A stretch of 64,000 nucleotides of DNA, taken from the NCBI GenBank assembly GCA_964247055.1, contig OZ176057.1, positions 6,200,001 through 6,264,000 of the forward strand. The letters run 5' to 3'. A program made the translations under genes and the position numbers. Below are positions 1-64,000 of this stretch, piece after piece. The number at the start of each line of letters is the position of its first letter. The stretch's first letter is position 1. Under the pieces are notes generated by a model that worked only from the letters and a program-made list of their open reading frames with translations, searched no databases and was not told the origin of the DNA. The DNA comes from Paragordius varius. Its lineage: Eukaryota; Animalia; Nematomorpha.

Positions 1-30
1 TTTAGTATTAATAAATTTTGTGTTAATTAG

Positions 31-923
31 ACGATCCCGATTATCAAGCTCAAGCGGCTATACCTTTAAGTGAGGAAAGTCATGGAGGCGAAGATGTGCC
101 TGTATATGCAATAGGTATTTATAAAACAAAATTTTTATTTAATCATTTTTATATTTATAAAAGTGTTTTAGGAAAAAAATAAAATAATTTTTATTAAAAA
201 AATTTTAAAACTTATTTAGATCGTTGAGTTACATGTATATAAAGCGAAAATTGAAATTATGCGGGTAAAAGGTAAAAATGTAATGACAATTAATTGAAAA
301 ACACCATACTTTTTAACATTAGTTTAGCCTATAAAAATAATTTATGTAAAAAATCTTTATCATTTAAATATAACTTTTTTTTCATTTTAAACAATCAGTT
401 TTACAAAAAAGATATTGTTATCGTTCAAAAAAATATTGTCTTTGTTGCTAAATAGCATAGACAGCAAAGGGCAGTATTATTGCCTTATAGTTATTTTTTT
501 ACTTTTTACTATCAAATAATTCTTTGCTGCATATGCTATTTGGCAATAATTAATAGCTCTTCAGCAATATATATACTTAATCATAGTGTATTTAAGTTTG
601 GTCTGCTGTTTAATTTAAATTTCATAATGTCTGTCGCTGTTTACTAAGGGACTACCTTATTTGTTTTTTGCATTTTTAAACATTGATATTTCAAAAAAAA
701 AACAAAATTAAAAAGTATGGTTGTCTTTTAAAAAAAGAAAAACATATTTAGGTTTTGTCCGTATAATTTAAATTTTTACTGTACTTATATTTGAATACGA
801 TATTGCTTAGGACGGAATGCTCATTTGTTTAGTGGAACGTTTGAACAACATTACATAAATCACGCCATGTCGTATGCCAGCTGTGTTGGTCCTTACATCC
901 ACGAAAAACATTGCTCAAATTAA
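31..923 (+). CDS. Alp: Alkaline phosphatase, last two coding exons (31-114, 811-923); 5' part lies outside the window
   Basis: AG|exon|GT boundaries at 31/114 and an acceptor at 811, phase 1 consistent. Spliced translation DPDYQAQAAIPLSEESHGGEDVPVYAIGRNAHLFSGTFEQHYINHAMSYASCVGPYIHEKHCSN* contains the ALP C-terminal (E/S)HGGEDV..A.G..AHLF.G..EQ.YI.H.M.YA.C signature. Confidence 0.92.
243..781. mobile_element. MITE family C copy (extended) in the alkaline phosphatase intron
   Basis: Left-end homology at 243-315; right end ...GTCCGTATAATTTAAATTTTTACTG at 781. Confidence 0.7.
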
Positions 924-1388
924 TTTATTTTATTCTTTTTTTATAATGTTTTATTTTTTTCCAAACACCCCAAAATTATAAATTTCTTAGCTTTTTTGTG
1001 CTCTATAGTTTATATAAATCAATATATCATTTATTAAAATATTATGAATAAATTGCAAAAGTGTTATATTTGGGTAACAATTGTAGTTAATAATTACATT
1101 CTATTCTTTGGCAAAAGAATTTTAGTGTCCAGTTTAAATATAATATAAGATCATAGAATATTGTAAAATATAATTTGATACTCAAATAGCTGTTTAATAT
1201 AGCAAAACAATAAAGTCTTAAAGGATTGCGTAATCTTAACCAATAAAACATAAGTTTACAAATATCATATGCGCATGAAATGGCCTTTATTTTACATTGA
1301 TAGATAAATGCTTTAAGTAAACGCTTAAAAATTACAAGTTCCAATCAAATCTTAAGGACTAGACACGTCCTAAAAACAAAGTTAACCA

Positions 1389-4300
1389 CTATTTTTTGCC
1401 CTTTTTCTTATTATCAGGCGATGATCCTTTATCTTTTTTCTTTTGTTTGTCTTTGGAATCACTTGCGGGTGCCGGAGATTGGGATTCATCCCGTTTTCCA
1501 CTTTTAGAGGACTTATCTTTTTTGGTGCCAGACGAGGATTTGGTCAAATCTTTCGTTTTACTTGATTTTTTGTCTGTCCCTCCTGTAATTTTGACGCCAC
1601 TTTCTTTTTTCTTGGCTTTTTTGTCTATTAAACAGGTGATTAAATACATGGTTTATATAATTTTTTAATCTTAAAAAAAATATAACTGTATGTAATCAAC
1701 ACATTGGACCAAAAAATAGAATTAAAAAAAATTTTTTTAACTATCTAAAGAAAATTTCTTTGGACGAGGTGTGTCAACATAAATGGCTCCTTTAGCCCGA
1801 ATTTTTGGATAGAAAATTCAAACGGGCCGCATTCACAAAATATGTGGCATTAAAAAATATTTTACTTTAAACATAAACTGTAACGTATTTTAACATTTAA
1901 TAGTTCATTGCCGAATTTCGGAAAGATTTTAGTCAGATTGTTTAAGAAAATCAATGTACTTTGATTTCGTAAAATTTTTTATTTTAAATTTCAGGGCAGT
2001 GTGTTGGACATCCTTTGAACAAACCTGGTAAATCTAGAATTAATCTACTAAGCTATAATCTTATCAACACAAAAATTATTAAATTAAATATATTCCATAT
2101 AAATCATACCATCAATGTCATGTTTTGAGCTTTTTTTGGATTTTCCCTTTTCATCCCCTCTACTCTTTGATTTGTGATGACTGCTTCCTTTTTTACGCTT
2201 TTTTTCATCATCGGAATAATCACGAGATTCATTAGGTGGCGTATTTAATTCAGGGGTCGTCGTACTACCTCCTGGACTGCTTGAAGGGACTGGCTGATAA
2301 CCTGTACCTAGGACAAAAGCAATTTAATTTTATATTGAAGTAAATTTTTTAGAATAAATTTGATAAATTCTGCTATAGTTTCAAAATTTTATGTTAAATT
2401 ATAGTATTTTACATCAAACTTTAAATTTAATATCAAAGCCGATTATTAGTAACATTTGAAATAAAATAATATTTATTGAGCATAAATCCACTCCCTACAT
2501 ATATCCCGAGTTTTTGAATAAAATAAACTGCTATATAATGGACTTTAATATTGATTGATTTGCAAAAACCGTTAATTGAAAAAATACAGAAAATTAAGCA
2601 AAAACTGTGCATGGGAAAACACTATGATACCCTAAATGGAACCGTGAAAGCAATAACACAAAAAATTTCATCTGATAAAATATTTGCAATTATTTATCAC
2701 TTATGTGATTAAATTATATAATTATATACCATTTGCACTTCAAAAGTCTCCTTGAACAAGTTGGCCCTTTAACATTTTAGTTTTGTTATTAATTTTGATC
2801 AATCAAATCGTGTATCAACATATTTTTATTTAATAATATCTTTTAAGTTAATATTCACTTTTAATCATTCAGAAACCGTATATCTTTATTACTTTCTTAG
2901 AAAATATTTTTATATGAATGATATTTTAATATGTAAATGAAATTAAAAATATTTAAGTATGAGTTACTAATTATTTTTTTGTCAAAAACATTTCTGTTAA
3001 ATGGGTTCATTTGTAACAAGTTTTTAAATAAAAAAATTAAATTTTAATGAAAAATATAAAAAATTTGCAAAAATTATGGTTAAATCAAAATTTAAAAATG
3101 TTAACGACCAACTTGAAGTGTACAAGGACCAACTTGAAATGTTTACCAACTTTGATTAAGGACCAATTTGAAATGTTCCAAGGTTAACCTAAAGTAAGGA
3201 CCAAAAGTGTTCCAGGACACTCTTAAAATGCAAATGGTCTATTATACAAAAGAAAATCAAAAACAACCATCAGCTTTTAAAATTGGCAAGACCAAATTAT
3301 TTTAGTTTGGAATGGTTTTTGGATAAAATTTTCACTATTAACATACTTTTATTACAATTAGTCATATATTCGTTGGTTAGTTATTTCATAAGTAACTTTA
3401 AAATAAAATACATTTTTTTATATACCACCATATTTACCCGCAAGATAAAAACAGATTCGAGAATATGTAATCAACTACAAAAATGATTAAAATTTATCAC
3501 AGACATACAACTAAATTTATAATTTAAATCTTCAAAGTTAACAAACTTAAAATTTTTTAGAAAATCTGTCAAAAATAAATCATACCTTTTTTATTCTTTT
3601 TCCGTTTGCGCACAATGATCAAAATTATGATTAGGAAGAGCGTCACGCCAACCAAAAAACTGAGTGATATAATGCCAGGGACAAAAAAATTGTTTGCGGC
3701 TAAATAAAATATAGTTTATGTTGCCTAAAATTATATTTTGTTTTTTTTTTACAATAAAATTTGAAATCATATACAGAGGAAACGTAAAATATAAAGACAA
3801 ATATGTATTTATTAGAAGAAAAAAAACCGTTGTACTTTTTTATTCTTGACTTTTATACATATATGACTCATTGTTTAAAATATATGAACTTTTATTTTAC
3901 AATCGTATAATGTTTAAAAGTGTGGATGTCTTTTAAAACAAAAATATTTGTCTTTATATTTTTACATTTTGTCCGTAAATTTCTATTTTAACTGTATCTT
4001 TGACCGTTTAGAATCCCTTGAAATATGGTATATATGGTTTTCATATATGAAATTTAGAATTCATCCATTAATAACTGTTAATAATTGAAAAGTTCATTTA
4101 ATTTATGATGATTGTTATAATATTGTATTACATTAAGGTTAATTTTGTATTTTAAACTCAAAAAGTGTTCCTACAACCAATTATAAAAAGACTATCGAAC
4201 ACAATATATTATCCATTACATTGCAGTCAGAAATTGTAGTTAATATTTTTGAAAACCAGGAAAAAATGACAAAAATAATAAATAATAATGTTAAATTATA

Positions 4301-4843
4301 CAGAGCGCATTGACACATTCTGATTTCAACTTTAAAAATGGCCAATTCTTTTATTATCACCAATTAATTTTTATTTAATATGGATGTCTTTTTTAGGTTT
4401 TTATAGCCATGAGATTTAACTTTGCTATAATATATCCTCTTTTTAATTTTTATATTGGTATATGTATAGACTGCCGTTGGACCCTCAATTTTTTTAAAAA
4501 ATCATAAACCAATCAGCCTAAACATTCTCATACCTGTTGTTTATGTAGTGCACATTGAAAATGTGATATGGTTTTTTAATATTGTCCAATTCGTTTGTCT
4601 AACACGGTATAAAAATTAGCAAAAAATTTTATTTAGATACTAAATTTTCTGTGAGGTCATTCATTATATGGTACATTATAATAAAATAAATTTTATTCTG
4701 AATAAAATTGTGATAAAGAAACGTTACTTTTGCTTGAAACAACACTATCGGAGGCAGCTAAGCCCTTTTTAGATGGTGTTACAGCTGATCCAGTTTTGGC
4801 GGCTGGTTTTACTGCTTTTTTAGGTGGGATAGGAGCCATTAAA
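1389..4843 (-). CDS. Uncharacterised single-pass membrane protein with Lys/Ser/Asp-rich cytoplasmic tail (exons 4843-4728, 3699-3586, 2307-2110, 1624-1389); further 5' exons possible
   Basis: Four exons with canonical AG/GT, three phase-1 junctions and no stops: MAPIPPKKAVKPAAKTGSAVTPSKK...FFVPGIISLSFLVGVTLFLIIILIIV-RKRKKNKK-GTGYQPVPSSSPGG...KKKGKK*. The hydrophobic helix is followed by a basic stop-transfer run. Confidence 0.75.
2727..3239. mobile_element. MITE family T2 (TACCATTTGCACTTCAA ends, AAGGACCAACTTGAAATGTTC-type 21-bp repeats)
   Basis: Inverted ends TACCATTTGCAC...ATGCAAATGGT; homologous to 61105-61624. Confidence 0.82.
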
Positions 4844-5089
4844 CTAAAATTTTATTGGGTATATATTTTTGTAACCAATTTTTATTCTATAAGTTTTAAA
4901 TTCTAAAATATTTTGTTATATTAAAAGGAAGGCTTATAATGCAATATCTATACAAAAATAATGTTAAGCATGTCACAAATCTGCATTGATTAGTATTTTA
5001 AATTCAACATTTAAAACAGTAACTGAACCAATTTTAACTCGATAATTAGGAATGGAATTTAAAAGCCATCGTCTTAATCATATATTTTA

Positions 5090-5369
5090 CAGTAAAAATG
5101 GAAATCATAAAGAGATTAAAACGATGAAAAATATTTTTGTTAAAAGACAACCATACTTTTCAAACCGTGATTTTTCCCATATAAACTGTTTCATTAAATT
5201 CAAAAACACAAAATTATTGTGTTAGTAATATATATCTCTATAAGACCCTTTTCCATAGTAAACAATGAATTATAATTAAAAAATCAACATGAAATTGTAT
5301 GGAGTTGTCTTTTGAAAAAAAATATTAGTCTTTACATTACATTTTGTCTGTATAATTCAATTTTTACTG
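5090..5369. mobile_element. MITE family C copy
   Basis: CAGTAAAAAT...TTTTTACTG ends. Confidence 0.85.
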
Positions 5370-6204
5370 AAACTATAATAAATTATATCAAGGTATAGTT
5401 ATATTTAAGATGAATGCAACTGCATCCGAATATCAAATAAGTTAATAATCGACAATCATTGATTCAAATTGCTTCTAATTAGTCAATTATTTTGCTTCAC
5501 CATTTTCAAACAACAAAATTAAAGATTTGAAATAATAAATATATAAATGATATATTCTCCTTGAAAAGGGTAGGTATCTAACGCTTTATACAAGAAAAAC
5601 GTAATTATTCACAATGCAGCAAACTGAATATAAATTTTAATCTTAATAATATATTTTACATTATAAAAATTCAAAATTTACAGATAAAAAACGTAATAAA
5701 ATAAACTGTTTTTAAGGCCTCTGTACTCCCTTATTATTGAATTGCCTGATATAATATAATAATTTAAATTGGTTACAAACACAATATAATTATTTTTGAA
5801 TATAATTAAATAATTTATTATTTAAAAAGGCATGATTATCTTGTAAAAAAAATATCTTTTTATGTTATGTATTATCGGTATAATTTCCATTCTTACCGCA
5901 TTTTACATTAGAGACCAGGTCTCTAGTTTTAATAAACTAAAAAAATCTAAATATAAAACCATATTTAATTATTTAAACAGAGTTTGGTACAATTATACAG
6001 AGGTAATTTATATATTACGCTTAATATATAAATGGATATAGATTCAAATTATCATTCAAGGTATTAAATCAGTTGTTTGGGTTAATTTTGTTTTTATATC
6101 TCTTATATGACGTGCTTTATTTTTTGGTTTTGGAGGTTTATAATTTAAAATTACAGCAAAATATCAAATTTAAGTCCATATTTTATGTATATTTATCGCA
6201 ACTA

Positions 6205-6496
6205 CACTAAAAATTGAAATTATACGGACAAGACGTAAAAGTATAAAGACAACTATTTTTATCTTAAAGACAACCATACTTTTTCAATCTGATTTTTTTT
6301 ATTATAACTCATTGTTTTAAACAACAAATAATAATATGGAATCGTATATTGATAACAGTCAATTACATATTTAACGAATGAAATTATATGAATTTGATAG
6401 GATAAATTAAGGTTTGAAAAAGTATGCTTGTCTTTTGAAAAAAATATTTTTCTTTATATTTTGACGTAATGTCCTGTATAATTTCAGTTTTTACTG
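6205..6496. mobile_element. MITE family C copy
   Basis: Both TIRs recognisable. Confidence 0.85.
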
Positions 6497-8117
6497 TGTA
6501 ATTTGCTAACAACGTAGATTTTTAAGTGTGTTAACCACCCTAATTTGAAACATTTAGCAAAAATTTAAAATTTTTATAAGAAATGACAATAAATAAACCT
6601 TATAAAGGCGGCTTTTAAGTCACATCGGGCCAATGGTTATTATTATCCATAAATGTTTCAAATTACTTGGGATTTTTTATATGATTGATTTATATATTGC
6701 GTAAGGATTTGATTAGATAAATGATAGAAATCGTTTCAAATATTATATAATAGATTGGAATTCGACTTCATAAATAAATGATCATTATAATTAACTATTA
6801 GTAAAATGTATATTTATATACAATACCTCATATGTAAAATGGGTAAATGTACATATACAAAAAATATGAATGTAAAAATACAATTCTATTTTAGAATTGC
6901 TAATACAATAAGCGGTTGCAAAAATAATTTTTTAAGATCCACTTGGCTAAATGACACAAAAAAACTTTTAAGGATTTATTCAAGATCTTTGAACTTTAAA
7001 AAATTATCACCCGAAATTGTAACCGTAAAAATTATAAAATACTGTAAGCAGTGTATTGATTGGCTCTTAAATATATATATTAGATTATGAAAGCTTGTAA
7101 TATAGAAGTTTTTTAGGAATAAAGGGCAACATTAATCACTATTTAATAAAAAAACATTTCATCACCTATGTTTAAAAAAAATTTTGTCTTTTTTTTAGAT
7201 TTTTACAGTAAGCTCAAGTTATTAAAATGCACAAATTCTTTTAAAATCAAATAATTAATATCATGGATACCTTTCTTAATTTTCCTGCTATTTGGGTATC
7301 GATCGATTGATAACACTAAAATTAAAATTTAATCTGACACCCCTTATATTCGAGGTATAAAAATATTTTTTACTGAGTTTATTGTTCTTTCTCTGACATT
7401 ATAATTGGATCTTTGTTTAAAAATTGTCATTTTAATATAATATAATAGAATATGATTTGACAGATGTGCGTGACCTATACAAATATTGTTGATTAAAATA
7501 TAAATTTTCCGATTATAAATTCTCCATTTTCTGTAATTTAAGCTTTATAAAATAAGGTAAAAATAATTATAAAATAGTATAATAATTTTGTTGAAACAAT
7601 GTAGTGTAATGTAATAAGCAAAGGGTACTTAAAGGGGTAATTTTTTTTATTTTTAAGCAAAAAATTTTTTACCTGTATTTTTACCTGTACTAATGTGAAA
7701 TAATAAAAATACTTGACAAACCACAAATTTCATTGTTCTTTTTATATTTTTAACATTTTTTGCTGTATTTATGAAACTATATCGTAAAATCACGTTTTAT
7801 TTTTATCAAAATATTTTATTTTATGAATATCGTATACTTTAAAATCAAAAATCCTTTAAATAATATTTTTCAAAATTCCTATCTTTTTACGGGAAAAATG
7901 CCATTCAGATAGCAAAATCTTATATTATAGTATTGCTAATTTATTTTTTGACAAGAAACCTCTAGATATAGCATATACTTGTTAAACTTTTCTATTTAAA
8001 ATATATTTTTATTCGATTTCTACAGGGTTCTTTTTTTCCTTCCTTAAAAACTCAGCCTATTTTTTTAAGTACTTGTGTAATAAATGATTTTTCCGGATTC
8101 AAATTGAATTAAAAAAA

Positions 8118-8580
8118 ATGTTGTTTTATATATCCAAACCGGTTTTTTCACTCATATGTCAATATTTATCATTATTCGCAAGTCTAACCGCTATAACTGC
8201 CCCAAGAAGTCAATATTCAATAACCCGAAAAGATAATTTACCTTATAACCGACATAAATTTGTGCATAATCGCTTTAAAAATGAAAATAAAAATTTATGT
8301 GATGGAACTATTATGCTTGCTGTAAAAACAAGTCAGAAATTTTTAAAGACTCGCATTCGTTTATTGGAAGATACATGGTTTCAATGGTGTCCTCAACAGG
8401 TAAAATTTTAAAATTTCATTTTTCAAAAAAATTTCTAAATTATTTTGAATGTAAATTTGTAATTTATATTTTATATTTATGTATGTAAAATATTTAGACG
8501 TATGTTTTTACGGACAATTTTGGTGACACCCAAAATAATTTTTTGACATATGGCCCCAAGGCACCTTTGAGAGGAAGTAA

Positions 8581-8614
<34 letters not shown>

Positions 8615-11600
8615 TTTATAAAAAATATTTTTATTAAATTATGTATGCCCTTATTATTAAAAAGTTATATTAGAGTATTTAATACAATATTTTTGAAAAC
8701 TCATTGGTTGAATAGCTAAAATTTTTGGAAAACTAAATGAAAAACATCAATTTTTGCTGTATAAAAAAATTTTTTTAGAATATAAATTTAAATATCATAA
8801 CATTTTAATATGTTAATGGAATTTATTTACTTGGTTAAAAAATTTAGATGGAGAATCGCGCTTAATTTATTCGCCAAAAACGTAAAAATATAAAGACAAT
8901 TTCTTTTATAAAGACAACCATACTTTTCCTTATTTTTTGTATAAATTATTTAATTACAACTATAAAATACATAATTGATTATTTTACCAGCAACTTCTAA
9001 TTCGTACTTTACAGTCATAACAATGAATCAATTTTATAAAGTAGAGCGGTCTTTTGAAAAAATATTTGTCTAGATTATTTTACGTTTTGTCCATACATAA
9101 AATTTACAGTTTAAACTCACCCTTAAACAATTCAAATTCACCCTAAAATAAATTATATGTTTATCTAAATTAAGAATTACCTTTATTTTTTTAAAATATA
9201 TAATTCTGTTTAAAATTAATTTAACGCTGAAAAAATAATTAACTATGTTTAAAATTATATCCTATCAATGATGAGTTATATCAGACCAAAAACACACAAT
9301 TTATTTTTAGGGTAAATTTGAATTGTTCAAGGGTGAATTTGAATTGTTCAAGGGTGAATTTGAATTGTTTAAGGGTAAATTTGAATTGTTAATGGTATAA
9401 TTTTAATTTTGACTGATCTTTCTTTATAATAGATTACTATATGCTGGAAAGCAATTGTCCTAAAACACATGCTCGAGATGATTTGTGCTGTAAAATGGGT
9501 TATATTTTGGATAAATTCTATCAATTATATTTGGCACGGGAGTTGAAAACACTATCATTCAAAAAGCAAGTAAACATATTTACTTTAAAATAAAAACATG
9601 AAATAAAATGTTAAAGTTGTTAGAGGTTGGATGCTGATGCTACGAGATTTGTTGGCCTGATTACATAATTCATAACTTAGGTGTTATGCACTGGGGCAGG
9701 GGGGTCTCCAACATGCCGCAAAATATTTTGAAATCTATAATTTACAAAATTATGCTCATAAAATCTTTAAATTAATATTTTATATACAAATTTATCCAGT
9801 GGTAAAAACTAAAAAAAACTGTTTTATTGTGTTAATATTTTACATTATGGCGTAATCTAATTATATAAATGTCCATATATAATGCAGCCCGTAGTTTTTC
9901 TGAGTCCAAGCGGTCTTTAAGGACATTATTTTTTCCCACCCTTTAAGCCAGAGTATTTGGTCAACTGATTATAAATTATAGTATGTGCAAAAAAATAAGG
10001 CATCCCTCTTTAATACTTTGATGTCAAGTGATCAGTTTAATTTTTCAAAAATTTCGGCTGCTATTACTGAAATGAATATAATTGACTAAAACACGCCGAA
10101 ATTTTTTTCGTTATCTTCGAATTAAACTAGAGCTATTAAAAAAGCAATGATCGTCCAAAACAGGGTGTGCTTTTTATTACTAACCTACATTTTTCTAATA
10201 ACTCAATGTGATCGAGATTGTCCCCAAAAAATAATTTTATATAAGAAAGCCACGAGTCACTCTCTAAGTCTATTATAAAATAAGAAATTGTCGGATAATT
10301 TTATAGTCACCCATTGTTATACTTAGCGACGATGATGGTACACCCTTATTGAAATTTTGTCGGATACTATATATATAACTCATCTTTTTTGATTTACCTT
10401 GTGGTAAACTATTCTTTATTAAGGCGTTTAAGGCTATAAAACTAAGTATTTCTCTCTATAAAAAAACAAAAAAACTTTCTTTAAAACACATAACTTATAT
10501 ATTTTATTACACTATATATACCATTTACAATTCAATTTCACCCTTAAACAATTCAAATTCACCCTTAACAATTCAAATTTACCCTTGAACAATTCAAATT
10601 TACCCTCAAATAAAATATGTTTTTTCAAGATAAAAAAATTACCTATATTTTATATATTTTTGACAAATAAAAATTTTGTTTTAAATTAAAATAATACTGT
10701 AAAATAATAAACTATATCATAAACATATATTTATAATAATGAATTATATTAGTTCGAATACACAATTTATTTTTAGGGTTAATTGTTCGAGGGTGATTTT
10801 GAATTGTTCAAGGGTGAATTTAAACTGTAAATGGTATATTAACTGGATCAATTATTTGAAAAAACCTACTTAGCCTCTCCAAAAAAGCTCAAAAAATCAA
10901 ACCCTATTACCCGTCAATAATTTTAAATGGCTCTGCATATTCGACGATGACAATTATGTTAATGTGCCACAATTAAAGAAACTTTTAAATCAACCCAAAT
11001 TTAGTCATCAACCAGGGATCCAAAATCATTCCAATGAATCTGAGAAAACTTTAAATGTAACTGGCAACAAAATCAAAAAAACTTACTTATATCTGGGCAA
11101 AAAATCAATTCGTACAAATAAAGCACATCAACGTAAAAAGGTAAAACCATCAGTATATATCAAATTAATATCAATTGAATAAATTTCATTGTGCTATCTT
11201 ATCTACAGTAAAGTATGAATTAGATAAAATATAAAAAGTAAATGGCTATTTTGGAATAAAAACATAATTTATCCTTAAAACAATTTAATTACAGTTCAAA
11301 TTTAAAATTCTAGCTATTCCATACAATTTATTTCATATTTCTCTCCCTAAATCTTGGGTTAGTTTTTAATATTAAGAAACAAAAAAGAGATTATTCTATA
11401 AGATATGTCATTATTTTTACTTTTTACCTTTTGTCTTTTCAATTCAAATTTTTACTGTAAAAAAAGTTGTCAAGGACATTAAAATCTAACTAAAATTATT
11501 TTAAAATCACTTTCTATATAGATTGGTAAAACAAAACATTACTTTGATAACTATCCCGTCTTACCATTCAATTTTGGGACAGGGGGAGCAGGCATTTGCC

Positions 11601-12488
11601 TTAATCAAGAATTACTGTTTTTAGCCGCCCCCTATGTTCTGAAAGGCGGTTTCCTTCAGAGATGCCAAGAACTTAATATGCCTGACGATGTTACGCTTGG
11701 ATATATTATAGGTAAAACTAATTTTTTTTACTGAAAACCCAATAAAAATGTATTAGTTGGAATTTAAGCTAAATTTTTGATTTCAATTTGTTTGGAACAA
11801 AATATTTAAACTATTTATAAATTGTTTATGAAAAATATGATATGTTTAGAATATCCCATATAAGACAAGATTTTTCTTGAATCTAATGTTTACGTTATAA
11901 TAAACTTCACCCTTTAATTTTGATATGATAATACATTTGTAGAACATGAGTTGAATGTAAGCCTACAAGAAATCGATACATTTCATAGCCATTTGAAAAA
12001 TTTATCACAAGTCCCCATGAATGATCCAACTCAACAAGTTACTCTGAGCTATTCCGTTGGAAATTATATAAATTTGCCCAAATTTTATTTTAAATATTAT
12101 AAAAGTCACGATATATCCCAGGATCTTACAAAGTATTTTAATTTTCAACTTATTTTTTTACATATAAATTATTAACAATAATTATTAAAATTATACGGAC
12201 AAAACTTTTAAAAAAAGACATATTTTTCTATAAAAAGATAAAAAACTTTTTTAACCTTAATTTATCGTATAAAAATCATTGTATACAATTGTAAAATAAA
12301 AAATATATTTTATTACCAATTTACATCTCTATATACATTGAAAAATCTAGATTTAAAAAGTATTGTCTATTAGAAAACAATTTGCCTTTATATTTTTATT
12401 TTACTGTATAAAATAAATTATTGATAATTTTTATTGTAGTTTTAAAGCATTACACTGCATACTCAATATGACTTGTCAAGCTATCTAA
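8118..12488 (+). CDS. fng: Fringe-family beta-1,3-N-acetylglucosaminyltransferase (exons 8118-8399, 8498-8576, 9433-9569, 10874-11140, 11522-11711, 11943-12132, 12440-12488)
   Basis: All six junctions are GT-AG and in phase. Fringe motifs appear in order: LAVKTSQKFLKTRI..TW, TYVFTD, CPKTHARDDLCCKM, WLCIFDDDNYVN (DxD), FGTGGAGICL, MPDDVTLGYI, FHSHL, QVTLSY, FKALHC. N-terminal hydrophobic anchor. Confidence 0.93.
9102..9397. mobile_element. MITE family T1 copy, left end damaged, in Fringe intron 2
   Basis: 21-bp repeats and the right end AATGGTA. Confidence 0.8.
10519..10836. mobile_element. MITE family T1 copy in Fringe intron 3
   Basis: Both TACCATTTAC termini and the 21-bp repeats are present. 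Confidence 0.88.
12180..12405. mobile_element. MITE family C copy in Fringe intron 6
   Basis: AAAATTATACGGACAAAAC left arm and TTTTACTG right end. Confidence 0.75.
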
Positions 12489-12673
12489 CCGAATACCAAT
12501 CGGAAATAAACTGATTTCAAATATATATATAATTTATTAATTGAATTTATTAATTGATAAAATAATTATAATATCTAATAAATAAATACCACACAATAAT
12601 ATAAATTTTATAAATGAACCTAAATTCTACAATTTGTTTTTTAAATATAGGATTCTTGAGGTGTATATTTTCT

Positions 12674-15086
12674 TCAAATCTCTTCTTTACACAATTGCAT
12701 TTGGAATTTCTAATATTTTTAGTAAAATAATAAAAATGATATGATACCAAAACCATTTCCGAATCGAAATTAATTACAATTACATAAATATAATAAATAA
12801 ATATTGTCGTTTTATTATATACCATCTTTTCAGTTAAAATGCAACTTTTTCAACACTATTTATGTTGTTTTACATGAAAAATGTTTGAAAATATGTTCTT
12901 TTGACTGAAAAATGGTGTATTAAGAATTTATTCATAATCGAAATTCGTCCTCAATAATGTTAACTTCTAACTATTTTATAATTTAAATTATTTTAATATA
13001 TTTTTATGTATTAAACATATTTTTGAAAAAAATAAAATTCAAAATATCTAATTAAATAAATACCATCAATTGACATGCCAAATCTTGCAAGTTAGTTTCA
13101 GCCCTTATCCTTTTTTGTACATCGTAGAGCTAATACGTTAAAAGTTATAGTAAAAATTGGAATATATAGATAAAACGAAATAACTATACAATTTTTATTC
13201 AAAAGGCATCCTCTTATCTATACAGATTAAGGAATTTATATTATAACTCTATTCGCAGTTAGGCTTCAAAAAATCAAGGAATAATAAAGTAACTGGTTAT
13301 CTTTCATTTAGTAAAAAATATGATATCATCAAATATAATGATGATTTTTACTGTAAAAATATTCTTTTTTTAAAAAAATCTAAATGAATTTTTTCACTTC
13401 ATTTATAGTAACTAAGGGGACATAGTTGTGTTCATCCAGTAAAAGTTTTGTCCTTTGACCATTTCTACGGAGTGCGTGAGTTACTTGTTTAGACTCGGCA
13501 CAGATTTCAAGCTCCTCGTAATCAAAATTAAAAGTTTGACTACACTGAAATATATTTATGAATATATAAATATTTAATATAATGGTAAAATTAAAAATAT
13601 ACGGACAAAACGTAAAAATATAAAGGCAATTATTTTTATCTAAAAGACAATCCTAATTTTTTAAACTTTTTTTCTTATATAGGCTATTTAATCCGAACTC
13701 TTAAAGTGTAGAATCAATTGTGTTAGTAATATATGTCTCTATTTCACACTGTGCCATTTTTTTATATAAAAAAACAAGATTCAAAAAGTATGGTTGTCTT
13801 TTAGAAAAAAAATTTGTTTTTATATTTATACGTTTTTCCGTCTTTCAGTTATTACTATATAAATATATATATAAACTGTGGAAAAGAAGATGGTCATTTC
13901 GATCTAACAAAAATTTTTTTTTCATATAGCTTATTACCAGCAAATTCATCCGCAAAAATTATTATTTGTTGACAACCTAGTTTTTGAAATATTGAGAGAA
14001 AAGAAATCGGCCAAAAAGTGAAAAATAAGGATAATTCAAAAAATAATGATAAAATTTGAAATATTATGGTTTAATATCATTTTAGGAGATTTAATATTAA
14101 ACAGCCTAAAATTATATAGTGGGTTTCTATAAAATTTAAGCTCAAAAGATGGCGTTTTCCTTTTATTACACTCAAAAGATATAAAAAAATTTAATGAAAC
14201 TATATTAAAATAATTTTTTTAAATATTTACTACCTAAACTCACTATTAAAATCTTAATTTGATATTTTATTCAGTAAAAAAACTTCTATAATAAATAAAA
14301 CCAAAATATTGTTTTTTATTTTTGCATTTTTTGTCATCTGGTTTATAAGTGTATAAAAAATTTATACTGTTTTATTTTGGATTACATTAGTAGGAATATT
14401 TAGTATATAATTTATGCAAAATAGGATTAAAAAGTAGTGGAATATGAACCATCAATCCTTACGAATTCCTGTAAAAGTCTGTTTTATGACAAACTTATAT
14501 TTGTATTGGGATTTGTTCGAATTTTTTGTTGATATTCCACTAATTTTATATCCAATTTTGCATAAATTATATACTTAAAATTCGTACTCATGTAAGATTC
14601 CAAAATAAAACAGTATAAATTTTTTATACACTCAACCAGATGACAAAAAAATCTAAAATAAAAAACAATATTTTTTGGTTTAATTTTGATATAGAAAAAT
14701 AAATAATGAATGTTTAGATTTTAATAGTTAGTTTAGGTAGTGAATAATTAAACAAATTATTTTAATTTCATTAATTTTTTTGTCATTTGAGTGTGATAAA
14801 AGGAAGAAGCCATCTTTTGAGCTTATATTTTATAGAAACCCTAACTATATGATTTTAGGCTGTTTATATATTGAAAATATCTCCTAAAATGATAATAAAC
14901 CATAATATTTTAAATTTTATCATTATTTGAATAATCCTTAATTATTCTTATTTTTATATTTTTTGGCCTATTTCGCTTTTCTCTCAATTCAAAAACTAGT
15001 TTGTCAACAAATAATAATTTTTGCGGCATATGAATTCGCTGGTCATAAGCTATCTCATTTTTTTTGTTAAATTTTTTTTGCACACA

Positions 15087-15139
<53 letters not shown>

Positions 15140-18100
15140 AAAAATTAGGATAAAATACAGCTAAAGGGTATTTTAACTGTATAAAACAAATGGAATTTTT
15201 TAATTTAGACATATTGGTGAAATAAGTAAAATTTGAATTACACAACAGACAAAACTTAAAAACATAAATACATATATTTTTTTAAAAATGTTGACCGCCG
15301 TACTTTTTATATCATTTCTAACTTTTTTCATAAATTGCAAAGCATGAATAATGAGATTTAAATTAATAACTTTATTTGTAGTTATATATTTTAAAATTGT
15401 AATTATATAATATAAGAATAAATTAATCTTTAAGAAATTTCGGTGGTCTCTCATGAAGAGATTGAGTTCTTACTATTTGACTGTATAATTCGAATTTTGA
15501 ATGTACGTTTTATGTAAGGATTTCATGGGGAAAAATATTATATTTGAGTTTTGTAATTAATTTTTAAGTGTTAATACATTCTATTTTAAGGTGAATACGG
15601 CTTTTATGCTTAAAAGCTAAACGCTTATTTTTACGTGTGGATTCGGATAAATAAAGTGTGGTATAATACTATCAAATTATACTTTATGTTTAAAGCAAAC
15701 CTATTTGTGAATATTAAATTAATCTGTTTAAATGTTTGGATCATTAAAAAATTTGGCCTTGAAATTGATCGATTTTATGCATTAAAACATAAAACTGCAA
15801 ATTTTTTTATTACCCATATTTTTACAAACGAATTCTAAAATGCGTAATTTAATTGACAGAGAGCTTGTTTAATTAGTAAATTTTAACAAATTTACAGAAA
15901 AAGTTTAAATCAAGTTTAGCCGAGTATAATATAAGACAAGGAATAACTAATTAGTTTACGTTTTTTAGACCCAATCTTAAGTTTGAGAACCCAAATGTAC
16001 AAGCGATAAAGCCTTCGGCATCCCCGGCTTTTCTTAAGTTTCCATACAGTGCACAAGTCTATACAATACAAAAGAATAAGATTTATATGCAAATAAACAA
16101 TTAACCCTCACGAAATATTCTAAGTTGTAAAATTTAAACTGTATAATATGATTTACAAAATGGAAGATGGATTTGTTAAATGTTGCAATTCTTTAATAAA
16201 TAGATTTATGTTTTAAAGAGTTTGCAATTACATATTTATAAATATAATTTTACCAAGTTTAAAATTATATCGCTAGGGACACGTTTCGAAGTCCCTTATT
16301 TAAAAAATTATTTTTCATAATAGAAATATAAAATTGATAATTTTCTAAATATTATTAAAAATATATATATATATATATATATAATGCGTCCGAGATGGTT
16401 GACATAAAATTACCTCTATTTTTACAAAATATTAATAAAGTAAAAAAAAATTCAAAAAATAAAATTACATGCCACATATTTCCAACGCATTCCTCGTTCC
16501 CGTGATGGCACTTGAAATTGTATCGATCGGTTGAGTTATCGTAAGTTTCCTTAAAGAGCAAATAATATAAAAAAAGATGTCTAATTTTAGAATGAAATTA
16601 TATACAGAAGACAAAACGTAAGGACAAATTTTTTTTCTAAAAGACAAAAATTGTGAAATATGTAATTGATTATACATCTCTATCTCATGAATTTTAAAGA
16701 ATTATTATATCTAATAAAATACTAAAATATTTTTAAAAAATAATGTATGTCTTTATATTTTTCCGCTTTTTCCGTATTTCAATTTTTACTGTAAAAAAAT
16801 TATTTTTACATTAAATATTAGGTTAAACAAAACCCATATTTGTTTGATTTCTAATTTTGCTTATATAAATTACCTAATTCAATTGTGACAAATGTAATTG
16901 ATAAGTTACCAACATACATCTCTATCTCTGAATTTCATAGAATTATTATATCTAATAAAATTAAAATCTTTTCTAGAAAATAATGTTTGTCTTTATATTT
17001 TTCCGTTTTTTCCGTATTGCCATTTTTACTGTAAAAAAATTATTTTGACATTAATTATTAAGAATAAAAAAATTACTGAAGATTTCCCATAAGGCCAAAA
17101 TCGGAAGGATATGAGTTTGCGTATCTCTTCAGTTTCATTCCTGAGTTTTTGAATAAATGGCCACACCTATAAAAATTTTATTAGTATTAAAGTATTTTAG
17201 CTAAAATTATTCACTAAATTACACTAAAAATTTAAATTTTACGGACAAAATGTAAACATATAAAAAACAAATTTTTTTTAAAAAGACAACCATACTTTTT
17301 ATTATTCTATAAAATACATTTAAATACAATCGTATAACACATAATTGATTGTGTTAGCAATTTACATTTCTATATTATACTTTGTAGTTTATAACAATGA
17401 GTTATATTTAGAAAAATTAAGTTTCAAAGTATGGTTATCTTTTAGAAAAAAATATTTGTCTTAATTTACGTTTTGTCCGTATTATATCAGTTTTTACATT
17501 CGGAATTAGAATACATAGTTAACAGAGTTTAAATATAGAATAATTTTTTGCAAATGGAAACTCTTTGTGTGAAACATGTATTTAGAACAGGGGAATTTTA
17601 AAAATTGGAAATAAAGGATAATATTAAATTATATTTTATAGTTGATATTTAACTTTTTACTGAGTATATAATATCTATTTTTTGATTATTGTATTTAGAT
17701 TGAATTACAATTATATGTTGTTAACATATTAATTATCATATAAAGTGCTTTACAATTTTCAAAATTAAAGTAAACATTATAAAATCATTTTGATTGCCGG
17801 TATAACAAGGGAATATTTGAGTGTGTTCTATCTCTGATCTCTTTTTGCAAAACCCAAAAGAGATTAGGGGAATTAAAATATGTTTATTTGTAAAACTTAT
17901 TACAGTCATGTCTATATAGAATTGTCAGAAATTCGTATTTAAATGATTATAATTTTTTTTTAATTGTTTTGATGTTTGATATGTCAACTTTCAACATGCG
18001 CATTTTTAAGCCTTAAAATAATAGTAGCCTATTTATTGTAAGAATTTTTAATTTATAATTAAAAGATATTGCAAAATATTATTCTTGATGCACAACATGC

Positions 18101-21040
18101 GCATATTGTAATTTTTATCTTTTGTAAAATATTAATTATAAAATTTTATTAATAAAGTTTAAACACACATAACCAAAATATAATTTAAAAGATAAAAATA
18201 TTTATTGATTATAATATTTAAATAAATTTATAATTGTTTTCATTTTCTAGGGGTTTTCTTTGCATACATTCCAACAAAATATGTGAAGAAAAATTATAAT
18301 AATTTTTTAGATTTTTTTCCCTTCTCTCTTCGCAAAGTCTTGCAATTTTATTATGTTGCTCTAGAGGGGTACTACACCGGGGTTTTTTATCATATTGATG
18401 TTTAATCTCATGAAAAAAACATTCAATGGGATTCAGTTGTGGCGAATATGGAGGTAAATAAACTATTTTATTCCTTAGCTCACCTAACACCGCGGCTTTG
18501 TGAATAGGTGCATTATCGCAAACTATTATTGAACTTTCAGGAATTCTTGTTAAACATTCCGTCAAAAAAATTCGAAAATCATCGCCTCTAAAGGCGCCTT
18601 CTTTTGTTCTGTAATTAATAACTCCCTGACAACCAATCATACATATCAATGAAACATTTTTTCCTAAAATAAATTCAAATTTTACCTTTGTTAAATCCCT
18701 CTACAATAGGAGATTTACCCTTTGGAGCTCTACCCCATATATTTTTAAGTTTCAAACTGAAGCCTGACTCATCAATAAAAAAAACTTTTTCCTGTGGAAT
18801 ATCTTTCACCAATCTGGCATAATTATAACGCTTTTCTATATTCTCTGGGGTGTTTCGTTCCCGAGGTTGTAAAATACACCTCTTTCGAGTAATTTCTGAA
18901 TCCGAGAGAATTTTGTAAATAGTTGTTCTGCATACTTTAATATGGTCTGGTATTTGTTTCATTATTTCATCGATTGTTAATTCACAATCATTGTTTATTA
19001 ATCTTTTGACAGCATCTATTATTTCTGGATTTCTGAATTTGTTACGCCGACCAGATTTATTTCTATCAGTAGAATTCCCAAGAATTATTTTTCTTCTTAA
19101 TATATTTATAGATGTTAAGGACATATCAAAATAATCCAAAAAATAATTTGAGGGTTTTTCCAAATTTTTGGGATCAAAAAATAATTTTTTAGCTCTATCT
19201 ATTTTTTCCTTATTCCAAAAATTATGTTCTAAAATTTAAAAATATTAATACTTTTATGTTTTATTTTTTCACGAGATAATTCATTTTCATTCAATGGAAC
19301 ATCCAAATCAGATACTACGAATTGTTATTTTTAAATACTTGAAGACTCTTCACTTGTATCCGATTCAAAAGTATAAACTGAGGGAGCTATGTTTTCCTTT
19401 AATATTGGATTTTGTTCTCAATTTTTATTTTTTAATATAAACCTTCAAGTACACTAGCTGCCGAGCAAAGAAGAAATAATGGGTTATCGTTGATATTCAT
19501 AATTTTTTAAAATAACTCTAGATTTATGATTTATTTCTTTATATATATAGAGATTAAATGGACATCTGCTTGGGTTTTCTTATATATTTTAAGTGCATGT
19601 TAAAAACCCCTAGAAAATGAAAACATATATTAAACTTGGTTATCATAAATTACATGAGCATGTTGTAGATAAAATGTTCAAGAATAATATTTTGCAACAT
19701 CTTTTAATTATAAATTAAAAATTCTTACACTAAATAGGCTATTATTATTTTAAGGCTTAAAAATGCGCATGTTGAAAGTTGACATATCAAACATCAAAAC
19801 AATTAAAAAAAAATTATAATCATTTAAATAAAAATTTCTGACAATTCTATATAGACATGACTGTATAACATCTATAATTTTTATGTTTATCAATCTATAT
19901 TTGTAATTAGTGGTTAAATTGTGAGACATATTTGAATTGAAAATCAATAGATATTCTTTAAATTCTAAAATTAATAATATTGGACAACAGTTTTGTCCTT
20001 TATTAACTTTGGATGTTATACAGTAGCGTATTGAGTAAAACAATATTAGTCCATAGAAGAATAAAAAAATGTTTTTTTACAAAAACAAGCCTACTTGTAT
20101 ATTCACATAACTATAATAATATTCCCTTGTTTTTTTTTAAAAAAAACTTAATTTTATTCTATTATGGGCTAATAATGTTTTATCTGTATAAAATCACATT
20201 TCAATTTCAGTTAAATATCAGCAATATACAATTTAGATTGTTAAATATCCTAGAAATATTTTAAATTTCCCACATTTTAAAGTTCCATAAACGAAATTCG
20301 ATGAAAACAAAACTTTAAAATATTTTTAAAAGACATAATTTTTATTATTTTTCCCATATAATTTATCTTACAAATGTAAAATATATAGAGTAGCGTATGG
20401 CATAAAACATTTTTAGTTAATAAAAGAATAAAAAAATGTTTTTTAAAATAACAACATTCTTTCATTAGGGACTAATTTGTTTTATATCATACGCCACTGC
20501 AAATTAATGTGCTACCAATTTACATTTTTATTTCTACTTTGCAATTTAAAATAATGAGTGCAGATAACAAACAATATTTTAAAAATGTACAATGCTTATT
20601 TAAGTAAAGGTGATGTCTTTATGTATTTTACGTTTTGTCTATGGTATATTTTTAATTTTATAGTCAAAAATATTGCTATATATTCTAATTTATACCTGTG
20701 TCACTATAAGCCTTCTACTGTCCGGACATAGAGATTCATAATAAATGTCTAAAATAATTGGGGTTGTATATTCAATTTTTGCATCAGAGCTACTTTCATC
20801 GGCCTTTACACCAGAAGATTTTAAGGAACTTTCGTTAAATGTTTGCTTTTTCGTTTCAGTTTTAACTGTAAAATTCGTTTTAGCTGGTGTTTTTATCTTG
20901 GTATTATTAATGGTTTCTGATGAAGCAATATTAGATATTCTTTTATGCTGACCTGCGGATATATTTTCTTTGGGGATTAAAGAGTTATTTTGGCCCGCGA
21001 CTAATGTTAAACCAACAAACAAAGTTATCAAAATTATCAT
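12674..21040 (-). CDS. GILT: GILT-like (gamma-interferon-inducible lysosomal thiol reductase) protein (exons 21040-20696, 17166-17077, 16549-16469, 16058-15960, 13544-13398, 13129-13064, 12709-12674)
   Basis: Signal peptide MIILITLFVGLTLVAG, active site YYESLCPDS (CXXS), then PYGK, FKCHHGNEECVGN, and YVPLVTINE. Six phase-0 GT-AG introns give a stop-free ORF. Confidence 0.92.
13580..13857. mobile_element. MITE family C copy in GILT intron 4
   Basis: Both arms recognisable. Confidence 0.8.
13874..15089. mobile_element. ~1.2-kb hairpin (foldback/MITE) element with CACTGTG-type ends next to (TA)n, in GILT intron 4
   Basis: The two arms (~550 bp each) are reverse complements; CACAGTG end followed by a long (TA)n tract. 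Confidence 0.88.
15090..15137. repeat. (TA)n microsatellite; others at ~8585-8610, 16360-16383, 23506-23533 and 62250-62295
   Basis: Read directly. Confidence 0.95.
16600..17030. mobile_element. MITE family C remnant with a tandemly duplicated right half, GILT intron 2
   Basis: tatacatctctatctc..GAATT...GTCTTTATATTTTTCCG..TTTTTACTGTA occurs at ~16670-16790 and ~16915-17030. Confidence 0.7.
17222..17497. mobile_element. MITE family C copy in GILT intron 1
   Basis: Both arms recognisable. Confidence 0.82.
17903..19863 (-). mobile_element. IS630-Tc1-mariner DNA transposon, family A, apparently intact, in GILT intron 1
   Basis: TA duplication (17901-02, 19864-65). Ends are CAGTCATGTCTATATAGAATTGTCAGAAATT and its reverse complement. 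Long imperfect TIRs of ~260-350 bp. Encodes a transposase. Confidence 0.95.
18218..19500 (-). CDS. DD30E IS630/Tc1-like transposase, 395 aa after removing four micro-introns (exons 19500-19443, 19416-19339, 19314-19252, 19228-18686, 18663-18218)
   Basis: Motifs FIDESGF, VCDNAPIH, LPPYSPQLNPIECFF and an HTH-like region (TIDEI...VCRTTIYKIL). Exons of 58+78+63+543+446 = 1188 nt give a stop-free ORF. The introns (26, 24, 23, 22 nt) are all GT-AG and phase 1. Confidence 0.85.
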
Positions 21041-23500
21041 TTAAGGGTTGTTTAATTAGGAAAAATTGGAGATTTAAGGATAGGAATTGGCTTTTTTAAA
21101 TATGAAATAAAGGGTGAATTTTGTTAATAATCTTCTTAAATTTGCCAAAATTTGTGAAGATGAAATAGTGTATAATAAAATTTGGATATAATCAAATTAG
21201 AAAAAATAAGTAAGTAGATAAGCGATATATTGTTTTTATAAACCTCAAAAAGTATAATTTTTATAAATAGTATAACTAGCTACCTACATTTTTTATCTAT
21301 ATATTTATCTATAATAATGTACATGACCCTTTTTTATGTATGTTAAATATAGATAAGAGCTCATCATTTTTTTTATCTCTTTTTTATTTTATATATTTTA
21401 AAAGTTCAAGTATACATTTAATCCGATAGATAGTAAAATGACCATACACATATTTATTTAAAAATTTTTTATTTACGACAAATAATATAAAACCAAAGAT
21501 TCCACCATAAATTTTAAATAAAAAGTGGATTTTTTTCGAACCTTATATTTAAAACAGCAGCTGAAATTACAAATAATAAGCAAAAAAATATTGATTTAAT
21601 GCCATATTAGAAATGGAAATTATAAAAAGATGGTATAAATATAAAATTTGCATAACTAAAATTGTTAGTTTTGGTTGTTAGTATAAATATTATATTTAAA
21701 GCATTTAACAATTTAACAAATATGTTTGTTCAAGATCGCAATTAAATAATTGATTAACTAAACCAGCAGTTTTAATATAGCTGTGTGGCACTGATAAAAC
21801 ACGCTATATAGTTATAATAATTACCAAGTTATTAATAACGACAACAAATTTGGCTTTTTAAACTGCCATTCTAATAAATTTAAAAAGTATTTCATTAAAG
21901 TACATAAGTATATCTGAAAATAAAATTGGTCGAACTCTTAAGAATTTTTTATTAGCGTTTATCGAGTATTTTTGGTCGATTTAATAATCAAAATTTAAAT
22001 TAACAATTTTAGTTAGAGAGCCATATATATTATTCGAATGAGCGCAAAAAACTGTATCTTCGAATGGTGTGGTTTGTCATTTAAAACAATTTGATGTGAG
22101 TTATTCGAATTTATATCGTTAAAATTTTTCAACCCTTATATAAAACATAAATTTTTAAAATTAATTTAAAAATAATATAATTTAATTTAGAATTATTGTT
22201 ACATTATAGAATTAAAAAAAAACTTTAAAAAAGATGTTGGTTTGCTTTTTTAATCAATTTAACCTAGATACTAAAATACATATAAACTGTAATTGGTTAT
22301 AAAAGATCAATAATACCTTAACCTATATTTTTAGTCTTTAAATATATTTCCAAAGAAAATAAATTAACATTGATGTAATTTTTAAACATGAAATTAAAAA
22401 TAGCTGTTTTAGACATAAAAGTAATTAATAAGTATTTATCTTTCTTGTCTTTTTTGGACATTCATTGACATCTAGACAAAGTTTGAGCTATTTTCATCCA
22501 TTAGTTTTAAAAATATAATAATTTAAAAAAACGCTCTCACTTCGCGCGTTTGTCGCTTCCATATATATTGACTATCGATGTAATATTAGTATGCATAGAG
22601 TTCTTTACTCTTTGAAATGATATATTACAAATGGGCATTCGCTGTATATTTTCAAAGAAAAACAAGGTATTTTAGATAAAGAGAGCGTTCAATTATAAAT
22701 CAAATTGAAAATTTTATATGGTAAAATTATAATTTATATTTCAGTTAACTGTTAGAATGATAGTAAATATTATAAAATAAAACTGGCGTGGCAGAAAAAA
22801 TTGTTGTTTAATGTAATTATTAATTTCAATAATAAATTTTATTCATTAAGTATTATTCCCCCTATATAAAATTTTAACTAAAATTTTTTAAAAGTTTAGA
22901 TAACAAGATGTTTTTGACATAAAATGGTTCATAAATGCGCGATTTTATTAAATTAATAATTGATTTGAAAATCAAAATAACATATGTCAATGTATTTGTA
23001 AAGTACTTTTTTGCCATTATGCAATTGGAAAAACGCATTTTACAATCCGATATTTTAATAAATATCTGTCCACGATTAAAAGCCGGTTTACTGCCTCTAT
23101 AAATAAGATCTTGTAAAAAGCCACTCAGATCAACGGTTTAGAAATGACTAAATCATGTTTTTCTAACTAATACGGTAAACGAAATCATACGGGCAAAAAG
23201 AACAAATAAAAAGAATAATAATTTTTTAAAAGTGTAAAAGGTAACAAAAGTATAAGTCGTAAAACTTGAGAGAAATTATTCGGTTTTTTGTACTCTATAT
23301 ATATTATTTTTAAATGAACATAATTTGCATTATAACAATAAATTTTCGAGTAATAAATGGATATGATTTTACATAATATAAAAATAAGACAATGCAAATC
23401 TCACCAAAAATATAGCATACATACAAAATATATATTTAAAATTTGCAAAAAGATATCTATATAATCTTGTTTTTTTAATATAACTCATTGTTTACAATGT

Positions 23501-23532
<32 letters not shown>

Positions 23533-23534
<2 letters not shown>

Positions 23535-24750
23535 CTGTGAGCAAAAAGAGGGTCATTTTGATTTAACGAAATTTTTTTTAATGTGATAGCTTTTAACGAG
23601 CTAATTTTCCGGCAATTTTTTTTATTTGTTAACAACTTAGTTTTTAAAATATTCAGCGAAAATCAAAATTCAAAAATTAAAGGTTAATTGAGGATAATTC
23701 AAAAAATATTGATAGAGTTTGAGATATTATGGTTTATTATCATGTAAGGATAAATTATCAATATATCAATAGCCTAAAATCAAATAGTTAGGATTTCTAT
23801 AAAATTTGAGCTCAAAAGATGGCTTCTTTTAACACACTATTAAAAATTATTTAAGCACTCTACTTATATTTACTTTTTATTTATTTAATACCTAAACTCA
23901 CTAAAATCTTAACATTCATATTTTTTCAGTATATATCAAAATAAAACCAAAAATATTTTTTTTTAATTTATACATTTTTTTGTCATCCGGTTTATGAATG
24001 TATAAAAAATTTATACTGTTTTATTTTGGAATCTTACATGAGTGGCAATTATTAAGTATACAATTTATGCAAAATAAAATTTAAAAATTGTCGAATATCC
24101 ACCAACAATCCTTACAAATCCCTGTAACAAGTCTGTTTTAAGACAAACTAATATTTTTATTGGGATTCGTACGGATTGTTGATGGATCCACTACTTTTAA
24201 ATCCTATTTTGAATAAATTATATACTTAATAATTCCAACTCATGTAAGATTCCAAAATCAAACAGTATAAATTTTTTATACATTCATAAACCAGATGACA
24301 AAAAATGTAATTAAAAAAAATATTTTGGGTTTTATTTTGATATAGTTTTTTTACTGAATAAAATATGTTAAGATTTTAATAGTGAGTTTAGGTAAATAAT
24401 TGAAAATAATTATTTAAATATAGTTTCATTAAAATATTTTGTCTTTTAAGTGTGTTAAAGAAAAACGCCATTTTTTGAGCTGAAATTTTATAACCCTAAC
24501 TATATAATTTTAGTCTATTTATATATTAAAAATAAAATCCTTAAATGATAATCCTCAAACTTTATTAATATTTTTTGAATTATCCTCAATTAAACTTAAT
24601 TTTCGCTTTATGCACGATTTTTATTTTCTCTTAATATTTCAAAACTAAGTTATTAACAAATAAAAAAATGCGGGAAATGAATTAGCTCGTTATAAGCTAT
24701 CACATAAAAAAAAATTTTCAAATCAAAATGACCCTCTTTTTTGCACAATT
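23533..24750. mobile_element. Second copy of the ~1.2-kb hairpin element
   Basis: Collinear with 13874-15089 and preceded by (TA)n. Confidence 0.88.
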
Positions 24751-24753
24751 ATA

Positions 24754-26348
24754 TATTATTTTTATGCAAAAACATCATTTTTCAACCAAACGCAACATTT
24801 TTTCAAGCAAAGTAATTTAACAAAGAAACATTTTTTTAGACAACATTTTTTGAGCAAAGACAACACATTTTAAACCAAACACAACATTTTATCAACCAAA
24901 TACAACATTTTTTAAACCAGCAACATTTTTTCAAGCAAAGACAACATTTTTTTAATCAAATAGAACATTTTTTCAACCAAATGATACATATTTTTAACCA
25001 AACTTTTTTTCGAGAACATAATTTCTAGCAAAGACAACATTTTTTTAGGCAAACACAACATTCAATCAAAGACAAATTTTTTTTAACAAACGGAACATTT
25101 TTTGAGCAAGACAACATTTTTTCAACCAAACGCAACATTTTATGCAACATTTTTTCAACCATACGCAACATTTTTTCAAGCAGACACAACATTTTTTCAA
25201 GCAGAGAAAACATTTTTTAAGGCAAACGCAACATTTTACAAGCTAAGATAACATTTTTTATAACGCAACTTTTTTCAAGCAAATATAACATTTTTCCATC
25301 CAAACGCAACATTTTTTTAACCAAAGACACCATTTTTCAAGCAAAAACAACAATGTTTTAAAAATTAAAAAAACATTTTTTTTATTTTAAGACGTATATT
25401 TTGAGTTAATGTAGTTTAATTTTAGCGTAGAATTATGATTTATTGTTTTATCATCAATATTTAATGGTAGCTTAAAATACTTTAATTTTTTGCATCATTA
25501 TACCATTTGCACTTCAAGAGCGTCTTTGAGCACTTCAAGTTGGTCCTTTAATATTTCAAATTGGTCCTTAAACACTTTAAATTGGTCTAACTTTTATTAA
25601 TTAAGCAAAAAATATTCATCTAACCTATCATTTTATACCTTTTTTCCTTATTTAACCTAAACTTATAGGTGAATACCAATTTTTTCATAAGAACCATATA
25701 TCCTTATTATTTTCTATAAAAAAATTAACTATATTATAATCTAGGCACTGTGGGTTATTGATCGTAATATTTAGTTTAAAACATTGATAAGTTTATAATA
25801 TTGATAAAGAAAGAAAATTATTGAAACAAATAAAGTTGTTTTTACCATGAAAATATTTTTGGCACAAAAAATAATAAAAAAAGGTATAGTTTAAAACGGT
25901 TGTATGCAAACTGCAAAATAAGAATTTTAAGTTAAGGATAACTTTAAATTTTCATAGACACTTCGAAGCACATATAGATTGAATAGGTGAAAATAAGTTA
26001 TAAATAATAAACGTAAACAAATAATGCAATTTATGGCCAAATTATTGTTTTAATTTATCATTAAATATTGATGATAAAACAATAAAATCATCATTTTACG
26101 TTAAAAAATTACATTAACTTTAAATTAAATATGTCATAAAATAAAAAAAATGGTTTTTAATTTTTCTAAAATTTGCTTTAAACAATGGTGTCTTTGGTTG
26201 AAAAATGTTGCGTTTGTTTGATATGTTGTGCTTGCTTGAAAATGTTGCGTTTGTTAAAAATGTTTGCTTAATATGTTGTCTTTGCTTAGTTGTGTTTGGA
26301 AAAAATGTTGCAGGTTGAAAAAATGATGTTTTTGCATGAAAAATGGTA
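24754..26348. mobile_element. Foldback-like element family T3 (AAATGGTA end) with arms of ~21-bp CAACCAAACGCAACATTTTTT repeats; contains a T2 left-end fragment at 25501-25590
   Basis: The left arm 24754-25490 is the reverse complement of the right arm 26040-26348, and its minisatellite is expanded to ~600 bp. Confidence 0.8.
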
Positions 26349-26366
26349 TAAATCTACCTTAATATA

Positions 26367-26616
26367 CAGTAAAAATTGAAATTATACATGTATGTAAAAA
26401 CATGCAGGCTAAATTTTCACAATACAACCATACTTTTTTTAATCCATGATATTTTTAAACTTAAGCTATATAATTAAAATTCGGAAATATAAATTGATTG
26501 TTATGCCAAATCATTTTTCAATTCGCAATCAGAAACCATAAGTTATATTTATAAATGTGAAAAAATATTTCTCTTTATGTTTTTACGCTTTGTCCGTAAA
26601 AATTTATTATTTACTG
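26367..26616. mobile_element. MITE family C copy
   Basis: TA-CAGTAAAAATTGAAATTATAC ... TTACTG-TA. Confidence 0.82.
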
Positions 26617-26675
26617 TATGTTCCAAATAGTATAACTGTCTTTTAAATAAAAATTGTTTTTGTGCTTTTACATTT

Positions 26676-27850
26676 ACTATGCACAAATTATTACTATAAT
26701 TACAACACTTGAACTTTTAACTAAAAAAATAGCAAACAGAAAGTTACACGAATGCGATTGTGGTACCACGTCTAAATCTTTGAGGCGCTTGCCAAAAATA
26801 AACTGTTTTGGATAAATCTGACCGGGATCCATCATGAGTTACGGAATTTTCGGTTCCTGGAAAACAGCTGATAATTTGAATCCCATTTTGCCCTAATAAA
26901 ACGACCCATAATTTTTCCAGTTTGGTTATTGCGGGCTTGTAGGAGGATACCCTTATACCCTACTGGTCCAACAATCTTTACTAAAGGATAAAAATGCATA
27001 TAAAATATTTTTTACAATTTGAAGCAGTTTGATTAGTTTTAATGTGTATCACAATATAACAATCGGAAATTTGACAAAAACAAATTTTAATTGTACCATT
27101 ATTTATAAATATTTTTTTTCTGTGGTTATTTCGTTTTTCCAAATAGTTATTGTCATATAATTTCTTCATGATTGGAATCCAATTGTATTATTAATTTAGC
27201 AGACACTTCTTCTATTTACGGTTAATTCGGATACCAACACATTTGTAGCAAAAATTGAAACTATATGAAAAAACTTAAAATATTTGTTGTAAACTTTATA
27301 ACCTTTTATTCCGTATAAATTATTCAATTAAAACCATAATATATAAGATTGATTGTTTTAACAGTTTGACATCTCAATTCCCTGCCATGTAACGCAAAAC
27401 AATGAGTATTATTTAAATCAAATAAGTTAAAAATACAGCGACTTTTGGAGAAAATATTTGTCCATCTGTTTTTAAGTTTTGTCCGTTGTGTAATTTCAAC
27501 ATTTACTGTAACATCAAAAATGTACATGGTAAAAACCAAACTTTTATTATAAATATTGACTTACCAACCACGACTTTCCCAGCTTTAACTTGTCGCGCGG
27601 AAACGAGAATACGAAAAGGATGCCTTCGAGTACCCTCGACTAAAGAATGTCCGTGAAATCGGGGATTTGGTTCCATCGAATCGCAAACAGATGTGGGCGC
27701 ACCCTCAGGAAAAGCCTGGACTGAAAAATGGTTTAAATTAGCCGTTAATATTAACATTAGTGACATTGACAGAAATCCAACTAAGCCAGTTTTCAAAAAC
27801 AACTTCTTGATTAGATGAAAGATGATACATTTATATTGTGGGTTAAACAT
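26676..27850 (-). CDS. Reeler-domain secreted protein with a +1 frameshift in exon 2 (exon 1 27850-27565, exon 2 26980-26748, possible exon 3 from 26720)
   Basis: FPEGAPTSVCDSMEP..HG, YKGILLQAR, G.F, C...NSVTH and FWQAP are typical Reeler motifs. One extra base near 26891-26900 breaks the frame between GRF and GQNG. The 3' end is uncertain. Confidence 0.8.
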
Positions 27851-29297
27851 GGAATCGAAATGATGCTTTTTTGTATAAATTCAGTTAAAAGAATGGTTTA
27901 GTTAATTATGTAGTTAAGACAATTTTTTTACATAAGCTAAATGGTTAATTTTTGGTTAATAAGATAAATGCAATAAATGTTTTTTTTCAGCAGCTACTAG
28001 ATAATTGAGGCCTTTGGCTAAATCTAAACTGTAACTGAATGTATGAAATATATATAAACAATGGTAGATATTTAACGGTTTTGACCTAATACTGATTTTT
28101 TTTTTGAACTCCTTTTAAGAATGTTAAAAAGCCGAATATGATGAATTATTTTCTAATGACAAAGAGTTGTCATACACGTATTTATGGCATAGAAAAGATT
28201 GACTCTTATAGTTTTATTTGCTTAAAGTTTTTATCTGTACATATAAATTTAATTAAGGAATCAAAGGTTGTTTATCTATTTTTACGGTTTTACCTTAACC
28301 AAGTGATAATAATTTTGAATTAACTGATATGGAAAAAATTTTGAGGTATTATTAAATATATGTTTGGTTGTGTATAAGACTTTTTTATATAACATCCTCC
28401 AATCATAATCTAAAAAATATGATTCTTGTGTAGAGATGCAAAAACTTATATAAAAATTTAATTTATCAACATTTTTAAATTTGCAATGCTTTTCTTACCA
28501 CTTCCATTTGCATCGATAATCTTTACCACTATTTTCGTACATCAAATGTGGGTTTAAGAATAAACAGCTTGTATGGAGATACGTGTAATCAAACTACCCA
28601 TTTTTGGGGTTTCTAATTGCGTTTGTTTGCAACATTACGAATTATATGTCATTAAGAAAATGGTGCGCTGTAAAATTGTAAAGAGCTTTTTGGGTGCCTT
28701 TGATTTTCCAACTACGCTCCTCAACTTATTCCGATTTACTAAAGTACTAAACAGTTACGCCGTTATAGATACACTGTATACTGGAAACAGTGATATTGGT
28801 ATAATGTAAAAATATCATAACAAAATAGAGGCTATAATATTTTTTCGAAAAAAATGTTACTCAAATCTAATCTATCGTTTTGGAACAAATAAAGAGTAGA
28901 GGAAATTGGTAACGCACTCAAATTTATATTTTAAAATTATTTATGAAAAAACCGTTTCCATTAGTCTTTTGCTTTTTATGTTTGTCTTTATGCTAATTTT
29001 TACTTTAATATTTATAATCTATTTCAGGGAAGTTAAAAAAAGGATCGGCAATTAGTTCACTTAACAATTAAAAAGTTGCACCGGAACTTATAATTTCAGT
29101 TTCGAGGTTTACACATAAAGTTTTGATTCAACTAATATAAAACATCGAGAAGGCCACGTATTCAATATGGCTAAATTCTAGCTAATCTCCGCAGTAACAG
29201 CAGCATCACTGTTAGACCTGAATAGACGAGTGTTTAATTTTACAAGTTCATAGAGCCCATATTATTTTTTGAACTAAAGGGTAGGTAAACTTAAAAT

Positions 29298-29836
29298 CAG
29301 GGGTGTCCGAGGCTTAGATTCGGCTTCTAAATTCGAAAAAATATAAACAAATAAACATTAACTAATATATTTCCATGAAACAAAGAAGATATTACTATCC
29401 CGAGTATATTAATTATTTTTATTTTTTGTTCATTTCGATGGCAAAATTTGGAAAGACAGATTTAGATTCGCTTATAAATTTCATAAATCAAGAAGTTAAA
29501 TTTATAAATAAATTTTCAAAATCTACTATCGGTTTTCGCTCATAAAGATTTTAAATGATAAATAATTTTTATTTTTTAATAATTTAAATCAAATTTAAGG
29601 GTATGTGGATACAAATATTTAACGCCCAAAACTAACCTTTTACCGATTTAATGGTGATTTTTATACATATATATAATTCCGATGAATTATTATTTAAAAA
29701 ATATATTTTTTTAGTAAATGGTAAAATTTTATAATTTTTAAGATAGTTGTTTTAAATTGAATGTTGTACATATGGGTTTATAAAATTTTTTACGGGCCGT
29801 AAAATAACTCAGGGAGCTGCATGTGGGGCACCCCTA
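29298..29836. mobile_element. Possible hAT (Charlie-like) non-autonomous element
   Basis: Ends CAGGGGTGTCC and GGGCACCCCTA; the 8-bp flanks are only similar (cttaaaat / ctctaaac). Confidence 0.45.
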
Positions 29837-30240
29837 CTCTAAACTGTATATTGTACTAAAATATTAACATTTATCGTTAGGTAAAATTACTTCCGAAATA
29901 TTTTCTAAATTCCGATTCTTAAATGAACTCTACCTCAATGCCTCTAATTCTAATGTGAATTCAATTCAACGATATGTCGCCACATAACAATGTTGGATTT
30001 GAGTTTCATTGCTCCAACCTATTTGAATGTTGAAGTTTTGCCACATGTCAATTTCATATACTCAAGCGTAATAACAACCTTGTCATCACATGGACCCCTA
30101 TTATTACAGTAAAGTTTTGTGCCAAAAGCTTTGATAAGGACCCATTGTTCATTAAAATAACTATTTCGACGAAATGTATTAAGTTACCATGTATAAAGTG
30201 TTTAAAACCTTAATTATATAAATATTACAGTTTAGAGTCT

Positions 30241-30415
30241 CTTTTTTCCTTTTTTATTAAAGGGTAAGGACTTAAATTGTATCCGGACATGTGAAGGCTT
30301 TAACACTCGCCTGCCCAGGGCTGACAGTGATGATGGAAAAAATGCGTAGTTTCGGGGTTCGAACTATGGCACGCAGAGTTAGAGTCCGTCGCCCTACCTA
30401 CTATACCATCACGCC
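30241..30415 (-). mobile_element. tRNA-derived SINE-like element
   Basis: Minus strand GGCGTGATGGTATAGTAGGTAG (A box) and AGTTCGAACCC (B box), followed by a non-tRNA body and an A-rich tail. The acceptor and T stems do not pair. Confidence 0.6.
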
Positions 30416-30569
30416 TCTTGTTTAAAACCTTAATTAATTTTAGTTAATTAGAGTTCGTAAGCTCTAAATTATTTGCATAAAAATTTGTCTAATAAGATAT
30501 CAAACGCAAATTTTTTAAATAGCCCAAACAGCTGATTATTTTTTAAAACTATTTTATGTAAGATTTTTA

Positions 30570-30855
30570 CAGTAAAAATTGAAATTAAACGGACAAAAGG
30601 TAAAAATATAAAGACAAAATTTTTATTTCAAAAGAAAACCATACTTTTTTAATCCTTATTAATCCTATAAAAATCATTTAATCCCAATCGTAAAATATAT
30701 AATTGTTTGTGTTACCAATTTAAATTTCTCTATTATACATTGTAGATGAAAACAATGAGTTATATTTAAAAAAATCAAGATTAAAAAAGTATGGTTATCT
30801 TTTGGAAAAAAATATTTGTCATTACGTTTCGTCCGCATAATTTAATTTTTTACTG
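30570..30855. mobile_element. Tc1-type MITE family C (~290 bp, CAGTAAAAATTGAAATTATACGGACAAAACG TIR); representative full copy
   Basis: TA-flanked TIRs of ~80 bp including AAAAGACAACCATACTTTTT. Confidence 0.9.
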
Positions 30856-30861
30856 TACTTA

Positions 30862-32113
30862 CTACTTGAGACCCATGATAGCAAGATTAGAAAATAATAG
30901 TTTGCTCTGTTCATGCAGTCTGTTTGAGTTGTTTTGCGGCCTTCGGGATTTGTATGCAAGTGATATTTTGCGTGCGGAGAGGTAATACCGTATACAATTT
31001 TTTGGATTATGGTTTATACGATAATAATAATAACGGTAATGGAACAGGATGGAACTGGATGGAACTGGAACGTCACGTACATGGCAAGATTCTATGATGA
31101 AAGTTTAGATTACCCAGCCGATTTAAGCGATAGAATGATTATAGCTGAGCTAGGGACCTATATTACGACACAGCGGACAAGAGTTGAAAAATTGAGTTTG
31201 GCGGCTAGCAGTGCTTATGGGTCGGCCATCGATTTGAATAAACTGCAACAAGCCCTGTATGAGCCGACATACGAATCTCTCATACAATGGGACCAAGAAT
31301 ATTATCCAAATGATGAAGCTTTTATACTAGGCTCTCAAACAGGTAATATACCATTTACAGTTCAAATTCACCCTTAAACAATTCAAATTCACCCTTGAAC
31401 AATTCAAATTCACCCTTGAACAATTCAAATTCACCCTAAAAATAAATTATGTGTTTTTGAACTAATATAACTCATTATTAATATGAAATATGTTTATGGT
31501 ATAGTTTATTTTTTCAGTAATATTTTAATTTAAAACAAAATTTTTTATTTTTTAAAAATATTTAAAATATAGGTAATTTTTAATCTCAAAAAACATATAT
31601 TTTATTTGAGGGTGAATTTGAATTGTTCGAGGGTGAAATTGAATTGTTCAAGGGTGAATTTGAATTGTTTAAGGGTGAAATTGAATTGTAAATGGTATAT
31701 CCTTTCAACTTTCTTATCGAAAAAAGCGCAATATGTTAAACAAAGTTTCCTCGAAACGAGCAACGGAGGACATATTCTCAAACAAATGCCGTCAAATACA
31801 TGAACCAACCAAATACTTCAAACGTTAATCAAGAAAGGAGGACAGAGGTGGAAACGCATAATGTGCTTGTTATGTGGCTTATTTTTGGGTACAATTATAT
31901 TCGCCAAGATCGTTTATCGGAAATCGAGATGTCAAAAACCTTAACACAACTTTTGTACCCAATCATTTTCACGTGTGCAATAATTCTTATTACCAGCATA
32001 TTTTTATGGTTTATATATCACACGACGTATATGAATCTGTACGTAAAACTAATAAACCCATAATGGATTCAGATGTTCCTGTTGATGAGGATAAATTGAT
32101 TAAAAAGAGATAA
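30862..32113 (+). pseudogene. Second copy of the membrane-protein relic, with two internal deletions and a MITE insertion
   Basis: Collinear with 44045-45733. About 745 bp are missing after GCGGCCTTCGG and ~65 bp after TGCGTGCG. Interrupted at 31349-31697. Confidence 0.75.
31349..31697. mobile_element. MITE family T1 (TACCATTTAC ends, 21-bp subterminal repeats)
   Basis: TIR TACCATTTACA...TGTAAATGGTA with tandem CCCTTGAACAATTCAAATTCA units on both arms. The empty site in the paralogue at ~45325 shows a TA (or ATAT) duplication. Confidence 0.92.
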
Positions 32114-35100
32114 ATGGTGTTTGTGGTTAAAAAACAAATGGTTTGCTGATGAATACTTTTATCTATAGAATCCAATGAGAACCTTTTACCGTGGCATAAG
32201 AGGAATCTCAAAATGCTCTATTTAATCGTACTACTCATAAGGTCCAGATTTTGGGTTAAATACATTTGTAATTATCAACAAAATAAAGTTCCACTATATT
32301 TGACATCGCATCCGATTAACTCTTTTTTAATTAAAAATAGAATATAGATTTAGCTTAAGCGAAAAAATTTATTTAAAAATGTGCGAATGATATAGATTAC
32401 GACAAAAGTGTGTACAACTAAATCACTCGTGAACGATCAAAACAAAAGCACTGTGATTTTGATACATTATCAGAATATATAAATATCATCACACTGTTGT
32501 TTTAAAGGAAAGTATGTCAAGACATTTATCATACTATCTAGTCATATCACCCAAATACTAATATGGCTATTTAATGTGCAAATATATTGAAAAAAAAATT
32601 CACAAAACTTTCTAGCCATAAGTATAAAAATTGGTTTTAACATTTTTCTTCGGAAAAAATCAATATAAAGAAATCAGATAAATCTTCGAATGTTTAATCT
32701 TAACTTCCATTTGTTTTAAAAAATGATGTCCATGGCAAACATCCGTTTAAATAATTTTAAAAATATAATTCAAAAACGCATGTCATTAGTTTGATATATA
32801 TATTTAGCGTTCTATATAACTTTCTATTTCACATTTTTATAAAATGACATAAAGACTACAACATCATTTATATATTAATAGAATGTTTATATTAGCTGTA
32901 TTCTAAATAATTTCTTCGATTGTTACATTTTCATATATTAACACAAAGGCTACATCTAAATTACAATAATGTTATATTTGCTGTTAATACCCTTATGCGA
33001 TTTTTTGGAACCACGACCCTATGCTAAACTGGAAATACATGAAAATTTGGATAGAAGTTAACGGATTGACAAAAATTAACTCACAATGACGGAATTAACA
33101 GAAAGCGTATTTTTGGATGTGGATTCTTAGGGAGAATTATAGAAAGATCTATTTTTTAATTAATTACACCTAATCAAACACAACTAACTTTAATGAACTG
33201 GCTAAAAACATTAGCAATCTTAACGCGGAAGTTATTAGCATTCAAGCAATAAACCATACAATTAAACTAGTCAGGTTACTACTAAAAATAGTAAAATTTA
33301 ATAATTTACAGACTTTAATTTAAATAAAAATGCGTTTGTTTATTAATGACTTATTAGCCCACGCAAGAATTGTATTTTGTAATAAAAAGCAAGATTTGAC
33401 CTTAATTTTCTATTTTTTCCAAGTTATAAAAAAGTATTTTATGTAGTTAGATGTTAACAAATAAATTAAATTTGACAAGTTTACAAGTTGCAAAAATAAT
33501 GACATCTGAACTACAAAACAATACAACACATCAATCATTCTATAAAATTAAAACATGATTTGGAATCTTAAAACATTATCCAACTATAGTCTATAAAAGT
33601 TCATCGTAAAGTGTACTGGCTATAGAATTACTCACTTAATTTTAATTGGATCAGCATCTTATTTAAAATAATGATTAATGGAACCATGTACTGGGTGGTT
33701 GAAATATTTATACGAATTTATTATTATAAAAATTGAATACAAAATGTAAAAAATTAAAATACAAAAAAGACAAACTTTCAATTGATTTTTTATATATATT
33801 TACATTTGAGATATATTGAGTGTGTTACCAGTTATTTAATTGTTTCAAATCAAGTATTATAGAATTAATTTGCCAGAACTTTTGAATATAAGAGGTAGCT
33901 TTAACCAAGGCCTATAATCATACCAAAAAAGAGTGATGAAACCAGGAGGGTCTATCTATAATTATTTTTTGTCTTTTGGGAAAGAACGCTGCATTGCGTC
34001 TATAAAATTAACGTTTCAATAAATAAATCTTTCCAACATTAAATTATTTAGAATTTGTTTTTAGCGATGATCTCAATCCTCATTTTGCCGTAATAATTTA
34101 ATAAGATTCTAGTCCATACTAAAATGGCAGCATAATTTGTAATTGTAGGAAATCAAAGCACTTGTCTGATAATTCTAATTTTTTCCGTTAGACAGATATT
34201 TTAACGTTTCTAAAATTAAAATATAATATATTACATTTAAAATGGTATAATTTTTGTAAGGTTATCATCTATGATTTAAACTGAAATTTATTAGTAAGCA
34301 GGTGTACGAAACATTGTTCTAAATTTTCTAACCTAAATTTCCATTATGTTAATAAAAAGTCGAAATACAATAAATTATCTTTAAATTATTAATAACTTAG
34401 AAACTTAATCATTTGCCAATATGAATATGCAATCTAGTTTTTGAAGATTTAAGATTGTTGAGAAAATACTTTTTTAATTACTACAGTTTGACTTTGAGTA
34501 AAAAATTATATTTGGCAAATAACTGATTAGTGCTTTTAAATTAGCTTAGTGAAAATATTTATAACGGCTCTAAAGTACACATCTTGTGCTTTTATATTTT
34601 TTTGAAATATAATATTTTAGAAAATTGTAAAGATGAAAAAAGCAATAACATTCTCCATCATCTTTAGGAATTCCTTATTAATAATTTTTTCTTATAGTAA
34701 ACCTTAACATTTACCCTTGTTTTCGGAAAACACCGATAAAACATAAAAATATAACACCGAATTCTTTATTTCAATTTTAAATTTTATTTATATATTAAAA
34801 GAATTTTCACAGGGTTATTTCACTTCAAGTTGTCCATATCTATCCTATTAATTTATTTGGCACCGACTCATTGATTTCTGTGTTTTTCTCCCCTTAATAT
34901 TCTTTAGAAATAAGTAATCAAAAATTGAAATTATACGGATTAAAAAATACTAAGATTTATCCTAAATTAACTAAGTAATTACAATTAGTGTATCAATTAC
35001 ATTTTCAAAATTTCGAAACGCTAAGAGATAAATTATTATAAATAATAAAATTTATAAAATATGATTGTCTTTCTAAATAAATATTTAACGTTTTGTATTT

Positions 35101-35829
35101 TTAATGTATTTTTAGACAATTACTCTGTCTTTCATTTTTTTTATTTCAAATTAAACCGTCTCAGGCAGTCAAACAAAAGGCAATAAATTATTTTTAGCAT
35201 ATATCAAAATTTATTAAGCGTATTTTGTCATTGATAATACAGGGAAAATTATGATCTAAAAAACTATACTGGTTTTAAATTTTCCCCAAGTCTCAAAGTC
35301 CCAACATTGTGTAAAAAGTGCGCACTTTATGTGCATGAAAAACCTATTCGTCCTTTGAAACTTTATGTGCGCCCCGCCATAAATTTGGACATTCATATTT
35401 CACAAAAACAAACTCACACAAAGTCTTATTAATCACAATATTTCTTAAATTTTTTAAATTGATCAATTAATTAGCAGGGACTAGAAAAATTGTTATATTG
35501 CGTTTACACTTTTCAGTCTTTTGTTTGAGATCTAATAAACTTAATATAAATGCCCATATATATTTCGAATCCTGCCCGCTAGTCATTTTCAGCCAAAAGT
35601 GCAGCCCGCGAAACCATTTTTGTTGGACAGCCCTATTCTATTAATTTGTTTGTTTTATGCACTAAAAGGCCTCTAATACATTTACAACAATACTCCTTAA
35701 CTTGAATGGATGCGTTAAAATGAGTAAATTTATTTCAATAAAAATTTATTTTTGAGTGTAAAGATTAAAAAAAATAAACTTATCGGTCCGTCTATCAATT
35801 AATCAATAACATTATACCAAACACACTTT

Positions 35830-36990
35830 ATTAAATAATGTATTATATGGTTGACTTTGGCCTTTCCGTCCTCCGTTCAAGAACTTTAGTCCAGACATTG
35901 TTGGAGCACCCCTTTATATGGCCTACGACATGCTCAGTCGAGACACCTATGATTACAAAGTAGACATTAGGTTCTTAAGGAATTGTAATAATCAAATTAG
36001 TGTAAGGCAACAACCCTACAAACGTTTTGACATTTAGCGATATCAATTATACTATTTATCATTTATTCGACCTTTATTTTTGTTAGATACTATATAAAAT
36101 CATTGAAACAAGAATCCCAACCCTGCCCAAATCAATTTCCACAGATTTCACTGATTTTTACATGACTTTATGCGCAAACAGGCTACCGATAGATGGTCAG
36201 CCTATGAATTTATGCATATATACATAATTAATTGATTTCTTTTTTATTGGGTTACCTACTATAAGATTTTTACGGTAAACTATATAAAGATATAATTTTT
36301 TTGGTCATACCTTTTTTGGAACAATCAATCTTACCGAGCGCATAGTTAATTCCATCACAGATCATTCCAATTCATCTGCAAAAAATTAATACCCATATGG
36401 TGTGTTGAATTCCTCCATCAACACAAGTGTGTGGTTTTAAACAAAATTCGTGTTTTACAAGTATTCGCGGGAGATTCATTCACAAATAGATCTATTATAT
36501 GTTTTTTAAAAAGGCCACCAAAAACATAATTTGTTTATATAGTTTACCGTAAAAATTATAGGTAATTCCATGAAATAATTAGATGTGCATACCTGCAGCA
36601 AGTCATTGGCTGACCATTGATCGGTGGCCTCTTTGCGCAAAGAGTTTTGTAAAAAATCGGTGAAAGCTCTCGAAATAGATTTCGGCAGGGTGGGGATCCC
36701 TGTTTTGATAATTTTATGTGATATCTAACTGAAAATAAAGGTAGAATTTAAAGATAAATCTAATTTCTAAACTCCACTTTATAGCGTATGGAGGGTTTCC
36801 TACAACTAATTTGATTGGTATTATTCCAAGGACCAAATGCACTTTGCAATAATAAGAGTCTCGACAGAACATGTCGTAGGCCATGTAAAATGGCGTTCCG
36901 ACGATGTCTGAAGTAAAATTGGTTGAACGGAAGCAGGAAATACCAAAGTCAACCATATCCATATAATAGATTAAATGAACGCTTTTTTCT
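35830..36990. pseudogene. Palindromic kinase cassette 1: two tail-to-tail STE20-like kinase pseudo-exon sets
   Basis: + arm VDFGLS...IVGAPLYMAYDML.RDTYDYKVDI; - arm VDFGIS...IVGTPFYM...GNPPY and PTLPKSISRAFTDF...WSANDLLQ|gt. These match subdomains VII-XI. Confidence 0.8.
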
Positions 36991-39900
36991 CATATCAAAG
37001 TTTAAATGTTATGAAACAATGGGCTAAAATAAAAAATTAATTAATCAAAATATGTTTGGTATAATTATCGTTTCAGGCATTTGATTAGTAATACAACTAA
37101 GTATGATATGATTAGAATAACTTTATTAAAATATGATTAACCATGATAAATGTCATCAAACTAAAACACACAAAAATATATATTATGTTAATAGCACAAC
37201 AAATGAAATTCAAATGATTTTTCAATCGTACAACTAAGCTATAATGAATAATGATGAAAGATGGTATGAAACTAGCGGCAACCTAAATAGTGGCGGAATG
37301 ACAGTGTAAAACCCTTAATCTGAATATTCACAAAATTAAATAATTTAAACTAAGAGGATATTAAAAATTTTGTTGCATTAGAGATCATCAACAATTATCT
37401 TGTTGATTCTAACGACAAAAAATATAAATTATAAATACTAAAGTAAACCTTGAATCTACCATTAACATACATGAAAATTCTGTTATATGTTAAATACAAC
37501 ATTTTACCTCGAAAGAAATAGCGATTGTAATTTTTGGTCCGCAAGAATTTCTGAAAATTAAATGAAGGTAAATCCGATAACAGTTAAATCTTTACCAGAG
37601 CACTTTTGCTTGTTATATGAAGCAACTCAATTCCAAAATGGTAAAGCTACATTTACCCCATTCATAAAAATAAGAAACTTAGATTGCGCCAAATATCGGC
37701 CCAAAGTATTAGCTCACTGAAAAAAAAATTTTAACCGTTATTAAAAATTGAATTTTAAATAAAACAATTATTAAAAAAAATTCTCCTTTCAGAAGGTATA
37801 ATCACTTTAGAACCCATATTCATATCAATAAGAAAACAATTTAGCTAATGGTATATTATGACATTTTTATGGTTTCGAAAGCATTTGTCACCATGCCCCC
37901 GGAAAAATAAAATGCATAATATCGGTCTCTCTCCGTCCGTTTCTTACTGAAGCCTGCAAAAACTTGGGTCATCCCAAAAAGATTGTATTGATTCATTTGC
38001 TAAAGATTATTTAATTTAATATTCCTTATATTACTTGGTCCCACATTATCGAACATGCTTTTATAATCCAATGGAATATCAATATCTGGGCTAAACTATT
38101 AATACCTTTTAAATAAAAACTATTTTATAATGATCTCTTTAATAGCCATCCCTAGGTCTAGATGTACATTTTATATCATTATTGTAAGCTAGTAATATTG
38201 TTACATTGCAAATAAATTCATATTTTTATTTCATATTTATTTTATGGGTAGATTATCCTTAAATATATACGTTGGGCAAAATTACGATTTTGAAATTTTT
38301 CTAGCTCAAAGCGATTTCATAATTAACACAGTACCTTTTCATTCTTTTGTGGACGATCAAAATTTTGGGTCGTTTTATATCTCAGAGTTTAACTAACCTT
38401 GTAAATAAGCTACTGTTTAAAAGGTTGTCTTTGTATTTTATTATCAATACAAAATTGGTATTCCTCTGAAACTTGATTGAAAAATCAGCTTATTTTTATA
38501 ATCAATATCAGATATACGCCTTGAAATGTTTCTGGAGGCTTCCTAAATTTATTTATTGGCATTTTTAACATTATACATAACTACGGTGCATGAAATGATA
38601 AGTTTTATACTGGTGGGTTGAATAGGAAAATATGTGGTTCAATCGGCGACGGCGCATTCATATAAAATATTTCCAATTTTAAAATATGGACGGGCACTTT
38701 TATGGAAAATTGCTTTAAAGTCAATATTTTTGAAAAAAGGGGCTGTTTGGGGCATGCTTAAGAATTAAAACAAAAATATAGCACTGACAGCGCCCATAAA
38801 TTTTTCGAAAACTTATATTTAAGTCATAAATTGTTCAAATAAACAATTTTTAAAATGGGCAGGGCAAAACTGACGGCCTTAATTCAAAAAAGAGCTTCAC
38901 CCTTTGCTGCAATCGTAAAACATTATAGAAATTTGTTAAAAAACATTTTTACAAGGATGGGGCTAGACTCGGCAAATTCATTTTTGGTGAATTTGTAATT
39001 AATAATGAAAAACACCACGTTTAAATATGCATGGACCTCACGCTATCCAAAAATTTTCAATCTTAAAATTATAAATCTTCTATATTCATGCTAAGTAGGG
39101 CTCATTTGGGGGCCTCTTTCCTGAAATAAGGAGTAAATTTAAAAAATAGCTTAGTCATTGTCGGCACTATTGCAAAACAATGGAAGTACACTATTGAATT
39201 TGGATGAGCCTACACTGTTTCCAAAAAATTGCTTCAACGTGAATATTGTCTTAAAACCCGTATTTTTAGACTATGTAGGGCCAAATTGAGTGGCTAATAT
39301 AAAAAAGGCTTAAGTTTCGGCGCAAGAAAATAATTTGAAAATGTTTTATTACAACTGACTGTACCTGTAAGTTTTGTTAATGTCGTGTCAAAACCAACAA
39401 TTCTTTCACAACCCCATTTCCATATAAGTGAGGGGCTAAACAGAGGGGCTAATTTTAAAAGGGCTTAGTCACCCTCATTGCCTTTGCGAAACATTATTGG
39501 ACACTGTGTTATTAGAAGAAATGAATATAAAGAAGCATTTATCCATTTAGTAATTTAAATGTAATAAAATGGCTATTTACTGTACAAACATATTGGAGGA
39601 TACGACGATTCTGGACATAATAGTATCATAAATTTCATAAAAATTTGGTTATATTTTATTGACATTTTCCCGCGGTTTAGATAAAAAAATATCTTGAATC
39701 AAAAAATTTATAATTTATTATGTTATTTTTCTACTCGTTTTTAACATAATGATGTCTATGACAAACAGCCCTTTAGATAAAATTCTATTATAACTAAAAA
39801 AATGCATGCTAAAGCTTGGTATATACATTTAGCGTTTTAAATAACTTTGTTCGATTTTCATATTTTTATAAAAAATAAAGGCAACACATATTAATAGGTA

Positions 39901-40819
39901 TAGCGTTCTAAATAATTTGTACGATTGTGGCATTTTTTAAAACTAAAAGTTACATGTTTAAATATATTAATAAAATGTTAGATTTGATGCGTTCTAAATA
40001 ATTTGTTCGATTGCCACTTTTTCATAAATTTACACAAAGCTACATCGTTTAATTAATACAATGATATAATTGCTGTTTGATGTGCTTATGCGATTTTTTG
40101 GGACCACGACCCTATGCTAAATTGTACAAAATACATGAGTGAAAAATTGGACATAACGGTTTGACAAAAATATGTTCACAATAACGGAATTAACAAAAAG
40201 CGTATATTTGGATTTGGATTCTTGGGGAGAATTATAGATATTTTTTAAATAATTATCCCTAATCAAACACATCTAACTAAAACGAACTAATTGAGAGCTA
40301 AAAACAGTATTAATCATAGAGCCAAAGTTATTAGAATTCAAGCAATAAACCAAAACAACTAGTCAAGTAATTACTACAAATATTTAAATTTGAATTTATA
40401 GGCTTAAATTAAATTTTTTTATCTGTGTATTAAAAATTCTTTAGCCAATGTGATATAAATCTTTGCATTTTGCAATAATAACACAGATAAAGCAAAATAA
40501 AACCAGACAAGTACAATGCAAAAATAATGACATTTAAACTACAAAACAATTACAACACATCAATCATTTTAAAATAATAAAAACCTTATTTGCAAAATGC
40601 AAAACATTATCCAACAATCGTCTATAACAGTTCGTAAAATACACATTACTCACTTAATTTTAATTAAATTAGCATCATATAAAAATTGAACTGATTAATG
40701 AAATTATGTAGTGTGCTGTCAAAATATTTCATATGCTAATTTATTTTTGACTAAAAATTAAAAAAATAAACTTGTCGGTCAGGTTATCAAATTGATAACA
40801 TTATACCAAACACTTTATT

Positions 40820-41990
40820 AAATAATGTATTATATGGTTGACTTTGGCCTTTCCGTCCTTCGTTCAAGCAACATTACTCCAGACATTGTTGGAGCACCCC
40901 TTTATATGGCCTACGACATGCTCGGTCTAGATACCTATGATCACAAAGTAGACCTTAGGTTCTTGATTGTAATAATCAAATTAGTTGAAGACAACAACCC
41001 TACAAAAGTTGACATTTAGTAAATCACGTAACTATACTATTTATCATTTAATATTCTACCTATAATTTTTGTTAGATACTACATAAAATCATCTAAACAA
41101 GGACACCAACCCAGCCCAAATTAATTTCCACAGTTTTCACTGATATTTTACAAGACTTATGCGCAAACAGGCTAGCGATAGATGGTCAGCCTATGAATTT
41201 ATGCATATATACATAATTAATTGATTTCATTTTTATTGGGTTACCTACTATAAGATTTTACGGTAAACTATATAAAAATATAAAATTTTTGGTCATACCT
41301 TTTTTGGAACAATCAATCTCTCCGAATAAAGAGCGCATAGTTAATTCCATCATAGATCATTCCAATTCATCTGCAAAATATTAATACCCATATGGTGTGT
41401 TGAATTCCTCCATCAACACAAGTGTGTAGTTTAAACAAAATTCGTTTTTTACAAGTATTCGCGGGAGATCCATTCACAAATAGATCTATTAAATGTTGTC
41501 TTAAAAGGGCTACCAAAAACATAATTTGTTTATATAGTTTGCCGTAAAATTATAGGTAATTCGATGAAAATATTTATGTGTATACCTGCAGCAAGTCATT
41601 GGCCGACCATCGATCGGTGGCCTCTTTGCGCAAAGAGTTTTGCAAAAAATCAGTGAAAGCTCTCGAAATAGATTTCGGCAGAGTTGGGGTCCTTGTTTCG
41701 TTGATTTTATGTGATATCTAACTGAAAATGAAGGTAGATTTTAAAGATAAATCTAATTTCCAAACTCCACTTTATGCCATATGGAGGGTTTCCTACAACT
41801 AATTTGATTAGTATAATTCCAAAGGACCAAATGCACTTTGCAATCATAAGAGTCTCGACAGAGCATGTCGTAGGACATGTAAAATGGCGTTCCGACGATG
41901 TCTGAAGTAAAATTGGTTGAACGGAAGCAGGAAATACCAAAGTCAACCATATCCATATAATAGATTAAATGAACGCTTTTTTCTCATATC
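40820..41990. pseudogene. Palindromic kinase cassette 2
   Basis: Same two inverted arms (ORF track 40825..41019 +, 41753..41956 -). Confidence 0.8.
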
Positions 41991-43490
41991 AAAGTTTAAA
42001 TGTTATGAAACAATGGGCTAAAATGAAAAATTAATCAATCAAAATATGTTTGGTATAATTTTCGTAATTTAGGGCATTTGATTAGTAATACAACAACGTA
42101 TGATATGATTCGTAAAACTTTATTAAAATTTGATTAACCTAAAATAAATGTCATTAAACTAAAACACACAAAAATATATAATATGTTTACTAGCATAACA
42201 AATGAGATTCAAATGCTTTTTCAATCGTACAACTAAGCCATAATGAATAATGATGAAAGATGGTATAAACTAGCGGCAACCTAAATAATAGCGGAACGAC
42301 AGTATAAAACCCTTCATCTAAATATTCACAAAATTAAATAATTCAAACCAAGAGGATATTAAAAATTTTGTTGCATTAGAGACCATCAACAATTATCTTG
42401 TTGATTCTAACGACAAAAAATAATTTAAAAAAATTATAAATACTAAAGTAAACCTTGAATCTACCATTAACATACATGAAAATTCTGTTATATGTTAAAT
42501 ACATGATTTTACCTCGAAAGAAATAGCGATTGTAATTTTTGGTCCGCAAGAATCTCTGAATATTATGAAGGTAAATCCGATAACAGTGAAATCTTTAGCA
42601 GAGCACTTTTACTTAATATATAAAAGTGACTCAATTCCAAATGCTATTTAAGCTACCTTTGGTCCATCTATGAAAATAGGATTAGCCTTGATTGCGCCAT
42701 CTATCGGCCCTTAAAACAATTAGCTCACTGAAAAAAAAAATTTTTAACCGCTATTTAAAATAAAATTTAAGATAAAGCAAACATTAATGATAACTTCTCT
42801 TCCCAAAAGGTAAAAGCACTTCAGAACCCATATTCATCTCAATAAGAAAAATATTTAGCTAATGGATTATTATGACATTTTTATGGTTTCGAAAGCATTT
42901 GTCACTATCCCCAGAAAAAAATAATATGCATACAGTCGGTTTCTCCCTGTCTAATCCATACTGAAGCCAGCTAAAACTTGGCTTATCACAAAAAGATTAA
43001 AAACATAAAACAGATTCTGAAATATATGGAGATCTTTACCCCAATGAATTAGAACAAATAGCAACGTATTGATTTGCTACTCAGGCTACATAGACATGTC
43101 CTGTATAGAGTCTTCTGCCAAAGATTTTTTAATTTACATATTCGCCCTAAAACTTAATTTCACATCACCGAACAAGCTTTTATAATCCAATTGAATAATA
43201 CCAATATCTGGGCTAAACTAATAATACATTTTAAATAAAAACTATTTTATGATCATCTCTTAAATAGCGATTTTGTGATCTAGATCTATCATTTGTGTAT
43301 CACTATTGTAAGCTATATACCATAGGTAATAATGGTAACCACTGCAAATATTACTAAAAATAAAATGCGCATTTAGGGATTTCAATAATTTTTATGACCT
43401 GTAAATTAGCGATATAACCGTTGATAAATACCGACATTTCCTGTAACAAATCATCATTACCACAAATGTTTTCAATCAAACTTAAAGATA

Positions 43491-43769
43491 CAGTAAAACT
43501 TGAAAAACGAAAAAATATAAAGTTGATTATTATTTTCTAAAAACCATACTTTTTAATTTTTTATTTTTCTAAATATAACTGATTGTTTGTTAACTGAGAA
43601 ATAAGAAGTAGAATAAATTGGTAAAACAATCAATTATATATTTTACGATTGAATTTATATTGATTATTATAGGATAAATTAAGGTTTGAAAAAGTATGGT
43701 AGTGTTTTGTAAAAAAAATTTGACTTTATATTCTTAAGTTTTGTTTGATATAATTTGATACTGTCAATT
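43491..43769. mobile_element. MITE family C copy within the tandem array; further partial copies at ~3770-3990, 8870-9095, 27243-27508, 34915-35100 and 44000-44037
   Basis: CAGTAAAAC...AAAACCATACTTTTT and AAAAAGTATGG...ACTG arms. Confidence 0.75.
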
Positions 43770-44044
43770 TCTTCTAAATTATATATTGCAAAATGTTATT
43801 TTAAACTTTTAATTTCGGCAAAAATTTAAAAAAAACACAAATCTTTTTGTAAACACACAACTGAACTTTGGTTCTCTAAACAAACAACATAATTACTAAT
43901 GTGAAAATTGAGGTGTTAGCAAGTTATCTAATACTTTTCCATTGCCTCGAAGTCATATGCGATAAAATAACAAGTTTAAAAACTGCGGTCATTTTATAAA
44001 TTTGTTTTTACGTTTCGTCCGCATTCAATTTTTACTGTACATAC

Positions 44045-45733
44045 TAGATCACTGAGACCCATGATAGTAAGATTAGAAAATAATGGTTTTCTCTGTTCAT
44101 GCAGTCTGTTTGAGTTACTTTGCGGCCTTCGGAATCAAATTGTGAATGTAATCCTGGCAGCCAAAGCAAGTATAATCAATCACGATATTATGAGAGTGAA
44201 TTACCCCTGGTAACATGTAATGCCTACAATAACGTGGAAAAAAGTTTGAGTTGTGTAACACCACTGCTGAGTCTTTATGGTTATTCCAGTTACAATTGTT
44301 ACTTTTACATAGAAAATTTGAAGAGTAAGCGTTGATTTCTATTATGAGACGGACTGTTTTTAAATTTATTAAACAGCAGAACCTACCGATTATATGATTG
44401 AACCAGAAATTATGATTATGTTGGGTTTTATTGTGAAAATTCTTATTTTTTATATTAAAAAATGATAATTTTGATTGATTCCGATTAAATTTTTTTTTTG
44501 TAAATCTTTGGCCCTGAATTGATACTAAACTCCAAAATTTCAGAGTTAACAGCCAAAAACCAAAATTACTTCTAAATAAGAGTATGATGACGTTTGGTAT
44601 AAAGAAAAGCACAATTATATATTGACCAGTTTATCAAATAAGTTATCCCGACAATTATTAATATTTTTTACAATCTACATAAACCAATGTGCCAAGCGTA
44701 CCCTTAGGTAACATCACATATTGGTTTCCCACTTGTGGTCCAGAAAAAGAGACCAGTAAAGGCCGAGCAAAAACTAATATTTGTAATCAGCAAAGTGGGA
44801 AAAAAAATTCAACCAATGCCCGCGCCAAAACTATTTGAGATGTCCGCTGGAGAAGACATGGGTATGCATTTAGACTTGTATGCAAATGATATTTTGCGTG
44901 CGCTCGAAAAAAGTATCGACCAATATGTCACCACGCATCGGAATGTTTATAAGATTGAAAAAGATGTGAGAGGTAATACCGTATACAATTTTTTGAATTA
45001 TGGTTTATACGATAATAATAACAGCAATGGAACCGGATGGAACTGGAATTCCATCACTTATATAGCAAGATTCTATGATGAAAGTTTAGATTACCCAGCC
45101 GATTTAAGCGATAGAATGATTATAGCTGAGCTAGGGACCTATATTACGACACAGCGGACAAGAGTTGAAAAATTGAGTTTGGCGGCTAGCAGTGCCTACG
45201 GGTCGGCCATCGATCTGAATAAACTGCAACAAGCCCTGTCTGAGCCGACATACGAATCTCTCATACAATGGGACCAAGAAAATTATCTAAATGATGAAGC
45301 TTTTGTACTAGGCTCGCAAACAGGGGATATCCTTTCAACTTTCTTATCGAAAAAGGCGCAATATGTTAAACAAAGTCCCCTCGAAACGAGCAACGGAGGA
45401 CAAATGAATTCTCAAACAAATGCCGCCCAAAACGTGGCTAATCAACCAAATACTTCCAATGTTAATCAAGAAAGGAGAACAGAGATGGAAACGCATAACG
45501 TCCTTGGTATGTGGCTTATTTTTGGATATAATTATATTCGGCAAGATTGCTTATCGGAAATCGAAATGTCTCAAATAACCTTACCACAACTTTTGTAACC
45601 GATCATTTTCACATGTGCAGTTATTCTTATTACCAGCATATTTTTATGGTTTATATATCACACGACGTATATGAATCTGTACGTAAAACTAAATCAACCC
45701 ATAATGGATTCAGATGTTCCTGTTAATGAGAAT
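44045..45733 (+). pseudogene. Relic intronless ORF for a type-I membrane (glyco)protein-like product, long copy
   Basis: Cys-rich start (NCECNPG, LVTC...LSCVTP), a 287-codon open stretch (44735-45598), then a hydrophobic C-terminal segment and short acidic tail (...IFLWFIYHTT..RKT..PIMDSDVPV.E.KLIKKR*). Several stops and frameshifts upstream. Confidence 0.6.
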
Positions 45734-47439
45734 AAATTAATTAAAAAGAGGTGAATGGCGTTTGTGATATAAAATTAATGGTTTTACATTTTCTGATAAA
45801 TACTTTTATCTCTAGAATCCAATGAGAACCTTATCACCGTTGCATAAGAGGAATCTCAAAATGTTCTATTTAATTACCGTTCTACTCATAAGGTCCAGAT
45901 TTTGGGTTAAATACATATTCGATTAATTCTTTTTAAATTAAAAATAAAATATATATATAAATTTAGGCAAGATAATCTATTTAACAAAATGAGCGAAAAT
46001 TTTGCCATTTTCTGATATGGATACGACAAAAGTGTGGACAACTAAAATACTCGTAAAGGATCAAAAAAACATTGTGATTATCCTGATACATTTTCCTATC
46101 AGAATATATAAATATCATCACACTGTTTTATTAAATGAAATGTCAAATATATTTATCAACTATCTAAAATCACCTAAATACTAATAATTTAATTATTTTT
46201 GTGCAATATTGAAAAATAAGCCACAAAATTTCTTGGCCATAAATATAAAAGATTGGTCTAACATTTTTCTGCTGATTACATAAAAAATTAATTTGAGAAA
46301 AAAATCAGATAAAATCGAATTTTTTTACTTCAACTTTGGTTTTAATAAAATTATGTCTCTGGCAAACACCCGTTTATATAAATCTAAAAATATAACTCAA
46401 AAAATGCATGTCAAAAGGATGGTATGTACATTTAACGTTCTAAATAATTTGTTCGATTGTCATCTTTTATAAACTAACATAAAGGCAACATCATATAAAT
46501 ATATTAATTGGTATAGCGTTCTAAATAATTTGTTCGATTGTTACATTTTTATATTAACACAAAATTCCATCGTTTAAATATAATAAAATGTTATATTTGT
46601 GTAACGGTCTAAATTATTTGTTCAATTGTCACATATTCATAAATTTACACAAAGCTACATCGTTTAAATATATTATCTTATATTTGCTGTTTGCTACCTT
46701 TATGCGATTTTTGAGAGAAAATCACGACCCTATGCTAAATTGTACAAAATACATGAGTAAAAAATTGGACAGAAGGTAACGGATTGACAAAAATTTATTC
46801 ACAATAACGGAATTATCCAAAAGAATATTTTTGGATGTGGATTCTTGGGGAGAATTATAGAATTATATTTTAAATAATTACCCCTAATCAAACGCATCTA
46901 ACTAACATGAACTAATTGAGGGCTAAAAACAGTATTAATCATAACGCCAAAGATATTAGTATTCAAGCAATAAACCAGAACAACTAGTCAAGTAACTAAT
47001 AAAGTTTAAAATTTGAATAATTTATAATTTAATGTTTGTTTAAAATTAGGCAAAGCGATATGAATGCTTTTGCAATAAAATTAACTATATCAATTAGCAA
47101 TTACAGATAAAGCAAAATAAAACCAGACAAGTACAATGCAAAAATAATGACATTTGAACTACAAAACAATTACAATACATCAATCATTTTAAAATATTAA
47201 AAACCTTATTTTCAAATTGTAAAACATTATCCAATCGTCTATAACAGTTCATCGTAAAATATAGTGGTTTTAGAATTACTCAATAAATTCTAATTGTATT
47301 AGCATCATATATAAAATTGAACTGATTAATGGATTATGTAGCGTACTGTCAAAATATTTCAATAAAATTTATTTTTGACTAAAAATCAAAAAAATAAACT
47401 TGTCAGTCAGTTTATCAAATCAATATCATTATATCACAC

Positions 47440-48610
47440 ATATTAAATAATGTATTTTATAATTGATTTTGGCCTTTCCGTCCTTCGTTCAAGCAACATT
47501 ACTCCAGACATTGTTGGAACACCCCTTTATATGGCCTACGACATGCTCTGTCGAGACACCTATGTTTAAAAAGTAGGCACTAGGTTCTTGGGAATTGTAA
47601 TAATCAAATTAGTTGAAGGCAACAATCCTCCAAACATTGACATTTAGCGGAATCACGTAATTATACTATTTATCATTTTAAATTCGACCTTTATTTTTTG
47701 TTAGATACTACATAAAATCATCTAAACAAGGACACCAACCCTGCCGGAACCAATTTCCACAGTTTTCACTGATTTTTACATGACTTTATGCGCAAACAGG
47801 CCACCGATAGATGGTCAGCCTATGAATTTATGAATTTATACATAATTAATTGATTTCTTTTTCATTGGGTTACCTATTTTATAAATTTTACGGTACACTA
47901 GATAAAGATATAATTTTTTTGGTCGCACCTTTCTTAAAACAATCAATCTCTCCAAATTGAGAGCGCATAGTTAATTCCATCACAGATCCATTCCAATTCA
48001 AATCTGCAAAAAATTAATACCCATATGGTGTGTTGGATTACTCCATCAACACAAGTGTGTTGTTTAAACAAAATTCGTGTTTTACAAGTATTAGCGGGAA
48101 ATCATTCCAAAAAACAGCACTTAGATCTATTAAAAAAGGCTTTCAAAAACATTATTTGGTTATATAGTTTACCGTAAAAGTTATAGGCAATTCAATGAAA
48201 ATATTAATGTGTATACCTGCAGCAAGTCATTGGCCGACCATCAATTGGTGGCCACTTTGCGCAAAGAGTTTTGTAAGAAATCGGTGAAAGCTCTAGAAAT
48301 AGATTTTGGCAGAGTGGAGGTCCCTGTTTCGACGATAATCTGTAGGATCTAACATAAAACGAAAGTGGAATTTAAAGATAAATCTAATTTTCAAACTCCA
48401 CTTTATGCCGTATGGAGGGTTTCCTACAACTAATTTGATTGGTATTATTCCAAAGGACAAAATGCACTTTGCAATCATAGGAAGCTCGACAGAGCATGTA
48501 GGCCGTGTAAAATGGCGTTCCGACGATGTCTGAAGTAAAATTGGTTGAACGGAAACAGGAAATACCAAAGTCAACCATATCCATATAATAAATAAAATAA
48601 ACACTTTTTT
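47440..48610. pseudogene. Palindromic kinase cassette 3
   Basis: Same arms (+ arm from ~47449; ORF track 48384..48584 -). Confidence 0.8.
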
Positions 48611-49959
48611 CTCATATCAAAGTTTGAATGCTATGAAACAATGGGCTAAAATAAAAAACTAATTAAAATATGTTTGGTATAATTTTCGTAATTTAAGGCA
48701 TTTGATTAGTAATACAACTAAGTATGATATGATTCGTATAACTTCATTTAAATTTGATTAACCATGATATGTCATCAAACTAAAACACGCAAAAATATAT
48801 TATATGTTTACTAGCACAACAAATGAGATTCGAATGATTTTTCAATCGTACAACTAAGCCATAATGAATAATGATGATAGATGGTATGAAACTAGCGGCA
48901 ACCTAAATAGTGACGGAATGACAGTTAATCTAAATATTCACAAAATTAAATAATTCAAACCAAGAGGATATTAAAAATAATTAAAAATTTTGTTGCATTA
49001 GAGACCATCAACAATTATCTTGTTGATTCTAACGACAAAAAATAATTGTGAAAAACTTATAAATACTAAAGTAAACCTTGAATCTACCATTAACATACAT
49101 GAAAATTCTGTTATATGTTAAATAAATGATTTTTACCTCGAAAGAAATAGCGATTGTAATTTTTGGTTCGCAAGAATCTCTGAATATTAAATGAAGGTAA
49201 ATCCGATAACAGTTAAATCTTTAGCAGAGCACTTTTACTTAATATATAAAAGTGACTCAATTCCAAATGCTATTAAAGCTACATTTAGTACATCCATAAA
49301 AATAAGGAATAGCCTCAGATTCAGCCAACTTCGGCCCTTAAAAGAATTAGCTCACAGAAAAAAAAGTATTTAAAATCAAATTTAAGATATAACAATCATT
49401 AATAATGAAACTCCTTTCAGAGGGTAAAAGCACTTTAGAACCCATATTCATATCAATAAGAAAAATATTTAGCTAATCGTTTATTATGACATTTTTATGG
49501 ATTCAAAGCATTTGTCACTATCCCCAGAGAAAAATAATATGCATACAGTCGGTTTCTCTCCGTCTAACCCTTACTGAAACCAGCGAAAACTTGGCTCATC
49601 ACAAAAAGATCAAAACATAAAACAGATTCTGAAATATATAAAGATCTTCACCCCAATGAATTAGAACAAATAGCAACATATTGATTTGCTACTCAAACTA
49701 CATAGACAGGTCCTGTATAGATTCATCTGCCAAAGATTTTTTAATTTACATATTCGCCCTAAAACTTAATTTCACATCACCGAACAAGCTTTTATAATCC
49801 AATATAATACCAATATCTGGGCTAAACTAATAATACATTTTAAATAAAAACTATTATATGATCATCTCTTTAATAGCGGTTTTGTGATCTAGATATATCA
49901 TTTGTATATCATTATTGTAAGCTATAAACCATAGGTATAATGGTAACCACTGCAAATAA

Positions 49960-50360
49960 ATTCATAATTTAATTTCAATTTATTTATTTTATGTTATTTT
50001 TTTATTATTTATATTTTTGTTTATTTTTATATTTTGTTATTTTTTTATATTTATTTTTTTATATTTTATTTTATTTATTTCATTTTATTTTTATTATATT
50101 TGTTTTTTATATTATATTTATTATTAGTTTTATATTCATTTTTTTTATTTAATATTTTATTAATTTTTTATCTATTTTAATATTTTAATTATATTTTTTT
50201 TAATATTTTAAATTTATTAATTTTAATTTTATTAATTATTTATTTTATTATTTATTAAATTTTTTTAAAATTTTTATTGAGTTTTTTTATATATTATATT
50301 TTTTTATATTTTTTAATTTTTATATTCTAATTTTAGAATTAATTTATTTGATTTTATTAT
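49960..50360. repeat. T/A-only low-complexity tract
   Basis: About 400 bp almost without C or G. Confidence 0.9.
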
Positions 50361-53189
50361 TGACGTATGTTAGATTATCCTAAAATATATTTGTTGAAAA
50401 TTATTATTTTGAAATATTTTTGTCACAGAGCGTTAATTAACACATAACCTTTTCGTTCTGTAGATATTTAAAAATTTGAGTCGCTTTATACTCCAGATTT
50501 TAACTTATAAATAAACTACTGTTTTAAAGGTTGTTTTGGTTATATGATTATCAAACATTATTCTCGATTTATAAAAAAACTTTATTAAAAGTGTTTTTAC
50601 GAAATTAGGATGGCTCCGAAACTTGATTGTAACTGATTGTTTCAATATCAAATACGCCATTAAAATGTTTCTGGAGGCTTTTAAAATTATTTTTTGCATT
50701 TTTAACCATTATACATAACTACGGTACACAAAATGATCAGTTTTAAACTGGTGGGGTTGAATATAGGAAAATATGTGGTTCAATCAGGGACGCATTTATA
50801 TAAATAAAATATTTCAAATTTAAAATATGGACTAGATCTCGTACGGGAAAATTGCTCTAAAGTCAATTTTGTAAAAAGGGGCTAAATTGAGAGGTTAGCC
50901 TAAGATTTAAAAAGATTATTGCACTGACAGCCTACCCATCTTTCAAAATATATTTAAGCCATAAATTGTCTAAATAAACAATTTTTAAATGCGCAGGGCA
51001 AAACTGACGGCCTTATTTGAAAGAGGGCTTAGTCACGCTCGGCGCAATTGTGAAGCATTATATAAAATTATTATTGAAATTGTTTCGGGAACGTGCTTCT
51101 AAACTAATATTTGATAAAAAAAACATTTTTATAAGGATGGGGCTAGACTCGGCAAATTCATTTTCGGTGCATTTGTAAATAATAATGAAAAACACCACGT
51201 TTAAATATGCATGGGCCTCACGCTATCCAAAAATTTTCAACCAACCTCAAAATTTTAAATCTTCTATATTCATGCTAAGTAGGGCTCAATTGGGGGCCTC
51301 CTTTTACAAAGGGTTTAGTCACCCTCGACGCCATTTTAAAACATTAAAAAAATTCTTTATTTAAACTGACTATGTTCAAAAAAATTGTTTCACGGGAGGG
51401 CCTGAAATGAGGAGCAAATTGAAAAATAGCTTAGTCATTGTCGGCATTATTGAAAAACAATGAAAGTACACTATCGAATTTGGATGGTCCTACACGCTTT
51501 CCAAAAAATTGCTTCAACGTCAAATTGTCTTAAGGCCCGTATTTTTACACTATGTGGGGCTAAATTGAATGGCTAATTTAAAAAAGGGCTTTAGTTTCGG
51601 CGCAAGAAAATAATTTGAAAAATGTTTTATTACAACTGAGTGGACCTATAAGTTTTGTTAATCTCGTGTCAAAACCAACAATTCTTTCAAAACCCCATTT
51701 TCATATAAGTGAGGGGCTAAACAGAGGGGCTAATTTTTTAAAAGGGCTTAGTCACCCTCAGTGCCTTTGCGAAACATTATTGGACACTGTGTTATTAGAA
51801 GAAATGAATTTAAAGCAAGCATTTATCCATTTAGTAATTTAAATGTAATAAGATGGCTATTTACTGTACAAACATATTAGAGGAAGCGTCGATTCTGGAC
51901 ATAATAGTATTTATAAAAATTTGGTTTAAATTTTATTGACATTTTCCCGCGGTTTAAATAAAAAAATATCTTAAATCAAAAAATTTATAATTTATTATGA
52001 TAATTTTCCTCTCGTTTTTAACAAAATGATGTCTATAGCAAACACCCCTTTAGATAAAATTCTATTATAACTCCAAAAACGCATGTCAATAGGTTGGTAT
52101 ATACATAAGGTGACCAGATTTTTTGAAGGAAAAAGCGGGACAAATCTGAGAAGGGAGTGGGTCATTGGGGGGTACAACCAAAAATTTTTATACAAAAAAT
52201 TTATTGTAATATTTATTTATTTTTAACAAAATACATTATAAATATAAAAAAAATTGTACCTCACAGGTTGTTTGTACCTTATTCAATAAATTTCCATGTG
52301 CACGAACAAAGGGTGAAGTTATTTTAATATTCTAGAAAAAAATAATAAAGACAAAATTATCACAAAGTGCCCTGGGTGATGCAAGAAGCGGCACAAAAAT
52401 ATTTTTAACAATTTAGCGAATAATCTTAATCAAAACATTATTGGCAGATACACAACGTTCAAACAGCTACTCATTTGTTACCCCTGGATGTGGAAAATAT
52501 AGATGTTAAAATGCTTGAATATTGTAGAACTGTTGGTTAGCTCTTCTGCCAGCGATTGATATATTTATAAAAATATGATCTCCTAGAATATCACAGGACA
52601 AAGGTCAAAATTCCAAGTCAAAAAAGATTAGAAAATAATTTTATACCATTACCTAATCGCAATATTATAAAGCATCCAGAAAACAAGGCTCAATGAATAG
52701 CCATAATATAAAAATGTTTTATACAAACAGAAAAGATTATTTGGAAGACAAGACGGGGCACAATGACAATTTTTTATGAAGTCTCATTTTTAAATAAATA
52801 TATTGAATGAAAACTTTTATTATGGACAACAGAAAATATACGTAGGATAGAAATGGTTAAAATAATCATTTTTAAACAAATTATGTTCCATACAATAATA
52901 TTTTAATTAAAGAATTTGCCTTATCTTTACCTGAACCACTGCTATCGAACGCGTTTTTTCACAGTAAATAAGTAAGGACACGGAATCAAATTTAAATGTT
53001 TAATAAAAGCCATTTTATGTGTTCGAATATAATTTGACAAATTATGAAGTATACAATATTTTGAGTAATTTTGTTTATTTTTTTACATAAAAACTTTATA
53101 AATATAAGAAAATATTTTATTCTTTGGTATATTTTTTGTTTGAGTGAATGCGTTTTAGCAGATTGTCATCATTTATTAAAATATTGTAG

Positions 53190-54968
53190 AAGTCTTCACA
53201 AGTATTTGTCAAATTATATTTGACAGATAAAACGGCCTTAAAGTTTCAACATTTAAATTTGATTTTTCCGATGGCCACACCTGATTTACTGTGGAAAAAA
53301 CGCGATCAGTAGCAGCGTTGGTTCCAGGTAAATATAATGCGAATTCCACAATTTTTAAAATATTATTGTTTGTAATATAGTTGGCTTCAAAATGATAAAA
53401 TATTTCCAACCATTTCTTTTTTACTGTATATTTTCTTTTGTCCATAATTTAAGTTTTTTATTATTAATATATCTTTTAACTTATGATACTTCAGAAAAAA
53501 GATCATTTTCTGAAAGATTACCTTTTGATAAATTTTGGGAGCAGATATAATCAAATCATTTTTGAACATCGCACCAATTAAATTCTGATTTTAATGTTAT
53601 CCAATGAAAATGATCAATTTCAATGAATTGGGTCGTCCAGTCTTCCAAATAATCTTTACAGTTTGTATAAAACATTTTTATATAGTACAGGATATCTTGG
53701 CGATTTATTAAGCCTTGTTTTTCTAAATTATTTATTATATTGCGGATGTTAATAGTATAAAATTATTTTCTAACCGTTCTTGACATTGGAATTTTAGGTT
53801 ACTAACTTCATTGGCTACTTCGATTGCCGAAATTTTGTCACCTTCTATAAATTTAATAACATTTTGAAAGAGAGAAGCTTGATTATGTAAGCATTCTAAC
53901 CATATTTTTGAACAATCACTTTCAAAAAACTTTTTTAAAGTTGTATGACATTTGTCCTATGGTAATAAAAAAGATTTTAAAGGATCATAATTTTTAAAAT
54001 TCTTTCGATAGCTGGCATAAAAGCTAACCAACGAGTTTTACAATATCCAAGCATTTTTTGATATTAAACTTCTGCATTTTCACAGAATTCTTTAAGCGAT
54101 TCCTACTGTGTATATTAAAAAATAGGAATATATTTTAACAACTACATTTTCCACATCTAGGGGTAACAAATCAGTAGCTGTTTGAATAGCGTTGTGTAAA
54201 TGCGTTGCACACCCAACGCCAATAATGTTTTGACTAAGATTATCTGTTAATTTATGAAAAATATTTTTTTGTTCCTCTCCTTGCTTTTCCACCAAAGTTC
54301 ATATTGGTGTTGTCAGCGCAATATACGATAATTTTGTATTTTAAATTATTTTTTTGCATTATTGAAGTAAATATTATTTCGGAATTTTCACCGGGTAGGG
54401 AAATTAAATCTAAAATTTTAATTTTTACTCCGGTTTCTGAATCAAAATATCTCATCAAAGTGGGAAATAATTTTGTTTCATGGTGATTTGATGCATCAGA
54501 GTATAGCGATATGGAATTAATTTTCAGCAAATCTTTTTGTATTTCAGAAAATATATGTGGCGAAAGGACATTGCACACAATGGCTTCAGCCTTTGTACGG
54601 GCACATGTAAATTTTTTATGGAATAACGTGCGAATAACTTGTGAGGTACAGTCCATAGATCTAAAGGAATTATTGTGATTAACGGCGTGAAAAGATAACA
54701 CGCACTCAGCTAGTGCCAAATTCTTTTTTTCCTCTCCAAAAGCGGTTTTTCGAAAAAAATCGCTCATTTTGTAAGATGATGCCGCCATATCTAAACATTT
54801 TTTATGTTTCTGTGTTTCCATATGCTTTGTAATATCATGCTTGCCGCCATGTGCCAGGGTGAATTCCCCCTCGCATATAAGACATTTAACAGATGTTCAT
54901 TCTTCGTTTTTTTGATAAAAGGAAAATCTTTCATTAATTCATCGTTGAATTTACAACCTCTTTTTGTG
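53190..54968 (-). pseudogene. hAT transposase pseudogene (frameshifted)
   Basis: Zinc-finger remnant C..C...HGGKHDITKH..T.KH, LYSDASNH, CADNTNMNFGG, GCATH (CxxH), and the C-terminal dimerisation motif LPGTNAATDRVFS, spread over several frames. Confidence 0.88.
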
Positions 54969-54984
54969 CTAATATTTATAAACT

Positions 54985-55255
54985 ACTATTAGTATAATAA
55001 ATATTATATTACCTTAATTTTCTGGAATAAACGTGTAAGGTACCGATTTGTGGTATCAATTTGTCTTTTAAGCTACCGATTTGTGGTATTAATTTGGCTT
55101 TTTAATAATGTTGGCAAGTAATAAAACTAAAATATTAGTATAATAAATATTATATTACCTTAATTTTGTGAAATTAACGTGTAAGGTCCCGATTTGTGGT
55201 ATCAATTTGTCTTTTAATCTAGAGATTTGTGGTATTAACTTGGCTTTTTGATAAT
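54985..55255. repeat. ~150-bp tandem duplication in the hAT 5' region
   Basis: attagtataataaatattatattaccttaattt...gatttgtggtatcaatttgtctttt occurs twice in direct orientation. Confidence 0.8.
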
Positions 55256-56407
55256 AATGACAGTAGTAGTAGGAAGTATAGTGTATAATCACATGATATA
55301 AATTCGAAAAAATAAATATTTTTAATTTAAAATAAAAAATTTTAATTTAAAATTGAATAGATTTTAAAGATATTTAATGATAAAAAATTTAAACGGACAA
55401 AAAAAATTTATTTGTATTAAAAAAAATTTTTTTTTATATAATTGTGAAAAAGCGGGACATTTAAAAACGTAGCAGGAAGCGGGACAAAGTGTGAAAAAGC
55501 GGGACTGTCCCGCCAAAAGCGGGACGTCTGGTCACCTTATATATACATTTAACGTTCTAAATAACTTGTTCGATTTTCATATTTTTATAAAGTAACATAA
55601 AGGCAACACATATAAATATATTATTAGGTATAGCGTTCTAAATAATTTGTTCGATTGTTGCATTTTTATATTCACACAAAAGTTACATCGTTTAAACATA
55701 TTGAAATGTTATATGCTGTAACGTTCTAAATTATTTGTTCGATTGTCACATTTATATATATTAACGCAAAACACATCATCTATATATATTAAAAAAATGC
55801 TATAATTGCTGTTTGATACCCTTATGCGAATTTTTGGGGGAATAACAATGTCTTTATTCAAAAAACATATTTTAAAGTTGGAGGAAAAACTGAACAGAAG
55901 TTAACATTGACAATAATATATTCACAACAACGGAATTAACTAAAAGCGTATTTTTGTATGTGGCTTAGTTAGAATTATAGAGATATATTTTTTAAATAAT
56001 TACACCCAATCAAACACAACTCAAATGAACTTACTGACAGCTAAAAACAATAGTAATCATAAAGCCTGGAAAATTGATCAAGCAATATAATACAATCAAA
56101 CTGGTCAGGTAACTAAAAATTTAAAATTTGAATAATTTATAGGCTTTAATTTAAATAAAATTTTATCTGTTTATATAAAATTCATTAGCCAATGCGATAT
56201 ACATTTTTGCATTTTGCAATAAAAATAGCCATATTAATTATCTATCACAGATAAAGCAAAGTAAAACCATACAAGTACAATGAAAAAATAATGACGTTTG
56301 AAATACAAAACAATTACAACACATCAATCATTTTATAAAAATAAAAACCTTATTTTCAAAATGTAAAACATTATCCAACAATCGTCTATAACATTCATTG
56401 TGAAATA

Positions 56408-59176
56408 CAGTCATGTAGACTTTATATTGTTAAAGATTTACTTTTTCGTTAATTGGGTATTAATATTTGGTAAAGAATATAAAAACAAGAGCAATATGGT
56501 ATTACCATATCACATTCTTTAAAAAAATTAAAAGAAGTGTGGGGGAAGGGCGTCAGAAATCTTTGGTAAAAAATGAAAATCTTTAATATTGAGGGGAATG
56601 GTAATATTTTTGTTAATTTTTTGCAAAATTTTATATATTAATTTTTTTGATAAAATTTTTATTTAACACCTAGATTCGAATGGGGTATTTAAATATACCT
56701 TAGACTAAATTTGAGTTAGGATTTTTTAATAACTAGTGAAAGAAACGGTCCCAATTTAAATTTATGCTTCTTTTCTAATAAAAATTATATATAAATATGC
56801 CAAAATATTATAAAATTTTGTTTTGAAAAAAAAGTTCCATGTCAAACAACTTCGACGCCATTTTTATTTTACAAAATGTTTGCAAAATGTCGTGTTCATT
56901 TAGTGTTAAGGGTAAAATTAAAGATAATTTTTTATTTAAATCACATCTAACCTTGATAGAAATAGAAAAAGCGATTTATTTTGTATTCTTTTTCAATTTT
57001 ACCATTGCACACATGTCACATTAAATTTTTACCTTTTGTTTTAGCTTAAAAATGAATGTGTTGTATCCAAGTGTTAAACAAAACTAACTTAAATATAGAT
57101 TTTATTAAAAAAATATTTATTATAATTTTTTTAATAGGATATCACAATAATCAAACAAACATACAACGGATAAATAATGAATTGTGTGTATATATAAGGG
57201 AAAACATAGGAAATGAATATGGATTATATAGCGTTTATAAAAAAATATTATCGAACTGAATGCGTTTCATCCTAAAATGCTCTATTTTGGGAAATTTAAA
57301 ATTCAATCATATATATACCAGTTTACCACTATTTAACCCTATTGAATGTTTTTTTCTATAATAATTGTTATAAAAAAAGCAAGATATATCTGGAAATTAT
57401 TTTTATATCGTACTGTGCGATCAAAAAAAAAATAAATCGTCTCTGATACTTACAATAAATGATGTTTAAAATTGTTTTCATTTTTCAACCTTAGTTTTTT
57501 TAAAGCAACATCAATTAAAACTCTTTTTGAAAAATCATAATAATTTTGAAGAGATTTTGTTTTTCTTTCGTCGCACAATCTTTTGATTCTGCAATATTGT
57601 TCCCCGAATGTAGTCCATCTTGGTTTTTTTTTATAATAAAATTTTAATTCGTGAAAAAAACATTCAATAGGATTGAGTTAGGGGCGATTAAGGTGGTAAA
57701 TATATAAGCTTGTTCCTTAAATTACCCAAAATAGAACATTTATGTATGGGTGCGTTGTCGCAAATGACAAACGCATCTTGTGGTAACATGGCCAAAGACT
57801 CCTCCAAAAATGGCTTAAAATTCTCGCCATTGAACGCTCCCTGTTTGATGCTGTAATTAACAACACCCTGTATTCCAATCATACACAACAAAGAGACGTT
57901 TTTACCTAAAATAAAATAAAGATATACCTTTATTGAAGCCCTTTACGATAGGTGCCTGTCCTGACGGTGCCCGGCCAAATATATTTTTTGCTATCAAGGA
58001 AAACCCCAACTCATCTAAATAATAGATTTCGTCCAAGGGTATACCGTTCACAAGACAGGCATACTCAAATCGTTTTTGAATTACCAACGAGGAATTGCGC
58101 TGTTGAGGTTCCATAATACACCTTTTGCGCGTGTATTTAAATATTTTATATAAGGTTTTTTTGGATATTTTGGATTCTGTGGGTAATTTTATTGAGAATC
58201 TCATCGACAGTCAATTCACAATCACTATCGAGGATTGTTTTGACCTGCCCGACTAGACCTTCATTGCATTTCGTTTTCCTACCCTTTTTCAATGGCTCTT
58301 TCTCTCTATTCCCAGAGTCATGCTTCGTCTCATAGCATTTATGGAACTTATAGACATGTCTAAATCATCTACAAAATGACGATACGATAATTCGTGATTT
58401 CTGGGATTCCCGAAAATTTTATAGGCCTTAGACTTTTTTTCATCTAACCAAAAATTATATTCTAAAATTAACAAAAACGGTTTTCCTTTTTCCTCTACCG
58501 TTTAATGAAGTTGTCATATTTTCATTCCCGATCTCATTAACACCTAAATTCTAAATGAAAAAAAAAACCATCGTTGCCAGGGACAAAATTTTGTATGGGT
58601 CTTATATTTTCGTCAACATAATCTGAATCTAACATTATAAAGGCAAAAAAAACCATCAAGGACACCAGGACAAGTGTCTACTATCAATTCATTCCCGCCA
58701 ATCTCATTAACACCTAAATTCTAAATGAAAAAAAAACCATCGTTGCCAGGAACAAAATTTTGTGTGGGTCTTATATTTTCGTCTACATAATCTGAATCTA
58801 ACATTATAAAGGAAAAAAATACCCGCAATACCAGGGTTACATCCTAACGAAATTGGATCAAATTGATTTAATATAGCATCTATCGTAAAAATCCCTTTTA
58901 TCGTTCCCATATCAAAACAAAAAAAAATTATAATTGAGATAAAAATTACGATTTTCCTAATTCTTTTATACAATAATTTTAAGTGAAGGGTTAGTAGTTG
59001 GTGTATTTTCATTTTTTACCAAAGATTTCCGACGCCTTTCCACTTCATTTTTTACTTTATTAAAGAATATGATATGGTAATACCATATTGCTCTTGTTTT
59101 TATATTCTTTACCAAATATTAATACCCAATTAACGAAAAGAGGTAAATCTTTAACAATATAAAGTCTACATGAATG
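56408..59176 (-). mobile_element. IS630-Tc1-mariner DNA transposon, family B, degenerate, inserted into a tandem-array unit
   Basis: ~170-bp TIRs starting CAGTCATGTAGACTTTATATTGTTAAAGATTTAC. TA duplication, confirmed against the empty site in a sister unit (atcgtaaaaTAtagtggtttt near 47250). Confidence 0.92.
57450..58880 (-). pseudogene. Family B transposase pseudogene with micro-introns and several frameshifts
   Basis: YLDELGF, ICDNAPIH, LPP..., NPIECFF remnants. Frameshifts near 58310, 58175 and 57680, plus an in-frame stop after LPP. 22-nt intron at 57906-57927. Confidence 0.88.
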
Positions 59177-59364
59177 TATACTGGTTTTAGAATTACTCAC
59201 TTAATTTTAATTGGATTAGCATCATATATAAAATTGAACTGATTAATGGAATTATGTAGCGTGCTGTCAAAATTTTTCAAATACAAATTATTATTAAGTG
59301 TAAAATCAAAAAAATAAACTTGTCAGTCGTTTTATCAATGAATTAATAACATTAAACCACACAT

Positions 59365-60540
59365 TACTAAATAATGTATTATATGGTTGATTTTGGCCTT
59401 TCCGCCCTTCGTTCAAGCAACCTTGCTCCAGACATTGTTGGAACACCCCTTTATATAGCCTACAACATGCTCAGTCGAGACACCTATGATTAAAAAGTGG
59501 GCATTTGGTTCTTGGAAACTGTAATAATTAAATTACTTGAAGGCAACAACCCTCCAAACATTGACATTTAGCGGAATCACGTAATTATACTATTTATCAT
59601 TTAAAATTGGACCTTTATTTTGTTAGATACTACATAAAATCATCAAAACAAGAATCCCAACCCTGCCCAAATTAATTTCCACAGTTTTCACTGATTTTTA
59701 CATGACTTTATGCGCAAACAGGCTACCGATAGATGGTCAGCCTATGAATTTATGCATATACACATAATTGATTTCTTTTTTATTGGGTTACCTACTATAA
59801 GATTTTACGGTAAACTATATAAAAATATAATTTTTTTGGTCATACCTTTTTTATAACATTCAATCTCTCCGAATTGAGAGCGCATAGTTAATTCTATCAC
59901 AAATCAATTCCAATTTAAATCTGCAAAAAATTAATACCCATATGTGTGTTGAATTAATCCACCAACGCAAATGTATAGTTTAAGTTACAAAAATTGTTTT
60001 TTCAAGTATTAGCGGGAAATCATTCCACAAAACACATATACTTTAATCTATTAAATAATTCTAAAAAAAGGCTTCCAAAAACATTATTTGTTTATATAGT
60101 TTACCGTAAAAGTTATAGGTAATTTAATGAAACAATTAGATGTGCATACCTGCATCAAGTCATTGGCCGACCATCGATCGGTGGCCTCTTTGCGCAAAGA
60201 GTTTTGTAAAAAATCGGTGAAAGCTCTCGAAATAGATTTCGGTAGGGTGCCTATTTTGATAATTTTATGTGATATCTAACTGAAAATGAAGGTGGAATTT
60301 AAAGATAAATCTAATTTCCAAACTCCACTTTATGCCGTATGGAGGGTTTCCTACAACTAATTTGATTAGTATTATTCCAAAGGACCAAATGCACTTTGAA
60401 ATCATAAGAGTCTCGACAGAGCATGTCGTAGACACGTAAAATGGCGTTCCGACAATGTCTGAAGTAAAATTGATTGAACTGAAGCAGGAAATACCAAAGT
60501 CAACCATATCCATATAATAGATTAAATAAACGCTTTTTTC
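59365..60540. pseudogene. Palindromic kinase cassette 4
   Basis: Same arms (+ arm from ~59373; ORF track 60265..60513 -). Confidence 0.8.
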
Positions 60541-61104
60541 TCATATCAAAGTTTAAATGTTATGAAACAATGGGCTAAAATAAAAAATTAATTGATCAAA
60601 ATATGTTTGGTAATTTTCGTAATTTAGCATTTGATTAGTAATCCAACTACGTATGATATGATTCGTATAAATTTATTAAATTTTTTTAACCCAAAATAAA
60701 TGTCATCAAACTAAAACACACAAAAAATATAATATGTTTACTAGCACAACAAATGAGATTCAAATGATTTTTCAATCTTACAACTAAGCCATAATGAATA
60801 ATGATGAAAGATGGTATGAAACTAGCGGCAACCTAAATAGTGGCGGAACGACAGTCTATAACCATTAATCAAAATATTGATAAAAATTCAATAATCCAAA
60901 ACCAAGACGATATTAAAAATGTTTGTTGCACTGGAGACGATCAACAATTATCACATAAATTCTATCGACGAAAAAATAATTGAGTAAAACTTATAAAAAG
61001 TAAATGGCGCCTTGAATCTACCATTAATATACATGAAAATTCTGTCATACAATATCTAATACATGGTTTTACCTAGGAAGAAATAGCGATTGTGATAAAA
61101 GATA

Positions 61105-61624
61105 TACCATTTGGACTTAGAGAGTGTCCTTGAACACTTAAAGTTGGTCCTTGAACATTTTTGGTCCGTCCTTAAAATTTTTAAGATTTAATTTTACCAT
61201 AATTTTTGCATCTATTTTTTTATTTATTAATCTAATTTTCTTTATATATCCTTATTAAAAATAAATATTTTTATTGAAAAACGACTTTTTTGTTTACTAT
61301 TTTTTTCAATTCAACAAAAGTATTAACTTTTAAATGTTTTTAATAAAAATCATAATTAATAACCCAAAAAACTTATGTATTTTTTCATTTCTTCTTTAAA
61401 TCTTATTAATATCCAAAATTATTTTAAGAAATTAATAAAGATATACGGTTTCTCACAGATTAAAAGTTGATATCGATTTAAAATTTATGTTAAATAATCG
61501 AAAATAGGTTAAAAACAATAAAATAAATGAATTTACGATTTGATTGATAAAAGTTAAAAGCAAAACAAAAAAGTCAAAGGATCAACTTGAAATGTTCAAG
61601 GACACTCTTGAAGTACAAATAGTA
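61105..61624. mobile_element. MITE family T2 copy inserted in array unit 4
   Basis: TA-flanked inverted ends; absent from the equivalent position in the other units. Confidence 0.85.
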
Positions 61625-62246
61625 TACAACGCCTTCTCTGCATATTAAATGAAGCTATATCCGATAACAATTAAATCTTTAGCATAGCTGTTTTATTTGA
61701 TATGTAAAAGCCACTCAATTCCAAATGGTATGAAAGCTACATTCATCCATAAAAATAAGGAATCTTAGATTGCTCCAACTGTCAAAAGTATCGTGTGTTA
61801 GTGTGTTGCATGGACAATATTCAACAAGAAACCCACGCAACCTTGGTTGAACTCAACATTAAAACTAAACGCAATTTATGGAGAATTTTTTTGCAATATT
61901 GCAAAAAGCCGACTATCACAAGATTAATAAACCGTTATCAAAAATAGAATTTGAAATATAACAATCATTTGTAAGGGTCATCTCAAAATCACTACAACAT
62001 AAAACAGCTACTGAAACATATGGAGATCTCTACTCTAATGAATTAAAACCAATACCATCCATACGAATACGCTATTTTGGCCACATAGACAGATCCTGTA
62101 TAGATTCATCTACCAAAGATTTTTTTATTTACATATTCGCCCTAAAACTTAGTCCAATATAATCGGACAAGCTTAAAATCCAACGGAGTACCAATATGTG
62201 GGCTAAATTAATAATACCTTTCAAATAAAAACTATATAATCCTTCT

Positions 62247-62285
<39 letters not shown>

Positions 62286-64000
62286 CTAGATATATATCAT
62301 TATTGTAGGCTATAACCATAGGTAATATGGTAACCATTGCAGATAAATTCAAATTTTTATTTCAAATTAATTATTTTGTGGGGTTTTCGATTATCCTAAA
62401 ATATGTATGTTCGGGCACAATTACGATTTTGAATCTGTCTCAAAGTGTTTTCATAATAACACATTACCTTTTCATTTTGTGGATGATTAAAATTTTGGGT
62501 CGTTTTATACCCCATAGTTTAACTAACCTGTACTGTTTTAAAGGTTGTCTTGGTTTTCGTATTATCAACGGACATTTTCTATGTTAAATAAAAAAGATTA
62601 TTTTTTTTCGATTTTTCTACAAGATTGCTCACAAACTTGATTGAAAAAAGGCTAATTTATATAATCAAAATCAAATATACCACTCTAAAATGTTTCTGGA
62701 TGCTTTCTTAATTTATTAATTTATTTGCTTTTTTTAACCATTATTACATAATTTCTGTGCATAAAATGATTATTTCTCCACGGGTGGGACTGAATACAGG
62801 AAAATATGTGGTTTACTCGGCTACGGTGCATTTTTATATCCAATTAAATATTGACGGGCACTTTTACGGGAACATTGCTTTAAAGTTAATATTTTTGATG
62901 GCTGAATTGAGTTGGCTGGCCTAAGAATTAAAAAAACTAATGTTGCACTGAGAGCTCTCATACGGTTTCGAAATATTATATTTTAGCCATAAATTGTTCA
63001 AATAAATCATTTTTAAATGGGCAGAATAAAACTGAGAGGCTTATTCAAAAAAAGGCCTAGTCACTCTTCGCAATTGTAAAATAATATTTATCTAAATGTT
63101 TCGGGAACGTGCTTCTAACCTAGTGTTTTAAAAAAAATTGCAAGGATGGGGCTGGACTAGGCAAAGTCATTCTCAGCGCATTTATAAATAATAAAAAACA
63201 CCACGTTTAAATATTCATTAGCTCACATGCTATCCAAAAATTTGGTTCAACCTCAAAATTTTAATTCTTCTATATTCATGCTAAGTGGAGTCCAATTGTG
63301 AGGGGCATTAAAAAGGGCCTAGTTACCCTCGGCTCCATTGTAAAAACAATAAATATTCTTTATTGAAACTGACTGTGCCTACACATTTTCCAAGATAGTG
63401 CTTTAAAACCAATATATGTTAAAAAAAAGGGGCAAATTTTAGAAAATGGCTTAGTCACTGTCGGCGCTATTGGAAAACAATAAAAGTTCACTATTGAATT
63501 TGGATGGTCCTACACGCTTTCCAAAAAATTGCTTCAACGTCAAAATGTCTTAACGCCCGCATTTTTAGACTATGTAGGGCCAAATTGAGTGGCTAATTAA
63601 ATAAAAAGGGCTTAAGTTTCGGCGCAAGAAAATAATTTAAAAAATGTTTATTACAACTGACTGTACCTATACGTTTTGTTAATGTCGTGTCAAAACCAAC
63701 AATTCTTTCAAAACCCCATTTTCATATGAGTGAGAGGCTAAACAGAGGGGCTAATTTTTTAAACGGGCTTAGTCACACTCAGTGCCTTTGTGAAACATTA
63801 TTGGACACTGTGTTATTAGAAGAAATGAATTTAAAGCAAGCATTTATCCATTTAGTAATTTAAATGTAATAAGATGGCTATTTACTATGCAAACATATTA
63901 GAGGAAGCGTCGATTCTGGACATAATAGTATTTAAAATTTCATAAAAATTTGGTTAAAATTTTTTTAATATTTTCCCGCGGTTTACATAAAAAAATATCT

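Follow-up and report, generated by a model that had tools for sequence, protein, structure and literature searches.

A Tc1-type transposon of the hairworm Paragordius varius whose transposase gene probably contains four introns of 22–26 nucleotides

The window analysed here is a 64,000-nucleotide stretch of Paragordius varius DNA (contig OZ176057.1, positions 6,200,001 to 6,264,000), and it contains a transposon, E1, whose transposase gene cannot be read as it stands: stops occur throughout every frame of the unspliced gene, and an open reading frame listing shows two large broken pieces. The locus therefore raises the question of whether this is a dead gene or one whose coding parts are separated by extremely short introns, as a sequence-only reading of the window had proposed. 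From the comparisons described below, we consider that E1 is most probably a recently active autonomous Tc1/mariner transposon with a five-exon gene and four spliceosomal introns, and that the transposase gene is probably intact. We note that the window has a G+C content of 26.5% and many DNA transposons, in agreement with the published genome of Gordionus montsenyensis (26.93% G+C and 63.8% repeats, mostly DNA transposons).

E1 occupies positions 17901–19865 (1965 bp), with its gene on the reverse strand, and the reading of its inverted repeats and ends identifies it as a complete DNA transposon of the Tc1/mariner type. The terminal inverted repeats are 188 nt each, the right-hand copy lying at 17901–18088 on the 3′ side of the gene and the left-hand copy at 19678–19865 on its 5′ side, and the two are 97% complementary. 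A perfect inner repeat of 23 nt has one arm at 18235–18257, overlapping the final codons of the gene, and its partner at 19603–19625. Both ends of the element start with CAGTCATG and have a TA immediately outside, corresponding to a target-site duplication; a TA flanking inverted ends is the mark of the Tc1/mariner superfamily. The protein is in accord with this, as the piece encoded by exon 5 contains a DDE_3 endonuclease domain (Pfam E = 2.7e-17, 63 bits against a cutoff of 28.6), and the catalytic triad, formed by the D of FIDESGF, the D of CDNAPIH, and the E of NPIE, aligns with that of homologues, with a spacing of 30 rather than 34 residues between the second D and the E. The exon 4 piece has a weak helix-turn-helix match (HTH_Tnp_Tc3_2, 18 bits, below the Pfam cutoff of 31.5), and aligns with the N-terminal 170–180 residues of full-length homologues with E values down to 4e-19. 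By each feature tested E1 is thus classed as a Tc1-type transposon, and the four putative tiny introns and the predicted N-terminus made of small exons would be new for this type.

In one public run (X1), E1 is covered at least some 20-fold more deeply than its flanks, and its ends more deeply again; this suggests many near-identical copies, although depth cannot be equated with copy number. A contig from one of the public runs joins position 18536 to 19370 and represents an internal-deletion derivative of E1, and together with the depth, again not read as a copy number, it suggests that the family has many copies and includes deleted and miniature forms.

Four segments interrupt the transposase gene, each beginning with GT and ending with AG, each in phase 1, and each AT-rich, and a script reproduced the coordinates that the sequence-only reading had given for them. 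From its 5′ end, and entirely on the reverse strand, the proposed gene begins with exon 1 (19443–19500, 58 nt, ATG at 19500), for which the support is that of the reading frame; this is followed by micro-intron 1 (19417–19442, 26 nt), exon 2 (19339–19416, 78 nt), which is acidic and serine-rich and includes the sequence ENIAP, micro-intron 2 (19315–19338, 24 nt), which contains a stop in the frame of the preceding exon, as had also been noted, and exon 3 (19252–19314, 63 nt). Micro-intron 3 (19229–19251, 23 nt), with the acceptor AATTTTAG, precedes exon 4 (18686–19228, 543 nt), which encodes the DNA-binding part and the first catalytic D (FFIDESGF), and micro-intron 4 (18664–18685, 22 nt), which lies within the DDE domain, separates this from exon 5 (18218–18663, 446 nt), containing the remainder of DDE_3 from CDNAPIH to NPIE and the stop codon. 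When the four segments are removed a single frame of 1188 nt and 395 codons results, extending from the ATG at 19500 to a TAA at 18220–18218; the scripted check reproduces exactly the 395-residue product that had been claimed. The G+C content of the individual segments is 9–21% (13.7% overall), compared with 30.5% in the exons, and resembles that of the non-coding parts of E1. The small exons that lie between phase-1 introns are all multiples of three nucleotides, and exon skipping would keep the frame. Three of the four introns are at the 5′ end of the gene.

The segments are not errors of assembly, because contigs from four independent public runs, carrying four organism labels, contain all four of them without gaps; no deletion is listed at any of the four sites in these runs. 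The sequence-only reading had named genomic copies lacking the segments as an observation that would count against it, and no such copy was seen in the contigs of the four runs, which are DNA-like and include the inverted ends. Two departures from the window sequence involve intron ends: micro-intron 1 ends with TTGAG in the window and with TTCAG in the copies of all four runs (a C to G difference at 19419 on the forward strand), and an AA replaces the AG acceptor of micro-intron 3 in one variant copy in run X4, present as a minor variant in X1. In the RNA-labelled runs of one organism (A), no words of E1 were found.

Comparison with uninterrupted homologues offers a separate view of where the coding sequence is broken. 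When the exon 5 piece was used in an exhaustive search without profiles, 2702 relatives were identified, and many of these are transposases of 300–390 residues encoded in a single frame. Among the 150 best of these there are 75 full-length homologues (at least 300 residues), and the exon 4 piece also matches 72 of the 75, in the same order. The alignments reach both piece ends in 31 homologues, and for 28 of them the projected space at the join is two residues, the split codon accounting for one of these. Removal of intron 4 generates the sequence NKGKNVSL, which matches SKGKNISL in P0004 and conforms to the conserved motif KGxNxS, and it is the codon split as G and GA at this intron that supplies the G of the motif; the junction GFNK-G-KNVSLICMIG described in the sequence-only reading is thereby reproduced and is found to fit the homologues. 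At its other end exon 4 aligns from residues 3–11 of the full-length homologues, there is no in-frame ATG ahead of the conserved part, and a stop is located just upstream, inside intron 3. Because exon 4 starts at the N-terminus of its homologues and has no ATG of its own, an upstream exon with a start codon would be needed, and thus also intron 3; we regard this as likely.

None of the matches from the exhaustive search with exon 5 reached an E value of 1e-30 or exceeded 52% identity, and the exon 4 open reading frame had no match in a collection of 5.8 billion protein clusters; the E1 family is therefore absent from those protein collections. A pattern scan of metagenomes that allowed 0–30 bases between the end of exon 4 and the start of exon 5 found nothing. 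Some short matches that start at the exon 5 boundary were considered as candidates for intron-bearing copies and set aside, since one (L001) proved to be an unbroken frame whose start had been called late and another (L002) is cut by the end of its contig.

A second element in the window, E2 (56405–59179, reverse strand), is a decayed member of a related family and has the same end as E1, a TA followed by CAGTCATG. It is 64% identical to E1 in DNA sequence over 1120 nt, and its decay is evident from one stop and at least three frameshifts. E2 contains a 22-nt GT..AG segment (57906–57927, reverse strand) at the same codon and in the same phase as intron 4 of E1; the two are identical at 17 of 22 bases and have the same donor (GTA) and acceptor (TATTTTAG). 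For intron 3, the acceptor and the first codons beyond it (AATTTTAG before the junction and AA.ATAATTTTTGG after it, with 14 exon bases covered) are almost the same in the two elements, in surroundings that are 64% alike, and the E2 counterpart of the donor is out of register, E2 being decayed. Because they are common to a family that has diverged by 36% in DNA, the introns would be old in this transposon lineage.

Introns 1 and 2 of E1 cannot be aligned to E2. The E2 element does have an N-terminal chain of its own (58462–58910, reverse strand, ATG at 58910) with GT..AG segments of 25, 24, 25, 25, and 37 nt, all in phase 1; the chain includes three 60-nt exons, one exon pair is duplicated, and the frame is continuous into the transposase body. 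The motif ENI(R/A)P is common to the small exons of E2 and exon 2 of E1, occurring as ENIRP in the 60-nt exons of the former. This design would support introns 1 and 2 of E1 by analogy only.

A codon comparison of E1 and E2 by the Nei-Gojobori method, using the other frames as a control for base composition, bears directly on intron 4. In the proposed frames, pS is 0.69 and pN is 0.32 in exon 4 (pN/pS 0.46), and the corresponding values in exon 5 are 0.73 and 0.25 (pN/pS 0.34); pN/pS is about 1.0–1.6 in the four other frames of the two exons. These values indicate that exons 4 and 5 were under purifying selection during the divergence of E1 and E2, in frames that are one base apart. Since both flanks would have been translated in different frames, the 22 nt would therefore have been taken out of the message throughout that divergence, and we have high confidence that intron 4 is real.

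With this segment in mind, we can weigh the two proposals that regard E1 as something other than a gene with introns. The first is that it is a dead pseudogene, in which the segments are small insertions with GT and AG ends by chance and the copies have been moved by the transposase of another element. Internally deleted derivatives do exist, and variation among the near-identical copies looks neutral, with three synonymous and eight non-synonymous changes, although these are too few to judge selection. We nonetheless consider this proposal very improbable, as the 22-nt segment is older than the split between E1 and E2 and yet its flanking exons bear the signature of strong purifying selection in different frames, none of the contigs of the four public runs represents a segment-free copy, and four of four breaks are GT..AG, in phase 1, and 22–26 nt long, which is unlike random indels. 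A proposal that the 22-nt segment is translated, with a +1 ribosomal frameshift inside it joining the two frames, draws on the observation that the exon 5 frame is open through the 22 nt in both elements; but translation would add about seven residues inside KGxNxS, where the homologues have room for one, the five differences between E1 and E2 alter the residues of three of the seven codons while GT and TTTTAG are kept, and the proposal would leave introns 1–3 unexplained, an in-frame stop being present in one of them. We find it scarcely credible that the two frames are joined in this manner.

The remaining alternatives accept that introns are present and differ as to how many there are and how they are used. 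Asked for the longest chain that begins with an ATG and uses no more than three GT..AG segments of 20–30 nt, a dynamic programming search recovers exactly the proposed three 5′ segments, and a chain of at least 201 nt can be built at 3.2% of 3000 random places in the window. Introns 1–3, the N-terminal chain that this chance test covered, are therefore not established by the open frame alone, and the chain is suggestive and not proof; for intron 4, the support from comparison goes far past what chance would give. This rate is one reason to entertain a gene in which only introns 3 and 4 are real, exons 1 and 2 and introns 1 and 2 forming a chance chain, with the real start or first exon at another place; exons 1–3 have no homologue outside this genome in the homologue comparison, and DNA similarity to E2 begins only at 19292, inside exon 3. 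E2, however, has the same design, with small exons, phase-1 GT..AG segments of 24–25 nt, and the shared ENI(A/R)P motif, and we think a chance chain unlikely, and lean to some degree towards introns 1 and 2 being real. The earlier claim that the transposase depends on removal of micro-introns is thus strengthened by comparison for intron 4 and for the acceptor of intron 3, and for introns 1 and 2 it has the support of the frame and of the analogy with E2. Alternatively, all of the introns could be real, with tissue- or stage-dependent splicing of at least one of them limiting transposition in the style of the P element or Tc1. If intron 4 were kept, the frame would read GFNKGKI and then a stop, two codons into the intron, giving the DNA-binding part only, and such a fragment could be a candidate repressor. 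It has been reported that wild-type worm Tc1 RNA is mostly unspliced and that RNA-binding proteins hold its splicing back (PMC12632400), and the frame-neutral skipping of the small exons would also be compatible with regulation. Ordinary constitutive introns would nevertheless be expected to have the same features in a host with an abundance of tiny introns, and we regard regulated splicing as a doubtful, if conceivable, account of this gene.

In the preferred reading, E1 would be an autonomous cut-and-paste transposon that has been recently active, and its pre-mRNA would carry four spliceosomal GT-AG introns of 22–26 nt; the splicing machinery of the host would remove these to yield a 395-residue transposase, consisting of a 66-residue acidic N-terminal extension, encoded by three small same-phase exons, and a Tc1-like body of about 328 residues. 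We infer removal of the segments by RNA splicing, the existence of introns 1 and 2, and the activity of the protein. The simplest reading is that the introns are of the resident host's own type and not of foreign origin. The earlier suggestion that they may point back to an origin in a host with tiny introns is not supported as stated, as it assumes that the present host is without such introns. In the host genes read in the window (GILT-like and reeler-domain), no tiny intron was found, the introns there being about 3.5 kb and 0.58 kb.

If this interpretation is correct, standard open reading frame and repeat tools would score the E1 family as dead, though it is probably intact and recently active, and such an error would affect the assessment of mobile-element activity in this genome. 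As a multi-copy family, E1 would also be a suitable test object for whether this animal splices introns of 22–26 nt. The presence of what appears to be a 22-nt intron in the catalytic domain in two diverged families suggests that tiny introns can last for a long time in mobile genes, and such introns could confine E1 to hosts that are able to splice them. A more speculative idea, which we consider improbable, is that the tiny introns may act as a lock, with transposase made only in hosts or cell types where splicing handles introns of less than 30 nt, since the removal of introns so short is known from few animal lineages; in addition, the same-phase small exons, each with a tiny intron beside it, may seed micro-exon and micro-intron arrays in the host, and a duplicated pair of this kind is seen in E2.

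Comparison with known elements reveals both similarities and differences. The uninterrupted Tc1/IS630-like transposases from metagenomes and Logan assemblies (P0004, P0012, P0042, and others) are 31–52% identical to E1, have a collinear arrangement of DNA-binding and DDE parts, and share the KGxNxS and NPIE motifs; unlike E1, they are encoded in a single frame, have no break at the intron 4 site (checked in the DNA of L001), and lack an N-terminal extension. E1 also resembles Tc1 of Caenorhabditis elegans, a DD34E element, in having a TA target, inverted ends, and a DDE transposase body in the range of about 330–340 residues. The earlier statement that Tc1/IS630 transposases are mostly intron-poor requires a qualifier, as translation of C. 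elegans Tc1 requires the splicing of its single 41-nt intron (PMC12632400), and in both elements the transposase introns would be near the minimum size of the host (41 nt for Tc1; PMC12632400). E1 differs from Tc1 in having four putative introns of 22–26 nt, one of which cuts the catalytic domain, in the predicted 66-residue N-terminal extension from three small exons, which is absent in homologues, in its 188-nt ends, and in the 30-residue spacing of the second D and the E. The third intron of the Drosophila P element provides another parallel, since its removal is needed for transposase and its retention leads to a truncated protein, as is predicted for E1 from sequence alone; the P element, however, belongs to a different superfamily, has introns of normal size, and its tissue-specific retention is proven.

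Introns of less than 30 nt have been published in animals for only two lineages, the myxobolid myxozoans and Dicyema japonicum (PMC13644364), and the main text of that study does not name Nematomorpha; two published descriptions of hairworm genomes make no mention of introns. In myxobolids and Dicyema the GT-AG introns have medians of 22–27 nt, and were accepted on the basis of a conserved position between conserved exons (PMC13644364), and the putative GT-AG introns of E1 are of this size and are proposed on the same kind of evidence. The settings are nonetheless quite different. The myxobolid and Dicyema genomes are compact and nearly all of their introns are tiny, whereas the hairworm genome is repeat-rich and has introns of 0.5–3.5 kb in the window, and the tiny introns that we describe here would reside in a mobile element.

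Near-identical copies of E1, the complete Tc1/mariner-type element at 17901-19865 (minus strand), are found in four public sequencing runs (X1, X2, X4 and X7) carrying at least four organism labels, and the unique DNA flanking the element is covered in X1 only, where it differs by about 5-10%. The occurrence of E1 under several labels could reflect related species, the presence of the same worm within different host samples, or horizontal spread of the element. One contig of run X1 joins position 18536 straight to 19370 and is a derivative of E1 with an internal deletion; in the same run the inverted ends of E1 reach approximately 5-20 times the depth of its interior.

The DNA on either side of E1 is also heavily represented in run X1: the summed contig depth climbs to about 175,000 within 17127-17507, and parts of 19921-20555 attain values of up to about 25,000, as against about 50 for unique DNA. 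Rearranged joints are numerous in both segments. The two segments are therefore highly abundant, short MITE-like repeats that flank E1 on both sides.

We note that E1 lies inside the first intron (about 3.5 kb) of a GILT-like host gene and shares its orientation (15000-21040, minus strand); exon 1 of this gene is at 21040-20694 (containing ..YYESLCPDSRRLI..), the next exon is near 17166-17026 (containing ..WPYGK), and a further exon is near 16561-16355 (containing ..CHHGNEECVGN..), all on the minus strand. Elsewhere in the window, a 189-aa minus-strand ORF at 54252-54821 (containing ..FHAVNHNNSFRSMDC..) presumably resembles part of a hAT/ZBED-type transposase-derived protein. In E2, the decayed relative of E1 at 56405-59179, a unit of about 170 nt, comprising two 60-nt exons and their two tiny introns, is tandemly duplicated at 58545-58830, and the reading frame is still open across the duplication.

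In the E1 transposase the second catalytic D is separated from the E by 30 residues, compared to 34 in aligned homologues (18414-18515), and the four absent residues map to the loop behind ..LGELRNK. E1 also contains a perfect 23-nt inner inverted repeat, with arms at 18235-18257 and 19603-19625, one of which overlaps the final transposase codons (..ENENNYKF); at the DNA level, conservation between E1 and E2 is highest in this stretch. By analogy with IR-DR elements, the repeat is a candidate inner transposase-binding site.

Follow-up and report, generated by a model that had tools for sequence, protein, structure and literature searches.

A putative 22-nt spliceosomal intron common to two diverged families of DD30E transposons

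The locus raises the question of whether a short segment that breaks the reading frame of a transposase gene is removed by splicing and, if so, how it came to lie at the same codon in two families of transposons. The segment of family B occupies positions 57927-57906 on the minus strand of the window (the whole 64,000-nt stretch of DNA analysed here). Its sequence is GTATATCTTTATTTTATTTTAG (22 nt, 86% AT), flanked by AAA G on one side and GT AAA on the other, and it falls after the first catalytic Asp codon and before K-N-V-S. Read without it, the gene encodes GFNK-G-KNVSLLCMIG, with the Gly codon split after its first base. Family A contains a 22-nt segment at 18685-18664 (minus strand), with flanks AAA G and GA AAA, whose omission gives GFNK-G-KNVSLICMIG. 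Both segments run from GT to AG and interrupt the same codon in phase 1, confirming the agreement in position, phase and length described in an earlier note on this DNA. As argued below, the segment is very probably a genuine U2-type spliceosomal micro-intron of a DD30E transposase, gained on the stem lineage of A and B and kept by selection.

The family A element (17903..19863, minus strand) is bounded by terminal inverted repeats (TIRs) of about 188 nt (97% identity) and a TA duplication. It has an open frame of 395 codons in five exons (19500-18218), separated by predicted phase-1 GT..AG introns of 26, 24, 23 and 22 nt; the third (19229..19251) immediately precedes the codons for H-N-F-W and the fourth is the segment in question. 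The family B element (56408..59176, minus strand), likewise flanked by a TA duplication, has TIRs that measure about 173 nt (90%). The element is lodged in one of the units of a local repeat, three others of which have an empty site at about 47260, 40640 and 33610. Its N-terminal micro-exons (58481..58910, minus strand, with the ATG at 58910) are separated by four phase-1 GT..AG segments of 24-25 nt. They are followed, still on the minus strand, by the remnant of an intron matching A's intron 3 (58462..58480, before Y-N-F-W), by an exon encoding the DNA-binding region and the first catalytic Asp (57928..58461, with two frameshifts), and, beyond the 22-nt segment (57906..57927), by a last exon encoding the DDE_3 part with the second Asp and the Glu (57440..57905, with a stop and a frameshift near 57680-57690). 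With three frameshifts and one stop, the copy of B in the window is a pseudogene.

The DDE_3 profile (PF13358) matched the last exon of A with E=2.7e-17 and a piece of B with E=3e-6, and the D, D, E triad residues are present in both. A match to HTH_Tnp_Tc3_2 (E=0.0037) fell below the curated cut-off; the region aligns with homologues across the whole exon. The spacing from the second Asp to the Glu is 30 residues in A, in B and in their Gordionus relatives (DD30E); it is 34 in 107 of 135 homologues and 30 in 18 of them. Fourteen metagenomic or Logan transposases, including P0205, P0207, P0208, P0215, P0221, P0228 and P0230, are also DD30E, a class not mentioned in the literature searched. By their DDE_3 triad, TIRs and TA duplication, A and B are assigned to the IS630-Tc1-mariner (ITm) transposons. 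The first nine bases are the only part of the TIRs common to the two families; apart from these tips neither TIRs nor UTRs can be aligned, while the 22-nt segment is exact in length.

A tblastn search within the window found one transposase copy per family plus an inverted fragment inside B. Part of the catalytic exon of B recurs in the 3' region of the element as a decayed copy in inverted orientation (73%; 57275-57378 versus 57626-57741). The N-terminal part of B (58910-58481, minus strand) consists of micro-exons of about 60 nt and putative phase-1 introns of 24-25 nt and includes a 169-nt tandem duplication; the copy number of the module varies among contigs. Homology between exons 1-3 of A and the micro-exons of B was not significant (P 0.05-0.2 for matched pairs; one off-diagonal pair gave P=0.008 among 15 tests), so that only two introns are claimed as common to A and B.

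On either side of element A are exons of a GILT-like host gene (21040-20695 and about 16560-16470, minus strand), which encode a signal peptide, Y-E-S-L-C-P-D-S and then C-H-H-G-N-E-E-C; the visible introns of this gene are kilobases long. An exon with a signal peptide and, by eye, a Reeler-like start at 27850-27560 (minus strand) had no Pfam match. From 32650 to 64000 the window is occupied by a degenerate tandem array of at least six partial copies of a unit of some 3.7 kb, at 72-89% identity. Every copy contains an internal inverted repeat of 460 nt, and units are broken up by B and by a unique insert of 2 kb (33740-35720). An orphan ORF of 296 codons (44708-45595, plus strand), with a 92% identical partial copy at 30964-31374 (plus strand), had no match in Pfam or the Atlas. 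A 214-codon ORF (54896-54255, minus strand) within inverted repeats at about 52255-54650 begins with a zinc-finger-like C..C..H..H pattern and looks by eye like a transposase fragment, with no Pfam match. The window also contains a near-palindromic foldback element of 1.25 kb in two copies (77%; 13856-15107 and 23518-24765) and many 300-nt palindromic MITE-like repeats. An Rfam search of the window and an Atlas search with a 287-aa ORF gave no match, and no micro-intron of a host gene was found in the window.

Database searches were run exon by exon, and short pieces were joined locally for splice-site scoring and for ORF chaining. Blind chaining of ORFs over the whole window, with a filter for AT-rich introns, recovered the four introns of A and the 22-nt intron of B. 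Removal of the 22 nt restores a frame colinear with intron-less homologues through the motif N-K/R-G-x-N-V/I-S, with Lys or Arg at position -2 in 101 of 112 homologues, and yields the best or joint-best score against a homologue HMM (74.1 and 75.5 bits; the unspliced sequences reach 25.1 and 19.3). If the segment is retained, a stop is met inside the intron in A and right after it in B, so that the protein ends shortly beyond its first catalytic Asp; because 22 is of the form 3n+1, an unspliced copy would yield a truncated protein.

Enumeration of every frame-restoring GT/GC..AG deletion brought out one competitor, a 19-nt GT..AG unit directly upstream of the segment in both families (57928..57946 in B and 18686..18704 in A, minus strand). 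Were this the true intron, the 22 nt would be coding, for V-K-F-E-F-I-L or V-Y-L-Y-F-I-L, and the 19-nt unit would cease to encode V-K-G-F-N-K (B) or V-E-G-F-N-K (A) plus the first base of the Gly codon. Excision of the 19 nt also restores the frame, scores equally well on the HMM (75.0 and 74.5 bits), yields the usual 31-residue spacing between the first Asp and K-N-V-S, and would account for the identical 3' half of the two 22-mers as F-I-L codons. However, the 19-nt unit differs between A and B by three synonymous and one non-synonymous codon changes, as coding sequence does, whereas the 22-nt unit read as codons shows no synonymous and three non-synonymous changes; this pattern designates the 22-nt unit as the intron. 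Moreover, the 19-nt splice would place Leu at position -2, where homologues carry Lys or Arg, and the unit is 63% AT, as against 76-91% for the other micro-introns. Finally, a variant that removes the AG of the 19-nt unit while leaving the 22-nt intron intact makes up 133.6 of the 161.7 depth at 57928 in run X3. We regard the 19-nt reading as highly improbable. The 19-nt coding unit could act as a cryptic alternative intron.

How far A and B have diverged was assessed with an exon-by-exon codon alignment of 317 codon pairs (52% amino-acid identity; positional identities 63, 76 and 48%). Four-fold sites are identical in 12 of 46 cases (26%) versus the 27% expected from composition, and synonymous sites are thus saturated. 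With pN at 0.29 and pS at 0.72 for the exons on the two sides of the segment, both flanking exons were under purifying selection. Position, phase, length, GT and AG of the segment have been kept through this saturation. Since four-fold sites are at the composition baseline, retention of the four splice bases by chance is unlikely: neutrality predicts it at about 0.5% (0.27^4), or 5% if the third-position identity is used, and GT..AG 22-mers amount to 0.19% of all 22-mers on the minus strand of the window. The equality of length weighs little, as all nine micro-introns in the two elements measure 22-26 nt; they are all GT..AG and 76-91% AT.

The interior of the segment, which the earlier note had described as diverged, turned out not to be strongly so. 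The two segments share 17 of 22 bases, and 13 of the 18 interior bases are identical, compared with a mean of 8.8 in shuffled sequences (P=0.016) and with a lower identity at four-fold sites (Fisher P=0.001). The 3' half is T-rich (7-8 T in 10), includes shared A residues and has 9 of 10 bases common to A and B, whereas non-orthologous micro-introns share 3-7. The interior is thus under constraint, mainly in its T-rich 3' half. Selection for splicing in an old lineage, as the note had proposed, is supported by the saturated synonymous sites, by purifying selection and by the occurrence of the segment in other copies of B; the argument from a diverged interior holds only in part, since the interior is more conserved than neutral sites.

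These comparisons bear on two readings that dispense with splicing. The segment might have entered long ago as a disabling insertion and been passed on to two families that are now dead, its GT and AG being accidental; the window copy of B is indeed a pseudogene and no transcript was found. Against this stand the low pN beside a saturated pS in both flanking exons, the open frame and 97% identical TIRs of A, the empty sites of B with the many related contigs lacking the window copy's lesions, and the exact length of the segment between elements whose TIRs and UTRs, tips apart, no longer align. Alternatively, transcriptional slippage or a +1 shift of the ribosome, mechanisms known from some members of the IS630 family, could restore the frame and give a protein with seven extra residues. 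A length of 3n+1, the A and T runs in the region and the single-base slips that reopen the frame at 27 positions in A and 42 in B would all suit such a mechanism, but the survival of GT and AG through saturation would not. Neither would the lack of conservation among the extra residues, in a stretch that measures 30-32 residues in 121 homologues, and the other interruptions of the gene (23, 24 and 26 nt) are beyond the reach of a single +1 mechanism. Both the dead insertion and the frameshift must be judged extremely improbable.

Additional copies of B were sought in contigs of four runs, aligned to the B coding region of 1,551 letters at 80% likeness. Summed depth in run X1 was 27-100 times the single-contig depth, a ratio that is not a copy number and that points to B being present in tens of copies. 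In the same run, 98% of the depth lacked the stop at 57688 and 92% the frameshift at 58187, while the frameshifts at 58301 and 57680 were missing from 50% and 36%; the lesions of the window copy are, therefore, mostly private to it. The 22-nt segment itself is present in contigs of all four runs. The earlier note had supposed that, were its reading wrong, most members of the family would lack the intron or have lost its GT or AG while keeping an open frame; what was found is that six of the contigs listed cross the site with gaps totalling fewer than 22 letters, that no joint skips the intron, and that no change of GT or AG occurs among the variants listed. A further 235 substitutions and 74 indels lie beyond the listing, and rare copies free of the intron may exist. 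The variants listed at the focal intron affect interior base 57909, which differs in most other copies of B, and the last exon base, 57928, changing Gly to Ser, a residue found at this position in 29 of 112 homologues. In X1 the depth is lower within the intron (2826) than on its flanks (about 5900-6500), which counts against the proposed reading.

The contigs also clarified the upstream junction, where the earlier note had matched the acceptors before H/Y-N-F-W at 19229 (A) and 58462 (B). The correspondence holds, and the window copy of B is found to lack 3 nt of the donor. The three bases missing at 58480 are present in contigs of the four runs, accounting for 28% of the depth in X1 and 58-100% in the others. 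Once they are restored, a 22-nt GT..AG intron in phase 1 appears where A has its 23-nt intron 3, so that at least two introns are common to A and B. The sequence of element A was found in runs under seven organism labels, none on record as RNA; the occurrence of one sequence under several labels would fit a parasite sequenced together with different hosts.

The nearest named proteins are from Gordionus, a horsehair worm, and Photinus, a firefly. The last exon of A as query retrieved Gordionus matches and P0158 as query its own paralogues; a protein homologue search with the long exon of A, limited by a length window, gave no match. Five Gordionus DD30E proteins (P0158, P0162, P0163, P0164 and P0286) and the Photinus one are encoded by single ORFs, gene length equalling protein length. 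All of them are uninterrupted across K-G-K-N-V-S, P0162 and P0286 also across the upstream intron site, and every deeper homologue is uninterrupted at the focal site. From the first Asp to K-N-V-S there are 31 residues in 117 of 121 homologues and 30 in three (range 30-32); spliced A and B have 30, which tells somewhat against removal of the 22 nt, the deficit of one residue lying 4-6 codons upstream of the site, as it also does in P0158. The 30-residue spacing was considered as a character shared with Gordionus and discarded, P0158 alone having 30 and P0162, P0163, P0164 and P0286 having 31.

Trees inferred for each exon separately, from sets lacking Tc1 and Gambol references, group A with B as a clade (100/99) that has a long stem, about 1.2 changes per site. 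A sister grouping with the Gordionus elements received 53/57 in one exon tree and was neither recovered nor rejected in the other (p-AU 0.27); a quick exon-5 tree gave the Gordionus clade as sister with a support of 81. This sister relation being weak, the choice between gain and loss rests on the uninterrupted homologues. From these, the focal intron was probably gained on the long stem of A and B, at an AAG|G proto-splice site. It could instead be older and have been lost in the Gordionus DD30E elements, which share the DD30E spacing and may be the sister group, or it could have been gained in parallel in A and B, AAG|G proto-splice sites being known to favour parallel intron gain (PMC3443670). 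But with all deeper homologues uninterrupted, a loss would demand the same gain and an extra loss, while parallel gain would have to occur at two sites and produce 17 identical bases out of 22; we hold either course to be very unlikely.

As to the source of the gained intron, tandem duplication followed by the loss of one codon is possible, if rather doubtful. The hints are the match between 22 nt and the ancestral distance from Val to Gly, and the presence of a GT..AG unit directly upstream; tests of sequence similarity were not significant (P 0.13-0.39). In Gordionus host genes, introns of 39-44 nt, several ending in AAG, were noted by eye near the 5' ends at L001 7112-7435 and L003 5498-5842; six such GT..AG segments were measured, also by eye. 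An AAG acceptor had been taken as unfavourable, a view dropped because Gordionus introns often end in AAG.

The preferred reading, a spliced micro-intron gained on the A+B stem, would entail the following history. An intron-less ancestor acquired the 22-nt intron at the AAG|G site; A and B, still mobile and within a single host lineage, then diverged until their synonymous sites were saturated. In a cut-and-paste element with no RNA intermediate, a gained intron would simply be inherited. Loss of the GT or the AG, or departure from the size and sequence window of the host, would leave a truncated protein lacking both the second Asp and the Glu, and copies with a spliceable intron alone would continue to make transposase and stay autonomous. 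Since only such copies would make transposase, position, phase, ends, length and the T-rich 3' half would be kept; the length would probably be held by the micro-intron window of the host, whose spliceosome would carry out the removal. Retention of an intron of the P element makes a repressor. By analogy, retention of the last micro-intron might here give a DNA-binding, catalytically dead regulator, and the need for 22-nt splicing might act as a host lock by blocking horizontal transfer. We consider this proposal unlikely; if the host lock were true, the lineage would be trapped in one host and diversify vertically.

That intron positions can be common to transposase families is already known as a general phenomenon. 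TLEWI, Tc1-like elements with spliceosomal introns from bivalves (bioRxiv 10.1101/656579), are ITm transposases in 3-6 exons conserved across diverged elements, the last two exons being the most stable. They differ in being DD36E, low-copy, mostly without TIRs or TSDs, domesticated-looking and 2-11 kb long, whereas A and B are DD30E and multi-copy, have TIRs and TA duplications, and carry introns of 22-26 nt; A and B thus lie outside the TLEWI definition, and with 30 rather than 34 residues they likewise fall outside DD34E (Tc1, Gambol). [quoted passage not shown] Losses from an ancestor with four exons predominate in CACTA, whereas the evidence from A and B points to gain from an intron-less one. 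The C. elegans Tc1 element has one short intron. Minos consists of two exons and a 60-bp intron (PMC2874221). These are Tc1/mariner elements whose transposase needs splicing, as is proposed for A and B, and both are active; each has one longer intron, as opposed to the four or more micro-introns of A and B. The best-scoring named relatives, the transposases of Gordionus sp. m RMFG-2023, are DD30E with the motif K-G-K-N/K-V/L-S, and the P0162 element has TIRs of about 160 nt starting with CAGT after the TA; they differ in being single intron-less ORFs, in a host whose short introns, as measured, are of 39-44 nt and not 22-26.

Introns of about 22 nt have been validated in myxobolids, and introns below 30 nt reported in Dicyema; among 51 animal genomes surveyed in 2026, these two groups were the only ones to show such introns (PMC13644364). 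The introns of A and B resemble them in size (about 22-27 nt), in a donor reduced to GTa and in the A residues before AG, and differ in belonging to a transposon of a possibly nematomorph host and being known from DNA sequence, whereas those of myxobolids and Dicyema, which are cnidarian and dicyemid parasites, are in host genes and have RNA support. The literature searched offered no example of a mobile DD30E lineage that has kept micro-introns through saturation. That two mobile lineages at synonymous saturation both keep a frameshifting segment with exact splice ends strongly supports splicing and, short of RNA, is about the strongest kind of evidence for 22-nt splicing in this animal. It constitutes strong indirect evidence that the host splices introns close to the lower size limit known among animals, which would represent a third origin of such introns if the host is neither a myxobolid nor Dicyema. 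The two families would also supply cases of polarised intron gain in a mobile ITm element, as well as a compact substrate for assays of minimal-intron splicing, and they carry a warning that ORF-based annotation calls such families dead.

Follow-up and report, generated by a model that had tools for sequence, protein, structure and literature searches.

A probable translated micro-exon leader, varying by frame-neutral cassettes, in front of the transposase of a Tc1/IS630-type transposon in the horsehair worm Paragordius varius

A transposon copy in the genome of the horsehair worm Paragordius varius (110.5 Mb, about 26% GC) carries, at the 5' end of its transposase gene, a run of exon-like segments of about 60 nt separated by intron-like segments of only 24-25 nt, and the question raised by this locus is whether such an array is a coding leader of the transposase and how the number of its repeated units changes. 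The copy lies in a 64,000-nt stretch of DNA (hereafter the window; contig OZ176057.1, positions 6,200,001 to 6,264,000) and belongs to an element, termed here family B, that gives >200 matches in its own genome, with dozens of copies. In the window the element and the downstream part of its gene are arranged as follows.

56408-59176, minus strand: whole element, 2769 bp, a dead copy of the Tc1/IS630-type DNA transposon 'family B'
59005-59176: terminal inverted repeat on the gene's 5' side, containing a direct-repeat motif
57928-58461, minus strand: main exon H, with the putative DNA-binding region and the first catalytic D, aligned to the intact copy L002 at 97.7% identity
57906-57927, minus strand: intron of 22 nt, GT-AG, phase 1, splitting the DDE_3 domain
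57450-57905, minus strand: last exon, DDE_3 catalytic core
56408-56580: terminal inverted repeat on the gene's 3' side

The termini of the window element, read directly, are flanked by TA on either side (56406-56407 and 59177-59178), as are those of copies L002 and L005, and the two terminal repeats are 86-96% complementary, a repeat search placing the inverted ends at ~170 bp. The leader sits 5' within the transposase gene and the rest of the gene follows downstream, the last exon being the one that matches the Pfam family DDE_3 (PF13358; E=2.3e-15 on the L002 last exon and E=2.5e-21 on the frame of a sister family). Judged by DDE_3, the TA duplication and the inverted ends, family B belongs to the Tc1/IS630-type (ITm) superfamily, and it resembles Tc1/mariner-IS630 elements in these three respects as well as in the direct repeats inside its inverted ends and in having a single transposase gene. 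The spacing from the second D to the E in the L002 translation is 30 residues (L002:2407-2856; window 57450-57905) whilst that of Tc1 proper (DD34E) is 34, so that family B is not Tc1 proper, and it further differs from the Tc1-like branch in that its gene is interrupted 4 to 12 times, by introns of 22-26 nt that are all in phase 1. A Pfam scan of the first leader exon (E0) and of exon H returned no family; the scans covered E0 and the two long exons, the remaining exons of 19-20 residues being too short. Exon H is a candidate DNA-binding region by its position and its basic cluster, and public homologues align over this part. Among public proteins the closest are DDE_3 proteins of another horsehair worm, Gordionus sp., uncharacterised and 34-39% identical, and the public protein collection contained nothing from P. 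varius for these transposase families, its best hit being 34% identical. P0001, the homologue from Gordionus, has its start at an internal methionine and is thus uninformative on the leader.

The copy in the window has two cassettes and is dead. Relative to L002 its exon H has gained 2 nt near 58307 and 1 nt near 58190, with an additional in-frame loss of 9 nt near 58135, and its last exon contains a nonsense codon (57690-57688) and a 1-nt insertion near 57680. Rfam and tRNA scans of the window gave no matches.

Two further repeats were seen in and beside the element. About 390 bp (56661-57051; element positions 2130-2520) of the ~1 kb non-coding 3' part also occurs alone, in both orientations, in clusters and beside other copies, for example three times at G000 C1:6956067-6958496, and could be either a small repeat in its own right or a nested element. 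Adjoining the element, 59381-60509 consists of nested inverted repeats (arms 59381-59453/60437-60509, 59501-59547/60346-60392, 59622-59657/60245-60280 and 59803-59839/60075-60111) and looks like a foldback or palindromic element of ~1.1 kb.

The leader itself reads on the minus strand, from E0 towards exon H, as listed below.

58823-58910, minus strand: leader exon E0, 88 nt, ATG at 58910-58908, open for 29 codons, ending in phase 1
58798-58822, minus strand: micro-intron 1, 25 nt, GT-AG, T-rich
58738-58797, minus strand: leader exon A, first copy, 60 nt, phase 1 to 1
58714-58737, minus strand: micro-intron 2, 24 nt, GT-AG
58654-58713, minus strand: leader exon B, 60 nt, phase 1 to 1, homologous to B' over its first 26 nt
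58629-58653, minus strand: micro-intron 3, 25 nt, GT-AG, of the type of micro-intron 1
58569-58628, minus strand: leader exon A, second copy, 60 nt, with 3 differences from the first copy, 2 of them synonymous
58544-58568, minus strand: micro-intron 4, 25 nt, GT-AG
58481-58543, minus strand: leader exon B', 63 nt, phase 1, ending in a basic cluster
58462-58480, minus strand: remnant of intron 5, 19 nt, with 3 donor bases deleted, which nearly all other copies have as a 22-nt GT-AG intron

The presence of this micro-exon/micro-intron leader in the window is confirmed. A preliminary description, made from the window alone, had proposed four GT-AG segments (58822-58798, 58737-58714, 58653-58629 and 58568-58544; 25, 24, 25 and 25 nt) that bound exons of 60, 60 and 60 nt in an open phase-1 frame, and these segments, the exon lengths and the peptides that it quoted were reproduced, the other two spliced frames being full of stops; in the window translation E0 joins the first micro-exon in frame. 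Its 3' boundary required correction, since the fifth intron had been drawn as 25 nt with a GG donor (58486-58462) after a last leader exon of 57 nt, whereas other copies have a 22-nt GT-AG intron here, of which the window keeps a 19-nt remnant, and by homology to those copies the last leader exon is 63 nt long (58543-58481). With three donor bases missing, intron 5 of the window copy cannot be spliced as it would be in the other copies. The proposed tandem duplication of a two-exon unit of ~170 bp holds (58559-58659 against 58728-58828, at a spacing of 169 and with 93% identity). An ~85-bp lattice, taken as a duplication, does not: the period-84 array has 59% matches, and an older 85-bp duplication of a single exon, by which A would be related to B, was rejected because the two exons are not significantly alike (p=0.47). 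The 85-bp period thus reflects similar exon sizes and T-rich introns.

Two intact copies of family B were found, and in both the frame stays open. L002 and L003 lie ~40 kb apart on contig 4 and are 100% identical over 3249 bp whilst their flanks do not align, which identifies them as two recent insertions. Each contains an intact coding sequence of 1653 nt, a 550-codon frame of 13 exons that stays open through all 12 introns, and all 12 of these introns are GT-AG, in phase 1 and 22-24 nt long. The leader of both holds exon A five times and exon B four times. A third five-cassette copy, on contig 9, is 98% identical and broken. The youngest and only intact copies of family B are those with the largest array. 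The acidic N-terminal extension that had been anticipated from the window is borne out in the five-cassette form, where the leader has a pI of 4.05, a net charge of about -27 and a GRAVY of -0.66 and the core a pI of 9.4 (computed by script from the spliced translation, from composition only).

Segmentation of 28 independent 5' regions of family B from the same genome, in which ~80 copies bear a leader, defined how the leader varies. One cassette comprises an intron, exon A, an intron and exon B, amounting to 162-170 bp of DNA and 114-120 nt of coding sequence, and it is in phase 1 at both its start and its end and contributes 3n coding bases, the units being 60+60 or 60+54 nt. Across copies the leader exons other than E0 measure 51-63 nt and the introns 22-26 nt, the last leader intron being the 22-nt GT-AG form in nearly all segmented copies, and E0 falls into length classes of 88, 91 and 94 nt. 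Copies with one, two, three or five cassettes coexist in this one genome. Two cassettes, as in the window, is the majority state; five-cassette copies number only three; and one-cassette copies occur in both old and young subfamilies, the young ones being L030-L032. This spread of cassette counts over old and young copies indicates that cassettes have been both gained and lost. In the five-cassette lineage exon B is 54 nt and the last exon A 51 nt, these changes and those between the length classes of E0 being multiples of three, and the in-frame changes of -6, -9 and -3 belong to the most recently moved lineage. Poly-T slippage makes the introns vary in length. Older copies show ~8 differences between their two A exons and young copies almost none, a pattern that suggests recurrent unequal exchange or gene conversion. 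Growth of the extension by duplication of symmetric micro-exons inside a mobile element, as the preliminary description had put it, is supported by the series of one, two, three and five cassettes together with the intact copies.

As to how the unit was first made, exon B matches exon B' over its first 26 nt (p=2e-4) and is followed by an intron of the type that follows E0, so that the unit arose by a tandem duplication which extended from close to the 3' end of E0 into B'. A chimeric origin of exon B, from the beginning of B' joined to the end of E0, was considered; its B' part is supported (p=2e-4) and its E0 part is not (p=0.76), the sole hint of an E0 contribution to exon B being the intron type common to the two.

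Two sister families provide an independent view of the leader. One, family A, has a transposase in the same window, and the other is designated the 54% family after the identity of its exon H to that of family B.

18218-19500, minus strand: family A transposase, exon H 47% identical to that of family B
G000 C1:12494141: 54% family, copy L061
G000 C4:12552154: 54% family, copy L062
G000 C5:10539674: 54% family, copy L063

The element of the 54% family is ~2.2 kb long with inverted ends of ~217 bp and an intact gene, and its copies are 98.4-99.3% alike with different flanks, the family being young. Its leader exons are 100, 156 and 60 nt, all in phase 1, whilst the family A leader has an ATG exon of 58 nt and two further exons (78 and 63 nt), its introns measuring 26, 24 and 23 nt, again all in phase 1. 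Both sister leaders are open, have introns of 23-26 nt and contain a methionine only in E0. E0 of family B resembles E0 of the 54% family (p about 8e-4), whereas between families the middle and last leader exons showed no significant sequence similarity, so that only E0 and the architecture are conserved; the acidity of the leader is conserved across all three families though its sequence is not. Frame conservation extends beyond the intact copies, since old, diverged copies of family B and both sister families keep an open, all-phase-1 leader.

Putative introns of this size are also present in genes of the host. In beta-tubulin (L046, G000 C4:4964674-4967916) a 25-nt GT-AG segment must be removed to keep the frame, and in HSP70 (L079, G000 C4:12481068-12485117) the same is true of GT-AG segments of 28 and 23 nt, so that conservation of the proteins suggests that the host removes introns of 23, 25 and 28 nt. 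These host micro-introns have GT-AG ends and T-rich interiors and fall in the size class of the transposon introns, although most introns of the two host genes are ~40-186 nt long whereas those of the transposons are all 22-26 nt. Within the transposase, the 22-nt intron splits DDE_3 at profile position 36/37 and the Pfam match resumes at 37, whilst in the 54% family the domain is continuous across the homologous intron site; there a 24-nt catalytic-domain intron is in frame by chance, which yields an uninterrupted frame of 342 codons. From these features of sequence we infer that the leader introns are actually spliced. In all three transposase families every intron seen, of which a gene has 4 to 12, is in phase 1, the catalytic-domain one included; this is more uniform than chance.

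Whether the leader is translated, and under what constraint, was assessed from frame, indels and substitutions. In within-exon shuffles the probability that a leader is open by chance was 7.5e-4 for a one-cassette copy, 5e-5 for an old two-cassette copy and 2e-4 for the non-redundant exons of the five-cassette copy, and it was 2.5e-4 for the 54% family and 3.7e-3 for family A, the off-frames of the tested leaders containing 5-24 stops, and those of family B 8-15. Of the 10 leader-exon indels common to at least two loci, 6 were multiples of three, the in-frame -9 included, against 5 of 28 in non-coding parts of the element, and exons B and B' contain four two-locus indels that are not multiples of three. 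No selection at the amino-acid level was detected on the leader exons, where 26% of shared substitutions and 23% of singletons were synonymous with 22% expected, a synonymous fraction no different from that of non-coding controls. The same test applied to exon H gave 48% synonymous among shared variants against 23% among singletons (p=2e-4), which establishes that the test has power. The leader frame is kept and the leader sequence looks close to neutral, which fits a disordered acidic tail; judged by its composition only, the leader is probably disordered. Since its exons lack amino-acid-level selection, growth of the leader may be neutral too. Ahead of its presumed recognition helix exon H lacks an in-frame ATG, in the sister families too, and the start of the transposase must consequently be further upstream. 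Taken together, the open frames, the indels, the start codon and the sister families make a leader translated from E0 the best reading, and we infer that the E0 ATG, which has a purine at -3 and G at +4, is the start codon.

The reading that we consider probable, then, is that of a translated phase-1 micro-exon leader beginning at E0, which grows and shrinks by frame-neutral cassettes in front of the transposase. Translation would start at the E0 ATG and pass through A, B, A and B' into the DNA-binding exon, the leader introns would be spliceosomal introns of 22-26 nt of the class used by the host, and the frame would be kept because any stop or frameshift would abolish the transposase encoded downstream. 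As a cassette runs from phase 1 to phase 1 and adds 3n bases, unequal recombination or slippage could change the count harmlessly, and copies with one, two, three and five cassettes would result. This has to be weighed against the view that the introns are real but lie in a 5' untranslated region, the family B transposase starting at the methionine of exon B'. Such a start would make use of an in-frame ATG just before the basic cluster, from which a shorter product is conceivable, and would sit well with leader exons that show no amino-acid-level selection; an untranslated leader, however, need not be open, yet the leader is open in old and young copies of family B and in two sister families, the only methionine of the sister leaders is the one in E0, E0 is conserved between family B and the 54% family, and an upstream in-frame ATG in the context of that of E0 is normally used by scanning ribosomes. 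A start at the methionine inside exon B' is thus unlikely, and the untranslated leader as a whole we hold to be distinctly improbable.

Less credible still, to the point of being very hard to sustain, is that the array is a non-coding minisatellite within the transposon, its exon-intron appearance an AT-rich coincidence and its changes in copy number mere repeat instability. Its copy number is indeed variable as in a minisatellite, its introns show poly-T slippage and its substitutions look neutral, but open frames would then have arisen with chances of 5e-5 to 4e-3 per family, all boundaries in the intact copy are GT-AG, the length changes of -6, -9 and -3 in the most recently moved lineage are in frame, and the transposase would be left without any other start codon. 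A different kind of proposal makes the cassette array adaptive and tunable, altering the activity, localisation or host interactions of the transposase, or its isoforms by exon skipping, with the five-cassette form having spread for that reason. The youngest and only intact copies do carry the largest array, and acidity is conserved in three families where sequence is not; against this, there are only three five-cassette copies, no selection on the leader sequence was detected and young one-cassette copies exist (L030-L032), and we regard an adaptive array as unlikely. Its more specific form, a tunable acidic cassette module through which the element regulates its own transposase, as an electrostatic DNA mimic that damps the basic DNA-binding domain or by cassette-skipping isoforms, and whose five-cassette expansion was adaptive, we likewise think doubtful. 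As to function under the preferred reading, a translated and near-neutral leader, it is a guess that the acidic leader damps the basic DNA-binding domain electrostatically, or that it has no role at all.

We know of no described Tc1 element with an acidic leader of 74-220 residues before its DNA-binding region, and in the literature searched neither such a transposase leader nor nematomorph micro-introns were described, a single preprint naming horsehair worms as a test clade only. The micro-exon genes of schistosomes are host genes for secreted proteins and have symmetric exons of mostly 6-36 nt, ordinary long introns and alternative splicing. Family B shares with them runs of short symmetric exons and a variable, poorly constrained segment, and differs in its exons of 51-63 nt, its tiny introns and its gene, which is that of a transposase. 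Disordered regions are known to grow modularly when phase-symmetric exons are duplicated in tandem (Schad, Kalmar and Tompa, 2013; PMC3632108), and the family B leader resembles those cases in its 1-1 exons, its acidic composition of low hydropathy and its internal tandem duplication. It differs from them in lying inside a mobile element, in introns ~100 times shorter than human ones, in a unit of two exons and two introns that occupies only 162-170 bp and in copy-number states that coexist as paralogous copies in one genome. What is unusual in family B is thus an apparently active transposon that combines introns of 22-26 nt with several copy-number states side by side.

Family B is a compact natural example of a protein segment that grows and shrinks via phase-symmetric exons and very short introns. 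Three transposon families independently support the removal of introns of 22-26 nt, near the lower limit known for animals, and the intact five-cassette copy, with 12 micro-introns in 1.9 kb, could serve as a reporter for the splicing of ultrashort introns. Whether an acidic leader modulates a Tc1-type transposase could be tested with the same copy as well.
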